A stretch of 64,000 nucleotides of DNA from positions 10,230,001-10,294,000 of the forward strand of contig NC_134028.1 in NCBI RefSeq assembly GCF_964204645.1. The letters run 5' to 3'. The position numbers were made by a program, and so were the translations under genes. This document shows, in pieces, positions 1 through 64,000 of this stretch; the first letter of the stretch is position 1, and each line of letters starts with the position of its first letter. The DNA is from Tubulanus polymorphus. Lineage: Eukaryota; Animalia; Nemertea. Under the pieces are notes generated by a model. That model was not told the origin of the DNA. It was given only the letters and a program-made list of their open reading frames with translations, and did no database searches.

Positions 1-160
1 ATTCTAGTTGTTAGTAGTTGAAACAAAAATCAACTAGATTTAACTAGAAATAAACAAAAACAACAATATTTCAACTAGCTTGTTAATCTAGTTGAATTCT
101 AGTTACATTCTAGTTAAATTCTAGTTGCAACATCACACAATTAATTTTTTTGTTATATAA

Positions 161-766
161 ATGGGAGGTGAAAAGAAAATAAAATCTAAAAATGGTGATG
201 TTCCAATTGAAAAAACTTTAGATGATTTAGGAATAACTGAAACAAAATTAACTCCAGATGATGGTGCTTTAAATAATGTTACAACAAATAATAATTATGA
301 ATATTATCTTTATTGTAAACATCAATTAGAAATATTAATAGCATCTGGAAAATGTAAAAATTTTGTCGGTAAAAATTAAACTTATAATGAATTAGATACA
401 ATGAAATCAGATGAAATTATTAGATTATTTAAGATTTATGAAGCCGCGAGAACAGCTAGAGTTAATGACGCGATATCAGAAAATGTAGTAAAAGGTTATA
501 GTAAATTATGTAATTATATACTACCAATTGAAGATGAAAATAGATTATATTCCGATTTAAAAAATGATTATTTAGTTATGACTGAATTAAATAAATGGAT
601 TGGATATTTATCATTTCAATTAGGTGGATTTATGACATTATTATCAACTGGAGTTATAACATTTTCAAATATTGAAAGTAAAAAGATTTCTATAATAAAT
701 GAGCGAGGTGGAAGAAGTGAAGGAATTAACTGTGAAGAAAAAACCGAGATCACAGAAACAAATTGA
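161..766 (+). pseudogene. Conserved Polinton hypothetical protein (~200 aa, hydrophobic C-terminal segment), interrupted by an in-frame stop at 377-379
   Basis: ORFs 161-379 and 401-766 are in the same frame and together match the intact 196-aa ORF 54667-55257 of copy 3. Confidence 0.88.
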
Positions 767-1055
767 ATGGTCTCGGCAATTAGGAATTAAATCACAAGAA
801 TATAAAAAAGCTGTAAAAGAAAAAATAAGTAATAAAAATGGTGAAAATATTGTTATTTCTACTCCTTCTAATAATAGAATATTTGATAAATGTCTATATT
901 TTACAGTTGGAGTTGTAATTGTATTCATTTTGATTGGGTGTAATTGGTATAAGAAATCAAATAAAATTCATGATATTAATAATTCTGAAACAACTGCTAT
1001 CAAAAATGAAAATACTTCTGAAATTCCAAAATTTATAATAAAAAAAATGGATTAA
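699..1055 (+). CDS. Polinton small basic protein with one predicted TM helix
   Basis: 118-aa ORF with TAAATG start and hydrophobic stretch CLYFTVGVVIVFILIGC; homologs at 51437-51784 and 54339-54719. Confidence 0.78.
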   Translation: MSEVEEVKELTVKKKPRSQKQIEWSRQLGIKSQEYKKAVKEKISNKNGENIVISTPSNNRIFDKCLYFTVGVVIVFILIGCNWYKKSNKIHDINNSETTAIKNENTSEIPKFIIKKMD

Positions 1056-2118
1056 TATTTTAGAAAAAAAGCAAAAAAAAATAATTTTTTTTAATTAATT
1101 GAATATTAATTGAATATCTCACTACTTTTGTCTATCTATGCGGAGCAATTAAATTGTCCAGATAAGTCATTTCGGATTCTAGATATTCATTATTTTTATT
1201 AATTTATTTTGTTTTTACTTGAATATTGTATTACAGTCGTTTCTTATTATTAGTTTTTTCTTAAATTGAAAGATGGCAGCACTGGGTGTGATGCTAAAAT
1301 GAATATTTGAATTTGAATTTGTTTATCAATTAACATAGTAATTGATTACTAATTTGATTAAAGATTATATCATAATTAAGTTAAAAATCCATAATTCATT
1401 TATCAGTTTTCATTCTTACATTCTTTTCATTCGGAATAATTTATAATTTCAAATTTCACATATTTTTTTAGCACCAACAACACTTTACTTAGGTGTTTTA
1501 GCTAAGTATATAAGGCAATTCATTCGACCACTGGAGTGCCGCCGGGCTTGGTTTGCAGGGGCATTTCGAAAATGCACCTTTGTCCACCCTTCGTGGTTCT
1601 CCTTCAGTTTCGACGTTTCCTGTCAACCATTGAAGGAGAATTGGTGAGGTGTGGGTCACAGGGGTGTAAGTAGAAATGCTTGGGGATAGGTATCTCGATG
1701 CTCCTCTCAATAACGGGATGCTTATCCCCTAAAAACTCTGCGAGTCAAGTCGGGTGGTTTTGCTAAAACTTACCGTAAAAACATTGAAATATTCCTTTTA
1801 ATCACGACAGAATGATGACTATCCTCCTGTCGTCACGGCCGAGCTAATTTAAATAAACCCCGCTTTCAGCAACCAATGAAAACGTGGTGGTTCAATGCCG
1901 GCTAACTGGCTTGTGTGTGTTGTATGTACTGCGTGCTTAATATATAACTGCTAGCTATCCAATATAACAACAACGTTGTGCAACACCTGTTTGATTGATC
2001 AATATTCAAATGAAGCACTCTCTTATAATAACATGTAACAGATGTTTGACTGTATGATTGTAGTTGTTTATAAAACGACTAAGGTCATTTTTAGATATTC
2101 ATTATTTTTATTTTTTAT

Positions 2119-2445
2119 TTAATCAACAATTTCCAAATCATGATGACCGTCTTCATTTTTCCCATGATATATTATTTTAAATCCTACTAAATCTTTCAAT
2201 TCCTCTGTACTCAATGAAACCCATTTATCGGGTAAAAACACTTTAAATTCTCGTGATGTACTAACATTACAGTAGCTTAAATTAGCTGATACTTTCTCTC
2301 CATATTTAGTTTTTATCTTTTCTAATTTCAATATTTTATGTTCAATTTCTTTTGTAACATCAACTAACTTTTTTATTTCAAATTGTTTTTTTGCTGGTTT
2401 TATTCTGTTATTTATTGTTGCTAAGAATGCTTTTCTATCTCCCAT
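2119..2445 (-). CDS. Polinton terminal 108-aa protein, possibly an OB-fold ssDNA-binding protein
   Basis: Intact ORF starting inside the TIR-derived motif; frameshifted homolog at 52820-53145. The TKYG...VFLP...YHG beta-rich pattern suggests an OB fold (inference only). Confidence 0.7.
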   Translation of the reverse strand: MGDRKAFLATINNRIKPAKKQFEIKKLVDVTKEIEHKILKLEKIKTKYGEKVSANLSYCNVSTSREFKVFLPDKWVSLSTEELKDLVGFKIIYHGKNEDGHHDLEIVD

Positions 2446-2625
2446 TTATAAGGAAAACAAATTACTTGTGGTGATGAGTGGGGATTACTTCCCCTGTATA
2501 AAACAAACACGCTATTAACCGTTCTCACCCAAGCCTCACAGCATCTATTTATCCGGATACAGTTAACACACGCGCAGCTGTTGTTACGCGCACTCACTGT
2601 TTATGTGTGTCACAATTTTACTGCG

Positions 2626-2874
2626 TAATATTTCTAAAATTTCAATTGTATCTTTTATTTCTAGTGAATCAATATAATTTCTAACATTTTCCATGTAAGG
2701 TTTATTTGATTTATCAATGTATTTTTTACAATATGGACAATGATATTGATTTTCATTAACATCAATTTGTTCTGTCTTATTCTCTTCCATTTATAAGGAA
2801 AAAAATTACTTGTGGTGATGAGTGGTGTCTCGACCTCTCGACCTCTGATCTGAAACCCCACTTTTACAATTACT
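2626..2874 (-). mobile_element. Inverted, internally deleted left end of another Polinton copy (TIR plus PolB N-terminus)
   Basis: 2790-2874 is the reverse complement of the copy-2 left TIR (ends ...caattact at 2874). ORF 2584-2790 matches the start of ORF 33759 (CxYCKKYID; SNKPYMENVRNYIDSLEIKDTIEILE) with a large deletion. Confidence 0.85.
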
Positions 2875-3196
2875 GACACCATCCATCTAATTGAATGAAA
2901 TACGAGTACATATATGTATATATATTAACAGTAATAAATCGCAGCATTTTAAAACTACTACTTAGTACAAGTTCAATAAACTTTAATACAGCAATTAAAT
3001 GTTCTTTGCCTTTAAAATTTGCCTTTACAAGTCATATTAAGGCATGGATAACTATACACGTACGTATGTGCAGTAGCAACTAACAATAGTAACAAGGAAT
3101 GATTGAATTCAAATAGATATATATGTACTAAATAAATGAGTGTCTTAATACCAATTATTTTCATTAATGGATGTATTTAATTAAGTAATGAATTAA

Positions 3197-5728
3197 CCCT
3201 TTGAGACCCGGATTAATTATTACACATGCTATCCCAGTCCCAGATTAATTTAAGGTAATTGCAAGGCGAAAACATCCTATATTCAAATGCTTTTAGCTCC
3301 CAGCCTATTAGAGATACAGCTTTGGTGTAGGAGAAACTTTTGCACAGTTCTTTATAAGCTTTCTAATGATACCAAATTTGTCGTATTTTGAAAAATCTTT
3401 TTGGGGTAAATTATGGAAAATTCATGAAAAACGTACAAATTCTGACGAAAATTGTCTTTTTTGTCTCAAAATCATTAGCTGTTCAAGAAATAAAGCGTAA
3501 AAGTATATTAGAGACTGAAATAAACATGATTTGTCTCACCTTACTGATTATTCATGTGATTCTGCCTCCAATACAGCTTATAATCCACAAAACGATGATA
3601 AATCTCAAAGCATGGAACGTCACACAAACGTACAGGAGGTACACATGTTTTACACTGCCTTTGTGTCTGATGCCGGCGAACATACTTTTTGTTCTCTCTA
3701 AGTGTGCACACAACACAATCAGGCCTGCCATTAGTTTTTTTCCATAAAATGTGCTCCTCCATTCAAACGCTGTGGTGCATCGTTATGCCGAATCTGACGA
3801 CCAAGTTGATGAGGTGCACGTTGGTAGTCAGCAATAAGTTCATGGCATAACTTCAAACGAAAGTGTCTACTGGTCAATGCATCAGCAGCATTGGACACCT
3901 TGTGCATAATGTATGCATTTGTTACTGCTGTGATAAGCAGGTGGCAAAAAACCTTTTTCCACCATTTCACTGAACGATGTAGTATGCTGAAATAGGAGTT
4001 GTATTGATCATTCAAATCAACTCCACCCATATACGTGTTGTAGTCTTCAATTGCATTAGGTTTTTCGATTTCGAGTAGACAATACACAAACTGGGCGTTT
4101 GTCATACCAACCAATTGCTAACATGTCTGACGCATTATGCCATAACATCAAAGGCGACATGTCCTGCAATTGTCGTTTGTTGGTGCGGGCCGTGAATTGC
4201 TTCAGTTTTAGTGGATTTCCTGCACGATTTGCCCTAACAGTGCCACAGGCACCAATGTTTCGATCTTTTAGGTCCACAAATAGTCACACTAGTGAAGAAA
4301 TTGTCAAATGTTATGACCTGGCCAGCCCGAACATTCTGCGATGCGTCCATAACAACTCGACACCCAAGGTCAACTTGACCACCGTGCGCTCCTTTGTATA
4401 GCGTCCAATTGTGGGCGTAACCAGTTTTCGACCCAGCCAGTATCCATGCTTTCATGCCCCACTTGACAGGCTTACTCTTGATGTATTGCAACATAGAAGT
4501 TCGACCCTTGAAGGCTATCATGCCTTCATCCACGGGCAGAAACTTTTCCATATGGAAGGCGTCATTCCATGCGTGAACTAGCTGTTCAATCAAAGACTTG
4601 ACCTTGAATGTCCTGTCATAACCAGGCTGCCCTCTTTGAATTTGTGTTTCGTTATTCACAGGATGCAAGAATCGTAATAGCATCAAAAACCGATTGCGGC
4701 TCATTACGGCTCGGAATCCTGGTTTATCAGTCAGAGGATCAGTAGACCAATGTGCACGAAAAGATCCCCGATCTTCATATCCCGTCAGTAACAACAATGC
4801 CAGGAATGCTTTCATTTCGTCACTAGTGACATTATACCAGGTTTCTAGAACACTATCATATAAACGATCAAATAACGATTTGTTTCAGTCACTAGCATGT
4901 CTATAATAGTGTCCGGAAAAGCTTTTGTGAAAAAGTCAATTGGCGTGTAGTCCGTTGTATCGAACTTGGGCTCACCAGGATTCGGAGTTGTACTGCGGCA
5001 ACCAGTTAGGAGCGGGGTGGTTTCTATCTTCAGCCCAATCAGGATCCTGATCAATGTTGGCACCTTGTGCACGTCCACCACGACCACGCACTGGGGCATG
5101 ACCTCTCCCAGTTCCACGACCCCGCCTGTCTCTAACAGCAGCAGTAGCTCGACCACGTCCACGTCCCCGACCACGGACGACAGGTGCTGCTGGGGGTTGG
5201 GGATTGTCATTATCAGTACTGTCACTATCAGCAGACTTATTATCATCACTATCAGGAGTATTATCGTCACTTACAGGACTATTTTCACCATTATTGTCAC
5301 TTACTTCCGCATCTAAATCACTTCCGGGTTCACTTTCGGTTTCATTTCCGGGTTCAAAATCGCTTTCTGAACCACTTTCAGCGTTTGAGTCACTGTCATT
5401 AGAGTCACTGTCAGCAAATATCTCTCTTATTTCATGATCACTAAACCTGCGTGACATTTTATGAACGTTCCTTTCACCAAAAACTGCAATTTCGCTTCAA
5501 CTTCAATTTTCGCAAAATTCTTGAGTAGCAAAATACCGTTCCAATAGTTTCAATGGGACGCATTGAACCTTTTCTTGCATACACAGGCGGTGGCAGCTAA
5601 AATCCGGCGCAGGTTACGCTGACACGTCGGGATAAAGTAGGCATGCCTGGTGCTCGCAATTTTGCGAGAGTGGGACCGACGGAACTGCTCCCGGTGCTCA
5701 CAAAATTGCGAGAGTGGGTCTCAAAGGG
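3197..5728 (-). mobile_element. piggyBac DNA transposon, full length but degenerate
   Basis: TTAA target duplication at 3193-3196 and 5729-5732; 13-bp TIR CCCTTTGAGACCC / GGGTCTCAAAGGG; subterminal repeats at 5650-5720. Confidence 0.96.
3541..5457 (-). pseudogene. piggyBac transposase, several frameshifts
   Basis: Fragments contain MSRNRF, PVDEGMIAFKGR, KPVKWGMK, FDNFFTS, GTVRANR, YNTYMGGVDLNDQ, KWWKKVF, a C-terminal Cys-rich domain and an acidic N-terminus. Confidence 0.95.
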
Positions 5729-6913
5729 TTAATGTGTATCAGCAAACCAACGCAGCCAAGAATCTATTAGATGAATGTAACAACTTTGTGTACTCTTTAA
5801 CTAGGAAAAGCTCAGGTCACCATATAAAATTGAATAACAAATTAGCTGTAAATAAATGCTGTTCTATAAATTGCTCAGAGTTGAAAAATCGCCCATAGTG
5901 CTTAAATTATATAAATGCCTAGAGGCAAACCATTTTGTAGAGACAATGGTATCCGGTGACAAGTATCAGTTAGTCAATGAAAAGATTATATCAAAATAAC
6001 ATTTTACAAGTAATATTTTCAACCCAGAATTTAAGAAAAATTATTTGCAGTATTTTGAGATGATTATAAGAATCCTTAAAATAATTATATCTGTAGGAAA
6101 AACATTTCAACATTTCCCAATTTATTGTGGATTTTCTTGCACAACTAGAACACTATCTACTTGGTATGATTGAATAATAACAAAATCCCACAAGTAGCAG
6201 TGGTTCTGATTTGATTTTTGCTTTCACATTCAACTTAAATTTTTACCGAGAATAAATCCTCCTTTGTAAAACATATGTAGAGGAAAAAAACATGTTTACA
6301 CTGCGGAGGTGACAGCTACCTGGTATTTATTTTTCATGTTAAAAAAGCGTCGTTTCGAGTTTTAAATTAGAAGCATGAGCGAATGCAGTTTCAGATTGAG
6401 GACCATGGGCCATCTATCAATGAGCCTCTCTTTGTACACAGCGGGGAAGTATGGAAGTAATTTCGTGATATATAAAGGGATTATCATGCACCAAAAAGTT
6501 AAAAAGAAAATTGACAAGATAAATGCAGAACACATAAAATTTAAATCTTTTAAACCTCCCCACTGTCCTGCCCCCTTTTAAACAAAAACCACCCCTAAAA
6601 ATGACAATGGATTTGATTTTCTAGTCATCTTGTTCGTGTTGTTGATGATTTTGATTCTGCAGACGCCTGCGATCCCGGCCGCCATTTCTATCTTTAGCAT
6701 GTTTAAACCATGCTTGAAGCACCTTTTCTATCTAAACGTTAGTGACCTTTCTTGTTGCTGGATTCTTTCGCACAGCTTCTGCAGTGAAAGTTTAAATGTA
6801 TTAGTGATAGGCAATTTTAGGGGTTAGTTAGGGTTAATTAGTTAGGGTTTGGGCGAGCAAAACTACCAATAAGTTTTTAAATCCTGATATACAATGGTAC
6901 AAAATACACTTAC

Positions 6914-7073
6914 CATATACCGCTTTCATAAGTTTGAGAGCAGAAAAAGAATGCTTTCCATTTTTCCCGCTCCAATTAAAACGCAGCGTCAAATCCAGGG
7001 AGATCAGATTTCCCAAAATCCTCCTAACGCACTCTATCACATCAGACCCTCCATATATGCTTAGATATGCTGT
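6914..7073 (-). pseudogene. Exon of a DUF4806-like gene
   Basis: AG/GT-bounded exon reading TAYLSIYGGSDVIECVRRILGNLISLDLTLRFNWSGKNGKHSFSALKLMKAVY, fitting the DUF4806 pattern GG..VRRIL..NWxG..GK..F..L. Confidence 0.65.
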
Positions 7074-10000
7074 CTAAAAATACACAATTTAAACTGAAAC
7101 AAGGCCCTATTTATGTTACAGTTATTTTTTGTTTCCCATACTTAAAAGGTCCGATACATTTTTTTCATCACTTTTTTTTCAACTCGCTCGTTTGACAAAA
7201 CACGCAGCAGGGAGGATGTATCCATCTGGTAAAACATTGTCACGTTCCTCCAGGTTAAGATGACGAAGAATGTGACACATGACCCTCGCCAAGTTATTTA
7301 CGTCCATCTTACGCTCCTCGAGCAGTTCAATCTGGCTTTTAGCTACAATTCAGATAAACTAGGGGTCCAGGGACACCATGCCCACTTGGGAAGTGGTTTC
7401 AAATGCTCAACAATCTAACAATTTCAATATTCAACGCCCCCTGGTGACCATATACAAAAACCACAATCATAAAACATGTCATATGCTGCGATTTTGTAAT
7501 TGATTGTGATAACAAAATATGCCTCGTTACCAATTTTATATGGAAATAGTAAGTTATTCTACAATTCAACGCCCCCTGGTGACCATATTCAAAAACCAAT
7601 GACCTTGAAACTCGCCACAATCATAGAACATGTCATGAACTACAACTTTTCAATTGATCATGTTAAAAAAATATGCCTAGGCACCAATATAATATAGTCC
7701 AGGAGCATATGTCTCGAGTGAAAATTTTATGTTAAAGCTTGGCACCAAACATTTTCTGAATCTATGGAACTTGTAGTTACAGAAAAGTTTTGGTGCCATT
7801 TTTTCATTGTTGACAACCATTTCTACTTAGCCAGTGGGCATAATTTTGTCCAATTTCAAATAAAAAATGAAAATGCTCTCTCGGGAAGACAAATTAACAT
7901 TTTATTATAATTTAAACTGTATCTTAACATTAAATATCCATATATTCTTAATCAACAGCTGTTAATCATATAAGATGCAGGGAAGGTACCGAAAAATCAC
8001 AGAGTTTTTGCTTTTTGGCCCATTTTTTGCTTTTTTTGCTCTGTTGTCATAACTGTTGCATTGTTACATGGAAATTATAGAATAATACCAATCCGTCTAG
8101 TGTCATTTTATATGATGGAGTTAGGCTTCAATTCTCGACCATGGGTACCAATGACAATAAAAAGTTTCCATGGCAACGGAAGCTTAAATTTGAAAGTGAT
8201 TTGGCAGAAAAATCATGTTTTGGCGGCTCAAGCTATTAGTTTTGTCTACGGAAAGTAAAGGGTCTATTGACAATTCTTTGCTAATACATGTACTTATACT
8301 ACTACTTACTTCCTGGTTTTTAAGTAAGTGTTAAGGCTGTTGCCATGGATACAGACAGGAGCGCCAAAATATCACTGGGATCTCTTTTTTCGTGCGTATT
8401 AATTGTAATACTTTGATCATGTTTGTTTCGGAATCTAAACTGGAGTATACCGGTATACCGGTACCTTAATATCAAGTGGCTGCATAGTATGAGCTTACGG
8501 CATATTACTCCAATTCAGATTACAGCCAGAATCACTTTATCATTATATGGAATGCGCCAGTACAACTCACACAAGGCAAAAACAGTCAATAAGCTAAAAG
8601 ATATAGTGAACATTGGTTTCTATTTAACATAATGTATAGTAAATTCAGCTACTTCAGCTCCAATGGCACTGTATACATCAGTGATCGCCACTTTTCTTCT
8701 ATATTCTCCAGATCCAATGATAATATGTGGACTTCGGCTCAACCTTGGATAGCAGGCAACTGCCATGACAAACACATCAGTGTCGGGTGACATTATACTG
8801 ATGCTGACATTTGGATTTTCTTCAGCTATTTTCACTGCATGTATGATCATAATTGTGTCCGCTTCTTCGTGGGTATTATCGAAGGTTGTAGCATCTCGGA
8901 AGTTTGACATGGTACCTTCTTCAGATGAAACCACAAAGCAGCGAGATTCTGTTAGCAACTTCCTGGCAAGGTAGCAGCTGAGGTTTTTCTTTGTCTTCAC
9001 GTTTTGAAGAAACTTTGAAAGTTTCTCACCAATTGGAGTTCTGTCACTGCATATACTGAAACTTCTGCCACATTGCCTGTTACCTCGTTTTGTCCTAGTT
9101 TGAGACTTCAATGACTTTTCCTGGTATCTGTCAAATATGACATGTGTTTCATCATAGGTCTGGGATCGAGACTTAACGATTTGCGAAAATGCATGTGCAA
9201 GGTCAGCACAATATAAAAATACCCGAGCTCAGTTCCTGGACAACTACCATGCCATCAACTATAATGACCGACTTTTCACATTCTATGCTGGCATTCTCTG
9301 TTTTGCCACTCTTTGTAATCTCCTACAGTTTGTTCGGTGTAACCGCTTTGTCCGAGCAGGCATGAAGGGATCCGTCTGATGCAAATAGCGGCCTACTGAC
9401 TACAGACATTTCGAATTGGCCAATAACCTCTGGCAACTTGACTGTGCAGCAATTAGCAATCTTGTCATCAGCGTTCTGTCTTCTTTCAGCTCTATGACTT
9501 CTTCTTTTAGTGTCACCTTCTTTACTTTATTATTTGCATTCCACAACTTGATTATTTGCTTTTTCATCTTGCTCCATAGATTCACAGTCCCTTTAACTCT
9601 TTTATCAACAAATGTCCTGAAAACCGATGATCCAATCTCAATGCAGGATAGAAGACTTTGTTGAATGTCTGATGGGAGGACAACCTTAGTGACGATGTTG
9701 TAAAGGCAGTTGCCTTCTTGGCAGAATATGTTCTCAGGCATGGAATCTCTTATTTGCTTAACTGATGACTCCTGTTTCTTCAGGTACCGGTCTGACAATT
9801 TGTGATGCACTGTTGTAGTTTTCCGAGAATAATGCGCTAATGTGTCTGCTTCCTCACTGAGACGCCCAAGGTCCGCATTGATCGATTGACTTGTTCCAAA
9901 GCGTGGTCCACACCAAGCATACAAAATGGTACGTTTGACTTTTTGACACAGAAATTCTTTTCACAGAACCACTGCCAGATATCTGGGTCTGTTTCTTTTA

Positions 10001-10769
10001 GACTCTTCATTTTAGCAATGTATCCTGGAACATGTTGGGCGCACTTCAGACGATTAGCCGTAAAGAATATAGCACAAAGTTTCTCTAATGCCGCCAAATG
10101 GAGCTCCCAGTTTCCAGTTCGTGTAGCTTTTATGAACTGCAGTATGTCTAGAATGGTATCCATGTACATGCATCCCCACTGAAGCATTGGGTTTGACGTT
10201 TGCTTCTGGAAATTTCTAAGGGCTTCTGCAATCTTCATTTTTCAGCCTGTCATGTGCCAGATTTATTGCTGCTTTATCATTTGAATCGCATGATCCCTGA
10301 AGCAACATCACAGCTTCTTGAAGTGGTCTTTTCGCCTCTGGCTTCATGAGAAAAAATGCTTCAAATACAAGTCATACAACATCTGTAATGTTATCTGATG
10401 TGCCCTCAACGCCCTCTTCATGTTTTTCCCTGCTAGAATTTTAGACACAGTAGTACCACTGTAAAGTCCAGCATCTCCCCAAAGGTAATCAAGTCCACTA
10501 CTGTCGATCATCGTACCAATTGCCCTCAGAGCACACAACACAGTATGAAGCTCTCCTATGCAGAAGATGAAATTCTTAAAGTAGCTTGGTTGTGAATCTT
10601 GGAAAGTCATTGCTTGAATATACAGGTCTATATCAAATGTGACAATAACTTGGCTCTGTGGTCCAACGAGCTTCAGTTTCAGAACTGTCAGCAGTGTTTT
10701 CATTTCATGAGCTGGTGCCTTTAACAGTGGCAGCGCACGCACTGTAGTATTTGGCTTGTTTACCACTTC

Positions 10770-11623
10770 TGTTCGTAGAGAATGGAATGCTGCTCATGTT
10801 GGCGTATGTGTGATACTTCATTGGGTGAGAATTCCTCGCGGCCACCAGTAATTGCACGGACCGTAAAAGCGTTCGTTTGCTTGTACTCGTCGTCGCTTCT
10901 GTGTTATTTTATCTTGGTCTGTTTCCGAGGACGTTCTGCTACAATGTATATATGTGTGCTTCTTGTGGTATCTGTGCGTGCGTAGGCGGAGCGCCACTGT
11001 TGTGACGCCATTTCCAATTAAAAGTCAATTATCTTTACGCGCCGTTGTACATCGTCCCGCTGAGGGCCAACAATGTGAAGATGCACGTGGTAATAATTAA
11101 GATGATATTTAATAAATATCATCTTAATTATTACCACGTGCGTGCTATGTCCTGAGGCACGCAGCTTTGTAACTTTCTTTTTGCCTGCAGCTGTCAAGCG
11201 AGACGGTCTGCAAAATGAGCACGCACGGAAAGATTGTCAGTCGGGAGTCGGCCGATATAAAGGCAATTGACAGCGGTATAAAAGATAAATTTAACTGGCA
11301 CTGGCTAGAGTGCAAGGACTACTTATCGAACTACATTCGTAAGTTAGACTTAGCTGGCGTGGCGTACTGCGTCGTTTGTAAAGACCAGGTCAAATACGGT
11401 AGTGGCGGGAAAAAAGATATTCTTCGTCACCGGGATCGCGCGGGGCATAAGAAGGCAGCGAGGGATGTGAAGCACAACGAATGGCTGCCGTCGTATTTTC
11501 AGATACCCAGATCGCTCTAGAACGCATCTCCGGGGATGCAAAGACAAATTTTTTCGGGGGGAGGGCCCCCAGACCCCCCTTTCTAAATTCCGGAATTTTG
11601 GTACTTTGGCCCTAGCATCTCTG
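10770..11623 (+). mobile_element. hAT-like non-autonomous relic inside the Academ ORF
   Basis: ORF 11215-11520 has a BED-like zinc finger (W..LE...AYCVVC...YG...H....H). The right end ...CTAGCATCTCTG resembles a CAG-type TIR. No matching left TIR was found. Confidence 0.5.
11083..11141. repeat. Perfect palindrome with 29-bp arms and a 1-nt spacer
   Basis: gcacgtggtaataattaagatgatattta-a-taaatatcatcttaattattaccacgtgc. Confidence 0.97.
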
Positions 11624-13139
11624 GTAAGTAATCATCATTCTCATTGAGTATATAACCACTGTAGGATGGTGATTTTTTTGGACGTCCACTGCTAGAGTAA
11701 CCTTCAGATGTGGCAGTCATACTATTCGGAACGTTTTCAATTGATCCTCGACCAGAATATTTGACCAAAGAAGTCGCTTTGTGGTATGTATCACCATCAG
11801 GTTGGAAAACCACAGTCACTGTTCCATGAAATGTATTCTTGCCATCTACTGTATCTTCTAAGAAGTCTACGTTGTCCACTGCGAAGAACAAGGGTCTGCC
11901 ATGTACTATTCCTGCTGGAATGAAGACATTTTTCATTTGCATCTGATGGATGACAGATTCCGCCAGCTGTGTTTCAATTCTTATTATCCTGGAATAATCG
12001 ACACTAAGGTCGAATGAATGAAGGAAATCAATCAGACCCCTGCTTCTAGTCATCGAGTGAACCTTGAGACCTACGGCTAGTGACTGTGTTTGTTCATTTT
12101 GCGTTGAGTTTCGAAATCCACCTTCCCTGTTTTTGGCACAAAATTTACTTGGCGACTTGTCTTTACTTTGCTCAGTATCTGTCCAGCAATGTTTAGCACG
12201 TCCTTTCATTTTGAATCATATCAATTATATCCGACCGTATCATGGCTGCACAGTCATTGATGGATTCCATGTTAACTGGTTGATGTGCTTTATGCCTCTT
12301 GTTCTTACTGTTTGCCACAACAACTTCTGCCATTCATTTATTTGGTCTTTTGAAGATCAGGGAGATTGTCTTTAATTTTTGACTTGACCTTTGCCCTGTT
12401 TACGAAAACATTCTCATTCATATCATGCTTGCATAGAACAGCTGAATACTCATCTGTCAGTGAAGAAACTGTTATCACATCATTAGCAGTGGCTAAGTCA
12501 TTGAGGAATTCAACATCTGCTAAAACTGTTTTTGTAGTATTTCTTTGGCCGCTTCTTTGCACATGCTTTACATAGCAAGGCAGATGGTATAGTACTTCGG
12601 GGACCTGGGACTCCAGTACAGATTGAAACCTAATGTGGAGCTTGCTATTTTGGCTGGCAATTATCGCAAATGTTATCTTTTGAAGAGTGTTACCAGCGTC
12701 TGTGTCAACTTTGTGCAAGTCTCCTCCTGGATCTTCACAGAAAAGGCAGGAGTCATTCTTGAGAGGTTTCTGCTGTGAACGAAGAACTTTGGTTTGGATT
12801 TCAGCAGATATATCTTGTGAACATCCTGTTGACTTTAACGGCACGGAACTATCAGTTGGTCGCCCCTTTCTCCGTGTCTGCAGGAACCTCAAATCGTTTG
12901 TTATTTTGGCTTTCTCAAACCTATCTTGCAGGCGTTTCATGTGCTGCTTGTGCGTGAATTTTTAGTAGCATGATCTGTGCCAGGAACAGTCGTTTAAACT
13001 GTAAACAACAAGAAACATACATTGGTAGGGACAATCGGGTGCTTTGTGTGTGCGCAGTGATTTTATGTTCATCCAAGTTGCACGACGCTAGGCCACACGT
13101 ATTGAAACATTTGATATTTGTGGACTATATTCGACTGAT

Positions 13140-13675
13140 GCTAACTGTTGACCAATTTTACTCTGATTATAGACCATTTGTACTCGTCAACAATGTCTAC
13201 AACCCTGATTGTCAACCGATTCTACTCGTCGACAATGTCTACATCCCTGATTGTAGACCATTTTTACTCGTCGACAATGTCTAATAACCCTGATTTTCGA
13301 CCGATTTTACTTGTCGACAATGTCTACAACCCTGATTATAGACCATTTGTACTCGTCGGCAATGTCTATGATTAGGCTACCCTTATACAGAGTGGCTGGG
13401 ATCGAGGGCGCGCCTGTGTGCGTGGATTACCTTTATACAAAGTGGCTGGGATCGAGGGGCTGCGTGTGTGCGTGGATTACCCTTATATAGAGTGGCTGGG
13501 ATTGAAGCGCTGCGTGCTTCCATCAGTTGATTTTCACAATCAGGATTGTAGACATTGTCGACGAGTAAATTCGGTCGACAATCGGGGTTTGACACATTGT
13601 CGACTTGTAGAATCGGTCGCCAATCGGGGTTGTAGACATTGTTGACGAGTAGAATCGGTCGATAATCGGGAACCA
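13140..13675. repeat. Foldback minisatellite: ~42-bp units forward (13140-13375) and inverted (13535-13675) around three copies of a different ~42-bp unit
   Basis: Unit actcgtcgacaatgtctacaaccctgattg and its reverse complement; central unit ttatacagagtggctgggatcgaggg. Confidence 0.9.
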
Positions 13676-16459
13676 AACTATTCACTTCATTAAAGAAAAC
13701 CCACCACGGCGGAACTATATTGACCTATTCTGGAGTTGAACCACAATGCCCCACATACAAATCATTATTCTGAAAGCCCGTGCAATAATTAAGAAATATT
13801 TGGAAGAATAGTTTAAAATCTGCCCACTTGTTCTAGAGAAAATAAAGAAGTTTTGCCAAGAATTTCTGTCATTTTTGGTATACTGGTTACCATGGTTACA
13901 CTAATCTGATTGTTGAAATTTTGTAGTATTTAATCCTTCCAGTAATCCGACTTACATAATTTCAGTACAATCTGATCACAAGTCTCTGAGATATGGGCCT
14001 TGCACCAAAAACAACCTTAATTTTGTTTGTAATTTTCTTGCTGCCATATAACCTTACACTCTCATCATCACCATATGAACATTTTTTCTCCATAGTGTGG
14101 TCGAGTTTTGAGACAGTCTCCTCTTTTGCGTTTTTAACCAGATTTTCGATGGTATGTTTCATGCAAATAACACATTGGCTGTCTACAACACAGATCCTCT
14201 TCAGAACAGCATCCCCACTTCCAACTTCCATTTTCAAACACCCAGCCTGAACTTATTTGTTGTCTATTGCTATGTAACAAACTTAGGCTAATCTTGATTT
14301 TGGGGAAGTTTTGGGATGGTTTTTAAAAGCATCTGTCAAACATGTTCAATGAGGGTGTGTACCTGGGACGTATACATAGTGCTTGGCGCTTTAGTCTTTC
14401 TGTCCTGTCTGTATCCATGGCAACAGCCTTAACACTTACTTAAAAACCAGGAAGTAAGTAGTAGTATAAGTACATGTATTAGCAACGGATCATCAATAGA
14501 TCCTTTACTTTCTGTAGACAAAACTAATAGCTTGAGCCGCCAAAACATGGTTTTTCTGCCAAATCACTTTCAAATTTAAGCTTCAGTTGCCATGGTAACT
14601 TTTTTATTGTCATTGTTACCCATGGTCGAGAATGGTAGCCTAACTCCATCTTATAAAATGACACTAGACGGATTGGTATTATTCTATAATTTCCATGTAA
14701 CAATGCAACAGTTATGACAACAGAGCAAAAAAAAGCAAAAAATGGGCCAAAAAGCAAAAACTCTGTGATTTTTCGGTACCTTCCCTGCATCTTATATGAT
14801 TAACAGCTGTAGATTAAGAATATATGGATATTTAATGTTAAGATACAGTTTAAATTATTATAAAATGTTAATTTGTCTTCCCGAGAGAGCATTTTTATTT
14901 TTTGTTTGCAATTTTGCAAAATTATGACCACTGGCTAAGTAGAAATGGTTGTCCTGGCAACCAAATCAACAATGAAAAAATGGCACCAAATTTTTTCTGT
15001 AACTACAAGTTCCATAGATTCAGAAAATGTTTGCTGCCAAGCTTTAACATGAAATTTTCACTCGAGACATATGCTCCTGGACTAATAAGGAAATACCAAG
15101 TTATTTTACTTTTCAATGCCCCCTGGTGACCATATAGCATAACTAATGTCCTTAAAACTGACCACAATCATAGGCGATGTCATGAGCTACAACTTTGCGA
15201 TTGATTGTGGTAACGAAATATGCATTGGTACAAATATAATACAGAAATACTAAGATATTATATTATTCGACGCCCCCTGGTGGCCATATACAAAAACTAG
15301 CGACCTTGAAACTAACACAATCATAGAACACCTTATAAGCTACAACTTTCTAATTCATTGCGGTAACAAAATGCCTATGTATCAATATAATGTCGAAAAT
15401 CTTTTTCCCACCTACGAATTAGTACCGATAACACCAAGATGACCGCTAATTGCGTCACAATTGGCTGATAAAAAATACCTATCTCAGGTATAAAACATCC
15501 CTTTTCCAAAGAATACCCATCAGCAATTGCAATGAGAAATGGCAAACCAGTCGGAAGTTACAGGACTCAGAATTCGGGCCAAAATTGACTTTTTTAGGCA
15601 CTAAAAAGGTCTTAGGACGGCCATCTTGAGTCCGATCGACCCAATTTTTTGTTATGCTTATGGGCCATGGGGCGATCCAAATATTTACAAAAGATCAAGG
15701 TAATTGATCAAAGCATCTTCAAAATTTCCCTCAAAAAGTTCAAAAACGTACAAAAAGTGCTGATTTTGGCAAACAACAATGGCAGCCAGTCAGCCATCTT
15801 GATTCTGACTGTTTTTGGGCTGAAGATGTGTCTAGGGTAGATGATACATGTGTGACCCAAATATCAAGACATTACATTGAAGTGTCTTCAAAACTTCCCA
15901 AAATAACTGGATTCCGTCTACGGACGGACGCACGGACCCCGAGGGGGTAATTGTGGGGTGACCTACTGCAAATCTTGGATAAAATTAGTGAGGTTTTTTT
16001 CTAATGCGGGTTGCAAAGCCCAAAGAAAAAGTGGGGTTTTGATTTCAAGGTGGGGTGCATTTCATTCAGCACTACACACATATTCAATTAAAACTAATAA
16101 CCAGATATACCACCCTACTCTTGAATACCGCCAAAATCCTTAACCACTGATATGGGTGCAGTGTATCACTGGGTCACTGTACTAAGGCCTAGATTATCCT
16201 TATCCTCAGTAAAAAATATTGAAATAAATCCATCTTTATTCGATGTCAAATGAAGCCGACTATTTGATTCACATTCATTTATTTCTTGGCAGCATTAGGC
16301 CAGAAAAAATGTGAAATTTACAGTAGTTCCTCACTTAAAAATATCCCCTAAATTAATGGCTGGCAGTGTTCCTGTACATCATTTTTTTATTTTCATATAT
16401 ACAGACCAGGCAAGTACATTTTTAAAAATTGAACTACTGAAAATTTCTGTTGTGGTTTG

Positions 16460-17360
16460 TAATTGACAGGATATGAGATACAAGCTACATTTTTCTGACC
16501 TCACAATGTCCCGTAATCCTCTTCTGGATAATAAGAATTCATGCACATGAATAATGGCAAAGTATTGGAGACAATAATGCTAGCTTTATTGATACTTGAA
16601 ATTAGTTATACAAAAACCAATGGAAACAATAGGACATCTACAGGGTGTCTCAGAAAATGTGTTACCCAAGTCTTTAGGTTACTAACTCATTAACTATGAA
16701 TTTAATTATTATTTTGGGGGTAAAGTTGGTAGACTTGGATGTTTTCTTGAGATTGAAATGCAAAAATAAGTCATGCATGGCAGAGCTTTAGCATGTTTTG
16801 AATGGTCCTAAAAATGGTGTCGAACCAAAATTAAAGATTGTTCCATTGTGTACGTCTATTGAAAAATGAGCAGCTGCCAGTTGAAAAATATGATTTAAAA
16901 TCACCAAATCACTGGATTTCACTCTTAGTGATATTTTCCTGTCGAGAAATGTAAAAACCAAGGTATTCAAAAGACCACTAGCAGGAATCGTGGACTTGGG
17001 AAATAACAGATTTTGAGAAATACTAACTCAGATATGTCAAAATTCGAGTTGAGCTGAACTGTGATTTAGTAACTAATGATTATATTGAGTAAGTCCCAGA
17101 TAGGTCCCTTAGTTAGAAGGACCAACAATTTTGTCAAGATCTGTCTCAGTTGATTTAATTGTCATGTCTCAAATCCTGTCAAGTGGCAACAGATTTATCA
17201 ATAACCATACAAAATGCATCTAAATCCTTATTTCCTGAATTGGTTCGACTCTATTTTAAGGACCTTTAAAAAACACGCTAGTGCTAAGCCATGCATGACT
17301 TATTTTTGCATTTCAACATTCCATCCTCGATTAAACATCCGGGTCTACGAACCTTACCTA
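16460..17360. repeat. Degenerate inverted repeats, probably an old MITE
   Basis: atgcaaaaataagtcatgcatggc (~16758) pairs with gccatgcatgacttatttttgcat (~17288); ttgacaggatatgaga (~16463) pairs with tctcaaatcctgtcaa (~17167). Confidence 0.45.
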
Positions 17361-18380
17361 ATTTATTTCAATTATAGTTAATGAAAATAAATTGCCCATG
17401 GGCAAAGTGTGGTTTACCTTGAAAGCTAGAGGCTGTTTGGAGCAAGGGCATTGCCTGATAAATCTTAATAATTTTTGACTTCAAAGTTCTACAAGATTAT
17501 ATTGTATTTGATCTATCTCAAAGAATTATTTTGCAGTCAAATAAGACCAAAGATATACATTTGTTTACGGTCCACTCCACAATTTCGTAGGGTACAGGTT
17601 GGCGCGGCAGGAAACTATTTCATATTTTCAAAAAAATATTTTTCACAATATGAAAATATTGAGTCTTGGAAACCTCTTCCAATGTATGGCCTCGGAAGCT
17701 AAAATACCGGTGCAGTAAGAAATCCGCGTATAAGATCGTTTTAAATCCTGGAATTTACCACTACAATATTCAGACCTCGACCTATACCTAGAGTTCACTA
17801 CACTTCAGTGTCAATCAAAACAATCACCGGGTATTAGAATGATAGAATACCTACGGTGGATATGTGAAATAATTATATTCTCACCAGCAATGAGCATTTG
17901 AAATTTGCACATATACGGCACCTAGTTCAATGAAACTTTTGCCATTCTATGGCTTTTCAATAATTATTCTAGTAGCCATATATCCCAAAACAGCTAATCA
18001 GATTCGCTCGTAGAGACGACGCCCCCAATCGAGGTCGTTGCAATTTTATACGCAAGAGCTAAGAATTTTCCGCGCCAAAAACAGTTTTTCAACGAATTTT
18101 AACTCATCGACGGAGGTTCGCTATGCCTTCAATCGCATCAATTATACGTCGTTAAGGCCGAGAACCAAAGAAACAAATGCTCAAATAAAAAAAAACGTAC
18201 CGCGATTTTACATGAATTGGCTCAATGCCAACTCAATATCGCTAACATAGGTAAACCAAAAATTAATCTTTAAACTACCATAACACATTTTTTGAGAGAC
18301 CCTGTAGGACAAACAGAATTAACCAAATCAACTTTAATCATTCTTTATCGATCATTCAAAATACTTTCTTTTTTAAGACG

Positions 18381-18840
18381 TCACGGCTTCTGGATGCAAG
18401 CAAGCCATTCCGTTGTTAACTTAATCGCTATGTCTTCTGAATGTTTAATATTTTCACACTCTACATCTTTGGTCTGTTCTACAGTTTCCATAAGCTCCAT
18501 TATTTTGTTCAGTTCTATGTCTTCTGAATGATCAATATTTTCGCCCTCTTCATCTTTTGTCTGTTCTACAGTTTCTCTAAGTTCCATTATCTTGCCCAGT
18601 TCTATGTCTTCTGAATCATCAATATTTTAGCCCTCTACATCATTGGGTTGTTCTACCGTTTCCATAAGTTCCATTATTTTGCCCAGGTTTACGTCTACTG
18701 AATGATCCTTTTTTTCACCTTTTACATCTTTGGTATGTTCTACAGTTTCCAGAAGTTCCACATCTTAGGAATGATCCCCATTTTCACCCTCTACATCTTA
18801 GGTCTGTTCTACTATTTCTCCAAGTTCATTTATTTTGCCC
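18381..18840 (-). repeat. ~87-bp tandem repeat with coding character (29-aa acidic repeat, ETVEQTKD...ENIDHSEDIEL)
   Basis: About five units with a period divisible by 3; ORF 18381-18587 shows two of them; upstream units contain stops. Confidence 0.7.
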
Positions 18841-19058
18841 TATCATCCGAATAAAGTGGTTAGATTTCAAAGGATATGGACAAATGGGACTTGAAAATTC
18901 ATCCGGAATAGAATAATAATACTAATAATAATAATACGAACCGAATTAAGTGACATTTTTGTAAGGTATTATAATAAGAAACTGAAGGGACTTTTAAAAA
19001 TCATACAAGATACGTCAAAATCCGAGTTAAACCGATCCGAATTAAGCGGGCTTGACTG
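18841..19058. mobile_element. Tc1/mariner (pogo-like) MITE fragment
   Basis: One end reads ...CCGAATTAAGCGGGCTTGACTG followed by TA, with repeated CCGAAT motifs; the other end was not found. Confidence 0.4.
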
Positions 19059-20154
19059 TATATCAAATGGTAGCCAAGCAAGCTATAGTATAGGCTAATA
19101 AGATTAGTAGCCAACTTAGCAGACTTGTTATCAGTGCATATTCTGAAACAAAAAGACCTGTAAGTTGCACCATTTTCAAAGACAGACTAAACACTACAAC
19201 TATTGTCAACCATTAATAAGACTGAAAATTCAGCAAGATTTACATTTGAACTCCCAAAAAAGTATGGGGGAGGGGGTTAACATAACAGAAGGCCTGTGAG
19301 GTACACAAGTTTCAAAGGCAGATCAAACACTACAACCAGTGTTGACCATTAATAAGACTGAGGTGCAGGTCCATCGATCCCAGTGGGTTGCATATTCTGA
19401 AAAGAACTGTGATTTGTACCAGTTTCAAAGACAGATCAAACACTACAACCAGTGTCGACCATTAATAGGACTGAGGTGAAGGTCAATCGATCCCAGTGGT
19501 GTGACGTTTTCTAGACAGGCAACAAGTATGGTTTCAATTTAAGGCAATATATTTTAGAACATTAAGCTGAGGATGATTTTTAGTGGAAATGTTTTGAAAA
19601 TCAAACTGAGGACATTCATTATCTTGATGTGTAAACAAGTGGAAGCCTTTTGACAGTCAAAATAAGGACATGAAACTATTTTGATAAGCAACGGTCAAAC
19701 TGAGGACTTGATAATCTTGAAGTTCGATAATAGGAACCTTTATGACAGTCAACAGTCAAACCCAGGACATGCATGTATACAAATACTTAAAAAATAAAGA
19801 CCTTCACCGATAATTGTAGTGGATTCTAGATCATCATTGCTAGCTGCTGGTGATGCTGTGACAAATAATAATATTTATTTCACCATGTACATATGCAGTA
19901 TAAATGATATATAGATTATAAACAATTTACATACATACAAGGCTGGATGCTTGGAAAGCCAATGGAGGCTGTGTCCCATAGGGATCCAAGCACCCAGAAA
20001 AAAAGATCAAAATCAGAAATTAGGTAGAATGAGGGTGAATTAACGCGAAATGGGAGTAATCTCTCCGCTGTAGAAGTTTTAGATACTTCAGTTTGATTCA
20101 TTAACTTCAAAGAATTGTGCTTTAAATGACTTAAGACCAGAATTGGATTTGGGT

Positions 20155-23100
20155 TCAATAGCCATTAAAAGTGATTTCCTTAAATCTGTTTATTAGAGTG
20201 TGGGCTGTTGGAGCATTTTTGATTGAGGAATTTTGAGTTTGCAAGATAATTGGTATTTTTCCAAGAAAAGATCTATTACATAAACTTGATGAATAGGCAG
20301 CAACTCTCGGATAGTCTCTTTGTCTAGTATTATAGTTGTGGTTGAATGAATTTTTTTGAAAGATAGCAAGAATGGGTCGAGGAAGGCTAGTTTTAGTATA
20401 TCTATAGCCAGTTTTAACCAATTCCAGTTTGATCAAGTCGTCAAGCTTCAAGATTTTCATAGATTTGAATAATGGATTAGATGGTGCTCGGGAATTAGAA
20501 TTGGAAATCGTTTGTACTGCTCGCTTCTGTAATTTAAATAAGTGGTCTAAATTTTTCTTTGTTATGAGTGGAGCCCACAAATTCAGACAATACATTAAGT
20601 GACTATGCACATAACAGAAATAGTGAATAGACTTTATCCATTGTGGAACAAAATTTTTTTGACGCCTTATAAAACGTTACCATTATGAAACCTAAACAAT
20701 GTTAACCATTCAGCGTCATTTTACAAACGACAACCGTAAATCGATATGCAAAACGTCACAGGTTTATGTGTACACATACAAGCTATTTGGCAAAATATTA
20801 TTGATAAAGATGTAGAATGGCTCCCTTTGATTATATAATGACGTCTATTTGAACGTCGAAATGTTATATTGCATTGAATATCATGAGAAGACGTATTGTA
20901 ATAGTAAAGGATGTATGATTATATCAGGAGCGGCAGGCATAAATAGAAATGATAAGTAAATCGGATTATTCGGTTAAATGGCGGATGTATACACGATTTG
21001 GAAGTCTGATATAAAAGTCAGACCCTGACATGGGGATGCTAGTGGAATGACGAAGCTATCTACGATCTGAGTAGGGCCGGCGTGAATTTCATCGGCGGCT
21101 ACAAGCGGTATATATAAAAACGTGTTAACATATAATTTCAAAATTCAAATGTTTTAGAAAATATGTTCGATATAAGGGGTATGCAAGTTTCATGAGATTA
21201 GCAATTTATAATAGCATAGCTGTCATATACGGCTCCGCGTCCATTGATGGCATGTGTATAAGGTGACAATTCACCATGTGTATAAGGTGACAATTCAATT
21301 CAATACTTTATTGAAATTCCGGGATAAAATTTAAAAAACTTACAAATCTTAAAATAAGAAAATACAAAATACAAGACACATGGTTAATTCATACAGAATA
21401 ACATGAATAAGTTCTTTAAATAACAATGTCTACTTCAACCCAGACTCAAGTCTAGGATATCGAGTGACAGCCAAACCGGGCCCCAGGACCGGGCCGGCTG
21501 GCTACACGATATGCTCAACGTCATGATGAAGCAAACATCCAAAGAACTCTTTCTTCAACCATGGAGACAATGAAGTTGCAGACCAGCTTAGAGGCAAAAG
21601 TGAATCGAAGTCGGTCACAAGTAGACAATTTTTAAAAAATAAGTCCAGTTGAAGACTGTATCATCTACCCAATCGCCAAATCTCATAATTCCCCAAATTT
21701 CTTAAAACTTCGATTTCAAATTTGCAATTCCTCATTAGCTTCTCCCAGAAATTCTACATTTTTTCGCAGGCGTCAAATAATTTATTAAAGTTAATTTTCT
21801 TGTATACATCTAATTAAATACAGGTTTTTGTTGATTTTTTGAAATTATACTTCGGACATGCTCTTCAAAAGTTAAGTTCTCGTCAATATTAGGTCCTAGT
21901 AAAGTAAAGCTAGTCACCATCTTTAATGTGTCATTTCCAAATTTTAGTTCAATATCGTCGAAATTTACTTTAAACGAACGTGGTTTAAATAGCATATATG
22001 CTGTTTTGCTGATATTCAGGGTTAATTTATTTGCTTTAAACCAGTCAATAATAGAAATTAAGTCAGATTTGACATTTTGCACAAGTAATCTCAAGTTTTT
22101 TCCACTTGCTACTAGTGTACTGTCATCTGCAAAAAGAATAGATTTACAATACTTGAGGGACCCCGACAAATCATTTGTATAAATAATAAAAAGCAGTGGC
22201 CCTAAAATTGAGCCCTGTGGTATTCCATAGTCGACATTTTTAATACGAGACTTAGAATTTCTAAATTCAACAAACATTTTTCGATTTTTCAGGTAACTTG
22301 TGAACCATTTTAGGGCTGTTCCCCGAATTCCAAGCTTGATAGTTTAGATAAAAGAATGTCAATGTCAAGTGAATCGAATGCTTTCGAAAGATCTAAATAT
22401 ATACTTAACATAAATTGTTTAGAATCAATGCTGTCTATGGCATGACTCAAGAATTCTGATAGGGCATCGCAGGTTGATTGATTTTCTCTAAATCCGTATT
22501 GACTTGGATAAAATAAACTAAATCTTTTAATGATGTATATAGCCGTTTGTGTACTATTCTTTCAAGAACTTTTGATAAAACTGGCAAAAGAGAAATAGGT
22601 CTGTAATTATTCATATCGTCCTTACTTCTATTTTTGTATATAGGAATAACTTTGGCAATTTTCATGCTGGTAGGGAAGTGACCTTCAGCCATTGACTTAT
22701 TGAATACTACAGTAAGTGGTTCAGCTATTTCATGGCCAATGACCTGATCAAAATATTGTTAAAATCATCGTGTCCACAGCTGGATTTACTTGGGAGATCG
22801 TGAATAACTTTTAATACCTCGTTAGGATCTGTGGGGAAGAGAAAAATAGAAGATCCATTACGGTTTCGAAGATATTTGTCAAAAGATTTATTTGAAATGG
22901 GGATTTTTGAGGCGTACGATTTACCCACCGTATTAAAAAAATCATTGAATGAATTGCTTATTTCAAGTGGTTCATTGATAACCCTCCCACTCAGTAAATG
23001 AATCGGAAGTAATACTGGTTTTATCATTTTGTTTCCCAATGATTATTTTGAAGAAGCTCCAAAGTTATTTGGCATTATCTTTTTATGTTAGAATTCTTTT

Positions 23101-24299
23101 GGTGTAATATGCCTTTTTAGCTCGAGGTTTGATGTAGTTCAGATTATTACGATAATTTAAATACGCGATGTAACGAGGATCGGTTTTATTTAAGCCAATG
23201 ACTTTTCTATAGATTCTATCTCTTTCTTTCTGGTAGCTTTACATAAGCCTGTTGTCATCCATGGCTCAATGATAACAGTTTTTTTTATAGGTGTTTGATA
23301 AACAGGGGGAAATGTCATCTAATACAGTTTTAATGTTTTCAATGATATGATTGTATCCCTCTTCGCTACTTAGATTATTAATTTGGTTCCAGTCCTTTCT
23401 CAAAAGGGAATTTCTGATATGAAAAAATTTTTTGTTCAGATAGATCTCTATAAGTATATTGATGTGGAATTGTTTTAGGGGTATGACTTTTAGGTTTAAT
23501 AGAGACAAGGCACGGTAGGTGATCAGATAAGTGTGATGTCAAGATGAAACTTTCATAATCCAATAACTCATGAGATAGATAAATATTGTCAATTAGAGTA
23601 GCTGTTGAATGAGTTATGCGAGTTGGCTTAGTTATTGTTGGCAGAAGATTATGATCAAAATTTGAATGGAGAAATTCCACTATATTTCTGTGACAGTTGG
23701 TTTTTATTAGGTCTAGATTTTGATCCATTCCTAAAATTTTCAATTTATTTTCTAATTCAATTTTATCCAATAATGAATTATAGTCATCTATGAATTCAAG
23801 CTCACTTGTACCTGGAACTCAATGAATTTCACCAATTATGAAGTTTTTGTTATTCGGTCTAGAAATTTCAATGATACAGGATTCAAAATGGCCTTCTTTG
23901 AAAATTGTTAAGTCGTCTCTGATTTTGGAGTTATTTTTATTACTAACAAAAATTGCAACACCACCTCTCTTTCCTGACTTTCTATGTTTCTCGTAGAGTT
24001 TATAACCGGGAATGGTAAATAGATCTGAATTTTGGTCATCCATGAAGGTTTCACACAGGAGTAATATGTCGATTTCGCAATTTGATTTTTTACAGGTTTC
24101 TAATAAGAGTTTAAGGTCGTTTATTTTTGCTAGAATACTGTGTATATTTAAATGAATTATGTTAAGATTTCCATGGGTTTCATAGTGAAACATATCATGC
24201 GCTTCAATGTATGGGCAGGTATTGGTGAAAATATTTAAGTCTTTGTCAATTACGTGGGAAAGATCGAAATTTTCATCTGTTGAAATGATTTCCAGTCAT
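20155..24299 (-). pseudogene. LINE ORF2: AP endonuclease plus reverse transcriptase, fragmented
   Basis: HLNIHS, LLLCETF, GGVAIFV, KPTRIT, TLIDNI and SDHLP (endonuclease); NYRPISLLPVLSKVLE, GIPQGSILGPLLF and FADDS (RT). Confidence 0.95.
20657..21803 (+). mobile_element. Non-autonomous Helentron-like element, copy A, inserted in the LINE RT
   Basis: Subterminal inverted repeats TTTGACGCCT / AGGCGTCAAA; one end ...TTAATTTTCTTGT; inserted in a T-run with no TSD; same family as 58586-59776. Confidence 0.75.
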
Positions 24300-25029
24300 G
24301 AAATTTGTATTACCTAAACACATAATCGGACAGATGAGGTTACAGCGGACAGATAAACGATTGTAGTGTTATGACGAAGTATGACTACGTGAAATGACAG
24401 GAGTAAATGCACACACATAATAAACTATAGACACTTATGGGTAATCACCAACTTGTATATGGCTGTTATTGTGAGTGTGTCTTCAAAATACGGGAAAATA
24501 TATAATGATTTACTAGTTAATACTACAAGGATGTCCAATGGAGTGAAACCTTTTCATGCCACCAGAGTGAATGGGAAATACTCAATACCTTAATACGAGA
24601 TAGGCTCAATGAGGAATACTCACTACTCAGAGTAAATGAATAATCTTGCATGGCATGTGTCCAACCGAAGATTTGTTTACAAGTCATCTTGTGCTTATTT
24701 AAATCATTTTAGAACATATAAATGAATGGTGGATAGATAGTAGATCCAACTTATTTACTCACTTGTTTATAGCAGACTCATGACGATAAATAGCGATTTG
24801 GAAAATTTGGTATTAAAATTTATAAGTGTTCGCGCACTGCTAATTGAATAAATAATTTATATCCGATTATATTTCCGCAAGCCAGGAGTAAGTTCGATTT
24901 TTAATTCCAAACGCGAAAAAACACCATTCTAGGATAAGATTACCAAAAACGGTAGAAAAAATCCAAGTTCACAATACGATTTCGATTTTGATTCTATTGT
25001 CTACACGCACAGTCAGATTTATACACTAG

Positions 25030-25915
25030 ATTCAAACAAACGCGAAGTTAGCTCGACGTTCAGTCCGGACGATTTGTCCTCTCCGTATAAACGGCCTTTG
25101 TAGAACCAAACTTTATTGAATTTATCCGATGATTTCATGCGATTCTTCAGTTTGATTTATTCAGGTGATATGTCATCACACATGTAATAATCTAGCTTTT
25201 TTCGGCGAGTTTGGATTTCTTAGCCATGACTTTAATCTTGGTTTCCCGGCATTTGAATCGCACAATCATTGATCTGGGGTCTTCCTGGACTTGAGCTGCT
25301 TCGCCCGATTGTTTTGGTTTCGCCTGTCGGTTCACCCGGTGTGCGACATCAATGTCGTTTATCGTAATTTCAGGCATTTCTAGATCTTTTGTATCACTGC
25401 TAAGATTTCTTCTTTACAATTCTCACCAGTCTTTTCGGGTATCTTTGCAGCCGGATATTCTCACGACGTGAATACTGTTCTAGATCGATGGTTTTACGTT
25501 TTACATTATTCATTTCCTGCTCGAGGATAGTTATTTTGCCATTCAAATCGCTGTTTTGTTTATTTAGGGAGGAATTACTAGTTTCGAGGATTTCCATTTT
25601 ACTGTTGAGGTCACGGTTTATCGATTCTAAATCCGATATTCTTTCTTCAAATCGGTATAAGCGTTGGTCGAGTAACTTGTTTTGTTGGTCGAGAGATTTT
25701 GTTACGGTGGTCAACAGTTTATCATGGAAATGGGACGCCTGTTTTTCCATATCCAGTTTAAAAGACTGCATAGCAGAATTTATAGTTTCAAAAATAACTT
25801 GGTGAAAATCACTATCACAGTCATCTGACCGGCATCTTTTTGGTCGTTTTCGCGAAACGCACGGAGACTTTTTTCCAAATTTGACGATCAATGGTTTCCG
25901 ACTTCTTGTCTTGCT
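25030..25915 (-). pseudogene. LINE ORF1 (coiled coil plus RRM-like domain)
   Basis: Heptad-rich segment followed by LEQYSRRENIRL, IDVAHRV and PRSMIVRFKCRETK. Confidence 0.85.
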
Positions 25916-28300
25916 TGACAAAGTCTTGCTTTTCTGGAGGTTTTTCGATTACTGCTGCAGATGTTGCTGTGACGTTTTCTAGAAAGACAACAAGTCTGGT
26001 TTCAATCTAAGGCAATATATTTTAGAACATTAAGCTGAGGATGATTTTTAGAGGAAATGTTTTGAAAATCAAACTGAGGACATTCATTATCTTGATGTTT
26101 AAACAAGTGGAAGCCTTTTGACAGTCAAAATAAGGACATGAATCTATTTTGATAAGCAACGGTCAAACTAAGGACTTGATAATCTTGAAGTTCGATAAGA
26201 GGAACGTTTATGACAGTCAACAGTTAAACCTAGGACATGCATGTATACAAATACTTAAAAAATAAAGACCTTCACCGATAATTGTAGTGGATTCTAGATC
26301 ATCATTGCTAGCTGCTGGTGATGCTGTGACAAAGTCTTGTTTTTTTGAAGGTTTCTCGATTACTGCTGCAGATGTTGCTATGACGTTTTCTAGAAAGACA
26401 AGTCTGGTTTCAATTTAAGGCAATATATTTTAGAACATTAAGCTGAGGATGATTTTAAGAGGAAATGTTTTGAAAATCAAACTGAGGACATTCATTATCT
26501 TGATGTTTAAACAAGTGGAAGCCTTTTGACAGTCAAAATAAGGACATGAATCTATTTTGATAAGCAACGGTCAAACTAAGGACTTGATAATCTTGAAGTT
26601 CGATAAGAGGAACGTTTATGACAGTCAACAGTCAAATCCAGGACATGCATATATACAAATACTTAAAAAATAAAGACCTTCACCGATAATTGTAGTGGAT
26701 TCTCCATCATCATTGCTAGCTGCTGGTGATGCTGTGACAAATTCTTGCTTTTCTGAAGGTTTCTCGATCACTGCTGCAGATGTTGCTGTGACGTTTTCTA
26801 GAAAGACTACGAGTCTGGTTTCAATTTAAGGCAATATATTTTAGAACATTAAGCTGAGGATGATTTTTAGAGGAAATGTTTTGAAAATCAAACTGAGGAC
26901 ATTCATTATCTTGATGTTTAAACAAGTGGAAGCCTTTTGACAGTCAAAATAAGGACATGAAACTATTTTGATAAGCATTTCTAGAAAGACAACAAGTCTG
27001 GTTTCAATTTAAGGCAATATATTTTAGAACATTAAGCTGAGGATGATTTTTAGAGGAAATGTTTTGAAAATCAAACTGACGACATTCATTATCTTGATGT
27101 TTAAACAAGTGGAAGCCTTTTGACAGTCAAAATAAGGACATGAAACTATTTTGATAAGCAACGGTCAAACTAAGGACTTGATGATCTTGAAGTTCGATAA
27201 GAGTAACCTTTATGACAGTTAACAGTCAAACCCAGGACATGCATGTATACAAATACTTAAAAAATAAAGACCTTCACCGATAATTGTAGTGGATTCTCGA
27301 TCATCATTGCTAGCTGCTGGTGATGCTGTGACAAATTCTTGCTTTTCTGTAGGTTTCTCGATCACTGCTACAGATGTTGTTGTGACGTTTTCTTGAAAGC
27401 CAAGTCTGGTTTCAATTTAAGGCAATATATTTTAGAACATTAAACTGAGGATGATTTTAAGAGGAAATGTTTTGAAAATCAAACTGAGGGCATTCATTAT
27501 CTTGATGTTTAAACAAGTGGAAGCCTTTTGACAGTCAAAATAAGGACATGAAACTATTTTGATAAGCAACGGTCAAACTAAGGACTTGATAATCTTGAAG
27601 TTCGATAAGAGGAACGTTTATGACAGTCAACAGTCAAATCCAGGACATGCATATATACAAATACTTAAAAAATAAAGACCTTCACCGATAATTGTAGTGG
27701 ATTCTCCATCATCATTGCTAGCTGCTGGTGATGCTGTGACAAATTCTTGCTTTTCTGAAGGTTTCTCGATCACTGCTGCAGATGTTGCTGTGACGTTTTC
27801 TAGAAAGACAACAAGTCTGGTTTCAATTTAAGGCAATATATTTTAGAACATTAAGCTGAGGATGATTTTTAGAGGAAATGTTTTGAAAATCAAACTGAGG
27901 ACATTCATTATCTTGATGTTTAAACAAGTGGAAGCCTTTTGACAGTCAAAATAAGGACATGAAACTATTTTGATAAGCAACGGTCAAACTAAGGACTTGA
28001 TAATCTTGAAGTTCGATAAGAGGAACGTTTATGACAGTCAACAGTCAAACCCAGGACATGCATGTATACAAATACTTTAAAAATAATGACCTTCACCGAT
28101 TATTGTAGTGAATTCTCGATCATCATTGCTAGCTGCTGGTGATGCTGTGACAAATTCTTGCTTTTCTGTAGGTTTCTCGATCACTGCTGCAGATGTTGTT
28201 GTGACGTTTTCTAGAAAGACGAGTCTGGTTTCAATTTAAGGCAATATAACTGAGGATGATTTTTAGTGGATATGTTTTGACAATCAAACTGAGGACATTC
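25916..28300 (-). repeat. ~410-bp tandem array (further unit at 19500-19865); each unit is a putative 120-nt exon plus intron
   Basis: Units recur at about 25970, 26381, 26789, 26978 (partial), 27383, 27791 and 28202. AG/GT-bounded 120-nt segments lie at 26270-26389, 26678-26797, 27272-27391, 27680-27799 and 28091-28210. Confidence 0.85.
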
Positions 28301-30026
28301 AATATCTCAATTTTAATTACTGGAAGCATTTTAACAGTAAAAATATCGACATCGAACCATTTTGATTGTCAAACTGAAGACAGGATGTTAAAAGAAAATA
28401 ACAAAGAAACTGGGTCAGTAAAACTAAAAATAAATAAGTAACATTTGGACAGATGTCATTTAATGTATACCGTACGCTGTAATTACAATATAATTAAATA
28501 TTCTAAAAAAATGTTGCCTTTTTGAAATGTGTGGGCACCATACTTAAATTATAGGCAGAAACTTCAACAAGCTTAATAATTTCTAATATTAATACCCAAA
28601 TAATCATGTCAGTTGATGTTTAAACCATTGATGCATAAATTTATATGCATAAATATGCAACCATTCAAAGTTCACTTTACCTCAATGATTACATTTGATT
28701 ATTCAAAGATTAATTCCAACTCAATTGGTATGCATTTTATATTCTAAAAAGCATTACAATACACTCCTTTAATGTGATGGAAGTGTTAAAATTCGACAAA
28801 TTCAATGAAACAGTCAACTGCTTTCAAATGTTTGCAATGATCTTTACCTTTTTTTTATGAATATTCTATAAAAAATGTGGAAGTAAACATTAAATGATCG
28901 CTCAAATGGTAAAAACCAACTGAAAATTATGCAAGTCAAGTCATGGAGGTAGGAAATGCTCAACTCGGCGAAACGAACCTCCAGTGTACTGCTCGAAACC
29001 ACATTGATTTGATAATCGACATATTCCGTCACAATAAATTACAGTAAAATCTTACAAGCCATCAGAACACAAAGGACAACCAATCACCTTTTTAAATGAT
29101 AATCACCTTAGTTCACCCACTTGCAAGTTTTCTGTCTATCTCTCAAATCAAAACTGACAGAGCATAGTCTTGGTTTAGTGGCATTTAAAAAAAAGTAATC
29201 AGCTAAGAAGTATAAATGTTGCTGGCAAAGTATCGACATTAAAACAAGACAGATGAGCATTTGCCTTCTTTTATACTGCCAAATTTAAGCCTACCTGTAA
29301 AAATATTTTCCTGGAATGAGGTCCGAGTATAAATATGAAGCTTCTATATAAATAACTTAGGTAACAGTACTAAGGTACAAAGTGCTAAAAGAAGGATTTG
29401 TTAATTTATAGTCCGTAATCGTCAACTGTGAAACATTTGCTGGTTACCTTTTGAACACGGGACATTTAAATATAAGATATAGCGCTGCAATCCCCTAAAG
29501 CATTTAGTGATAAATAATACTGGGCACTGGGCCAAACATTTCCAATTGAATACAAGAGCCCCAGACACGGTAGCTTCAAACATTATGGCCCAAAGACCTG
29601 TCTTTCAAGCAATTTCATATTCCAAATTAAGATTTAAAGGAACAGCTTAAGATAATTATGCATGATTGAAATTATATTTCTTTCAGCTGTCTAAACAGTG
29701 CAGCAAAATTTTGCGGGTGGAATTTTATTTTCGTGCACAAAGCCATTGCAATACAGCCATGCAGGGGCTGTCGACAGCTTCGCTGCTGCTAAAAATCAAA
29801 TATCAAAGTCCCAGCTCCTGATTTACTCTGAAAAACCACTGGGTAACTTCAATTAAATGCGTGATAAAGCCTAGTTTTTTTTTTTACAAATCTTCTGAAA
29901 GATGGTCCAAAATACAGCAAGCTGATAAGACATCTAAAAGACTGGTAGAAAACTGTTGTAATCTGTAAATATTTAACGAATTCGATAATTGATGTGAATA
30001 CCTATATAATTCACTACATTTCTTAC

Positions 30027-31220
30027 CTGATTATCTTCCCAGGGATAGGAATCTAATCCATAATCATACAGCAGCTCCTCATTGGCTTCTATGTTTCTAC
30101 TTGCGAAGAAACATATGACCGGTTCCCCATTTCCTTATTGCAAGACTTTTGCTCTTATGTTCCTCTCTCCTTTTATTCCATGGTTAATTAACCGTCCATA
30201 TGACCCATTTTCTGTATGAGCATCCCCACTAAATGACAAGACGTTAGGTATTCATAAATCAAATATTACATTCTATCATTTAAAAAAAACTGTAAATTGA
30301 ATACTTAAAGCACAAAAAAAACAGAATGGCACTTCAACTGCTAACTCCAACCATTACTCATTTCATTCGATGTTGTTATGTAATAAACTACATTTTATAC
30401 AAAAGATGGCGCTTCAAAGAGTTAACAGCACAATTAGTAAATACAATACATAGGCCCTACACATGACATAGTTTAGACACCTACCAGTAACCACGACCCT
30501 TGAATTTGAAACAATAACGATAGACCGAAGGATCGTTCTTCTCTCTTTCCAAGCTTTCTCTCTCATCAATCAATTCGCCCCGATACTGGAGTAGAAAAGA
30601 TTGATGCTCCTTCCTGACTGATGTTCTAACTCCACGCCCTAAAAAGACATTTAATAAGACTAACTGAACATCTGTTCATCGAGTTACAAAGATTTTTTGG
30701 TCGAGGAGCCAAGCCAAAGAATCATATGCAATGACAGGGGGCTCTGAGGGAGTTTAGATAAATATTTAAGAGGTTCAACCTAAAATATCCCGTCTGATAT
30801 TTTCCAATGAAAACTCATATACCCAGAAGCCTGGAGAATCTCTTCCTTAAACCCCTTCTACATGATTGAAAATCATAGTGAAAGTTTCAGTGAGAAGTAA
30901 CAAATATAAAATTCTTAGGCATAACTTACCTTTTCTCGGAAATTTATCAATCTAGTATCCAGGCGGATCACTTTCTGTCCATAGGATAGCTTGTTCATTC
31001 GGGGAATGGCGCTACAAATCAAAGTATAAACAATAAGAAAGGTGTATGCGCAGTAAACTGTGTCTCCGAAAGTGCAGCCATATGTCTGTGATTCTCCTCT
31101 TTTGGAGACACGTCAACTAGCTGCTAAAACCACAAAGTCTAAGTTAAAATACCATGAAAATGAAGTAGGCCTATAAAGGTGTGGTTTAAAAAAAGAATCA
31201 ATACTAACCCTGCGTTTCAT
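30027..31220 (-). pseudogene. Spliced SET-domain lysine methyltransferase gene (SETD8/KMT5A-like) with two premature stops
   Basis: Four phase-compatible GT-AG exons (31209-31220, 30930-31011, 30485-30638, 30027-30228) give MKRRRHSP...KGRGVRT...FLLQYRGELI...YCGDA...GRLINHG...FASRNIEANEELLYDYG...YPW. Confidence 0.9.
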
Positions 31221-31934
31221 CGCATTTGTCTTTTCACTAAAATAAAAATAGAAAGGACTGAGAAATTCTGGTCAGCCGAAAAATTGGTCGAGAATTGCAT
31301 CCTTTAACGACATATTTCATGGCAGCCCCTGATGCCTACAATTTGAATCAAATTGTCCCCAATGTAGATAGGATACAGGCGAAAGGGATACCATATGTGT
31401 GTACAATTTTTGAAAACAAAATTGCGACAATCAACGATTGCGGCTTGCGGCGGCATTAGGATGAATCGATAAACGCCTACCCCCACAACTAAAGATGAGC
31501 CGGAGGGACACAAAAGTTCCCGACTGGTCCGTGAAAAAGTCTGATCGTGAAACTCAACCACAAACTGGTTGTTAATGGATTGGCTGTTATAAGACCAACC
31601 TAAAAGCAACTTAACTCGACACACAACCCTACTTACTCATTGGATATTGTCATGATATTGCATTCAATAAATAAACTAGGCCTAATTATTTCATTGAGGC
31701 AGCATTCGTCTAAGTCAATACGAAGTGGATATTTAAGCGTATACGACAAAGTGTTTTCTTCTGCTATTTTACCGTACATTACTATATATTATAGTATTAT
31801 CTATAACAATAAAATCATTTTATTGGGTATGGGTTCACAGATAGAGGTTTGAGGGCTCAAGGCAGAGAAACCCCACCGTTGCACAGGCAGCGGTCCATTT
31901 TACCCATAGGGATAGGATTAGGGTAAGGTGAGGT

Positions 31935-32225
31935 ACTCTATCTAGTTAAAACGTTTGGTTGGTTATCAGCGAGCTTTACTGGCCCGGGTTCGAGTCTCGC
32001 TCTATCCGCTATATTTTCTCTAACTCTGTTCTCCACACTTTCATTGAATTTTCTAGGTCGAATGCCCGGCGTAAATCATCCAATCGGCGACGATGTACGG
32101 TAAAATAGCGGAAATAAACTCTCCACAAATATCCACTGCGAATTGAAAACAATTCCCCGCCCTCTAAGACAGGAGATATAGTGTCATCACTTAGCCGAGT
32201 AAACTCATAGGCCTACTTCCTTATT
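31935..32225 (+). mobile_element. Possible tRNA-derived SINE
   Basis: B-box-like GGTTCGAGTC at ~31987 with no complete cloverleaf; ends in a TTA-type tail. Single copy in this window. Confidence 0.3.
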
Positions 32226-33299
32226 AGAGCAGTGAACAAGCTGAGTTACTTTTAGACAATAATCTTATCGCTACTATAATAATAATTTGCTTACCAATAC
32301 TACAGGCTAGACCGGCTGCTTCTAGAGGATTAATATTCTATTTGATTCTAATTCTTCGATTAAGAAGACTAGAGTGCAGGAGCGAGTTGATTTCAGAAAA
32401 ACCAATGATTGCTACTATTGACCGACACAAAATCATAATTTCGTAAAATGCATGTTACTAAGATATCCAGATATTCCCCAAATACATAAAATCAAATCCC
32501 AAAAATACTAAGACAACTTCATCGATGTCAAATCCTCGCGACAAACATATTTCTAACAATTGAGCGTATTCATTCGAATCCCTCATTAAAATCACCCAGC
32601 ACGCCATTTTTAGCGAAGTGATGAGCGTATTTGATTATGAACATCCAAAACCAGGACTTACCTCCTCGCCGCGTCCATCGGCCTTTCACTTCCGGTTGTG
32701 TATCAAATTCAACATCACTTTATTCAGACGTACATGAATCTAATTCAAAATAACTTTATTCATAATGATGTGAATCAATGATGAAAATCGTCCGTAATAA
32801 GTTCCAAAAGAATCTGCTTCATCGATTCTTTCACTGAGGCTCCGGACCCGTAAATGGAGAGACATCAAACCTATAAAACAAAAGAGTTTAAGAGGAATGG
32901 GGATAAACAACAGAGTACAACAACAAGTACAAGTTTTTAGATATAGAAAACTTTTCATTGATACCATCCATAATTCATTAAAAATCAAACCTAGCATGAA
33001 ATAATACAATTCTAATCTGAACAGTGCTATCAGTATCAAATTGATTTTTTTTTCAGTAACATTTCATTGAAATATGAAAGAAAATGTTCAAATTAATCAG
33101 TAATCAACAGTAAGACCTTCAGTAACATCTTTCATATTTCTGTTTAAAATAATCAGTAATCAACAGTAAGACCTTCAGTACATCTTTCATATTTCTGTAT
33201 GCATTAAACAAATCAAATCAGTATTTCTCGTTATAAAATAGTAACAAAATACTGAAAATCAGGAAAAGTTGGCAGCTCTGAGGAAGATTGTTTTCTTAC

Positions 33300-33512
33300 C
33301 ATTTTTTGCCGAATACTCTGTGCTCATTTTACGCTCTAAATCAACTAGTTCAGCTCTGTTCCTTAGAGGAATTGCAATATTTTCCGGCAAATCGGCTTTC
33401 TGACACACGCTTTCATTATTCACTTGGTTTATCAATTTTTGAATTGCCTTAGCCTGGCGCTTTTGTTCAGTTTTAATCTCCACCAGCAATTCAATGACTT
33501 AAGTTTCAAAAC
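33300..33512 (-). pseudogene. Exon of a DUF4806-like gene (upstream part)
   Basis: AG/GT-bounded segment reading LLVEIKTEQKRQAKAIQKL...LPENIAIPLRNRAELVDLERKM, similar to what usually precedes the DUF4806 core; contains a stop. Confidence 0.55.
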
Positions 33513-33673
33513 CTTTGAAAAAAAGACATTAAACTGTATAAACTGTATAAAATAAGATTTTTTTATTTTGAACTGTGGGCCACATTACATCAAATTTTGG
33601 CTCAAATTAATTTGAAACCACTTCATGAGTATGAATATGATAAAATTTCTGATTGCAGATTATTTTGTTCAGG

Positions 33674-33766
33674 AGTAATTGGAAGATGTGGGTTTCAGAT
33701 CAGAGGGCGAGAGGGCGAAACACCACTCATCACCACAAGTAATTTTTTTCCCTAATAAATGGGGGA
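33674..33766 (+). repeat. Polinton left TIR (includes the PolB start codon)
   Basis: Reverse complement matches 53140-53219 and 2785-2874. Confidence 0.9.
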
Positions 33767-36700
33767 GAATGAACACCAACCAGAAAACAATAATGTTAAT
33801 AAAAATCAATATTATTGCCAATATTGTAAAAAATACATCGATACATCTCATAAAACACGACACGAAAAAACTGCAAATCATATAAAAAATGTAATAGATT
33901 TTGAAACTCCAGAAAATTCCAATGAAAGAAAAGAAAGATTAGAAAATATGAATGTGGATGAAATAAAATGTGAAGTTTGTAATGAATTTATAGTAAAAAG
34001 GAATTATAATAGACATCTCGAATCACAAAAACATTATAAAAATTTAAATAAAAATGTTTTAGGATCAGAATATTTTGATGATAAACCTCAACAAGTAAAA
34101 AAATCAACTTCAAAAACTAAATCCATTTCAAATAAACCTTACATGGAAAATGTTAGAAATTATATTGATTCACTAGAAATAAAAGATACAATTGAAATTT
34201 TAGAAACATACATAGTAAAATTGGTCCTGCAGCTATTATATTTAGATTTTTTAAAGGTACAAAAATAGAAGATTATAGTAAATTTAATGAAATAATAGAA
34301 AAAATACTAGATTTGATAACAGATGTTGAATATCCAAAAATTAGTATCTCTGGGAAAGTAAGTTTAATAAAGTCAGAAGAAAAAATGAATTATAATATTC
34401 AAACACACTCTGAAGAAATAATTTCAAAAACACAAATAAAAGAGAAGTTAGAAAGAATATTTAATGAATTTAAACGTCATATTGAAGAAAGGTATTTTGA
34501 GGGTTCTGGCTTAACATTGAATGAAATTATATATTTAGATTTAAATGTTTATAATACAAAAAGAAATAAAACATCAAAAAGTAATAAAATGTTTAAAAAT
34601 GATTCAAACTTTACAACAGAAAAGGATATTAAAGCATCATCTTATATTAAATTACCATTTACAACAAAAGCAATAATAAATATTCAAAATGAAGATAATA
34701 AATGTTTTCTATGGTCAACTATTAGTTGCTTACATCCAACACAGGAAAATGTTTGTAGAATAACAGATTATCGGAAATATGAAACATTATATAAAATTGA
34801 TCAATATCCAGTAACTATAAAAATGATACCCAAAATAGAAAAAATTAATAATTTAAAAATAAATGTATTCGAATTAATGCAATTACCAAAGACAAAAGTT
34901 GAAAATATTAAAGATTATACATTGGAAGCTTTATATTTAACAGAATATTATGATGATGAAAATGCTATAGATTTGTTATATTATAAAAAAGATAAAAATT
35001 AACATTATATGTGGTTAAAACAAATTGATTTATTCTTTAGAACAGAAAGTGATCATCATCGTAAAATTTATCTAGGTAGAAAATGTTTATCTAAATTTAT
35101 GACTGAGAATACATTATTAAAACATAAAGAATTATGTGATAATAAAGATTTTTGTAAATTAATAATGCCAACAGAAAAAGATTATAAATTGAAATTTACT
35201 AATCATAAATTTAAGAATATTGTTCCATTTGTAATTTATGGGGATTTTGAATCGATGAATAAAGAATTAACTGATCAAGATAGAAAAGAAATATATAACA
35301 AAAAGCAATTATTAAAATCAATGGATAAAGGAAATGAATTAAATGAAGACACAATACAAGACTCACCAATTATAAATACAATTAAAAAAGTTCATCAAAG
35401 AGCTGCTGCTTATGGAATTTATATAAAATCAAATTATCCTGAATTATATGAAAGTCAATATATTTCTTTTAGAGATGAAAATGTAGTTAATGATTTTTGT
35501 GATAAATTGATTGAATAAGAAAGTGATTTTGCAAAATTATTAAACAAAAATAAAAGAATAGTTATGACAAAAGAAGATGAAATTGATTTTAATTATGCAA
35601 CTCATTGTTGTTATTGTGAAAAACATTTTTATTCATTTGATAAAAGAGTTAGAGATCATGATCATTTGAATGGAAAGTTTAGAGGCGCCGCGCATGAAGA
35701 TTGTAATTTACAAGCTAACAAAGTAAATTTCGTTCCAATATTATTTCATAATTTATCAGGCTATGATACCCATCTATTTATAAAACAATTATCGGGAAAA
35801 TTGGGCGCAATTAATCAAGAAATAGAAGAATATAATGCTATGAATGAAGCAAATGTAAGAAAATATGATTTTAAACTATTAGCTAAAACATCTGAAAATT
35901 ATATTTCATTTCAATTTGGTTGCATTAGATTTTTAGATTCTTATAGATTTCTAGCAAGTTCATTAGATAATTTATCAAAAAGTTTAGTTGATAATGATTT
36001 TGTTATAACTCGATATTATTATCCAAATGAACAAGATTTTAGATTATTGAGATATAAAGGCGCAATTCCTTATTCATTTTATAAAACACACAATGATTTT
36101 AATGTAACAGAATTATTAAAAGATCAATTTTATGATCAATTAAAAGAGGAGTATGTGAAAGACGAAGTTTTTAATAGAACATTAAATATTTGGAACCATT
36201 TTAATATGAAAAATCATGGCGAATTAGTTGATTTATATTTAAAATCAGATGTTATGATATTGGCTGACATATTTGAAAAATTTAGAGAAGTTAATTTGAA
36301 TCATTTTAATGTTGATCCTTGTTATTGCTACTCTAGTCCTGGTTTAACCTGGCAATGTGGTTTAAAATATACAAATGTAGAATTAGATTTATTAAAAGAA
36401 CCAGATATGGTTTTATTATTTGAAAAATCAATTAGAGGTGGAATTAGTGGTGTTATGGAAGATAGATATTTTAAAGCAAATGATGAATATAAATTATTAT
36501 ATATTGACGCCAATAATTTATATGGTTGGGCAATGATGCAACCTCAACCATACGAAAATTTTATATTAACAGAAGTTGAAAGTGATGATAAAACTAATTG
36601 GGAAAGCGCAATTATGAGTTTGGAAGATGAAGCACCAATTGGTTATTTCTTTGTAGTTGATTTAGAATATCCTGAAAATATAAAGTTTAAAACAAGAAAC

Positions 36701-38814
36701 TTACCTTACTGCCCAGAACATTTAACTGTAGATGATAGTTATTTAAGTGAATACCAGAAGAAAATAAAACCGAAAGATCATGTTTTTACAGAAAAATTAA
36801 TACTTACTCAAAATAATAAACACAATTATATTGTTCATTATAGAATGTTAAAATTTTATCTAAAACAAGGAATGAAATTAAAGAAAGTACATAGATATAT
36901 TGAATTTAATCAATCGAAGTGGTTAGAAAAATATATAGATTTCAATACTCAACAGAGAACCATATCAAAAACAGATTTCGAAAAAGATTTTTTTAAAGTA
37001 ATGAACAATAGTTTTTATGGTAAAACATGTGAAAATATTAGAAATAGAAATGATATTGAATTAGTAAATAATTCTGAACGATTAAGACATTTACAATCAA
37101 GTCCTAGACATTTGGGAAATAAAAGATTTGAAGATTATTTAACAGCAGTTAAATTAAAAAGAACGTCAACGAAATTTAATAAACCTATATTCATTGGTTC
37201 AACTGTTTTAGAAGTATCAAAATTATTAATGTATGATTTTTATTATAATGTTTTACAACCACTTTTTGGGGAAAAGCAAATCAAAATATTATATTTTGAT
37301 TCTGTTACAGCTGACACCCCAATATTATTAAAATGTAATGATAAAATATTGATAAGAAGAATTTCAGAAATAATTCCACAACAAAATGAATGTTATATTT
37401 CACATGGTGAAAAAGAATTAATACAAATAAATGGATTAATGGATGTTTGGACAAGAAATGGATGGAAAAAATTAAAGAATATTATTAGACATAAAACAAA
37501 TAAGAAAATCTATAGAGTTAGAACTAAATTAGGATTTGTAGATGTTACAGAAGATCATAGTTTAATTAAACGAAATGGCGATGAAATAAAACCAACTGAT
37601 ATAAAAATTGGAGATGAATTATTACATAAAAGATTTTTCCAAAGAATGAATCATATGTCATTTGATGAAATAATTGATAATATTTATAATATAGAACCCG
37701 AAACATTAGAAGAAAAAGAATATTTTATCAAAGGATTTTTCATGGGAGATGGTTCAGCAGGTGTGTATAATTATGTTAATCGCACTCAACATTGCTGGTA
37801 TTTATGCAATCAAGATTTGAAATTATTAGAAAGAATAAAGAAATTCTGTGAAGAAGTTTATCCAAATAAAACATTTAAAATCATGGATGTTATGAAATCA
37901 ACAGCAGTTTATAGAATACTTGTAAATAATCCTAAAGATTTTGCTATAAAATATAATGATGAATTCTATATTCATGCAATAGTTAAAAGTAATACTTCAA
38001 CAAAAGAAAAGATAGTTCCAGATTATGTATTAAATGCAAAAAATAATTTAAGAAAATGGTTCTTCATTGGATTCTATGCTGCAGATGGTTCAAAAAGTTT
38101 CAAAAACCGCAAAACAATATCTTTAGCTCAAAAAGGAAAAGTTGCTATATCAGGATTGAATATATTATGCAGTTCATTAGGATTTAATATGAATATTGGA
38201 TTGATTAAATCTAAACCAAATTGCTTTAATTTAAGCCATGTAGAAAATGAGTTAACAGAAGAAGTTTAAGATTTATTTGAAATATATAACCCAACTGACT
38301 ATGTTTATGATTTATCAACAGATGATGGAACATTCAATTCTGGGTTCCCATTAATCCAAAAAAATACCGACGCCTACATACTAAAAATCAAGACAAATGA
38401 CATAACAAAAGATTTAAAAACATTAAAACATCATTTTGATTTTAGCAATTATCCCAAAGATCATGAACTATTTAGCAATGATAATAAAAAGATTCCTGGT
38501 AAATTTAAAGATGAATTAGGGGGTGATGAAATGATTGAATTTGTTGGGATAAGAAGTAAAATGTATAGTCATAGAACAAAAGATCATGAAGCTAAAAAGT
38601 TAAAAGGAATAACAAAACATGTGGTTGATAAACATTTCAAGATTATATAAAGTGTTTATATAAATCAATTTTAATGAAACATAAAATGAATTGTTTAAGA
38701 TCAGAAGATCACGAGATGTACATTAATGAAGTTGAAAAAACTAGTTTGAATCCATTTGATGATAAAAGGCATATTTTAGATGATGGTATAAAAACATTAC
38801 CTTATGGTTATTAA
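33759..38814 (+). pseudogene. polB: Protein-primed family B DNA polymerase with N-terminal zinc fingers, an endonuclease-VII-like insert and an intein
   Basis: YGDFES (ExoI), VRDHDHLNGKFRGAAH (EndoVII-like), FHNLSGYD (ExoII), YLKSDV (ExoIII), YIDANNLYG (motif A), KVMNNSFYGK (motif B), split YFD/TDA (motif C), PGKFKDE, KLKGI and TLPYGY*. In-frame stops at 35000, 35516 and 38267; frameshifts near 34230 and 38650. Confidence 0.96.
37301..38365 (+). mobile_element. Intein (355 codons) with LAGLIDADG homing endonuclease in PolB motif C
   Basis: Block A SVTADTPILLK; block B DVTEDHSL (TxxH); LAGLIDADG-like FIKGFFMGDGS and FFIGFYAADGS; block F YVYDLSTDDGTF; C-terminus LIQKN then Thr+1. Excision restores YFDTDA. 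One in-frame TAA at 38267. Confidence 0.95.
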
Positions 38815-40090
38815 AACATAAAATCAATATCATCATACTCGAAATCACTACTGGCTTCTTCATTTTCATTTAATTGTTCTTGTATAATTTGTTTAGGTTC
38901 TTCCATTTTATTTTTCTCATTTAAATAAAGTTCTATCTTGTACCACATTTCATCTCGCTCTCTTTGTTTCTTATTGTTTGTTAATTCGTAAAATGGAATT
39001 ATAATATCGATGTTCAAATAATTTACAATCTTATTTAAAAAGAATTCATAATTAATTGAATCTGTTATTCTATTTTCCAAATGATACATTAATATTTGTT
39101 TGAATATTTTTTTTACATTTTCCATATCTTTTTCTGTTAATTTAGGTTTTTCATAATAATCGTTAAATAATAAATATAAATACATTTTCTTTTGTTTTGT
39201 GTTAAATGTTGATGGAATAATTGTTTTTATAATATCTTTTTTAGTTATTTCACCATTTTTATTTTCTATTATTTTCATTTTTTCAAGCCATTGCATATAT
39301 TCTGGTGTATGATCTTCTATAGAAAATATTTTAAAAATTTCATCTAGATATCTAGATACCTAGATCCACATTCATTACAAAATAACACAGTACCTTCTTG
39401 TCTTAAGGTCGCATAACTACATTGTGGACATTTTCGTTTATAATTTATTGGTAATAGATCTTCATTAAGCTCTTGGTATTTTCTTACGTTTTCTTTATGT
39501 TTTATTGTTCTTTTATGTAGATTTGAATTACTTGTTGTAATAATCAATTTACAATATTTACAATAATATGTTTTTCTTGTTAATTCATTATATTGTTTTT
39601 CTAACTTTTCAACTGTTTCTTTATTATCTGGTTACGTTTTCTCATATTTTATTTTTTCTAATATATTATTTTTTCTTTCATTGAATTCAGTTTCAAATTT
39701 ATTAGAAATTTTATCTATATGTACTTTACGGAATTGATGATTCTCCCAATCTTCTATATTCTCGGGGCTATATTTTATTCGACAAGGCTCACAGAAATGA
39801 TCTTTTATACTATCCTTATCATAGAATAAGAAAGGTCTTTTCCAAATAATTTCAGGTTCAACTTAAACAGAATTACTATTACTTTCATTACTATCAACAT
39901 TAGCCGTTGCGCCATTAATTTTACACTTCTCTGAATGTTTTTTAACATAATTTCTTGAGAATAATTTATTACATTTTGGGCAGTTTAGTTTAGGGGGTTT
40001 ATAATTTTCATCATGTTTTTTCATATGTCTAGCCATATTACTTTTTCTTAGAAGTTCACCACAAATTTCACATGCTATCTTCTCATCCAT
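38811..40090 (-). pseudogene. Multi-zinc-finger protein fused to a VLTF3-like (poxvirus A2-like) late transcription factor domain
   Basis: ORFs 39863-40090 and 39344-39547 share one frame across in-frame stops (several CxxC/H fingers, then CPQC..CNECG). After a frameshift, 38811-39296 reads INYEFFLNKIVNYLN...ELTNNKKQRERDEMWYKI, resembling the VLTF3 C-terminal pattern. Confidence 0.72.
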
Positions 40091-40158
40091 TTATTAAGGA
40101 AAAATTTTATTAGAATTAATTTCTAGTGATGAGCGGTAATTTGTTTATGTTATAAATA

Positions 40159-40917
40159 ATGGTAGAATTAATAGAATACAATATATTTGTTGATTCTAGA
40201 AAACTTACAAATAATAAATCACATAATTTACTAGTTCAATTAGATAGAGAATTTAAGAATTGTGTTGATTCAAAATTAGTAAATATAAGTTTATGTAATT
40301 CTTTTTATAATATATCGGATAAAACTTTCGAACAAAGAGGTTTTGCAATTCATATGAGAAATAAAAATAAATGGTTTTATCTAATGTTAAAACCAAGATT
40401 ATATAATTTAGAAACATTAGCCCAAGAAATTAATCAGAAAGCACGATTAAAACTTGAAAGTGAAGATAAATTTTCAATTAGATTTATAAAAAGTGATAGT
40501 TCTGATAAAATTAATATAAATTTAGATGATGAAAGCAAACATGCATTTATGGTAAGGAAACCTTTAGCTAAACTGTTAGGAATTAAACCACAAACTGTTA
40601 CAGGAAACGTAGACGGTAATTCAAATATAATACATTTTACACATTTTTATATGTATTGTAATTTAATTGATCCTACAAAAACATTCGAAGCAACTAAAGA
40701 TATAACTTGTAATTCTGGTTTACTAAACATTTTACCATTGAAGAATGTTAAACAATTTGGAACGCAAATAAATTATAATTTAGCTGAATGTGATTTTAAA
40801 CCTTGCATTCCACATTTCAATAATCTTAAATTAGAAATTAGAAATCATAATGGTTATTTAATTGATTTGAATAATTTTCCTGTGATATATGAATTAGTTA
40901 TAAGATTTAGAGAGTAA
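40159..40917 (+). CDS. Minor capsid protein (penton)
   Basis: Intact 252 aa with IFVDS, SFYNI, YMYCNLI, LLNILP and LKLEIRNHNGYLIDL..VIYELVIRF, the pattern of Polinton pentons. Confidence 0.8.
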   Translation: MVELIEYNIFVDSRKLTNNKSHNLLVQLDREFKNCVDSKLVNISLCNSFYNISDKTFEQRGFAIHMRNKNKWFYLMLKPRLYNLETLAQEINQKARLKLESEDKFSIRFIKSDSSDKININLDDESKHAFMVRKPLAKLLGIKPQTVTGNVDGNSNIIHFTHFYMYCNLIDPTKTFEATKDITCNSGLLNILPLKNVKQFGTQINYNLAECDFKPCIPHFNNLKLEIRNHNGYLIDLNNFPVIYELVIRFRE

Positions 40918-40933
40918 TTTTTTCATTATATAA

Positions 40934-41287
40934 ATGAATATAACTGTTGGACCGAGTATATGTTTTGGATTTGATTTTAAACGTGAGAAAGAAATGAAAT
41001 TTAACATTAATGATGTAATTACACAAATCAAAAATATTGCATTTTCTAATGAAACAACATTTAAGTATGAAAAAACAATAGATAAAGAAACTTTTAATGT
41101 AGAAAAGATAACTAATTTAATTAGAGAATCTTTAAGATTTTATGAATTAGATGAAGATTTTATCATCGATGATATTAAAAAAATAATAATTGAAATATAT
41201 ACAAATAAAACTAGTAATGAAATAAATGTTGAATTAATCATATATAAGATAACTAAATATTTTGAAGATAGTAATTTTTTTGATTAA
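40934..41287 (+). CDS. Polinton hypothetical protein
   Basis: 117-aa ORF with TATAAATG start; homologous remnant at 63553-63810. Confidence 0.7.
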   Translation: MNITVGPSICFGFDFKREKEMKFNINDVITQIKNIAFSNETTFKYEKTIDKETFNVEKITNLIRESLRFYELDEDFIIDDIKKIIIEIYTNKTSNEINVELIIYKITKYFEDSNFFD

Positions 41288-41290
41288 TAA

Positions 41291-41512
41291 ATGAGTGATA
41301 ATAAGTGGATAATAACTGGATGATATAATGATGCCTTACTATCAGTTGGAACTGTTGGTTATTCAATGGTATTAAAAAAAGGATTTAAAATGGGAAGTGT
41401 TAATGTTGATAGATTTGATATCAATGATATCTTAAAATTAACATTAGCAGTTACTTTATCTAATTTAACTATTGATTATTTGGAAAAACAAAAATATATT
41501 CCTCCCATATAA
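41291..41512 (+). pseudogene. Small hydrophobic Polinton protein (73 aa, one TGA), absent from the ORF track
   Basis: TAAATG start; MSDNKWIITG*YNDALLSVGTVGYSMVLKK...KLTLAVTLSNLTIDYLEKQKYIPPI; conserved at 63361-63551. Confidence 0.7.
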
Positions 41513-41536
41513 ATGCATAATTATTTTACTAAATAA

Positions 41537-41959
41537 ATGGCTTCTGCAGTTATAACGATTATAGGATCGGCAATTGTAAACGCTTTAGCATTTACTGGTG
41601 GTGGTTATTTATTTAAACATATTGATAAAAATGGTTCATTAACAGAACAAGAAAGACATAACTTAGCATTAGAGAAATACAATAAAGCAGCAGAAGAATA
41701 CAGAGAAAAGAGGCAAAACTATATGGATTATATTAACAAGGAATTATATGATCAGAAGATTTCACATAGAGATTTTCAATCAGTTGATGATGCAATGAGT
41801 TTATATAACGCAGTAAGCAATAAAGAAAAATTACATCTACATAAACCTAAATTATCAGATTATTATACCCCGAGTAAAGAACAACAGAAATATGAAATAA
41901 TGTGGATTTTAGGTGGAACAGTTGTTGTTATATTTGTAGCATATAAATTTACTAATTAG
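41537..41959 (+). CDS. Polinton membrane protein (hydrophobic N-terminus, coiled coil, C-terminal TM)
   Basis: 140-aa ORF, also intact in copy 3 (62911-63336). Confidence 0.82.
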   Translation: MASAVITIIGSAIVNALAFTGGGYLFKHIDKNGSLTEQERHNLALEKYNKAAEEYREKRQNYMDYINKELYDQKISHRDFQSVDDAMSLYNAVSNKEKLHLHKPKLSDYYTPSKEQQKYEIMWILGGTVVVIFVAYKFTN

Positions 41960-41978
41960 TAATTTTTTTTCTAAATAA

Positions 41979-42413
41979 ATGGAAGATAAAGTTGATAGTA
42001 TTGATATTATTCCTCATGATATAAATAAAACTAAATTAAAAATATATTTCGAAAAACAAATATTAGAATTCGAAAATGATTTAAAAGTTAAAAAGAAAAA
42101 ATATTTAAAAAGTAAAATTATATATTATTTGATTATTAGTGGTTCGGTTACAATTAGTTCTGTAATAACATTTCTAGCAATATTCAGTCCATTAACACCT
42201 TTAGCTATATCAATTGGTGTATTAGGATTAAGTTCAAGTGTTTTAACTGGTATAAGTTCAAAATTAAATATAAAAAGTAATAAAGAAAAAATTAAAACTA
42301 ATATAAAAGAAATTAATAAATTAAAAAATACACTAGATTACATTATAAGTTTAAATGGTCATATAACAGTTGAAGAACAAGATAAATTATTAAAAGAATT
42401 AATAAATTATTAA
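41979..42413 (+). CDS. Polinton two-TM membrane protein
   Basis: 144 aa with two adjacent hydrophobic helices; homolog at 62550-62894. Confidence 0.8.
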   Translation: MEDKVDSIDIIPHDINKTKLKIYFEKQILEFENDLKVKKKKYLKSKIIYYLIISGSVTISSVITFLAIFSPLTPLAISIGVLGLSSSVLTGISSKLNIKSNKEKIKTNIKEINKLKNTLDYIISLNGHITVEEQDKLLKELINY

Positions 42414-42429
42414 TTTTTTAATTATATAA

Positions 42430-45400
42430 ATGGCAGATAGTTTTCCAAAAGCTTTCCAATATAATAAATCAACTAAATATAATATTCCTGCAATAGATTT
42501 TAATAAAGATATTACATATAGAAATGAAGTTTTAAATTCATTAATTGATTTATATATTTATGTTACTGAAAGTAATAATTTTCATGTAAAGATGGAAAAT
42601 ATATTTCATGTGTATACAATGGTTATTAAAATCTAATATGAAGTATTGGCAGAACCAATTAAATTTTGCTGTTTATGGCGCAACAACAGGATGTGGAATT
42701 AGTTGGAATGGTCATTTAAACAAACCAAGTTTACCATTGATGTTATCACTTTTTAGATTTCATACATATTTTCAAATAAAATTAATATTAGATGAATTAG
42801 AATGTCCTTTACCAGGTTCAAAATATTTTAAAGAATTGAATAATAATATTAATTCTTCTAAGTTTTATAAAATATGTAATGAATTTAATATTAATTCAAA
42901 TAAAGATTTTAGAGCAAAAATTGGAACAATGGGTGGATTAGGAATATTATATACTAAAGAATTTGGAAAAATAATGACAAATTCAGATATAAGAACACTA
43001 AATTGGAATGAATTACCAAAATATTATAATAATATACAACAACAAAACAATAATGGTTGGGTTAATTTCATTTTAGAAAATAGTGAAGTTTTTACTAAAG
43101 CTGGAATACAAAGAATAAATCAATCTATTAGAACTTATTTAATTTGTATTTTAGGTGCGCAAGTGAAAGGCTGAATCCAAGAACATGTCTATCTCACTTT
43201 TGAGCCCAAACGTCTACTTTTACTTAGTAGCCACTTGAGAACAATAAGCAATTAACGATATCAGCTACTTTTCCAGTAGTATACATTTCAAAACAGTCAC
43301 TCTGGAATAGTATTCCTTTCAATTCGGTTGGTTTTCTATAGTGGCTGTTTCGAAGAGTCTACTATTGAAAAGTGACCATTTTGAAACATCTGGTTTCGAT
43401 AGTGCACACTAGCAGTAGAGGTGACTGTAAAACCACCCGCCTGTTAACAGTGACTTTGTGATAGTAACTCCTACCATAGCAGCTACTCTCAAAACACATC
43501 GTTTCTAAAAGTCAACTATTGAAAAGTGACCATTTTGAGATCGCTTGCCAGATTCCCTGTTATAAATACACTGTAGCAACATATGCTTCAGATTTGCAGT
43601 GATACGTGACAATATAAACATACTGAGAAACTCTACTCACGCTATAGTTTGGGGTATAGTTCTATTAAAGAGTGACTCAGTTGAGATCTGAAGATATTGT
43701 AGATACTATCTTTCAGGATGTGAAATGTAATGAGCGATTCCCAACTCTCAATTGGATTTAAATTTGTTTACAAATTGTCAATAGTTATGTAGTTTTAAGA
43801 TAAATCAAAATTTCCTTCTTTTCATGGCGATGTAATTGAATAAAGAATTCAATTTGAACAAATGCAGCTATTTTCAAGCATAGGTCTGCATTTCTTTTTG
43901 ATTTAAATTCTTAGATTAAAAGCGCAAAAATTCAGGTTAACCTCTCATTATTGAAATGGTGGTTTATCTTCAACGGGGGCCTGGATGTCTTTGCATCTTA
44001 AATTAAGATGTTCATTTTGGAGTGTTTGAATTTCCCTGAATTCTAATTTTGCGAAATCATTGATTTTTTTCAAACAAAATATGCTATACCCATGTGGATT
44101 TTTAACATTCTAAAGAAATCATCTAAATTGTGCCCATATTTGATCGAATTTAATAGAAGAAACTGTATGGTATTCAAGATTTCATTTGGATTACGGTAAC
44201 GGCCTTTGGTGATCGTCCCTGGGGTCATGAATGAAGAAATCCCGTAATAAAATTTTAAATATGATAAAATTTGTTAAGGTGAAACCGCAACGTTTTGACT
44301 GTAGACTAACAGCCATCATCAGGGGGAATGTAGACATTCTAGTGATAAGGGCTTTTAGTAAGATGGCTGTCAGACAACAGCTGAAACGTTGTGGTTTAAC
44401 TATAATAAATTTCATGATACAAAATTCTATTGTGAAATTTCTTCATTTGTCTACAGTTAACACGCTTTAGAGTATTTTATTCAACTTCTTCGGGTCCTGT
44501 AGCCGTTTAGATCGAGAATTATTTACTAATCGGCAAAGAAGGGATATAAAACCGTGTTGGTCGCTATGAGAGGGATTCTCTGTATATCTGCACCTTAAAC
44601 CGGTACCTTTGTTAGTTCTAGCCCACATTCGCTTCCAAATTCAAGTATTGGTAACGTTGGTTTACGATAATTTGAGAAAAAGAGTTTAGTTGGAGAAAAC
44701 TGATAATTCAGTTAATGAGTTAACTGATAATCTTATAATTCAGCGATCATTGGTTCATCGATTCAGCGAAGTTCAAACACCGTACATTTTGGCATGTTAT
44801 TGTATTGGCACCTTGAAATAAAGTTTCATAGAGATATTGCGGTGCTAAGTTTATCAATATTAAGAGGTAATTACTTTTGGTTTGTGGTCTTTTGGTGGCA
44901 AATGCAGTTTGTTCATTCGTTCATCAATCACTGTCTAGTTAGCCAGTGTAATTGACCTGCTGACCGATAGCTGCTGCTGAGTTTTTGATAACCTATATAA
45001 ACAATTTACTCAACAAAGTGGGAAAGTATGTGAAACTAGATTTACAGCATATTGCATTTCTTTCACATCTTAAGCCAAAAGAAGTTTTCTCTATCAAATG
45101 AAATTGCTGACTTCAAAATTACGTGAACATCTCAACACTGCACTTTTATACGCTAATCGTTTGATCTTTTATAATAAGTTGGTAATTTCATTTCAACCAA
45201 ACTGTATAACTACGAAATAAGATTTTGATTATGGTATCATTTCTAGCAAGCGATAAAATGATTCAATATTCATTAACGAACAAGCAGAGAACAGCGTGAC
45301 AAAGTGAACATCACATGGATTATTCAAAAATCGTTTGTATCGAAATAAACAATTAATTCAAGGTTAATTCTAAGTATTTTAGATACATTTTTTTTCGTAA

Positions 45401-46776
45401 TTCAATTTTTGAACATATGATTTTATTTGTATATTCCTCTCTCATATACCCTTAAAAACAAATTAAGCCTAAAAGACAAATTTATTTTTTTGTCTTATCT
45501 TTCTTTTCTACAAAATCAAAGATTTATGAACGCACCAGAATGTTTTATAATCGCAAATGTAAAGAATTCTAGGACTGGCACTATATTTTAGTATTAATGG
45601 ATTTAATCCATGATGATGTTATATGAATGAATAGTTTTCCATTTTGTTGAGCGTAATATAATTTAGGGGATTCTTAGCATCTCAAAAACTTTGATTTTCT
45701 GTTCACAGAACTGTATTCAAAGCATACAGAGTTCTGTACACAAAGCATATAGGGTTTAACAGTACCTTTAAACCTGTCACGTATCACTGCAAACCTTTAA
45801 CAGATGCTGCTATTTTGAACAGGAAATAACCATGCCATCTCAAAATGGTCACTTTTCAATAGTTGACTTTTAGAAACGATGTGTTTTGAGAGTAGCTGCT
45901 ATGGTAGGAGTTACTATCACTAAGTCACTGTTAACAGGCGAGTGGTTTTACAGTCACCTCTACTGCTAGTGTGCACTGTCGAAACCAGATGTTTCAAAAT
46001 GGTCACTTTTCAATAGTAGACTCTTAGAAACAGCCACTATAGAAAACCAACTAAATTGAAAAGAATACTATTTCAGAGTGACTGTTTTGAAATGTATACT
46101 ACTGGAAAAGTAGCTGATATCGTTAATTGCTTATTGTTCTCAAGTGGCTACTAAGTAAAAGTAGACGTTTGGGCTCAAAAGTGAGATAGACATGTTCTTG
46201 GATTCAGCCTTTCAAGTTGAAACAAGATCCCCAATAATTGGAAATGATAACACTTCATTCGATGCGCAGAAACAATTCAAAGTATTATTTGAAGATTCAA
46301 TTCATAATGATAAAAATAGATCGATTCCAGAAAACATTGTAAGATATCAAAATTATTTAGATAAATCACATATTAGATTAAATTATTGTATAGTCCCTAA
46401 TCTATTAATTATTTCTAATGGTTTAGTATTAAAGATGGGAAACATAATTGGTTATAATAATCTAATTAAAACTGCACCAATAAATAATTCATTTGGATTA
46501 AATGATATAAATAAAAAGATTATCACTGCTCCAAAATTAATGGAAGGTGAAAAAAATAAAAAACATATTCAATCAACAGAAACTAAAACTAAGAATATTA
46601 AATTAAATAATGATTCTAAAATAAAAGATTACAATACTACAGAAAATATTAAAACTGATAATATTCAACATGATATAATTAAAACTGATAATGATAATAA
46701 ATTCCATGAAAATACTAAATTAGCTTTAACTTGTATAGGAATTGTTATAGGAGGAATATTATATTTAAAATTTTAA
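42430..46776 (+). pseudogene. Conserved Polinton protein (~430 aa, C-terminal TM) split by a transposon
   Basis: 42430-43164 joined to 46218-46776 reconstructs the copy-3 gene 61155-62444 (ILGAQV|ETRSPII). Confidence 0.88.
43165..46213. mobile_element. Non-autonomous DNA transposon, 3049 bp, ~370-450-bp TIRs, 4-bp TSD (possibly Sola-like)
   Basis: Termini GAAAGGCTGAATCC / GGATTCAGCCTTTC; TSD AAGT (43161-43164 / 46214-46217), confirmed by the empty site in copy 3; no transposase ORF. Confidence 0.9.
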
Positions 46777-46792
46777 TTTTTTTATTATATAA

Positions 46793-47546
46793 ATGGATGT
46801 AGAAGGTGGAGAAGATATTGGAATCCAATTGAAAAACTTTTACCGAATGGATTAATTGATGCAACAGATCAAGAATTAGAAGATTTAGATATATTTTCTG
46901 ATAAAGCAATTAGAGAAATTGAAAGTATAAGACATGCATCTGATAAAATTGCGCATGATAAAAGTATAAGAGATTTTAAAATTAGAACTTTAGAAAAAGA
47001 ATTAACTGATAAAAATAAAGAAATAGAACAATTCAAGTCTGATTTAGATCATATGATTATAATATTAATAGATTAAAAGTTATTTTTAAAGATTTATTGA
47101 TAAAACCAAATTCTGAAATATCGTTAAAAGATAGAATAAAGTTATTATTTAAATTAGAAGGAATAACAATTCTTTCAATTCTAACAGCTGTTACTATGTT
47201 ATTTACAACAATTGGTTTAGCAATATCAAATTCTTTGAAATCTTCTCCTATTCCCAATAAACCGGATAAACCCCCGAATGATAATAATTCTATACAAGAT
47301 AAAGTTAAAGATGGGTTAAAGAAATTAGCAAAATATTTATGGGAACTATCTAAAAAATCTGCTGCAGCTTTACCAGGAATTATTGCATCAATTGTTGGTT
47401 TTATATTGAAATCTGCAGGTAATATTCTTAACTTTGCTGCTGAACATATTATTTTATTTTTAATTACAGTTGTAAGTGCTATTATTTTTGGGTTAGTGAA
47501 TATGATATCAAAAAGATATCAAGAAAAAATAATAAAAAATAAATAA
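46793..47546 (+). pseudogene. Polinton coiled-coil, multi-TM protein, internally deleted in this copy
   Basis: TAAATG start MDVEGGEDIG joins directly to sequence found ~600 bp further into the copy-3 gene; C-terminal hydrophobic helices in ORF 47097-47546. Confidence 0.8.
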
Positions 47547-47566
47547 TTAATTTTTTTGTTAAATAA

Positions 47567-48827
47567 ATTAGTGGGAGTTATATAAGTCCTTCTAAGATTT
47601 CTAGAATATCTAATGCTATTAAAGCAGAAAGATCACATCATATAATTACACATAATCCTTCAAATATTAATCCCGATGAAACTTTATATGTAAGAATTCC
47701 TAGATTAACACAAAATACTTTTTATGTTCCAAATAGTATTTATTTATCAGCTGATATAAAGATATAAAAGTAATTGGTCATGATAATAATTATGTTGTTG
47801 ATAATGTTGGGAGATATTTGATTAAAAAATTAACTATAAAGAAAGATTGGTCCAGAAACAGTTTTCTCATTCGATGATTATAATTTATTTATGCATCATA
47901 AAGATTTATGGTTAACTAAAGGAAATAGAAATAATATGATATTTCAGGGTATTCAATCGGAAAACCATAATAAATTAAGATCTGAAGCCAATAATGGAGT
48001 AGTAACTAGTGCCGCAGATAATTTGATAAAAAAGATTTATGGAAGCAAATATAAAATTCCATTAGACTTTGAATTGATAAATAATAATGCACCTTTATAT
48101 AAATATGTAATTCAAGAACATATTATATTTGAGATAACATTTGCTCCTGTAAATGAAATTGTATTATCTTGCGTTGTTAAAGATATGGGTTATAAATTAT
48201 CAAATATATGTTTAGAATATGACACAGTAACTAATGAAAATATTGCTAGCACAATTCAAACTCAATACAATCAAGGATTTTCATTATTATATGATTATAT
48301 TGATAAATTTAAAACTGTAACTATTAATGCAAATGATGAAATAATTAATGAGAATATTAACTTCCCAAGAAGATCTATTAAAGGTATATTAATATTTTTT
48401 ACCATTGCAACATATTCTAATGGTGCAATAAAGGTAGATAATTATTATAATCCTGAAATAACAAAAGTAGAAATAACTATCGAAGGAATAGCAAATAAAA
48501 TATTTTGTCAAGGAATGAGAATGATAGATCAATGGCCAGAAATTAGAAAACATTTTATGAATGAAAAAAGTAAAATCATTTGAAAATTGTAATATTAATC
48601 AAATTGATTATTATACCGGCAATAAATATGCATTATGGTTAGATTTTAGAACAACAGAGGATAATTCATTACATGGTTCTGGGAAAAAACTACAGAACAC
48701 TAAGGATGGAATACAATTATTCATGAAAAAGAAAAAAAGAAGCTTAAATTTTAAAATGCATATTTATATTATATCTGACGCACAATTAAATATTGTAAAT
48801 TCACAATTAGATAGTATTCAATATTAG
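47567..48827 (+). pseudogene. Major capsid protein (double jelly-roll), start codon mutated and frameshifted
   Basis: Homolog of the 415-codon copy-3 gene; size, beta-rich character and position before integrase and ATPase fit an MCP. Confidence 0.75.
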
Positions 48828-48857
48828 AAATATAAAGTTAAAATTAACGATGTATAA

Positions 48858-49985
48858 ATGGGTGGTAAAAAAACTCCTAATACTAAAGAACAATATTTAA
48901 GAAATTTATATTACAACCCTGAGAGTTCGGTTGCTTATTCTTCTACCAAAAATATATGGCGTCAAGTAAAACAAGATAAATTAGATAAGATAATCCCACA
49001 AAATTTAGTTAAATATAAAGATATAAATGAATTTATGTTAGAACAACCAACATACACAACACATAAAAAAATTGTTAGAAAATATAAAACTCGTAAAACT
49101 ATGGTAAGTTATGTAGATCAACAGTGGCAAGGAGATTTAATTGATATGAAAAATGTTAAGAAAGATAATAATGATTATTGGTGGTTATTGAATATAATTG
49201 ATATTTTTAGTCGTTATGTATGGAGTTTCCCACTTTATAGAAAAGATGCTGTACAAACATCAAATGTTTTAAGAAAATTTCTTTCGGATGATAAACTAAA
49301 ACCAGAAAAAATACAATTTGATGACGGAAAAGAGTTTGATAATTCACTTGTTCATGAACTCTTAGATAATCATAATATTAAATATTTTTCAACAAAATCG
49401 GATAAGAAAGCAGCAGTTGTTGAACGATTTAATAGAACATTAAGAACAAGAATGTGGAAATATTTTACAGCAAATAATACTTTTAAATGGATTGATGTTT
49501 TAGCAAAATTGATAGAAGGATATAATAATTCTTATCATTCTTCTATTGGAATGAAACCTATTGATGCTAGAAAACCTGAAAATGCTGAAATTGTTTGGAA
49601 TAATTTATATGGAGCATTTCTTGTAGGTGATTTTGGTGAACCTAAATTTAAAGTTGGTCAAAATGTTAGAATTTCTAAGTATAAAAAGATATTTGACAAG
49701 GGATACGATATAAATTTTACTACAGAAATATATAAAATAAAAAAGGTAATAACAACAAAACCATATGTCTATAAATTAGAAGATTTAGATGGTGAAGAAG
49801 TTGATGGCTACTTTTACGAAGAAGAATTAAGTTTAACTACAGAAAATCTAGAACAAGAATATAAAATTGAAAAAGTATTAAAAACAAAAACTATAAATAG
49901 AAAAAAATATTCTTTAGTAAAATGGGTTGGATGACCAGATAAATTCAATGAATGGATATTGTCAAGTAAAATTAAAAATATATAA
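48858..49985 (+). pseudogene. Retroviral-type (rve) integrase with C-terminal chromodomain; TGA at 49932 truncates the chromodomain
   Basis: WQGDLIDM, IDIFSRY, IQFDDGKEF, VVERFNRTL, YHSSIGMKP and YKIEKVLK...LVKWVG. Confidence 0.95.
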
Positions 49986-50594
49986 ATGAATAAGGAATTA
50001 TTTATATTTGAACCTCATAATATGTTAATTTCTGGCGTAACAAATTGTGGAAAAACTTATTTTATATTAAATTTATTAGAAACTGTTTATGAAAACTATT
50101 TTGATAATATAGTATTATTTTGTCCAACATATGAATTTAATCAAACTTATGATAGAAATATTACTAGAAATAATAAATTTATTATATTAGATCCTAAAAC
50201 AGTAAAAGAAAATTTAGATAATTGTATAAAAATAGCAATTGATATTTATAAAGGATCAAATACATTATTTATCATAGATGATTGCGCAAATTTACATGAT
50301 TCAAACGTTAGAGAAAGTGAGTTATGCTATTTAGCTTTTTCTGGCAGATATTTTGGGATAACAACTTGGGTTTTAAATCAAAAATATAATTCAATTGTTA
50401 ATGACTTTAGAGAAAACATTAGATTTCTAGTTTTATTCTACAATAAAGATAGAAAATCGATGAAAAATGCGCTTGAAGAAAATGATATTATTCCGCATGA
50501 TTTACATAATGAATATATGGATAAGTTGAAAAATATTAAAAGATCAAAATTACTATTTAGATTACAACACCCATTTAAATATGAATTTATTTAA
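49986..50594 (+). CDS. A32/FtsK-like genome packaging ATPase
   Basis: Walker A GVTNCGKT, Walker B FIIDDC, and the GR.FGIT..LNQ motif. Confidence 0.92.
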   Translation: MNKELFIFEPHNMLISGVTNCGKTYFILNLLETVYENYFDNIVLFCPTYEFNQTYDRNITRNNKFIILDPKTVKENLDNCIKIAIDIYKGSNTLFIIDDCANLHDSNVRESELCYLAFSGRYFGITTWVLNQKYNSIVNDFRENIRFLVLFYNKDRKSMKNALEENDIIPHDLHNEYMDKLKNIKRSKLLFRLQHPFKYEFI

Positions 50595-50595
50595 A

Positions 50596-50870
50596 TTCAA
50601 CTAGCTTGTTAATCTATTACATATTTAGTTACATTCTAGTTGAATTCTAGTTATTAGTAGTTGGAACAAAAATCAACTAGATTTGACAATATTTTAACTA
50701 GCTTGTTAATCTAGTATATTTTTAGTTACATTCTAGTTGAATTCTAGTTATTACTAGTTGGAACAAAAATCAACTAGATTTAACAAGAAATAAATAAAAA
50801 CAGCAATATTTCAACTAGCTTGTTAATCTAGTTGAATTCTAGTTGCATTCTAGTTGAATTCTAGTTGCAA
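50596..50870. repeat. CTAG-rich short-period direct and inverted repeat block
   Basis: Repeated ~11-bp ctagttgaatt / ctagttacatt units with inverted aactag units; also at 1-130 and 55280-55463. Confidence 0.9.
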
Positions 50871-50898
50871 CAACACAACTAATTTATTTGTTATATAC

Positions 50899-51504
50899 AT
50901 GGGAGGTGAAAAGAAAATAAAATCTAAAAATGGTGATGTTCCAATTGAAAAAACTTTAGATGATTGAGGAATAACAGAAACAAAATTAACTCCAGATGAT
51001 GGTGCTTTAAATAATGTTACAACAAATAATAATTATGAATATTATCTTTATTGTAAACATCAATTAGAAATATTAATAGCATCTGGAAAATGGAAAAATT
51101 TTGTCGGTAAAAATTTAACTTATAATGAATTAGATACAATGAAATCAGAAGAAATTATTGGATTATTTAAGATTTATGGAGCCGCGAGAACAGCTAGAAT
51201 TAATGACGCGATATCAGAAAATGTAGTAAAAGGTTATAGTAAATTATGTAATTATATACTACCAATTGAAGATGAAAATAGATTATATTCCGATTTAAAA
51301 AATGATTATTTAGTTATGACTGAATTAAATAAATGGATTGGATATTTATCATTTCAATTAGGTGGATTTATGACATTATTATCAACTGGAGTTATAATAT
51401 TTTCAAATATTGAAAGTAAAAATATTTCTATAATAAATGAACAAGGTGGAAGAAGTGAAGGAATTAACTGTGAAGAAAAAACCGAGATCACAGAAACAAA
51501 TTGA
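50899..51504 (+). pseudogene. Conserved Polinton ~200-aa protein with an in-frame TGA near 50965
   Basis: Matches the intact ORF 54667-55257. Confidence 0.85.
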
Positions 51505-51803
51505 ATGGTCTCGGCAATTAGGAATTAAATCACAAGAATATGAAAAAGCTGTAAAAGAAAAAATAAGTAATAAAAATGTTAATAAAAATAGTGAAAATAT
51601 TGTTATTTCTACTCCTTCTAATGATAGAATATTTGATAAATGTCTATATTTTACGGTTGGATTTGTAATTGTATTCATTTTGATTGGTTGTAATTGGTAT
51701 AAGAAATCAAATAAGTTCATTATATTAATAATTCTGAAACAACTGCTATCAAAAATGAAAATACTTCTGAAATTCCAAAATTGATAATAAAAAAAATGGA
51801 TTA
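51437..51803 (+). pseudogene. Small TM protein, frameshifted near the C-terminus
   Basis: Homolog of 699-1055. Confidence 0.75.
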
Positions 51804-52819
51804 ATATTTTAGAAAAAAAACAAAAAAATAAATGAATATCTCACTACTTTTGTCTATCTATGCGAAGCAATTAAATTGTCCAGATAAGCCATTTCGGATT
51901 CTAGATATTCATTATATTTATTAATTTATCTTGTTTTTTTAATTTGAAGATTTTACTTGAATATTGTATTACAGTCGTTTCTTATTATTAGTTTTTTCTT
52001 AAATTGAAAGATGACAGCACTGGGTGTGATGCTAAAATGAATATTTGAATTTGAATTTGAATTTGTTAATCAATTGACATGGTAATTGATTACTAATTTG
52101 ATTTAAAATTATATCATAATTAAGTTAAAAATTCATAATTCATTTATCAGTTTTCATTCCTATATTCTTTTATTCGGAATAATTTATAATTTCAAATTTC
52201 ACATATTTCTTTAGTAAACACCAACAACATTTACTTAGGTGTTTTAGCTAAGTATATAAGGCAATTCATTCCAACGCTGGAGTAGCTCTGGCCAGCAGAG
52301 GCATTTTGAAAATGCACCTTCGTCCACTCTCCGGGTTTCTCCTTCGGTTTCGAATTTCGAGATTGGTAGAAATTACATTAGGCGCCTTTAATATAATGTG
52401 ATTTCTGCCAATCATTGAAGGAGATCCCGGTTGACGTGGGTCGCGGGGGTGTAAGTAGAAATGACGGGGGAAAAGCGTCCCGTGGCGACTTTCAATAATG
52501 GGATGCTTATCCCCTGAAAACTCTGTAGGTCGAGGATAGGGCAATTTTGCTAAAACTTACCTTAAAAACACCGAAATATTCCTTTTAATCACGAGAGAGA
52601 ATGTATCCTGTGTGTGTTGTATGTACTGCGTGCTTATTATATAACTGCTAGCTATCCAACATAACAACAACGTTGAATTGCAACACCTGTTTGATCGATC
52701 AATATTCAAATGAAGCACTCTCTTATAATAACATGTAACAGATGTTTGACTGGTATGATTGTAGTTGTTCGTAAAACGACTAAGGTCATTTTTAGATATT
52801 CATTATTTTTATTTTTTAT

Positions 52820-53145
52820 TTAATCAACAATTTCTAAATCATGATGACCGTCTTCATTTTTCTCATGATAGATTATTTTAAATCCTTCTAAATCTTTTAA
52901 TTCCTCTGTACTCAATGAAACCCATTTATCAGGTAAAAACACTTTAAATTCTCGCGATGTACTAACATTACAGTAGCTTAAATTCGCTGATACTTTCTCT
53001 CCATATTTAGTTTTTATCTTTTCTAATTTCAATATTTTATGTTCAATTTCTTTTGTAACATCAATTAACTTTTTTATTTCAAATTGTTTTTTGCTGGTTT
53101 TATTCTGTTATTTATTGTTGCTAAGAATGCTTTTCTATCTCCCAT
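52820..53145 (-). pseudogene. Terminal 108-aa protein, frameshifted
   Basis: Homolog of 2119-2445; ATG at 53145 lies within the right TIR. Confidence 0.8.
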
Positions 53146-53219
53146 TTATTAGGAAAAAAAATTACTTGTGGTAATGAGTGTTGTCTCGACCTCTCGACCT
53201 CTGATCTTTTCCAATTACT
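53140..53219 (-). repeat. Polinton right TIR
   Basis: Reverse complement of 33674-33766, with a short deletion near the tip. Confidence 0.9.
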
Positions 53220-53549
53220 CATGACTAAAACAAAGACCGAAGACCTATGCACTTTGCGAGACTAAACCTATGCATGACTAAAACGAAGACCGAAGACCTG
53301 TGGGGGTGTTATAATATAAACTCATGTTTCTGTATTATTGTACATGTATTGTTTTGTGCAACACTGTATATGTAAAGATGGTACTATGAGAAGTGCTGCC
53401 ACCTAACGCTATATTGGTAAAATAAAAACTCTCTTTGTTCTCTCTCTCAATGGACACAGTCGTTATTGTGTTGGTGTCTTTGTTCCTCTCGTACATTTGA
53501 GTTCAGTAATCCGTCATCATCCGGAGACTGTGACCTAAAGATGGCAACA
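53220..53549 (+). mobile_element. Possible LTR fragment between copies 2 and 3
   Basis: Short direct repeats (catgactaaaac..agaccgaagacct), AATAAA followed by a CT/GT-rich tract, and an ...AACA end; no TG 5' end seen. Confidence 0.35.
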
Positions 53550-54338
53550 TTATCTACTATCAGCAGTTATTTTCTTGTGTTTTAGCAGTGGCAAAAAGAA
53601 GTCTAAAATTCTTAAAATATCAGATGTTTCAACGAAGGTGGCTTTTTGGGGCCTGATACCTATCCCCAAGCATTTCTACTTACACCCCTGTGACCCACAC
53701 CTCACCAATTCTCCTTCAATGGTTGACAGGAAACACATTTAATTAAAGGCGCCTAATGCATTTCCTATCAACCCCTTACCCCCGAAAGGAGGATCGAAAG
53801 TCGAAACTGAAGGAGAACCACGGAGGATGGACAAAGGTGCATTTTCGAAATACCCCTGCAAGCCAAGCCCGGCGGCACTCCAGTGGTCGAATGAATTGCC
53901 TTATATACTTAGCTAAAACACCTTAGTAAATGTTGTTGGTGTTTACTAAAGAAATATGTGAAATTTGAAATTATAAATTATTCTGAATGAAAAGAATATA
54001 GGAATGAAAACTGATGAATGAATTAAGGATTTTTAACTTAATTATGATATAATTTTTAATCAAATTAGTAATCAATTACCATGTTAATTGATTAACAAAT
54101 TCAAATTCAATTACTCATTTTAGCATCACACCCAGTGCTGCCATCTTTCAATTTAAGAAAAAACTAATAATAAGAAACTACTGTAATACAATATTCAAGT
54201 AAAAACTTCAAATTAAAAAACAAAATGAATTAATAAAAATAATGAATATCTAGAATCCGAAATGACTTATCTGGACAATTTAATTGCACCGCATAGATAG
54301 ACGAAAGTAGTGAGATATTCAATTAATTTTAAAAAAAT

Positions 54339-54719
54339 TTATTTTTTTTGCTTTTTTTCTAAAATATTAATCCATTTTTTTATTGTAAATTTTGGAATTT
54401 CAGAAGTATTTTCATTTTTGATAGCAGTTGTTTCAGAATTATAAATATCGTGAATTTTATTTGATTTCTTATACCAATTACACCCAATCAAAATGAATAC
54501 AATTACAAATCCAACCGTAAAATGTAGACATTTATCAAATATTCTATCATTAGAAGGAGTAGAAATAACAATTTTTTCACTATTTTTATTAACATTTTTA
54601 TTACTTATTTTTTCTTTTACAGCTTTTTCATATTCTTGTGATTTAATTCCTAATTGCCGAGACCATTCAATTTGTTTCTGTGATCTCGGTTTTTTCTTCA
54701 CTTCTTCCACCTTGTTCAT
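54339..54719 (-). CDS. Small TM protein (copy 3)
   Basis: Homolog of 699-1055; altered C-terminus. Confidence 0.72.
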   Translation of the reverse strand: MNKVEEVKKKPRSQKQIEWSRQLGIKSQEYEKAVKEKISNKNVNKNSEKIVISTPSNDRIFDKCLHFTVGFVIVFILIGCNWYKKSNKIHDIYNSETTAIKNENTSEIPKFTIKKWINILEKKQKK

Positions 54720-55257
54720 TTATTATAGAAATATTTTTACTTTCAATATTTGAAAATGTTATAACTTCAGTTGATAATAATGTCATAAATCCACCTAATC
54801 GAAATGATAAATATCCAATCCATTTATTTAATTCAGTCATAACTAAATAATCATTTTTCAAATCAGCATATAATCTATTTTCATCTTGAATTGGCAGCAT
54901 ATAATTACATAATTTACTATAACCTTTTACTACATTTTCTGATATCGCGTCATTAATTCTAGCTGTTCTCGCGGTTTCATAAATCTTAAATAATCTAATA
55001 ATTTCATCTGATTTCATTGTATCTAATTCATTATAAGTTAAATTTTTACCAATAAAATTTTTACATTTTCCAGATGCTATTAATATTTCTAATTGATGTT
55101 TACAATAAAGATAATATTCATAATTATTATTTGTTGTAACATTATTTAAAGCACCATCATCTGGAATTAATTTTGTTTCTATTATTTCTAAATCATCTAA
55201 AGTTTTTTCAATTGGAACATCACCATTTTTAGATTTTATTTTATTTTCACCTACCAT
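54667..55257 (-). CDS. Conserved Polinton 196-aa protein, intact
   Basis: TATAAATG start; open frame; homologs in copies 1 and 2. Confidence 0.85.
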   Translation of the reverse strand: MVGENKIKSKNGDVPIEKTLDDLEIIETKLIPDDGALNNVTTNNNYEYYLYCKHQLEILIASGKCKNFIGKNLTYNELDTMKSDEIIRLFKIYETARTARINDAISENVVKGYSKLCNYMLPIQDENRLYADLKNDYLVMTELNKWIGYLSFRLGGFMTLLSTEVITFSNIESKNISIINEQGGRSEEKTEITETN

Positions 55258-55464
55258 TTATATAACAAACAAATTAGTTGTGTTGTTGTAACTAGAATTC
55301 AACTAGAATGTAACTAGAATTCAATTAGATTAACAAGCTAGTTGAAATATTGTTGTTTTTATTTATTTCTAGTTGAATCTAGTTGATTTTTGTTCCAACT
55401 ACTAATAACTAGAATTCAACTAGAATGTAACTAAAAATATACTAGATTAACAAGCTAGTTGAAT

Positions 55465-56073
55465 TTAAATAAATTCATATTTAAATGGGTGTTGTAATCT
55501 AAATAGTTATTTTGATCTTTTAATATTTTTCAATTTATCCATATATTCATTTTGTAAATCATGTGGAATAATATCATTTTCTTCAAGCGCATTTTTCATC
55601 GATTTTCTATCTTTATTATAAAATAAAACTAGAAATCTTATATTCTCCCTAAAGTCTTTAACAATTGAATTATATTTTTGATTTAAAACCCATGTTGTTA
55701 TCCCAAAATGTCTACCAGAAAAAGCTAAATAACATAACTCACTCTCTCTAATTTTTGAATCATGTTAATTTGCACAATCATCTATAATGAATAATGTATT
55801 TGATCCTTTATAAATATCTATTGCTATTTTAATACAATTATCTAAATTTTCTTTTACTGTTTTAGGATCTAATATAATGAATTTATTATTTCTAGTAATA
55901 TTTCTATCATAAGTTTGATTAAATTCATATGTTGGACAAAATAATACTATATTATCAAAATAGTTTTTATAAACAGTTTCTAATAAATTTAATATAAAAT
56001 AAGTTTTTCCACAATTTGTTACGCCAGAAATTAACATATTATGAGGCTCAAATATAAATAATTCCTTATTCAT
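55465..56073 (-). pseudogene. Packaging ATPase (copy 3), in-frame stop at 55765
   Basis: GVTNCGKT and FIIDDC; TTA>TAA change relative to copy 2. Confidence 0.9.
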
Positions 56074-57201
56074 TTATATATTTTTAATTTTACTTGATAA
56101 TATCCATTCATTGAATTTATCTGGCCATCCAACCCATTTTACTAAAGAATATTTTTTTCTTTTAATAGTTTTTGTTTTTAATACTTTTTCAATTTTATAT
56201 TCTTGTTCTAGATTTTCAGTAGTTAAACTTAATTCTTCTTCGTAAAAGTAGCCATCAACTTCTTCACCATCTAAATCTTCTAATTTATAGACATATGGTT
56301 TTGTTGTCATTACCTTTTTTATTTTATATATTTCTCTAGTAAAATTTATATCGTATCCCTTGTCAAATATCTTTTTATACTTAGAAATTCTAACATTTTG
56401 ACCAACTTTAAATTTAGGTTCACCAAAATCACCTACAAGAAATGCTCCATATAAATTATTCCAAACAATTTCAGCATTTTCAGGTTTTCTAGCATCAATA
56501 GGTTTCATTCCAATAGAAGAATGATAAGAATTATTATAACCTTCTATCAATTTTGGTAAAACATCAATCCATTTAAAAGTATTATTTGCTGTAAAATATT
56601 TCCACATTCTTGTTCTTAATGTTCTATTAAATCGTTCAACAACTGCTGCTTTTTTATCCGATTTTGTTGAAAAATATTTAATATTATGATTGTCTAAGAG
56701 TTCATGAAGAAGTGAATTATCAAATTCTTTTCCATCATCAAATTGTATTTTTTCTGGTTTTAGTTTATCATCCGGAAGAAATTTTCTTAAAACATTTGAT
56801 GTTTGTACAGCATCTTTTCTATAAAGTGGGAAGCTCCATACATAACGACTAAAAATATCAATTATATTCAATATCCACCAATAATCATCATTATCTTTCT
56901 TAACATTTTTCATATCAATTAAATCTCCTTGCCACTGTTGATCTACATAACTTACCATAGTTTTACGAGTTTTATATTTTCTAACAATTTTTTTATGTGT
57001 TGTATATGTTGGTTGTTCTAACATAAATTCATTTATATCTTTATATTTAACTAAATTTTGTGGGATTATCTTATCTAATTTATCTTGTTTTACTTGGCGC
57101 CATATATTTTTGGTAGAAGAATAAGCAACCGAACTCTCAGGGTTGTAATATAAATTTCTTAAATATTGTTCTTTAGTATAAGGAGTTTTTTTACCGCCCA
57201 T
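56074..57201 (-). CDS. rve integrase with chromodomain, intact (375 aa)
   Basis: DDE motifs as in copy 2; complete chromodomain LVKWVGWPDKFNEWI. Confidence 0.95.
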   Translation of the reverse strand: MGGKKTPYTKEQYLRNLYYNPESSVAYSSTKNIWRQVKQDKLDKIIPQNLVKYKDINEFMLEQPTYTTHKKIVRKYKTRKTMVSYVDQQWQGDLIDMKNVKKDNDDYWWILNIIDIFSRYVWSFPLYRKDAVQTSNVLRKFLPDDKLKPEKIQFDDGKEFDNSLLHELLDNHNIKYFSTKSDKKAAVVERFNRTLRTRMWKYFTANNTFKWIDVLPKLIEGYNNSYHSSIGMKPIDARKPENAEIVWNNLYGAFLVGDFGEPKFKVGQNVRISKYKKIFDKGYDINFTREIYKIKKVMTTKPYVYKLEDLDGEEVDGYFYEEELSLTTENLEQEYKIEKVLKTKTIKRKKYSLVKWVGWPDKFNEWILSSKIKNI

Positions 57202-57231
57202 TTTTATATCCTTAATTTTAACTTTATATTT

Positions 57232-58479
57232 CTAATATTGAATACTATCTAATTGTGAATTTACAATATTTAATTGTGCGTCAGATATAATATAAATGTG
57301 CATTTTAAAATTTAAGCTTCCTTTTTTCTTTTTCATGAATAATTGTATTCCATGTTTAGTGTTCTGTAGTTTTTTTCCAGAACCATGTAATGAATTATCT
57401 TCTGTTGTTCTAAAATCTAACCATAATGCATATTTATTACCGGCATAATAATAAATTTGATTAATATTACAATTTTCAGATGATTTTACTTTTTCATTCA
57501 TAAAATGTTTTCTAATTTCTGACATTTGATCTATCATTCTCATTCCTTGACAAAATATTTTATTTGCTATTCCTTCGATAGTTATTTCTACTTTTGCTAT
57601 TTCAGGATTACAATAATTATCAACCTTTATTGCGCCATTAGAATATGTTGCAATGGTAAAAAATATTAATATACCTTTAATAGATCTTCTTGGGAAGTTA
57701 ATATTCTCATTAATTATTTCATCATTTGCATTAATAGTTACAGTTTTAAATTTATCAATATAATCATATAATAATGAAAATCCTTGATTGTATTGAGTTT
57801 GAATTGTGTTAGCAATATTTTCATTAGTTACTGTGTTATATTCTAAACATATATTCGATAATTTATAACCCATATCTTTATTAACGCTAGATATTACAAT
57901 TTCATTAACAGGAGCAAATGTTATTTCGAATATAACATCTTCTTGAATTGCGTATTTATATAAAGGTGCATTATTATTTATCAATTCAAAGTCTAATGGA
58001 ATTTTATATTTGCTTCCATAAATCTTTTTAATCAAATTATCTACATCATTAGTTACTATTGCGTTATCAGAGCCTGATCTTAATTTATTTTGGTTTTCTG
58101 ATTGGATTCCTTGATATATCATATTATTTCTATTTTCTTTAGTTAACCATAAATCTTTATAATGCATGAATAAATTATAATCATCTATTGAGAAAACTGT
58201 TTCTGGACCAATCTTTATAGTTAATTTTTTAATCAAATATCTTCCAACATTATCAACAACATAATTATTATTATTACCGGTTACTTTTATATCGGCTGAT
58301 AAATAAATACTATTTGGAACATAAAAAGTATTTTGTGTTAATCTAGGGATTCAAACATATAAAGTTTCATTGGGATTAATATTAGAAGGGTTATGAGTAA
58401 TTATATGATGTGATCTTTCTGCTTTAAAAGCATTAGATATTCTATGATTCTTAGAAGGATTGATATAACGCCCACTCAT
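57232..58479 (-). pseudogene. Major capsid protein (415 codons) with one TGA at 58351-58353
   Basis: TAAATG start at 58479, in frame with ORF 57232-58236. Confidence 0.78.
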
Positions 58480-58499
58480 TTATTTAACAAAAAAATTAA

Positions 58500-61138
58500 T
58501 CATTAATTTTTTATCATGTTTACTTGATATTTTTTGATATCATATTCACTAACCCAAAAATAATAGCACTTACAACTGTAATTAACAAGAAAATTAATTT
58601 TAGAAAATTATTTGACGCCTGGGGAAAAAATGTAGAATTTCTGGGCTAAGCTAATGTGGAATTGCAAATTTGAAATCGAAGTTTTAAGAAATTTGGGGAA
58701 TGATGAGATTTGGCGATTGGGTAGATGATACAGGTCTTCGACTCTAGTAGTGGTTTAAATTTTTTTATTGAAAATTCTCAATAATTGATCGCGAACTTGC
58801 GACCGACTTCATTTACTTATGCCTCTAAGCTGGTCTGCAACTTCATTGCCTCCATGGATGAAGAAAGAGCTCTTCTGATGTCTGCTTCATCATGACTTCG
58901 AGCATATCGTGTGGCCTAGCCAGCCGGCCCGGGCCACGGGTTTGGCTGTCACTCGATATCCTAGAGTCTTGAGTCTGGGTGGGTTGAAGTAGACATTGTC
59001 ATTTAAAGTAACTCGCTTATGTTGTTCTGTATGAATTACCCGTGTGTCATGTATGTTGTATTAATTTATTTTAAAATTTGTATTTATTGAATTTGGGAAT
59101 TTTATTCCGGAATTTCAATGTAATAAGGATCAATAAATAATTGAATTGAATTGTCACCTAATACACATGCTATCAGAGGACACGGAGCCGTATATGACAG
59201 CTATGCTATTATAAATTGCTAATCTCACGAAACTTGCATACTCCTAATATCAAACATATTTTCTAAAACGTTTGAATATTGAAATTATATGTTTACACGT
59301 TTTTATATTGACCGCTTGTAGCCGCTGATGAAATTCACGCTTGCCCTACTCAGATCGTAGATAGCTTCATCATTTCACCGGCATGCCCACGTCAGGGTCT
59401 GACTTTTATATCAGACTTCCGCATCGTGTATACATCCGCCATTTAATAAATAATCCGATAATGAATAATCCGATTTACTTATCATTTCTATTTATGCCTG
59501 TCGCTTCTGATATAATCATACATCCTTTACTATTACAATACGTCTTCTAATGATATTCAATGCAATATAACATTTCGACGTTCAAATATAGGTCATTATA
59601 TAATCACAGGAAGCCATTCTACATCTATGTCAATAATATTTTGCCAGATAGCTTGTTTGTGTACACATAAACCTGTGACGTTTTGCACATCGATTTACGG
59701 CTGTCGTTTGTAAAATGACGCTGAATGGTTAGCATTGTTTAGGTTTCATAATGGTAACGTTTTATAAGGCGTCAAAAAATAAAATAATATGTTCAGCAGC
59801 AAAGTTAATAATGTTTCCTGCAGATTTCAATATAAAACCAACAATTGATGCAATAATTCCTGGTAAAGGTGCAGCAGATTTTTTAGATAGTTCCCATAAA
59901 TATTTTGCTAATTTCTTTAAACCATCTTTAACTTTATCTTGTATAGAATTATCATTCGGGGGTTTATCCGGTTTATTGGGAGTAGGAGTAGATTTCAAAG
60001 AATTTAATATTGCTAAACCAATTGTTGTAAATAACATAGTTACAGCTGTTAGAATTGAAAGAATTGTTATTCCTTCTAATTTAAATAATAATTTTATTCT
60101 ATCTTTCAATGATATTTCAGAATTTGGTTTTATCAACAAATTTTTAAAAATAACTTTTAATCTATTAATATTATAATCATATGATTTTAATAATGATTTA
60201 ATTTCGTCTTTTTGTAATTTTAAATTATTAATTTCTTTTTTCTAAACGTAATTCTTTTTGACTATATTCCATTTCATCAATTACTTGACGATCAAGATCA
60301 GACTTTAATTGTTCTATTTCTTTATTTTTATCAGTTAATTCTTTTTCTAAAGTTCTAATTTTAATATCTCTTATACTTTTATTATGCGCAATTTTATCAG
60401 CTTCATTTCTTATACTAATAATTTCTCTAATTGCTTCATCAGAAAATATATTTAAATCTTCTAATTGTTGATCTGTTGCATCAATTAATCCAATCGGTAA
60501 AAGTTTTTCAATGGAACTTTATTTGATTTAAGTTTACTAGTTTTGGAAGTTATATTCTGTTCAGAAGTTGTTTCTGTTTCTGATTTCTTTTTGATTATTT
60601 CAAATAATTCATTAATTCTTTGTTTAAATACGTCTATATCATTATCAGTTAATTCTTGTTTTATAACATCAGTTATTACATTACTATTAATAATTCTTTT
60701 AATTCTATCTGGATCTAAATTACTCAAAGATGATTTTGTTAATATTTTATTTGTATTATTTTTATAAGTGATATCAATATAATAATCACCTTTCAAATGA
60801 TAATACCATTTACCATTATCTAAAGATTTTAATTGATCGGCTAAAGGTCCAACGTCTTCATCATTTATATTAAGTTTAGAATTTTCAATTAAATGTTCTA
60901 ATTTAGGTATTTTGTTTAAATTATCTAAATCTTGTTTTACTAAATATGGGTCTAAATTTTCAGGATTTAATTGTGATTCTGCGTTTTTAATATAATCAGG
61001 TATATTTGAATTATTATTATGTCCTGGCTCATTACCGTCATTAAAACTTGTTTCACTAAAATCAGGTTGTTGTTCATCAGTTATGCCAGGTTCATCAAAA
61101 TTATCCATTCCAATATTTTCTCCACCATCTAAATCCAT
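58500..61138 (-). pseudogene. Coiled-coil, multi-TM protein (copy 3, long form), frameshifted and split by an insertion
   Basis: ORFs 60485-61138 and 59762-60139, plus 58500-58585 beyond the insert. Confidence 0.78.
58586..59776 (-). mobile_element. Non-autonomous Helentron-like element, copy B
   Basis: Reverse-complement homolog of 20657-21803; inserted in an A/T run with no TSD relative to the empty site at 47451-47470. Confidence 0.78.
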
Positions 61139-61154
61139 TTATATAATAAAAAAA

Positions 61155-62444
61155 TTAAAATTTAAAATATAATATTCCTCCTATAACAATTCCTATACAA
61201 GTTAAAGCTAATTTAGTATTTTCATGGAATTTATTATCATTATCAGTTTTAATTATTTCATGTTGAATATTATCAGTTTTAATATTCTCTGATGTATTAT
61301 AATCCGGTTTAGAATCATTATTTAATTTAATATTCTTAGTTTTAGTTTCTGTTGATTGAATATGTTTTTTATTTTTTTCACCTTCCATTAATTTTGGAGC
61401 AGTAATAATCTTTTTATTTATATCATTTAATCCAAATGAATTATTTGTTGTTGCAGTTTTAATTAGATTATTATAACCAATTATATTTCCCATCTTTAAT
61501 ACTAAATCATTAGAAATAATTAATAGATTAGGACCTATACAATAATTTAATCTAATATGTGATTTATCTAAATAATTTTGATATCTTACAATGTTTTCTG
61601 GAATCGATCTATTTTTATCATTATGAATTTTTATCATTATGAATCAAATAATACTTTGAATTGTTTTGGGCATCAAATGAAGTGTTATCATTTCCAATTA
61701 TTGGGGATCTTGTTTCAACTTGCGCACCTAAAATACATATCAAATAAGTTCTAATAGATTGATTTATTCTTCGTATACCAGCTTTAGTAAAACCCTCACT
61801 ATTTTCTAAAATGAAATAAACCCAACCATTATTATTTTGTTGTTGTATATTATTATAATATTTTGGTAATTCATTCCAATTTAGTGTTCTTATATCTGAA
61901 TTTGTCATTTTTTTTCCAAATTCTTTAGTATATAATATTCCTAATCCGCCCATTGTTCCAATTTTTGCTCTAAAATCTTTATTTGAATTAATATTAAATT
62001 CATTACTTATTTTATAAAACTTAGAAAAATTAATATTATTATTCAATTCTTTAAAATATTTTGAACCTGGTAAAGGACATTCTAATTCATCTAATATTAA
62101 TTTTATCTGAAAATAAGTATGAAATCTAAACAGTGATAACATCAATGGTAAACTTGGTTTGTTTATATGATCATTCCAACTTATTCCACATCCTGTTGTC
62201 GCGCAATACACAGCAAAATTAAATTGGTTCCGCCAAAACTTCATATTAGATTTTAATAACCATTGTTTTGCCTCATTTGAATTTTTAAAATTAATTGTAT
62301 ACACATGAAATATATTTTCCATCTTTACATGAAAATTATTACTTTCAGTAACATAAATATATATATTTATTATATAACTATTGCTGGAATATTATATTTA
62401 ATTGATTTATTATATTGGAAAGCTTTTGGAAAACTATCTACCAT
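61155..62444 (-). pseudogene. Conserved Polinton ~430-aa protein with C-terminal TM (copy 3), frameshifted
   Basis: ORFs 61621-62322 and 61155-61637; ATG at 62444. Confidence 0.82.
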
Positions 62445-62549
62445 TTATATGATAAAAAAATTAATAATTTATTAATTCTTTTAATAATTTATCTTGTTCT
62501 TCAACTGTTATATGACCATTTAAACTTATTATATAATCTAGTGTATTTT

Positions 62550-62894
62550 TCATTTATTAATTTCTTTTATATTAGTTTTAATTTTTTCTTTATTACTTTT
62601 TATATTTAATTTTGAACTTATACCAGTTAAAACACTTGATGATAATCCTAATACACCAATTGATATAGCTAAAGGTGTTAATGGACTGAATATTGCTAGA
62701 AATGTTATTACAGAACTAATTGTAACCGAACCACTTATTATCAAATAATATATAATTTTAGATTTTAAATATTTTTTCTTTTTAACTTTTAAATCATTTT
62801 CAAATTCTAATATTTGTTTTTCTGAATATTTTTTTAATTTAGTTTTATTTATATCATGAGGAATAATATCAATATTATCAACTTTATCATCCAT
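62550..62894 (-). pseudogene. Two-TM protein (copy 3), truncated by a stop
   Basis: Homolog of 41979-42413, 30 aa shorter. Confidence 0.75.
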
Positions 62895-62910
62895 TAATTG
62901 AGAAAAAAAA

Positions 62911-63336
62911 TTACTTATTAGTAAATTTATATGCTACAAATATAACAATAACTGTTCCACCTAAAATCCATATTATTTCATATTTCTGTTGTTCTTTACT
63001 CGGGGTAAAATAATCTGATAATTTAGGTTTGTATAGATGTAATTTTTCTTTATTGGTTACCGCGTTATATAAACTCATTGCATCATCAACTGATTGAAAA
63101 TCTCTATGTGAAATCTTCTGATCATATAATTCCTTGTGAATATTATCCATATAGTTTTGCCTCTTTTCTCTATATTCTTCTGCAGCTTTATTGTATTTCT
63201 CTAATGCTAAGTTATGCCTTTTTTGTTCTATTAATGATCCATTTTTATCAATATGCTTAAATAAATAACCACCACCAGTAAATGCTAAAGCGTTAACAAT
63301 TGCCGATCCTATAATAGTTATAACTGCAAAAGCCAT
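62911..63336 (-). CDS. Polinton membrane protein (copy 3), intact
   Basis: Homolog of 41537-41959. Confidence 0.82.
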   Translation of the reverse strand: MAFAVITIIGSAIVNALAFTGGGYLFKHIDKNGSLIEQKRHNLALEKYNKAAEEYREKRQNYMDNIHKELYDQKISHRDFQSVDDAMSLYNAVTNKEKLHLYKPKLSDYFTPSKEQQKYEIIWILGGTVIVIFVAYKFTNK

Positions 63337-63810
63337 TTATTTAGTAGAATAATTATGCATTTATATAGGAGGAATATATTTTAGTTTTTCCAAATAGCAA
63401 TAGTTAAATTAGATAAAGAAACTGCTAATGTTAATTTTAAGATATCATTTATATTAAATCTATCAACATTAACACTTCCCATTTTAAATACTTTTTTTAA
63501 TACCATTGAATAACCAACAGTTCCAACTGATAGTAATGCTCCATTATATATCTTCAAAATATTTAGTTATCTTATTTATGATTAATTCAACATTTATTTC
63601 ATTACTAGTTTCATTTGTATATATTTCAATTATTATTTTTTTAATATCATCGATGATAAAATCTTCATCTAATTCATAAAATCGTAAAGATTCTCTAATT
63701 AAATTAGTAATCTTTTCTACATTTAAAGTTTCTTTATCTATTGTTGTTTCGTACTCAAATGTTGTTTTATTAGAAAATGCAATATTTTTAATATTTGTAA
63801 TTACATCATT

Positions 63811-64000
63811 AGGGTTTTCTGTTTCTTCACAGAAAACCCTATTGAAATTAGCGTGATTATTATTTTATTATTATTTTTTTCCCTTTTCCACGTAGTTTTT
63901 GTTAAAAGTGTAAAGGCTTCCTTACCTTACCGCTGTCGCCGATACAATCCGTATGATGTCCTTCAGCTCACTTCAATCTCCAGATACTGCATGGGAATTT
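63811..64000. mobile_element. Start of an insertion interrupting copy 3 (Helentron/HINE-like end)
   Basis: Homology to copy 2 stops after TT at 63810 and is followed by hairpin AGGGTTTTCTGT...ACAGAAAACCCT and a (TTA)n tract. Confidence 0.5.

Follow-up and report, generated by a model that had tools for sequence, protein, structure and literature searches.

A decayed polinton-like provirus lies at 33674..53219 of a 64,000-nucleotide stretch of Tubulanus polymorphus contig NC_134028.1 (hereafter "the window"), and the element was confirmed as real. The features of the window (coordinates, strand where assigned, description) are as follows.

1..2874, +: third copy, by sequence match; right arm, then an inverted left-end fragment
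33674..33769, +: left terminal inverted repeat (blastn), containing the first TAAATG start (33759)
33759..38811, +: pPolB gene, broken (Pfam DNA_pol_B_2, E 3e-20; tblastn with P0122 covers 34625-38805)
37301..38365, +: pol-c intein with LAGLIDADG endonuclease, 355 codons, in polymerase motif C; in-frame stop at 38267
38811..40090, −: single VLTF3-like gene, broken, TAAATG start (40090); zinc fingers, zinc ribbon and VLTF3-like helical domain
40159..40917, +: likely minor capsid protein, start TAAATAATG
40934..47546, +: clustered genes of unknown function, small to medium in size (starts 40934, 41291, 41537, 41979, 42430 and 46793, all TAAATG)
43169..46209: nested host DNA transposon, 3.04 kb, with 470-nt inverted repeats (92%); splits the gene starting at 42430
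47567..48827, +: DJR major capsid protein (MCP) gene, broken; assigned from the predicted fold of homologue P0002
48858..49985, +: rve integrase with C-terminal extension (Pfam rve, E 2e-10); in-frame stop at 49932
49986..50594, +: A32-like packaging ATPase (Pfam Pox_A32, E 7e-12)
50596..50867: tandem repeats, non-coding, with many CTAG palindromes, present in 3/3 window copies
50899..51784, +: two conserved unknown genes (starts 50899, broken, and 51437)
52255..52560, +: structured RNA-like non-coding segment, GC-richer (predicted fold)
52823..53145, −: small right-end gene, broken, TAAATG start within the right repeat; homologue in L003
53135..53219, −: right terminal inverted repeat (blastn)
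53663..63811, −: second copy, partial and inverted, ca. 90-95% identical, with its own insertions

The terminal inverted repeats open with AGTAATTGGAA at 33674 and 53219, are ca. 95 nt long, and are 90% identical over 70 nt by blastn. A target-site duplication of 5-6 bp was not found at this copy, whose six flanking bases differ; later rearrangement may account for its absence. When the nested transposon, which is missing from the second copy, was subtracted, the net length was 16,505 nt, and the GC content was 24% (vs. 37% in the flank). A preliminary description had reported a very AT-rich element of about 16.5 kb with intronless core genes and no RNA polymerase, and all of this held: the core genes align to intronless homologues with no intron-sized gaps, and Pfam scans of the element returned no RNA polymerase gene. 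To our knowledge, all polintons lack that enzyme, and its absence here is therefore uninformative. An adenovirus-type maturation protease was found by Pfam in none of 21 ORFs, 64/77 six-frame fragments and 23 sister-clade ORFs, a search that a badly broken gene could escape. The product of 40159..40917 had no Pfam match and is presumably the minor capsid protein, a likely label that we assigned from motifs, position and length.

The pPolB, VLTF3-like, MCP and integrase genes, among others, are damaged in this copy, a state that went unmentioned in the preliminary description. Three copies are present in the window, the two additional ones being partial, and dozens are present across the genome; 367 reads at the left end of the element with unlike flanks represent many dispersed insertions. 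Intact and extrachromosomal copies had been proposed as a check: all three copies in the window proved to be broken or partial, and no free genome was found. The window copies are nested with host transposons in a transposon-dense neighborhood. The window copy departs from almost all reads at many sites in a manner resembling neutral decay. Reads of runs X1 and X2 extend over the non-coding flank, as DNA would. Between copies, dN/dS was 0.07-0.48 in four genes, including the capsid (four gene pairs were used, and a fifth, orf41979, was left out as misaligned). Such low values imply that selection acted on the virion genes up to recent times.

The capsid fold was that predicted for the homologue P0002 (pLDDT 91), which is 78% identical to the second copy. 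It matched the capsids of giant viruses and iridoviruses, with TM-scores of 0.64-0.68 to giant-virus capsids vs. 0.54-0.56 to that of mavirus. Among clam proteins, one from Mactra antiquata shares 38% identity with the capsid of the element.

The element shares a protein-primed PolB, rve, a DJR capsid, an A32 ATPase and terminal inverted repeats with Maverick-Polinton group 1 (Polintoviricetes), but differs from that group in having no detected protease and no 5-6 bp target-site duplication. Animal polintons and polinton-like viruses (PLVs) outside the two Maverick groups have been described, namely octocoral, hydrozoan and bivalve elements near Aquintoviricetes (10.64898/2026.06.19.733378); these and the coral polintoviruses (PMC11131425) have a pPolB, rve, a DJR capsid, an A32 ATPase and terminal repeats in common with the element. 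The tree that was built covers relatives only; in gene content, the element is close to these animal PLVs. Compared with the Aquintoviricetes-related PLVs, it has the capsid and ATPase, no protease was found, and the putative minor capsid protein matched no profile. PLVs harbored in entomopoxvirus occlusion bodies, which have been proposed as parasites of the poxvirus (PMC11296320), offer a precedent, being likewise small polinton-like animal viruses. In the four described, however, the adenovirus-type protease is present and rve is absent where stated; that paper contains no promoter analysis, with no mention of either "promoter" or "TAAAT".

The pol-c intein of the pPolB is inserted at YFD|S...KN|TD; LAGLIDADG_3 scored 28.6 bits (over the Pfam cut-off) and Intein_splicing E 8e-5 (under it). 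Among alleles of the P0122 cluster (n = 14), seven were occupied, three empty and four unscored; in the P0124 cluster (n = 4), three were occupied and one empty. The intein is genuine and mobile. No read joint skipping it was present among the joints listed. It also occurs in the pPolB P0259, which is equally near the sister clade and the element, and motif C was intein-free in 3/3 sister-clade sequences seen. Mimivirus and archaeal pol-c inteins occupy the same YxD|TD site in motif C, with Ser first, Asn last and Thr next (PMC549080); unlike in those cases, the host gene here is the protein-primed polymerase of an integrating element. The non-polinton relatives of the intein are pol-delta-like PolBs of giant viruses and PolBs of T4-like phages, not those of poxviruses. 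The intein had rightly been recognized, but as a signal it is weaker than had been claimed. A single entry into polinton polymerases, out of a giant-virus-type pool, is likely, with later homing among polintons. The presence of a polymorphic, intact-type pol-c intein in protein-primed polymerases is evidence that large viruses and polintons have exchanged inteins.

The VLTF3-like gene is colinear with the single-ORF homologues P0290 and P0291, and a CxxC..CxxC element lies upstream of the VLTF3-like domain. The proposed assignment stands only at the border of detection: Pox_VLTF3 scored 25.3 bits against a Pfam cut-off of 25, and 0/3 homologues of the protein matched the family at E<=0.01. Searches with the protein retrieved no giant-virus VLTF3, a four-sequence profile had no matches in 240 loci, and a PDB search gave no real match. 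The single-sequence model (pLDDT 43.5) was too poor for its fold search to have meaning. The gene was found only in this clade's contig size class and in none of 13 long sister loci. VLTF3 has been reported in some coral polintons (PMC11131425), and mriyaviruses, which are believed to be nuclear, have VLTF3 but no RNA polymerase (PMC11253617). The intein, the VLTF3-like gene and the start motif had been presented as three independent pointers to Nucleocytoviricota; as pointers to a single helper they are not independent, since the kin of the intein are giant-virus and phage PolBs and VLTF3 is known in polintons and in viruses devoid of RNA polymerase.

The start motif carries the most information. 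As had been noted for almost all genes, TAAATG is present at 12/15 hand-curated starts of the element (background, 6.6% of ATGs), and two of the three remaining starts are TAAATG in sister copies. The second copy has it at 7/9 starts, the exceptions including 62893. In 18 close loci, it was found at 36/47 first ATGs of ORFs of at least 150 aa (background, 5.7%), compared to 1/179 starts in 62 sister-clade loci and 35/260 in 37 AT-rich viral control loci; 4/18 close loci had no TAAATG start (0/10 ORFs). The motif persists at 36-44% GC (7/9 ORFs in L005-L007) and is retained across capsids that are 50-60% identical and loci of 20-44% GC. A T at -12 accompanies 46/49 starts, spanning 17 gene families, vs. 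32/95 internal TAAATGs; within the window, the figures are 9/11 and 10/32, and A is found at -18 in 11/11. The full motif, A(-18)..T(-12)..WAWA-TAAATG, thus stands ahead of nearly every gene of the clade, with the proviso that these counts come from related loci and are hence not independent.

T occupies -3 at 38/47 starts in close loci (102/260 in the AT-rich viral control), and a Kozak purine is found there at 138/179 sister-clade starts; T in place of the purine is expected if the mRNA starts after the T. Spacers between genes of the element are 0-30 nt (3-24 nt in the 40934..47546 cluster, several genes of which are also in the sister clade), which leaves no space for separate Pol II promoters. 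G was found at -4 to -6 in 0/46 starts, excluding an AG splice acceptor.

In vaccinia, late promoters comprise TAAAT(G) over the start codon and, ten bases before it, a T that is conserved (PMC11980589). At the level of sequence, the motif matches this two-part consensus. The T of the element lies 9 bases before the T of the motif (10 before the first A); its offset from the published position is at most one base and varies with the counting convention. The fixed A at -18 is an addition. The yeast pGKL initiator TAAAN likewise lies over the start (PMC6211774), but pGKL plasmids have their own RNA polymerase and the element does not. The poxvirus early terminator TTTTTNT was rejected as a signal: coding strands are poor in it, as they are in all runs of A and T.

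On balance, we lean towards the view that a large DNA virus co-infecting the cell transcribes the element with its post-replicative machinery, in place of host RNA polymerase II. The giant-virus transcription that had been suggested is retained as the best reading, on promoter evidence beyond that first offered (a motif with a T at -12 and an A at -18, kept throughout the clade and absent from the sister clade), but the helper has not been found. By its motif the helper would be pox-like; a member of the Megaviricetes whose starts read TA(n)ATG may also serve. A motif scan of viral contigs yielded no helper among the matches listed. One contig among these had 5/8 TAAATG starts, dropping to 6/24 over 20 kb, and looks Megaviricetes-like. 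The hunt by motif led to the large-virus contigs L141/L239/L240, which were not accepted as helper: their starts are of the TA(n)ATG type, with TAAATG at only 6/24 and 2/17. No usable locus came from searching viral contigs with the capsid, an alignment of capsids, the ATPase or the VLTF3-like protein. Counting against a helper are the affinities of the intein, the borderline VLTF3, the 4/18 loci without the motif, the frequent T at -3 in the AT-rich viral control and a mild depletion of AATAAA in close relatives (O/E 0.83, z -3.7), as nuclear expression predicts; in coding strands of the window there is no depletion (59 observed vs. 59.4 expected). The dozens of chromosomal copies also require access to the nucleus.

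An autonomous nuclear virus, whose own VLTF3-like zinc-finger protein places Pol II at TAAATG to give near-leaderless mRNAs free of any helper, is a serious if unlikely competitor. It draws on the nuclear mriyaviruses, on the polymerase, capsid and integrase all being encoded by the element, on the finding of the VLTF3-like gene only in the clade's contig size class and on the AATAAA depletion in relatives. Against it, the VLTF3-like and polymerase genes themselves start at this motif, which leaves no gene to be expressed first; VLTF2 or another partner was not found in Pfam scans of the element; and Pol II mRNAs with 2-nt leaders are poorly translated in animals. We consider it quite improbable that the motif is a relic of a large-virus-dependent ancestor, persisting because it is recent in a family that is now a germ-line transposon expressed by read-through host transcription. 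The many dispersed insertions and the broken state of every copy seen fit such a history, but the conservation of the motif across divergent capsids and GC contents and the low dN/dS do not. An inducible antiviral reservoir of endogenous copies had also been put forward. That the host keeps the copies for this purpose, as Cafeteria does with mavirus, is compatible with transcription by a helper, but seems very unlikely: it rests on analogy and high copy number, the window copies are broken or partial, transposon-nested and apparently decaying neutrally, and neither a helper nor a transcript was found. AT richness, overlap of stop and start codons or a splice acceptor can be dismissed as the source of TAAATG despite the 24% GC and the TAA-ATG overlap at the integrase/ATPase junction, given a background of 5-7%, persistence at 44% GC, the fixed T at -12, an upstream stop supplying the TAA in only 1/46 and the lack of AG.

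If a helper does transcribe the element, its particle would enter a helper-infected cell, where the helper polymerase would start inside the AAA and slip, adding a short poly(A) head. Each gene in the tight row would yield its own mRNA from its own motif. Replication of the linear genome would proceed from its ends by means of pPolB, and packaging by means of A32; rve would insert copies into host chromosomes, where they would decay. The VLTF3-like protein might, speculatively, bias the helper late complex toward promoters of the element.

Mavirus has a pPolB and rve, integrates, and holds a late promoter in common with its helper. The element resembles mavirus (Virophaviricetes) in the polymerase, integrase and integration, but has no detected protease, a capsid nearer the giant-virus fold, a different motif and a likely animal host; the label "virophage-like" was accordingly not kept in the sense of the virophage class. 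The sister clade is GC-richer, with Kozak starts and an intein-free motif C (3/3), in all of which the element differs. Two sister clades with one capsid family are thus cleanly split in start context, Kozak vs. a poxvirus-late-type motif, and start context offers a candidate marker of helper dependence that can be read from sequence in all polintons. If helper dependence is true, integrated virophage-like parasites extend to animals, and an unseen large DNA virus is predicted in the hosts. More tentatively, a broad undescribed clade of germ-line-integrating invertebrate polinton-like viruses, carrying a giant-virus-type intein and a structured RNA of its own, could have left Pol II for the late transcription of a poxvirus-like helper; the promoter would then predict undiscovered pox-like viruses in these hosts.

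The conserved segment at 52255..52560, near the right end of the element, had no Rfam or tRNA match. Its + strand is predicted to fold into a long G.U-rich rod plus a hairpin (z -7.85, vs. -4.56 for the − strand), and two-sided changes were observed at 8/73 base pairs when three copies were compared. It is a candidate viral RNA or RNA-processing signal.

The positions 33674 and 53219 were confirmed as the two ends of a single element: inverted repeats beginning AGTAATTGGAA lie at both, and no target-site duplication was found there. After subtraction of a nested 3.04-kb host transposon, the element measures 16,505 nt, and its GC content is 24% (flank, 37%). The gene set was observed directly and is listed below with other features of the transposon-dense surroundings. 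The minor-capsid and CR1-like labels are our assumptions. No protease was detected in the element in Pfam scans of ORFs and translated fragments.

Features of the element and its surroundings
1-2874: partial copy
3734-5496: host piggyBac-type transposase
20155-25948: host LINE, presumably CR1-like
25912-28366: 408-bp tandem array
53663-63811: partial copy
Element: protein-primed PolB (pPolB) gene
Element, strand opposite to PolB: zinc-finger/VLTF3-like gene
Element: major capsid, rve integrase and A32 ATPase genes
Element: gene that we take to be a likely minor capsid
Element: six small genes without assigned function
Element: three additional ORFs

Decay was evident in the multiple copies, and several core genes of the 33674..53219 copy are broken. 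When two copies were compared, dN/dS was 0.07-0.48 in four of the five genes tried (the fifth was misaligned). In DNA run X6, bins in the element had ca. 15-85 times the depth of the flank bin with the least coverage; at the left end, 367 reads ran off into dissimilar flanks. These data indicate that the family is dispersed and numbers dozens of copies. At its terminus (2445-2874), the third copy has a right end without the outer repeat, then a short insert, then a left-end fragment in inverted orientation; this arrangement places two terminal promoters on the same strand. CTAG-rich palindromic tandem repeats, a possible origin or packaging signal, occupy the gap between the ATPase gene and the next gene (50596-50867) and are present in all three copies.

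The TAAATG motif reported in the preliminary description was found at 12 of the 15 gene starts in the element, compared to 6.6% of all ATGs. Because this list of starts was drawn partly from the motif list, the relatives were the fair test, with each long ORF scored at its first ATG. TAAATG occupied that position in 36/47 cases in the 18 closest loci vs. 1/179 in 62 loci of the sister clade; the figure for 37 AT-rich viral loci was 35/260. A quick capsid tree (45 rows) placed all 14 rows with TAAATG in one 19-row group (support 94); of the 15 rows in that group that have DNA, 14 carry the motif. Such starts persist in loci of 36-44% GC and occur in 0 of 10 ORFs across four close loci (L014-L016 and L018). 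A fixed T at -12 accompanied 46 of 49 starts vs. 32 of 95 internal TAAATG sequences (17 gene families), and A was present at -18 (78% in relatives; 11/11 in the window). The T at -3 is contrary to the Kozak purine, which the sister clade has in 138/179. In that clade (L019-L080), starts are Kozak-type and the capsid gene is preceded by a motif of its own (a T-run, AAATTAGAAAA, TATTATAC). The spacers among the element's ten plus-strand genes are 0-30 nt.

The motif matches the vaccinia late promoter to within one base; excerpts of PMC11980589 describe the latter as a TAAAT whose next base is usually G, so that it overlaps the start codon, and note a conserved T ten bases upstream. Both vaccinia and the yeast pGKL plasmids are documented to start transcription within AAA, with slippage (PMC6211774, in excerpt). 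We lean toward a reading in which a co-infecting large DNA virus would provide post-replicative transcription, while replication, packaging, and integration would be accomplished by the element's own genes. Mavirus shares a promoter with its helper virus. Counting against a poxvirus-type late promoter are a reduced AATAAA observed/expected ratio in relatives (0.83; the window is neutral at 0.99) and the use of TA(n)ATG starts by some non-pox large viruses. Many genes of two large-virus contigs (L239 and L240, with Rab, HMG box, and TspO) begin in this way, and TAAA-type starts therefore extend beyond poxviruses. A scan of viral contigs for the start-motif pattern yielded no helper virus among the matches listed. 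The main rival, nuclear Pol II transcription directed by the element itself, is less likely; its weak point is that the would-be activator and polymerase genes themselves begin with the same motif. From the start-context counts, the motif is not accounted for by base composition, by a splice acceptor (no G at -4 to -6), or by stop-start overlap (1/46). The proposed inducible antiviral reservoir is unsupported.

The pol-c intein, also advanced as a large-virus signal, is real: it comprises 355 codons at YFD|S...KN|TD, the insertion site described for the Mimivirus pol-c intein (excerpt of PMC549080). Among the best 120 of 187 homologues, the top four reside in other protein-primed polymerases (46-50%), followed by RNA-primed PolBs; identities were 36-40% to giant-virus inteins and 39% to a T4-like phage intein. 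Named giant-virus MAG contigs constitute 17 of the 37 intein-homologue viral loci. The four pPolB rows grouped together in a quick intein tree (71 sequences) with a support of just 72, beside three long branches, and the nearest non-pPolB rows by path were from giant viruses. The polymerase of L081, an intein-bearing comparison locus, is pol-delta-like, with vaccinia far down its match list. Given these identities, the tree, and L081, the intein appears to be a trace of past contact with the large-virus pool; poxvirus contact or present dependence does not follow. The intein was shown to be mobile: in two clusters, P0122 and P0124, some alleles carry it and others are empty. These clusters (136 and 121 members, respectively) are further multi-copy polinton polymerases with the same pol-c intein. 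The family also occurs in type II topoisomerases (P0169, P0172, P0174, P0178, P0179, P0199, P0219, and P0239) and a PF03747 protein (P0140). Available text of PMC11071308 notes homing-endonuclease inserts in polinton pPolBs, read as intein invasions, and that of PMC10748475 an HNH insert.

The VLTF3-like fragments at 40090-38811 form a single gene, colinear with the homologues P0290 and P0291. The last fragment barely exceeded the Pfam Pox_VLTF3 cut-off. A search of 1.84 billion proteins yielded only three relatives, of which none was recognizable as giant-virus VLTF3 and none matched the Pfam family. VLTF3 is already published in polintons (excerpts of PMC11131425 and PMC8502044), and mriyaviruses retain it without an RNA polymerase (PMC11253617, in part). 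The gene is weak evidence for a large-virus link.

The major capsid had no Pfam match. Its fold was modeled on a 78%-identical homologue (110-sequence alignment, pLDDT 91), which formed a double jelly roll; with TM scores of 0.64-0.68 vs. 0.54-0.56, giant-virus and iridovirus capsids matched better than that of mavirus. A capsid homologue is present in clam; this and the transposons around the element suggest that the host is an animal. P0046 and eight named cluster members (capsid 54% identical to that of the element) are deposited under Bartonella assemblies on contigs of <2 kb, probably through arthropod-vector contamination; if so, the range of the clade would reach land arthropods. Shared contig sizes suggest that the capsid and VLTF3-like homologues P0289 and P0294 (16,883 nt), and likewise P0025 and P0292 (12,994 nt), probably lie on the same contig each; the former contig is about one element long. 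A close relative, L003, carries a deoxynucleoside kinase gene (10343-10981, minus strand) that also starts with TAAATG, and its sole viral-contig match (37%) is within a giant-virus-like contig.

Polintons and VLTF3-bearing polintons are known already, as are animal polinton-like viruses near Aquintoviricetes (10.64898/2026.06.19.733378, in excerpt) and poxvirus-associated ones (PMC11296320, in excerpt). In the literature searched, no polinton clade was described with a poxvirus-type promoter and no pPolB with a pol-c intein; Repbase, supplements, and subscription papers may bear on both.

A GC-richer, non-coding island was found in all three copies.

Copies of the island
1505-1830, plus strand
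52255-52560, plus strand
53652-53909, minus strand

The island had no Rfam match and was not found in the loci compared. Its folding on one strand was far above that of shuffles, with G.U pairs. For 52255-52560 (plus strand), z was -7.85, and 0 of 100 shuffles did as well; 8 of 73 pairs were changed on both sides among three related copies, a thin sample. Lying between convergent genes, this segment is a candidate for a viral RNA or a 3'-end signal.

Follow-up and report, generated by a model that had tools for sequence, protein, structure and literature searches.

The Mimivirus PolB intein, an element of the pol-c type, interrupts motif C of an RNA-primed polymerase as YGD|TDS (Ogata 2005, PMC549080). 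It has 351 aa and, in the accessible text of that paper, carries Ser1, a TxxH motif, LAGLIDADG, a terminal Asn and Thr+1. Inteins on nuclear scaffolds have been described for endogenous giant-virus polymerases of Klebsormidium, Tetrabaena and Hondaea and for nuclear sequences of Anaeramoeba, with spread mediated by viruses (Gallot-Lavallee 2023, PMC10710043). The hosts in the accessible part of that work are algae and protists, and polinton, maverick, metazoa and animal receive no mention in its main text. Inteins have been stated to be absent from metazoan genomes, in a survey that lists 67 viral DNA polymerase inteins (Green 2018, PMC5784728), and one is known from Chilo iridescent virus (PMC549080). 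Since iridovirus inteins are known, animal-infecting viruses that carry inteins are not new. Inteins in invertebrate iridoviruses were reportedly described by Bigot in 2013.

The intein that we describe here has 355 aa, the signature residues listed above for Mimivirus and the same motif-C site, written YFD|TDA in its host. Whereas the Mimivirus enzyme is RNA-primed, this host is the protein-primed PolB (pPolB) of a Polinton, integrated and present in multiple copies; the two were compared by description only, from the accessible text of PMC549080.

The Polinton and its polymerase gene

The window, i.e. the whole 64-kb stretch of DNA analysed, contains an element of 19.5 kb on the forward strand (33674..53219), which includes a nested 3-kb insertion and has AGT...ACT termini. 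It begins with a broken pPolB gene (33759..38814, +; PF03175, E 2.8e-20; also traced by tblastn with the polymerases P0205 and P0002), followed by a VLTF3-like gene on the opposite strand (38811..39359, –; PF04947, E 1.4e-5), a frameshifted putative major capsid gene (47696..48824, +; tblastn), a retroviral-type integrase (48858..49934, +; PF00665, E 2e-10) and an A32-like packaging ATPase (49986..50594, +; PF04665, E 7e-12). By its content of protein-primed PolB, retroviral-type integrase and packaging ATPase, the element is a Polinton/Maverick. Its terminal inverted repeats are weak (33660-33766 and 53138-53233, 107 nt, 78.5%), and no target-site duplication was found, the 6-mers flanking the two termini being different. 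Profiles revealed no maturation protease among the window ORFs scanned, several of which are broken or without a match, and an Rfam scan of the window gave no matches.

The preliminary description had proposed an integrating virus, and the element is indeed integrated and multi-copy. The window holds parts of two further copies of the family, one at 1-2874 and one that starts at about 53650 and continues up to the end of the window (long matches 88–96% identical), and more than one copy is present in sequencing reads. A sister copy of the putative major capsid gene, with an open frame, lies at 57232-58350 (–) and shows a weak match to Pfam Capsid_N (E 0.0046); a single-sequence fold of the putative capsid reached a pLDDT of 28, too low for fold comparison.

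The window PolB comprises an N-terminal zinc finger, an endonuclease VII-like motif and the exo/pol part. The preliminary description read it as interrupted by one stop. That stop, the TAA at 38267, is present, but tblastn revealed five lesions in total, the other four being TAA stops at 35000 and 35516 and frameshifts near 34211 and near 38635. The window copy is a pseudogene whose present sequence cannot encode the protein. Of 237 reads, 157 lack the frameshift near 38635, which is therefore particular to some copies.

An intein in motif C

The insert in motif C (37301..38365, +) spans 355 codons with a single TAA and combines a Hint splicing domain with a nested two-motif LAGLIDADG endonuclease. 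For translation, the TAA at 38267..38269 (+), which sits between the endonuclease and block F, was read as X. The insert is preceded by an Asp codon (GAT, 37298-37300), begins with Ser1 at 37301 and ends with Asn at 38363-38365, Thr+1 following at 38366. The N-terminal splicing region (37301..37630, +) includes Ser1 and T83-x-x-H86 (37547-37558), and is matched by the intein N-terminus model TIGR01445 over residues 2-88 (29.7 bits, above the cut-off of 24.5). LAGLIDADG motif 1 (37727..37753, +), recognised in the sequence, ends in D150-G151, keeps the acidic D150 and corresponds to a helix at 136-150 in the AlphaFold model. Motif 2 (38063..38089, +) ends in D262-G263, keeps D262 and is covered by PF14528 (LAGLIDADG_3, residues 252-299; 32 bits, above the cut-off of 22.5). 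Splicing blocks F and G (38300..38365, +) supply D337 and K354-N355, and the termini are alike in relatives. The splicing blocks and the two LAGLIDADG helices are thus as the preliminary description had claimed, and two of the profiles that bear on them pass their cut-offs. A third, PF14890 (Intein_splicing), matched with E 7.4e-6 but at 26.3 bits lies below its cut-off of 35.8, and no intein C-terminal model of NCBIfam matched the window intein in a profile search.

T83 and H86 are invariant across the 49 rows of the alignment from which the AlphaFold model was built (pLDDT 91.5, pTM 0.91). With this model, Foldseek returned as best matches PI-PkoII (2cw7, E 2e-17), the TliVMA and PhoVMA inteins, PI-PfuI and PI-SceI, and I-DmoI was also among the structure matches. 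The endonuclease is accordingly predicted to have an I-DmoI-like fold with two acidic catalytic residues. Both Asp residues are retained in all eight Polinton inteins listed.

The residue before the terminal Asn is Lys. The penultimate His of class-1 inteins is usual but not obligatory. The preliminary description pointed to Lys in place of this His, which overstates the case: among the complete inteins extracted below, Lys occupies the position in 121 of 318 from RNA-primed PolBs and in 5 of 14 from Polintons, and His in 138 of the 318. Being frequent among relatives, the penultimate Lys is a family variant. Base composition does not set the insert apart (GC/GC3 0.254/0.141 for the intein and 0.246/0.130 for the N-extein) and therefore gives no hint of recent arrival in the lineage.

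The flanking exteins join precisely. When the two pieces were aligned separately to the intein-free polymerase P0205, the N-extein ended at residue 1162 (69% identity) and the C-extein started at residue 1163 (83% identity), so that, as had been anticipated, the joined exteins align through motif C. The same adjacency was found in six of seven relatives tried, the seventh alignment (P0142) ending before the junction. The insertion separates Asp from Thr in the motif C of PolB (YFD|TDA), and the pair Ser1/Thr+1 occurs in 293 of the 318 extracted RNA-primed-PolB inteins. Judged by its site in motif C and by its closest likeness to pol-c inteins, the window intein is a pol-c allele. We conclude that 37301-38365 is a class-1 LAGLIDADG intein of the pol-c type and that it interrupts motif C of a pPolB belonging to a Polinton.

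Other identities of the insert were considered. An artefact or chance motif was rejected. A hedgehog-type Hint domain was rejected on the presence of an endonuclease, a C-extein and the Asn/Thr termini, and a self-splicing intron on the in-frame insertion with protein-splicing motifs at both ends.

Relatives of the intein

We searched protein collections with the 322 intein residues that precede the TAA stop. This query matched 307 long proteins, and in the best 120 of the 307 the top matches are Polinton PolBs with 46–62% intein identity. They include P0002 (62%), P0003 (50%; a 136-member cluster with contigs up to 1 Mb), P0004, P0006 and P0007 (121 members). The intein reads through without interruption in P0002, P0003, P0004, P0006 and P0139. 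A search for proteins of near-intein length yielded 34, and one of 1.84 billion representatives yielded 2062 matches, of which the best 150 were used.

From these protein searches and from 117 loci matching the intein we extracted at least 344 complete inteins: 318 in RNA-primed PolBs, 14 in pPolBs (the window included), 5 in topoisomerase II, 2 in ADP-ribosylglycohydrolase and 5 without a class. Among 109 incomplete inteins, at least 18 lie in pPolBs. Both totals include cluster members and duplicates, and extein classes were set by BLAST against our own reference pieces. By this classification none of the 117 loci is a pPolB. Searches of IMG/VR with PolB or capsid patterns confirmed no Polinton-type relative. 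A phage collection gave two weak matches (about 26%). In GTDB, four short contigs in bacterial MAG bins carry a pPolB but have no intein match; we read them as mis-binned eukaryotic DNA. One further pPolB relative is labelled Sulfurimonas and is probably mis-binned.

The pPolB inteins form a group of their own. In an unrooted tree of 62 rows (six pPolB representatives, 8 chosen inteins and, out of 246 others left after de-duplication, the 48 with the highest similarity), the six make up one side of a branch with support of 100/100, and they stay together at 100/99 in a 24-row tree under a mixture model. FastTree on 252 rows also keeps the six together, at weak local support and with a long-branch row attached. 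The insertion, which the preliminary description presented as a single case, thus belongs to a family distributed across Polintons, in which footprints of homing can be seen (see below).

The nearest inteins outside Polintons are 41–44% identical in BLAST and include those of giant-virus MAG contigs in IMG/VR (L081, L082, L085), which share the termini and the insertion site, while the Polinton inteins keep a separate branch. This bears out the earlier claim of a pol-c site with kinship to giant-virus PolB inteins. The direction of transfer, from giant virus to Polinton, was part of the same claim and stands less firmly: the trees are unrooted, the Polinton branch falls near their midpoint and midpoint rooting is uninformative. 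Because giant-virus inteins are more numerous and more spread (mean path 1.9 in giant-virus-type inteins versus 1.15 in Polinton inteins, 252-row tree), we regard giant-virus PolB inteins as the most likely source of the Polinton family on these sequence comparisons.

Intein-plus and intein-free alleles

Few of the closest relatives of the host polymerase carry the intein: it is present in only 4 of the best 120 of 5562 long pPolB matches. Occupied and empty sites both occur in the 136-member P0003 cluster. Of the 15 members listed, 14 were aligned, a 129-aa fragment being excluded. Thirteen of them reach the site, 7 intein-plus and 6 intein-free. Their N-exteins are 94.6–99.9% identical, mostly 99%. 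Plus and minus alleles show 10 fixed differences, all of which lie between residues –7 and +44 relative to the insertion; the remaining 1131 columns have no fixed difference. As the –7 to +44 interval was picked after viewing the data, no P-value is attached. We interpret this clustering beside the insertion as a co-conversion footprint. A second pair, P0139 (plus) and P0142 (minus), differs at 4 of 746 columns; all four are remote from the site, so this pair lacks a flanking tract. The empty sites occur in several variants (YTD|CDS, YFD|TDA and YGD|TDA).

Both states are also found in DNA reads from the matching species (12% of one raw run). Mean depth is 208 on the intein versus 396 on the N-extein, a rough ratio since N-extein reads include diverged subfamilies, and 44 intein-free junctions were seen as reads that skip the intein at one of its two ends (15 and 29). 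For an assumed genome size of 0.2–2 Gb, the depth corresponds to some 20–200 intein copies.

As the preliminary description had suggested, we compared the intein tree with that of the exteins. The six intein representatives share one branch. The extein tree had 30 rows, 13 of them with the intein; those lacking it had first been thinned at 72% identity. On this tree the distribution of the intein takes 9 changes, of which starred branches force 7, and shuffled intein states do as well in 170 of 500 cases, i.e. the extein phylogeny orders intein presence no better than chance. A transfer across polymerase types is implied by the contrast in identity seen in P0006. Its intein is 44–47% identical to other Polinton inteins, whereas BLAST of its exteins against four window-type PolBs gave nothing below E 0.006 and its polymerase has a VSR-like motif in place of the endonuclease VII-like motif. 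A tree with the P0006 intein outside the other five is not rejected (AU test, P = 0.171).

Since near-identical plus and minus elements coexist, spread of the intein family among Polintons by homing appears likely, with the qualification that mixed alleles in protein clusters need not come from one genome. Where this homing takes place is a separate matter. It might be confined to free virus genomes that meet during co-infection, with no exchange between chromosomal copies. The integrated copies would then be passive snapshots, multiplied as elements that had acquired the intein beforehand replicated and integrated. We consider this a serious if somewhat doubtful alternative. The intein-plus P0003 alleles have a common flanking tract and inteins 95–99.7% identical, a pattern that one conversion followed by amplification would also produce, and the jump to the P0006 type requires co-infection. 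However, three distal sites are polymorphic among both plus and minus P0003 alleles; the insert therefore occurs on more than one background, which points to more than one transfer or to recombination. The presence of plus and minus alleles together in the reads of one species likewise argues against homing confined to free viruses.

The host genome

The attribution to an animal genome, made in the preliminary description, has gained circumstantial evidence from a coral relative and from flanking elements, but we found no host gene in the 64-kb window. The window flanks contain a piggyBac element and an endonuclease-RT LINE. By eye, we also take two flank fragments to be Academ-like and SET8-like, and this mix of elements is one known from marine invertebrates. 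The SET8-like fragment is below significance (E 0.14).

A non-animal host, whether protist, symbiont or co-assembled organism, would leave the intein and its homing real while animals stayed free of inteins; this seems unlikely to us. Such a host would be consistent with the lack of a host gene in 64 kb, with the environmental origin of the contigs bearing the nearest pPolBs (5–10 kb for the closest) and with the occurrence of four relatives in bacterial MAG bins. The accessible literature adds that Polintons are plentiful in Metamonada and Oomycota (PMC10748475) and that viral polymerases with inteins lie on nuclear scaffolds of algae and a labyrinthulid (PMC10710043). On the other side, a single species label is common to the four best-matching read runs, and a WGS run from 2026, produced under this label by a different study, is deep over the stretch. 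The only pPolB relative named as a eukaryote is from the coral Stylophora (P0317, 36%), with both PolB and integrase matching, and P0003 has mainly clusters from arthropods or molluscs as its Atlas neighbours, which at scores below 0.9 serve as a lead only. The flanking piggyBac and LINE, together with the pieces recognised by eye, point the same way. Overall, we think that the host is probably an animal.

Proposed homing cycle

Splicing and cleavage activity of family members can be inferred from their conserved residues. In the model that we propose, which draws on these residues and on established intein chemistry, an uninterrupted precursor would be made first. Ser1, the TxxH motif, the block-F Asp, the terminal Asn and Thr+1 would then bring about excision of the insert and restore the Asp-Thr-Asp motif. 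Because splicing would rebuild the catalytic motif, the polymerase would work only if splicing works, and the insert would be guarded against loss. Once released, the endonuclease would cleave motif C in an intein-free Polinton elsewhere in the nucleus. Repair templated on a copy that bears the intein would then carry the insert over together with some flanking sequence (in one cluster, about 7 codons on the upstream side and 44 on the downstream side). With Polintons numbering tens to hundreds, a genome would offer donors as well as empty targets.

Alternatively, the intein could be an ancient passenger that was already present in an ancestral Polinton, has an inactive endonuclease and was repeatedly lost by precise deletion. 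This could account for the single branch of Polinton inteins and for the similar intein and extein identities of window-type PolBs (62% versus 58% for P0002). We judge it very improbable, as it needs loss in 116 of the best 120 relatives and leaves three observations unexplained: an intein of 47% identity lodged in a polymerase that cannot be aligned, the clustering of fixed differences beside the insertion and the kept catalytic aspartates.

Homing is our preferred reading: it is quite probable that the window holds a real pol-c intein of a kind spreading by homing among Polintons in a eukaryotic, likely animal, genome. A more far-reaching version we offer tentatively, as a possibility that falls somewhat short of an even chance. 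A giant-virus-derived intein may now be homing among Polinton copies in animal germ lines, as the first endonuclease-bearing intein family of metazoan nuclear DNA. It may have jumped between two unalignable pPolB classes through a few motif-C codons, with one lineage free-standing outside the polymerase frame (a 55-member cluster of ORFs of about 365 aa).

Comparison with known systems

In the main texts of the openly accessible literature covered, we found no intein described in a Polinton or in another protein-primed polymerase. The accessible text of Jeong 2023 (PMC10748475) and that of the coral polintovirus paper (PMC11131425) contain no occurrence of the word 'intein'. One sentence in the accessible part of Krupovic 2024 suggests that nuclease domains of Polinton pPolBs stem from intein invasions (PMC11161782). 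These domains, of the HNH and VSR types (PMC10748475; PMC11161782), likewise lie within Polinton polymerases. In the accessible descriptions they come with no splicing domain or LAGLIDADG, whereas the window PolB has a true intein in addition to its upstream endonuclease VII-like motif.

The element as a whole is similar to Polintons and adintoviruses (Starrett 2021, PMC8502044) in its PolB, integrase, packaging ATPase, putative capsid gene, weak terminal repeats and integrated, decayed copies. It differs from the adintoviruses, as they are presented in the accessible text, by its intein, which has no mention there, and by the window copy being one in which no protease gene was found. A pol-c LAGLIDADG intein is a known kind of element; here it resides in a class of host for which we found no report, and the traces that homing has left are unusually clear.

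If the host is an animal, the family would be an exception to the metazoan absence of inteins (PMC5784728), with an integrating virus as the route in. Intein and empty alleles stand side by side, a natural experiment of a sort that inteins seldom offer: conversion tracts can be measured, and empty-site variants such as YTD|CDS, YFD|TDA and YGD|TDA may resist cleavage. The homing cycle thereby becomes directly testable, as does the long-standing problem, posed in Ogata 2005 (PMC549080), of how pol-c inteins pass from one polymerase to a distant one. The inteins that the two groups share also document earlier encounters of Polintons with giant viruses inside common host cells.

The window holds a local cluster of Polintons

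The intein-bearing Polinton copy (33674-53219, + strand) sits between two partial copies of the same family, one at 1-2874 and the other, in tail-to-tail orientation on the minus strand, from about 53650 to 64000. Together they form a local cluster of Polintons. Nested insertions were also found. A 3-kb element with terminal inverted repeats (43164-46214; repeats of about 470 nt, 92%) interrupts a Polinton gene (42590-43174 and 46165-46776), which the sister copy at the end of the window carries in one piece, and a segment of a LINE (20.6-21.6 kb) recurs as an insertion at 58.8-59.8 kb, inside the third Polinton copy. The LINE itself (19500-25950, minus strand) comprises ORF1, endonuclease and RT. 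A tandem array at 25916-28314 has 7-8 copies of a unit of about 410 nt, mostly 93-98% alike, with an extra copy outside it at 19508. Other repeats are a decayed piggyBac transposase (3731-5496, minus strand; PF13843) and a large element at 7400-15400 with inverted arms (7812-8360 and 14403-14953), whose HEEADT motif we take to be Academ-like. A non-significant SET8/KMT5A-like fragment (30484-30675, minus strand; E 0.14) is possibly a host or transposon exon.

Polinton-type protein-primed polymerases (pPolBs) were also found on four contigs in GTDB bacterial MAG records (L118-L121), in L120 alongside an integrase. These contigs are probably mis-binned eukaryotic DNA.

Insertion-site variants and nearly intein-only ORFs

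Among the intein-free alleles of one cluster (P0130, P0128, P0131-P0135), the insertion site itself varies (YTD|CDS, YFD|TDA, YGD|TDA; the bar marks the insertion point), and 26 of the 120 nearest pPolBs (best 120 of 5562 matches) have YMDCDS there. Such variants may be homing-resistant. In another cluster, P0172 (55 members, 15 of them listed), the ORFs are 362-365 aa long, with the intein making up almost the whole length. Among the 15, the ORF starts at a Met about 10 residues upstream of the intein in all five that reach its start, and it ends 4-7 residues past the intein Asn in 10 of the 11 that reach the end, with the +2 Asp altered in many of them. P0172 is possibly a free-standing intein/endonuclease subfamily.

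The intein family in other host proteins

Members of the same intein family reside in topoisomerase II (P0005, P0085, P0091, P0347) and ADP-ribosylglycohydrolase (P0030/P0170), mostly at Asp|Thr-Asp sites resembling motif C (DQD|TDG, GGD|TDT); P0005 carries two inteins at such sites. This distribution suggests non-allelic homing of the family into look-alike sites. A further member (32%) occupies YGD|TDS in P0090, named Chloropicon primus DNA polymerase delta. In the intein tree it groups with the PolB inteins P0084 and P0109, which we would guess to be prasinovirus-like or algal-virus-like.
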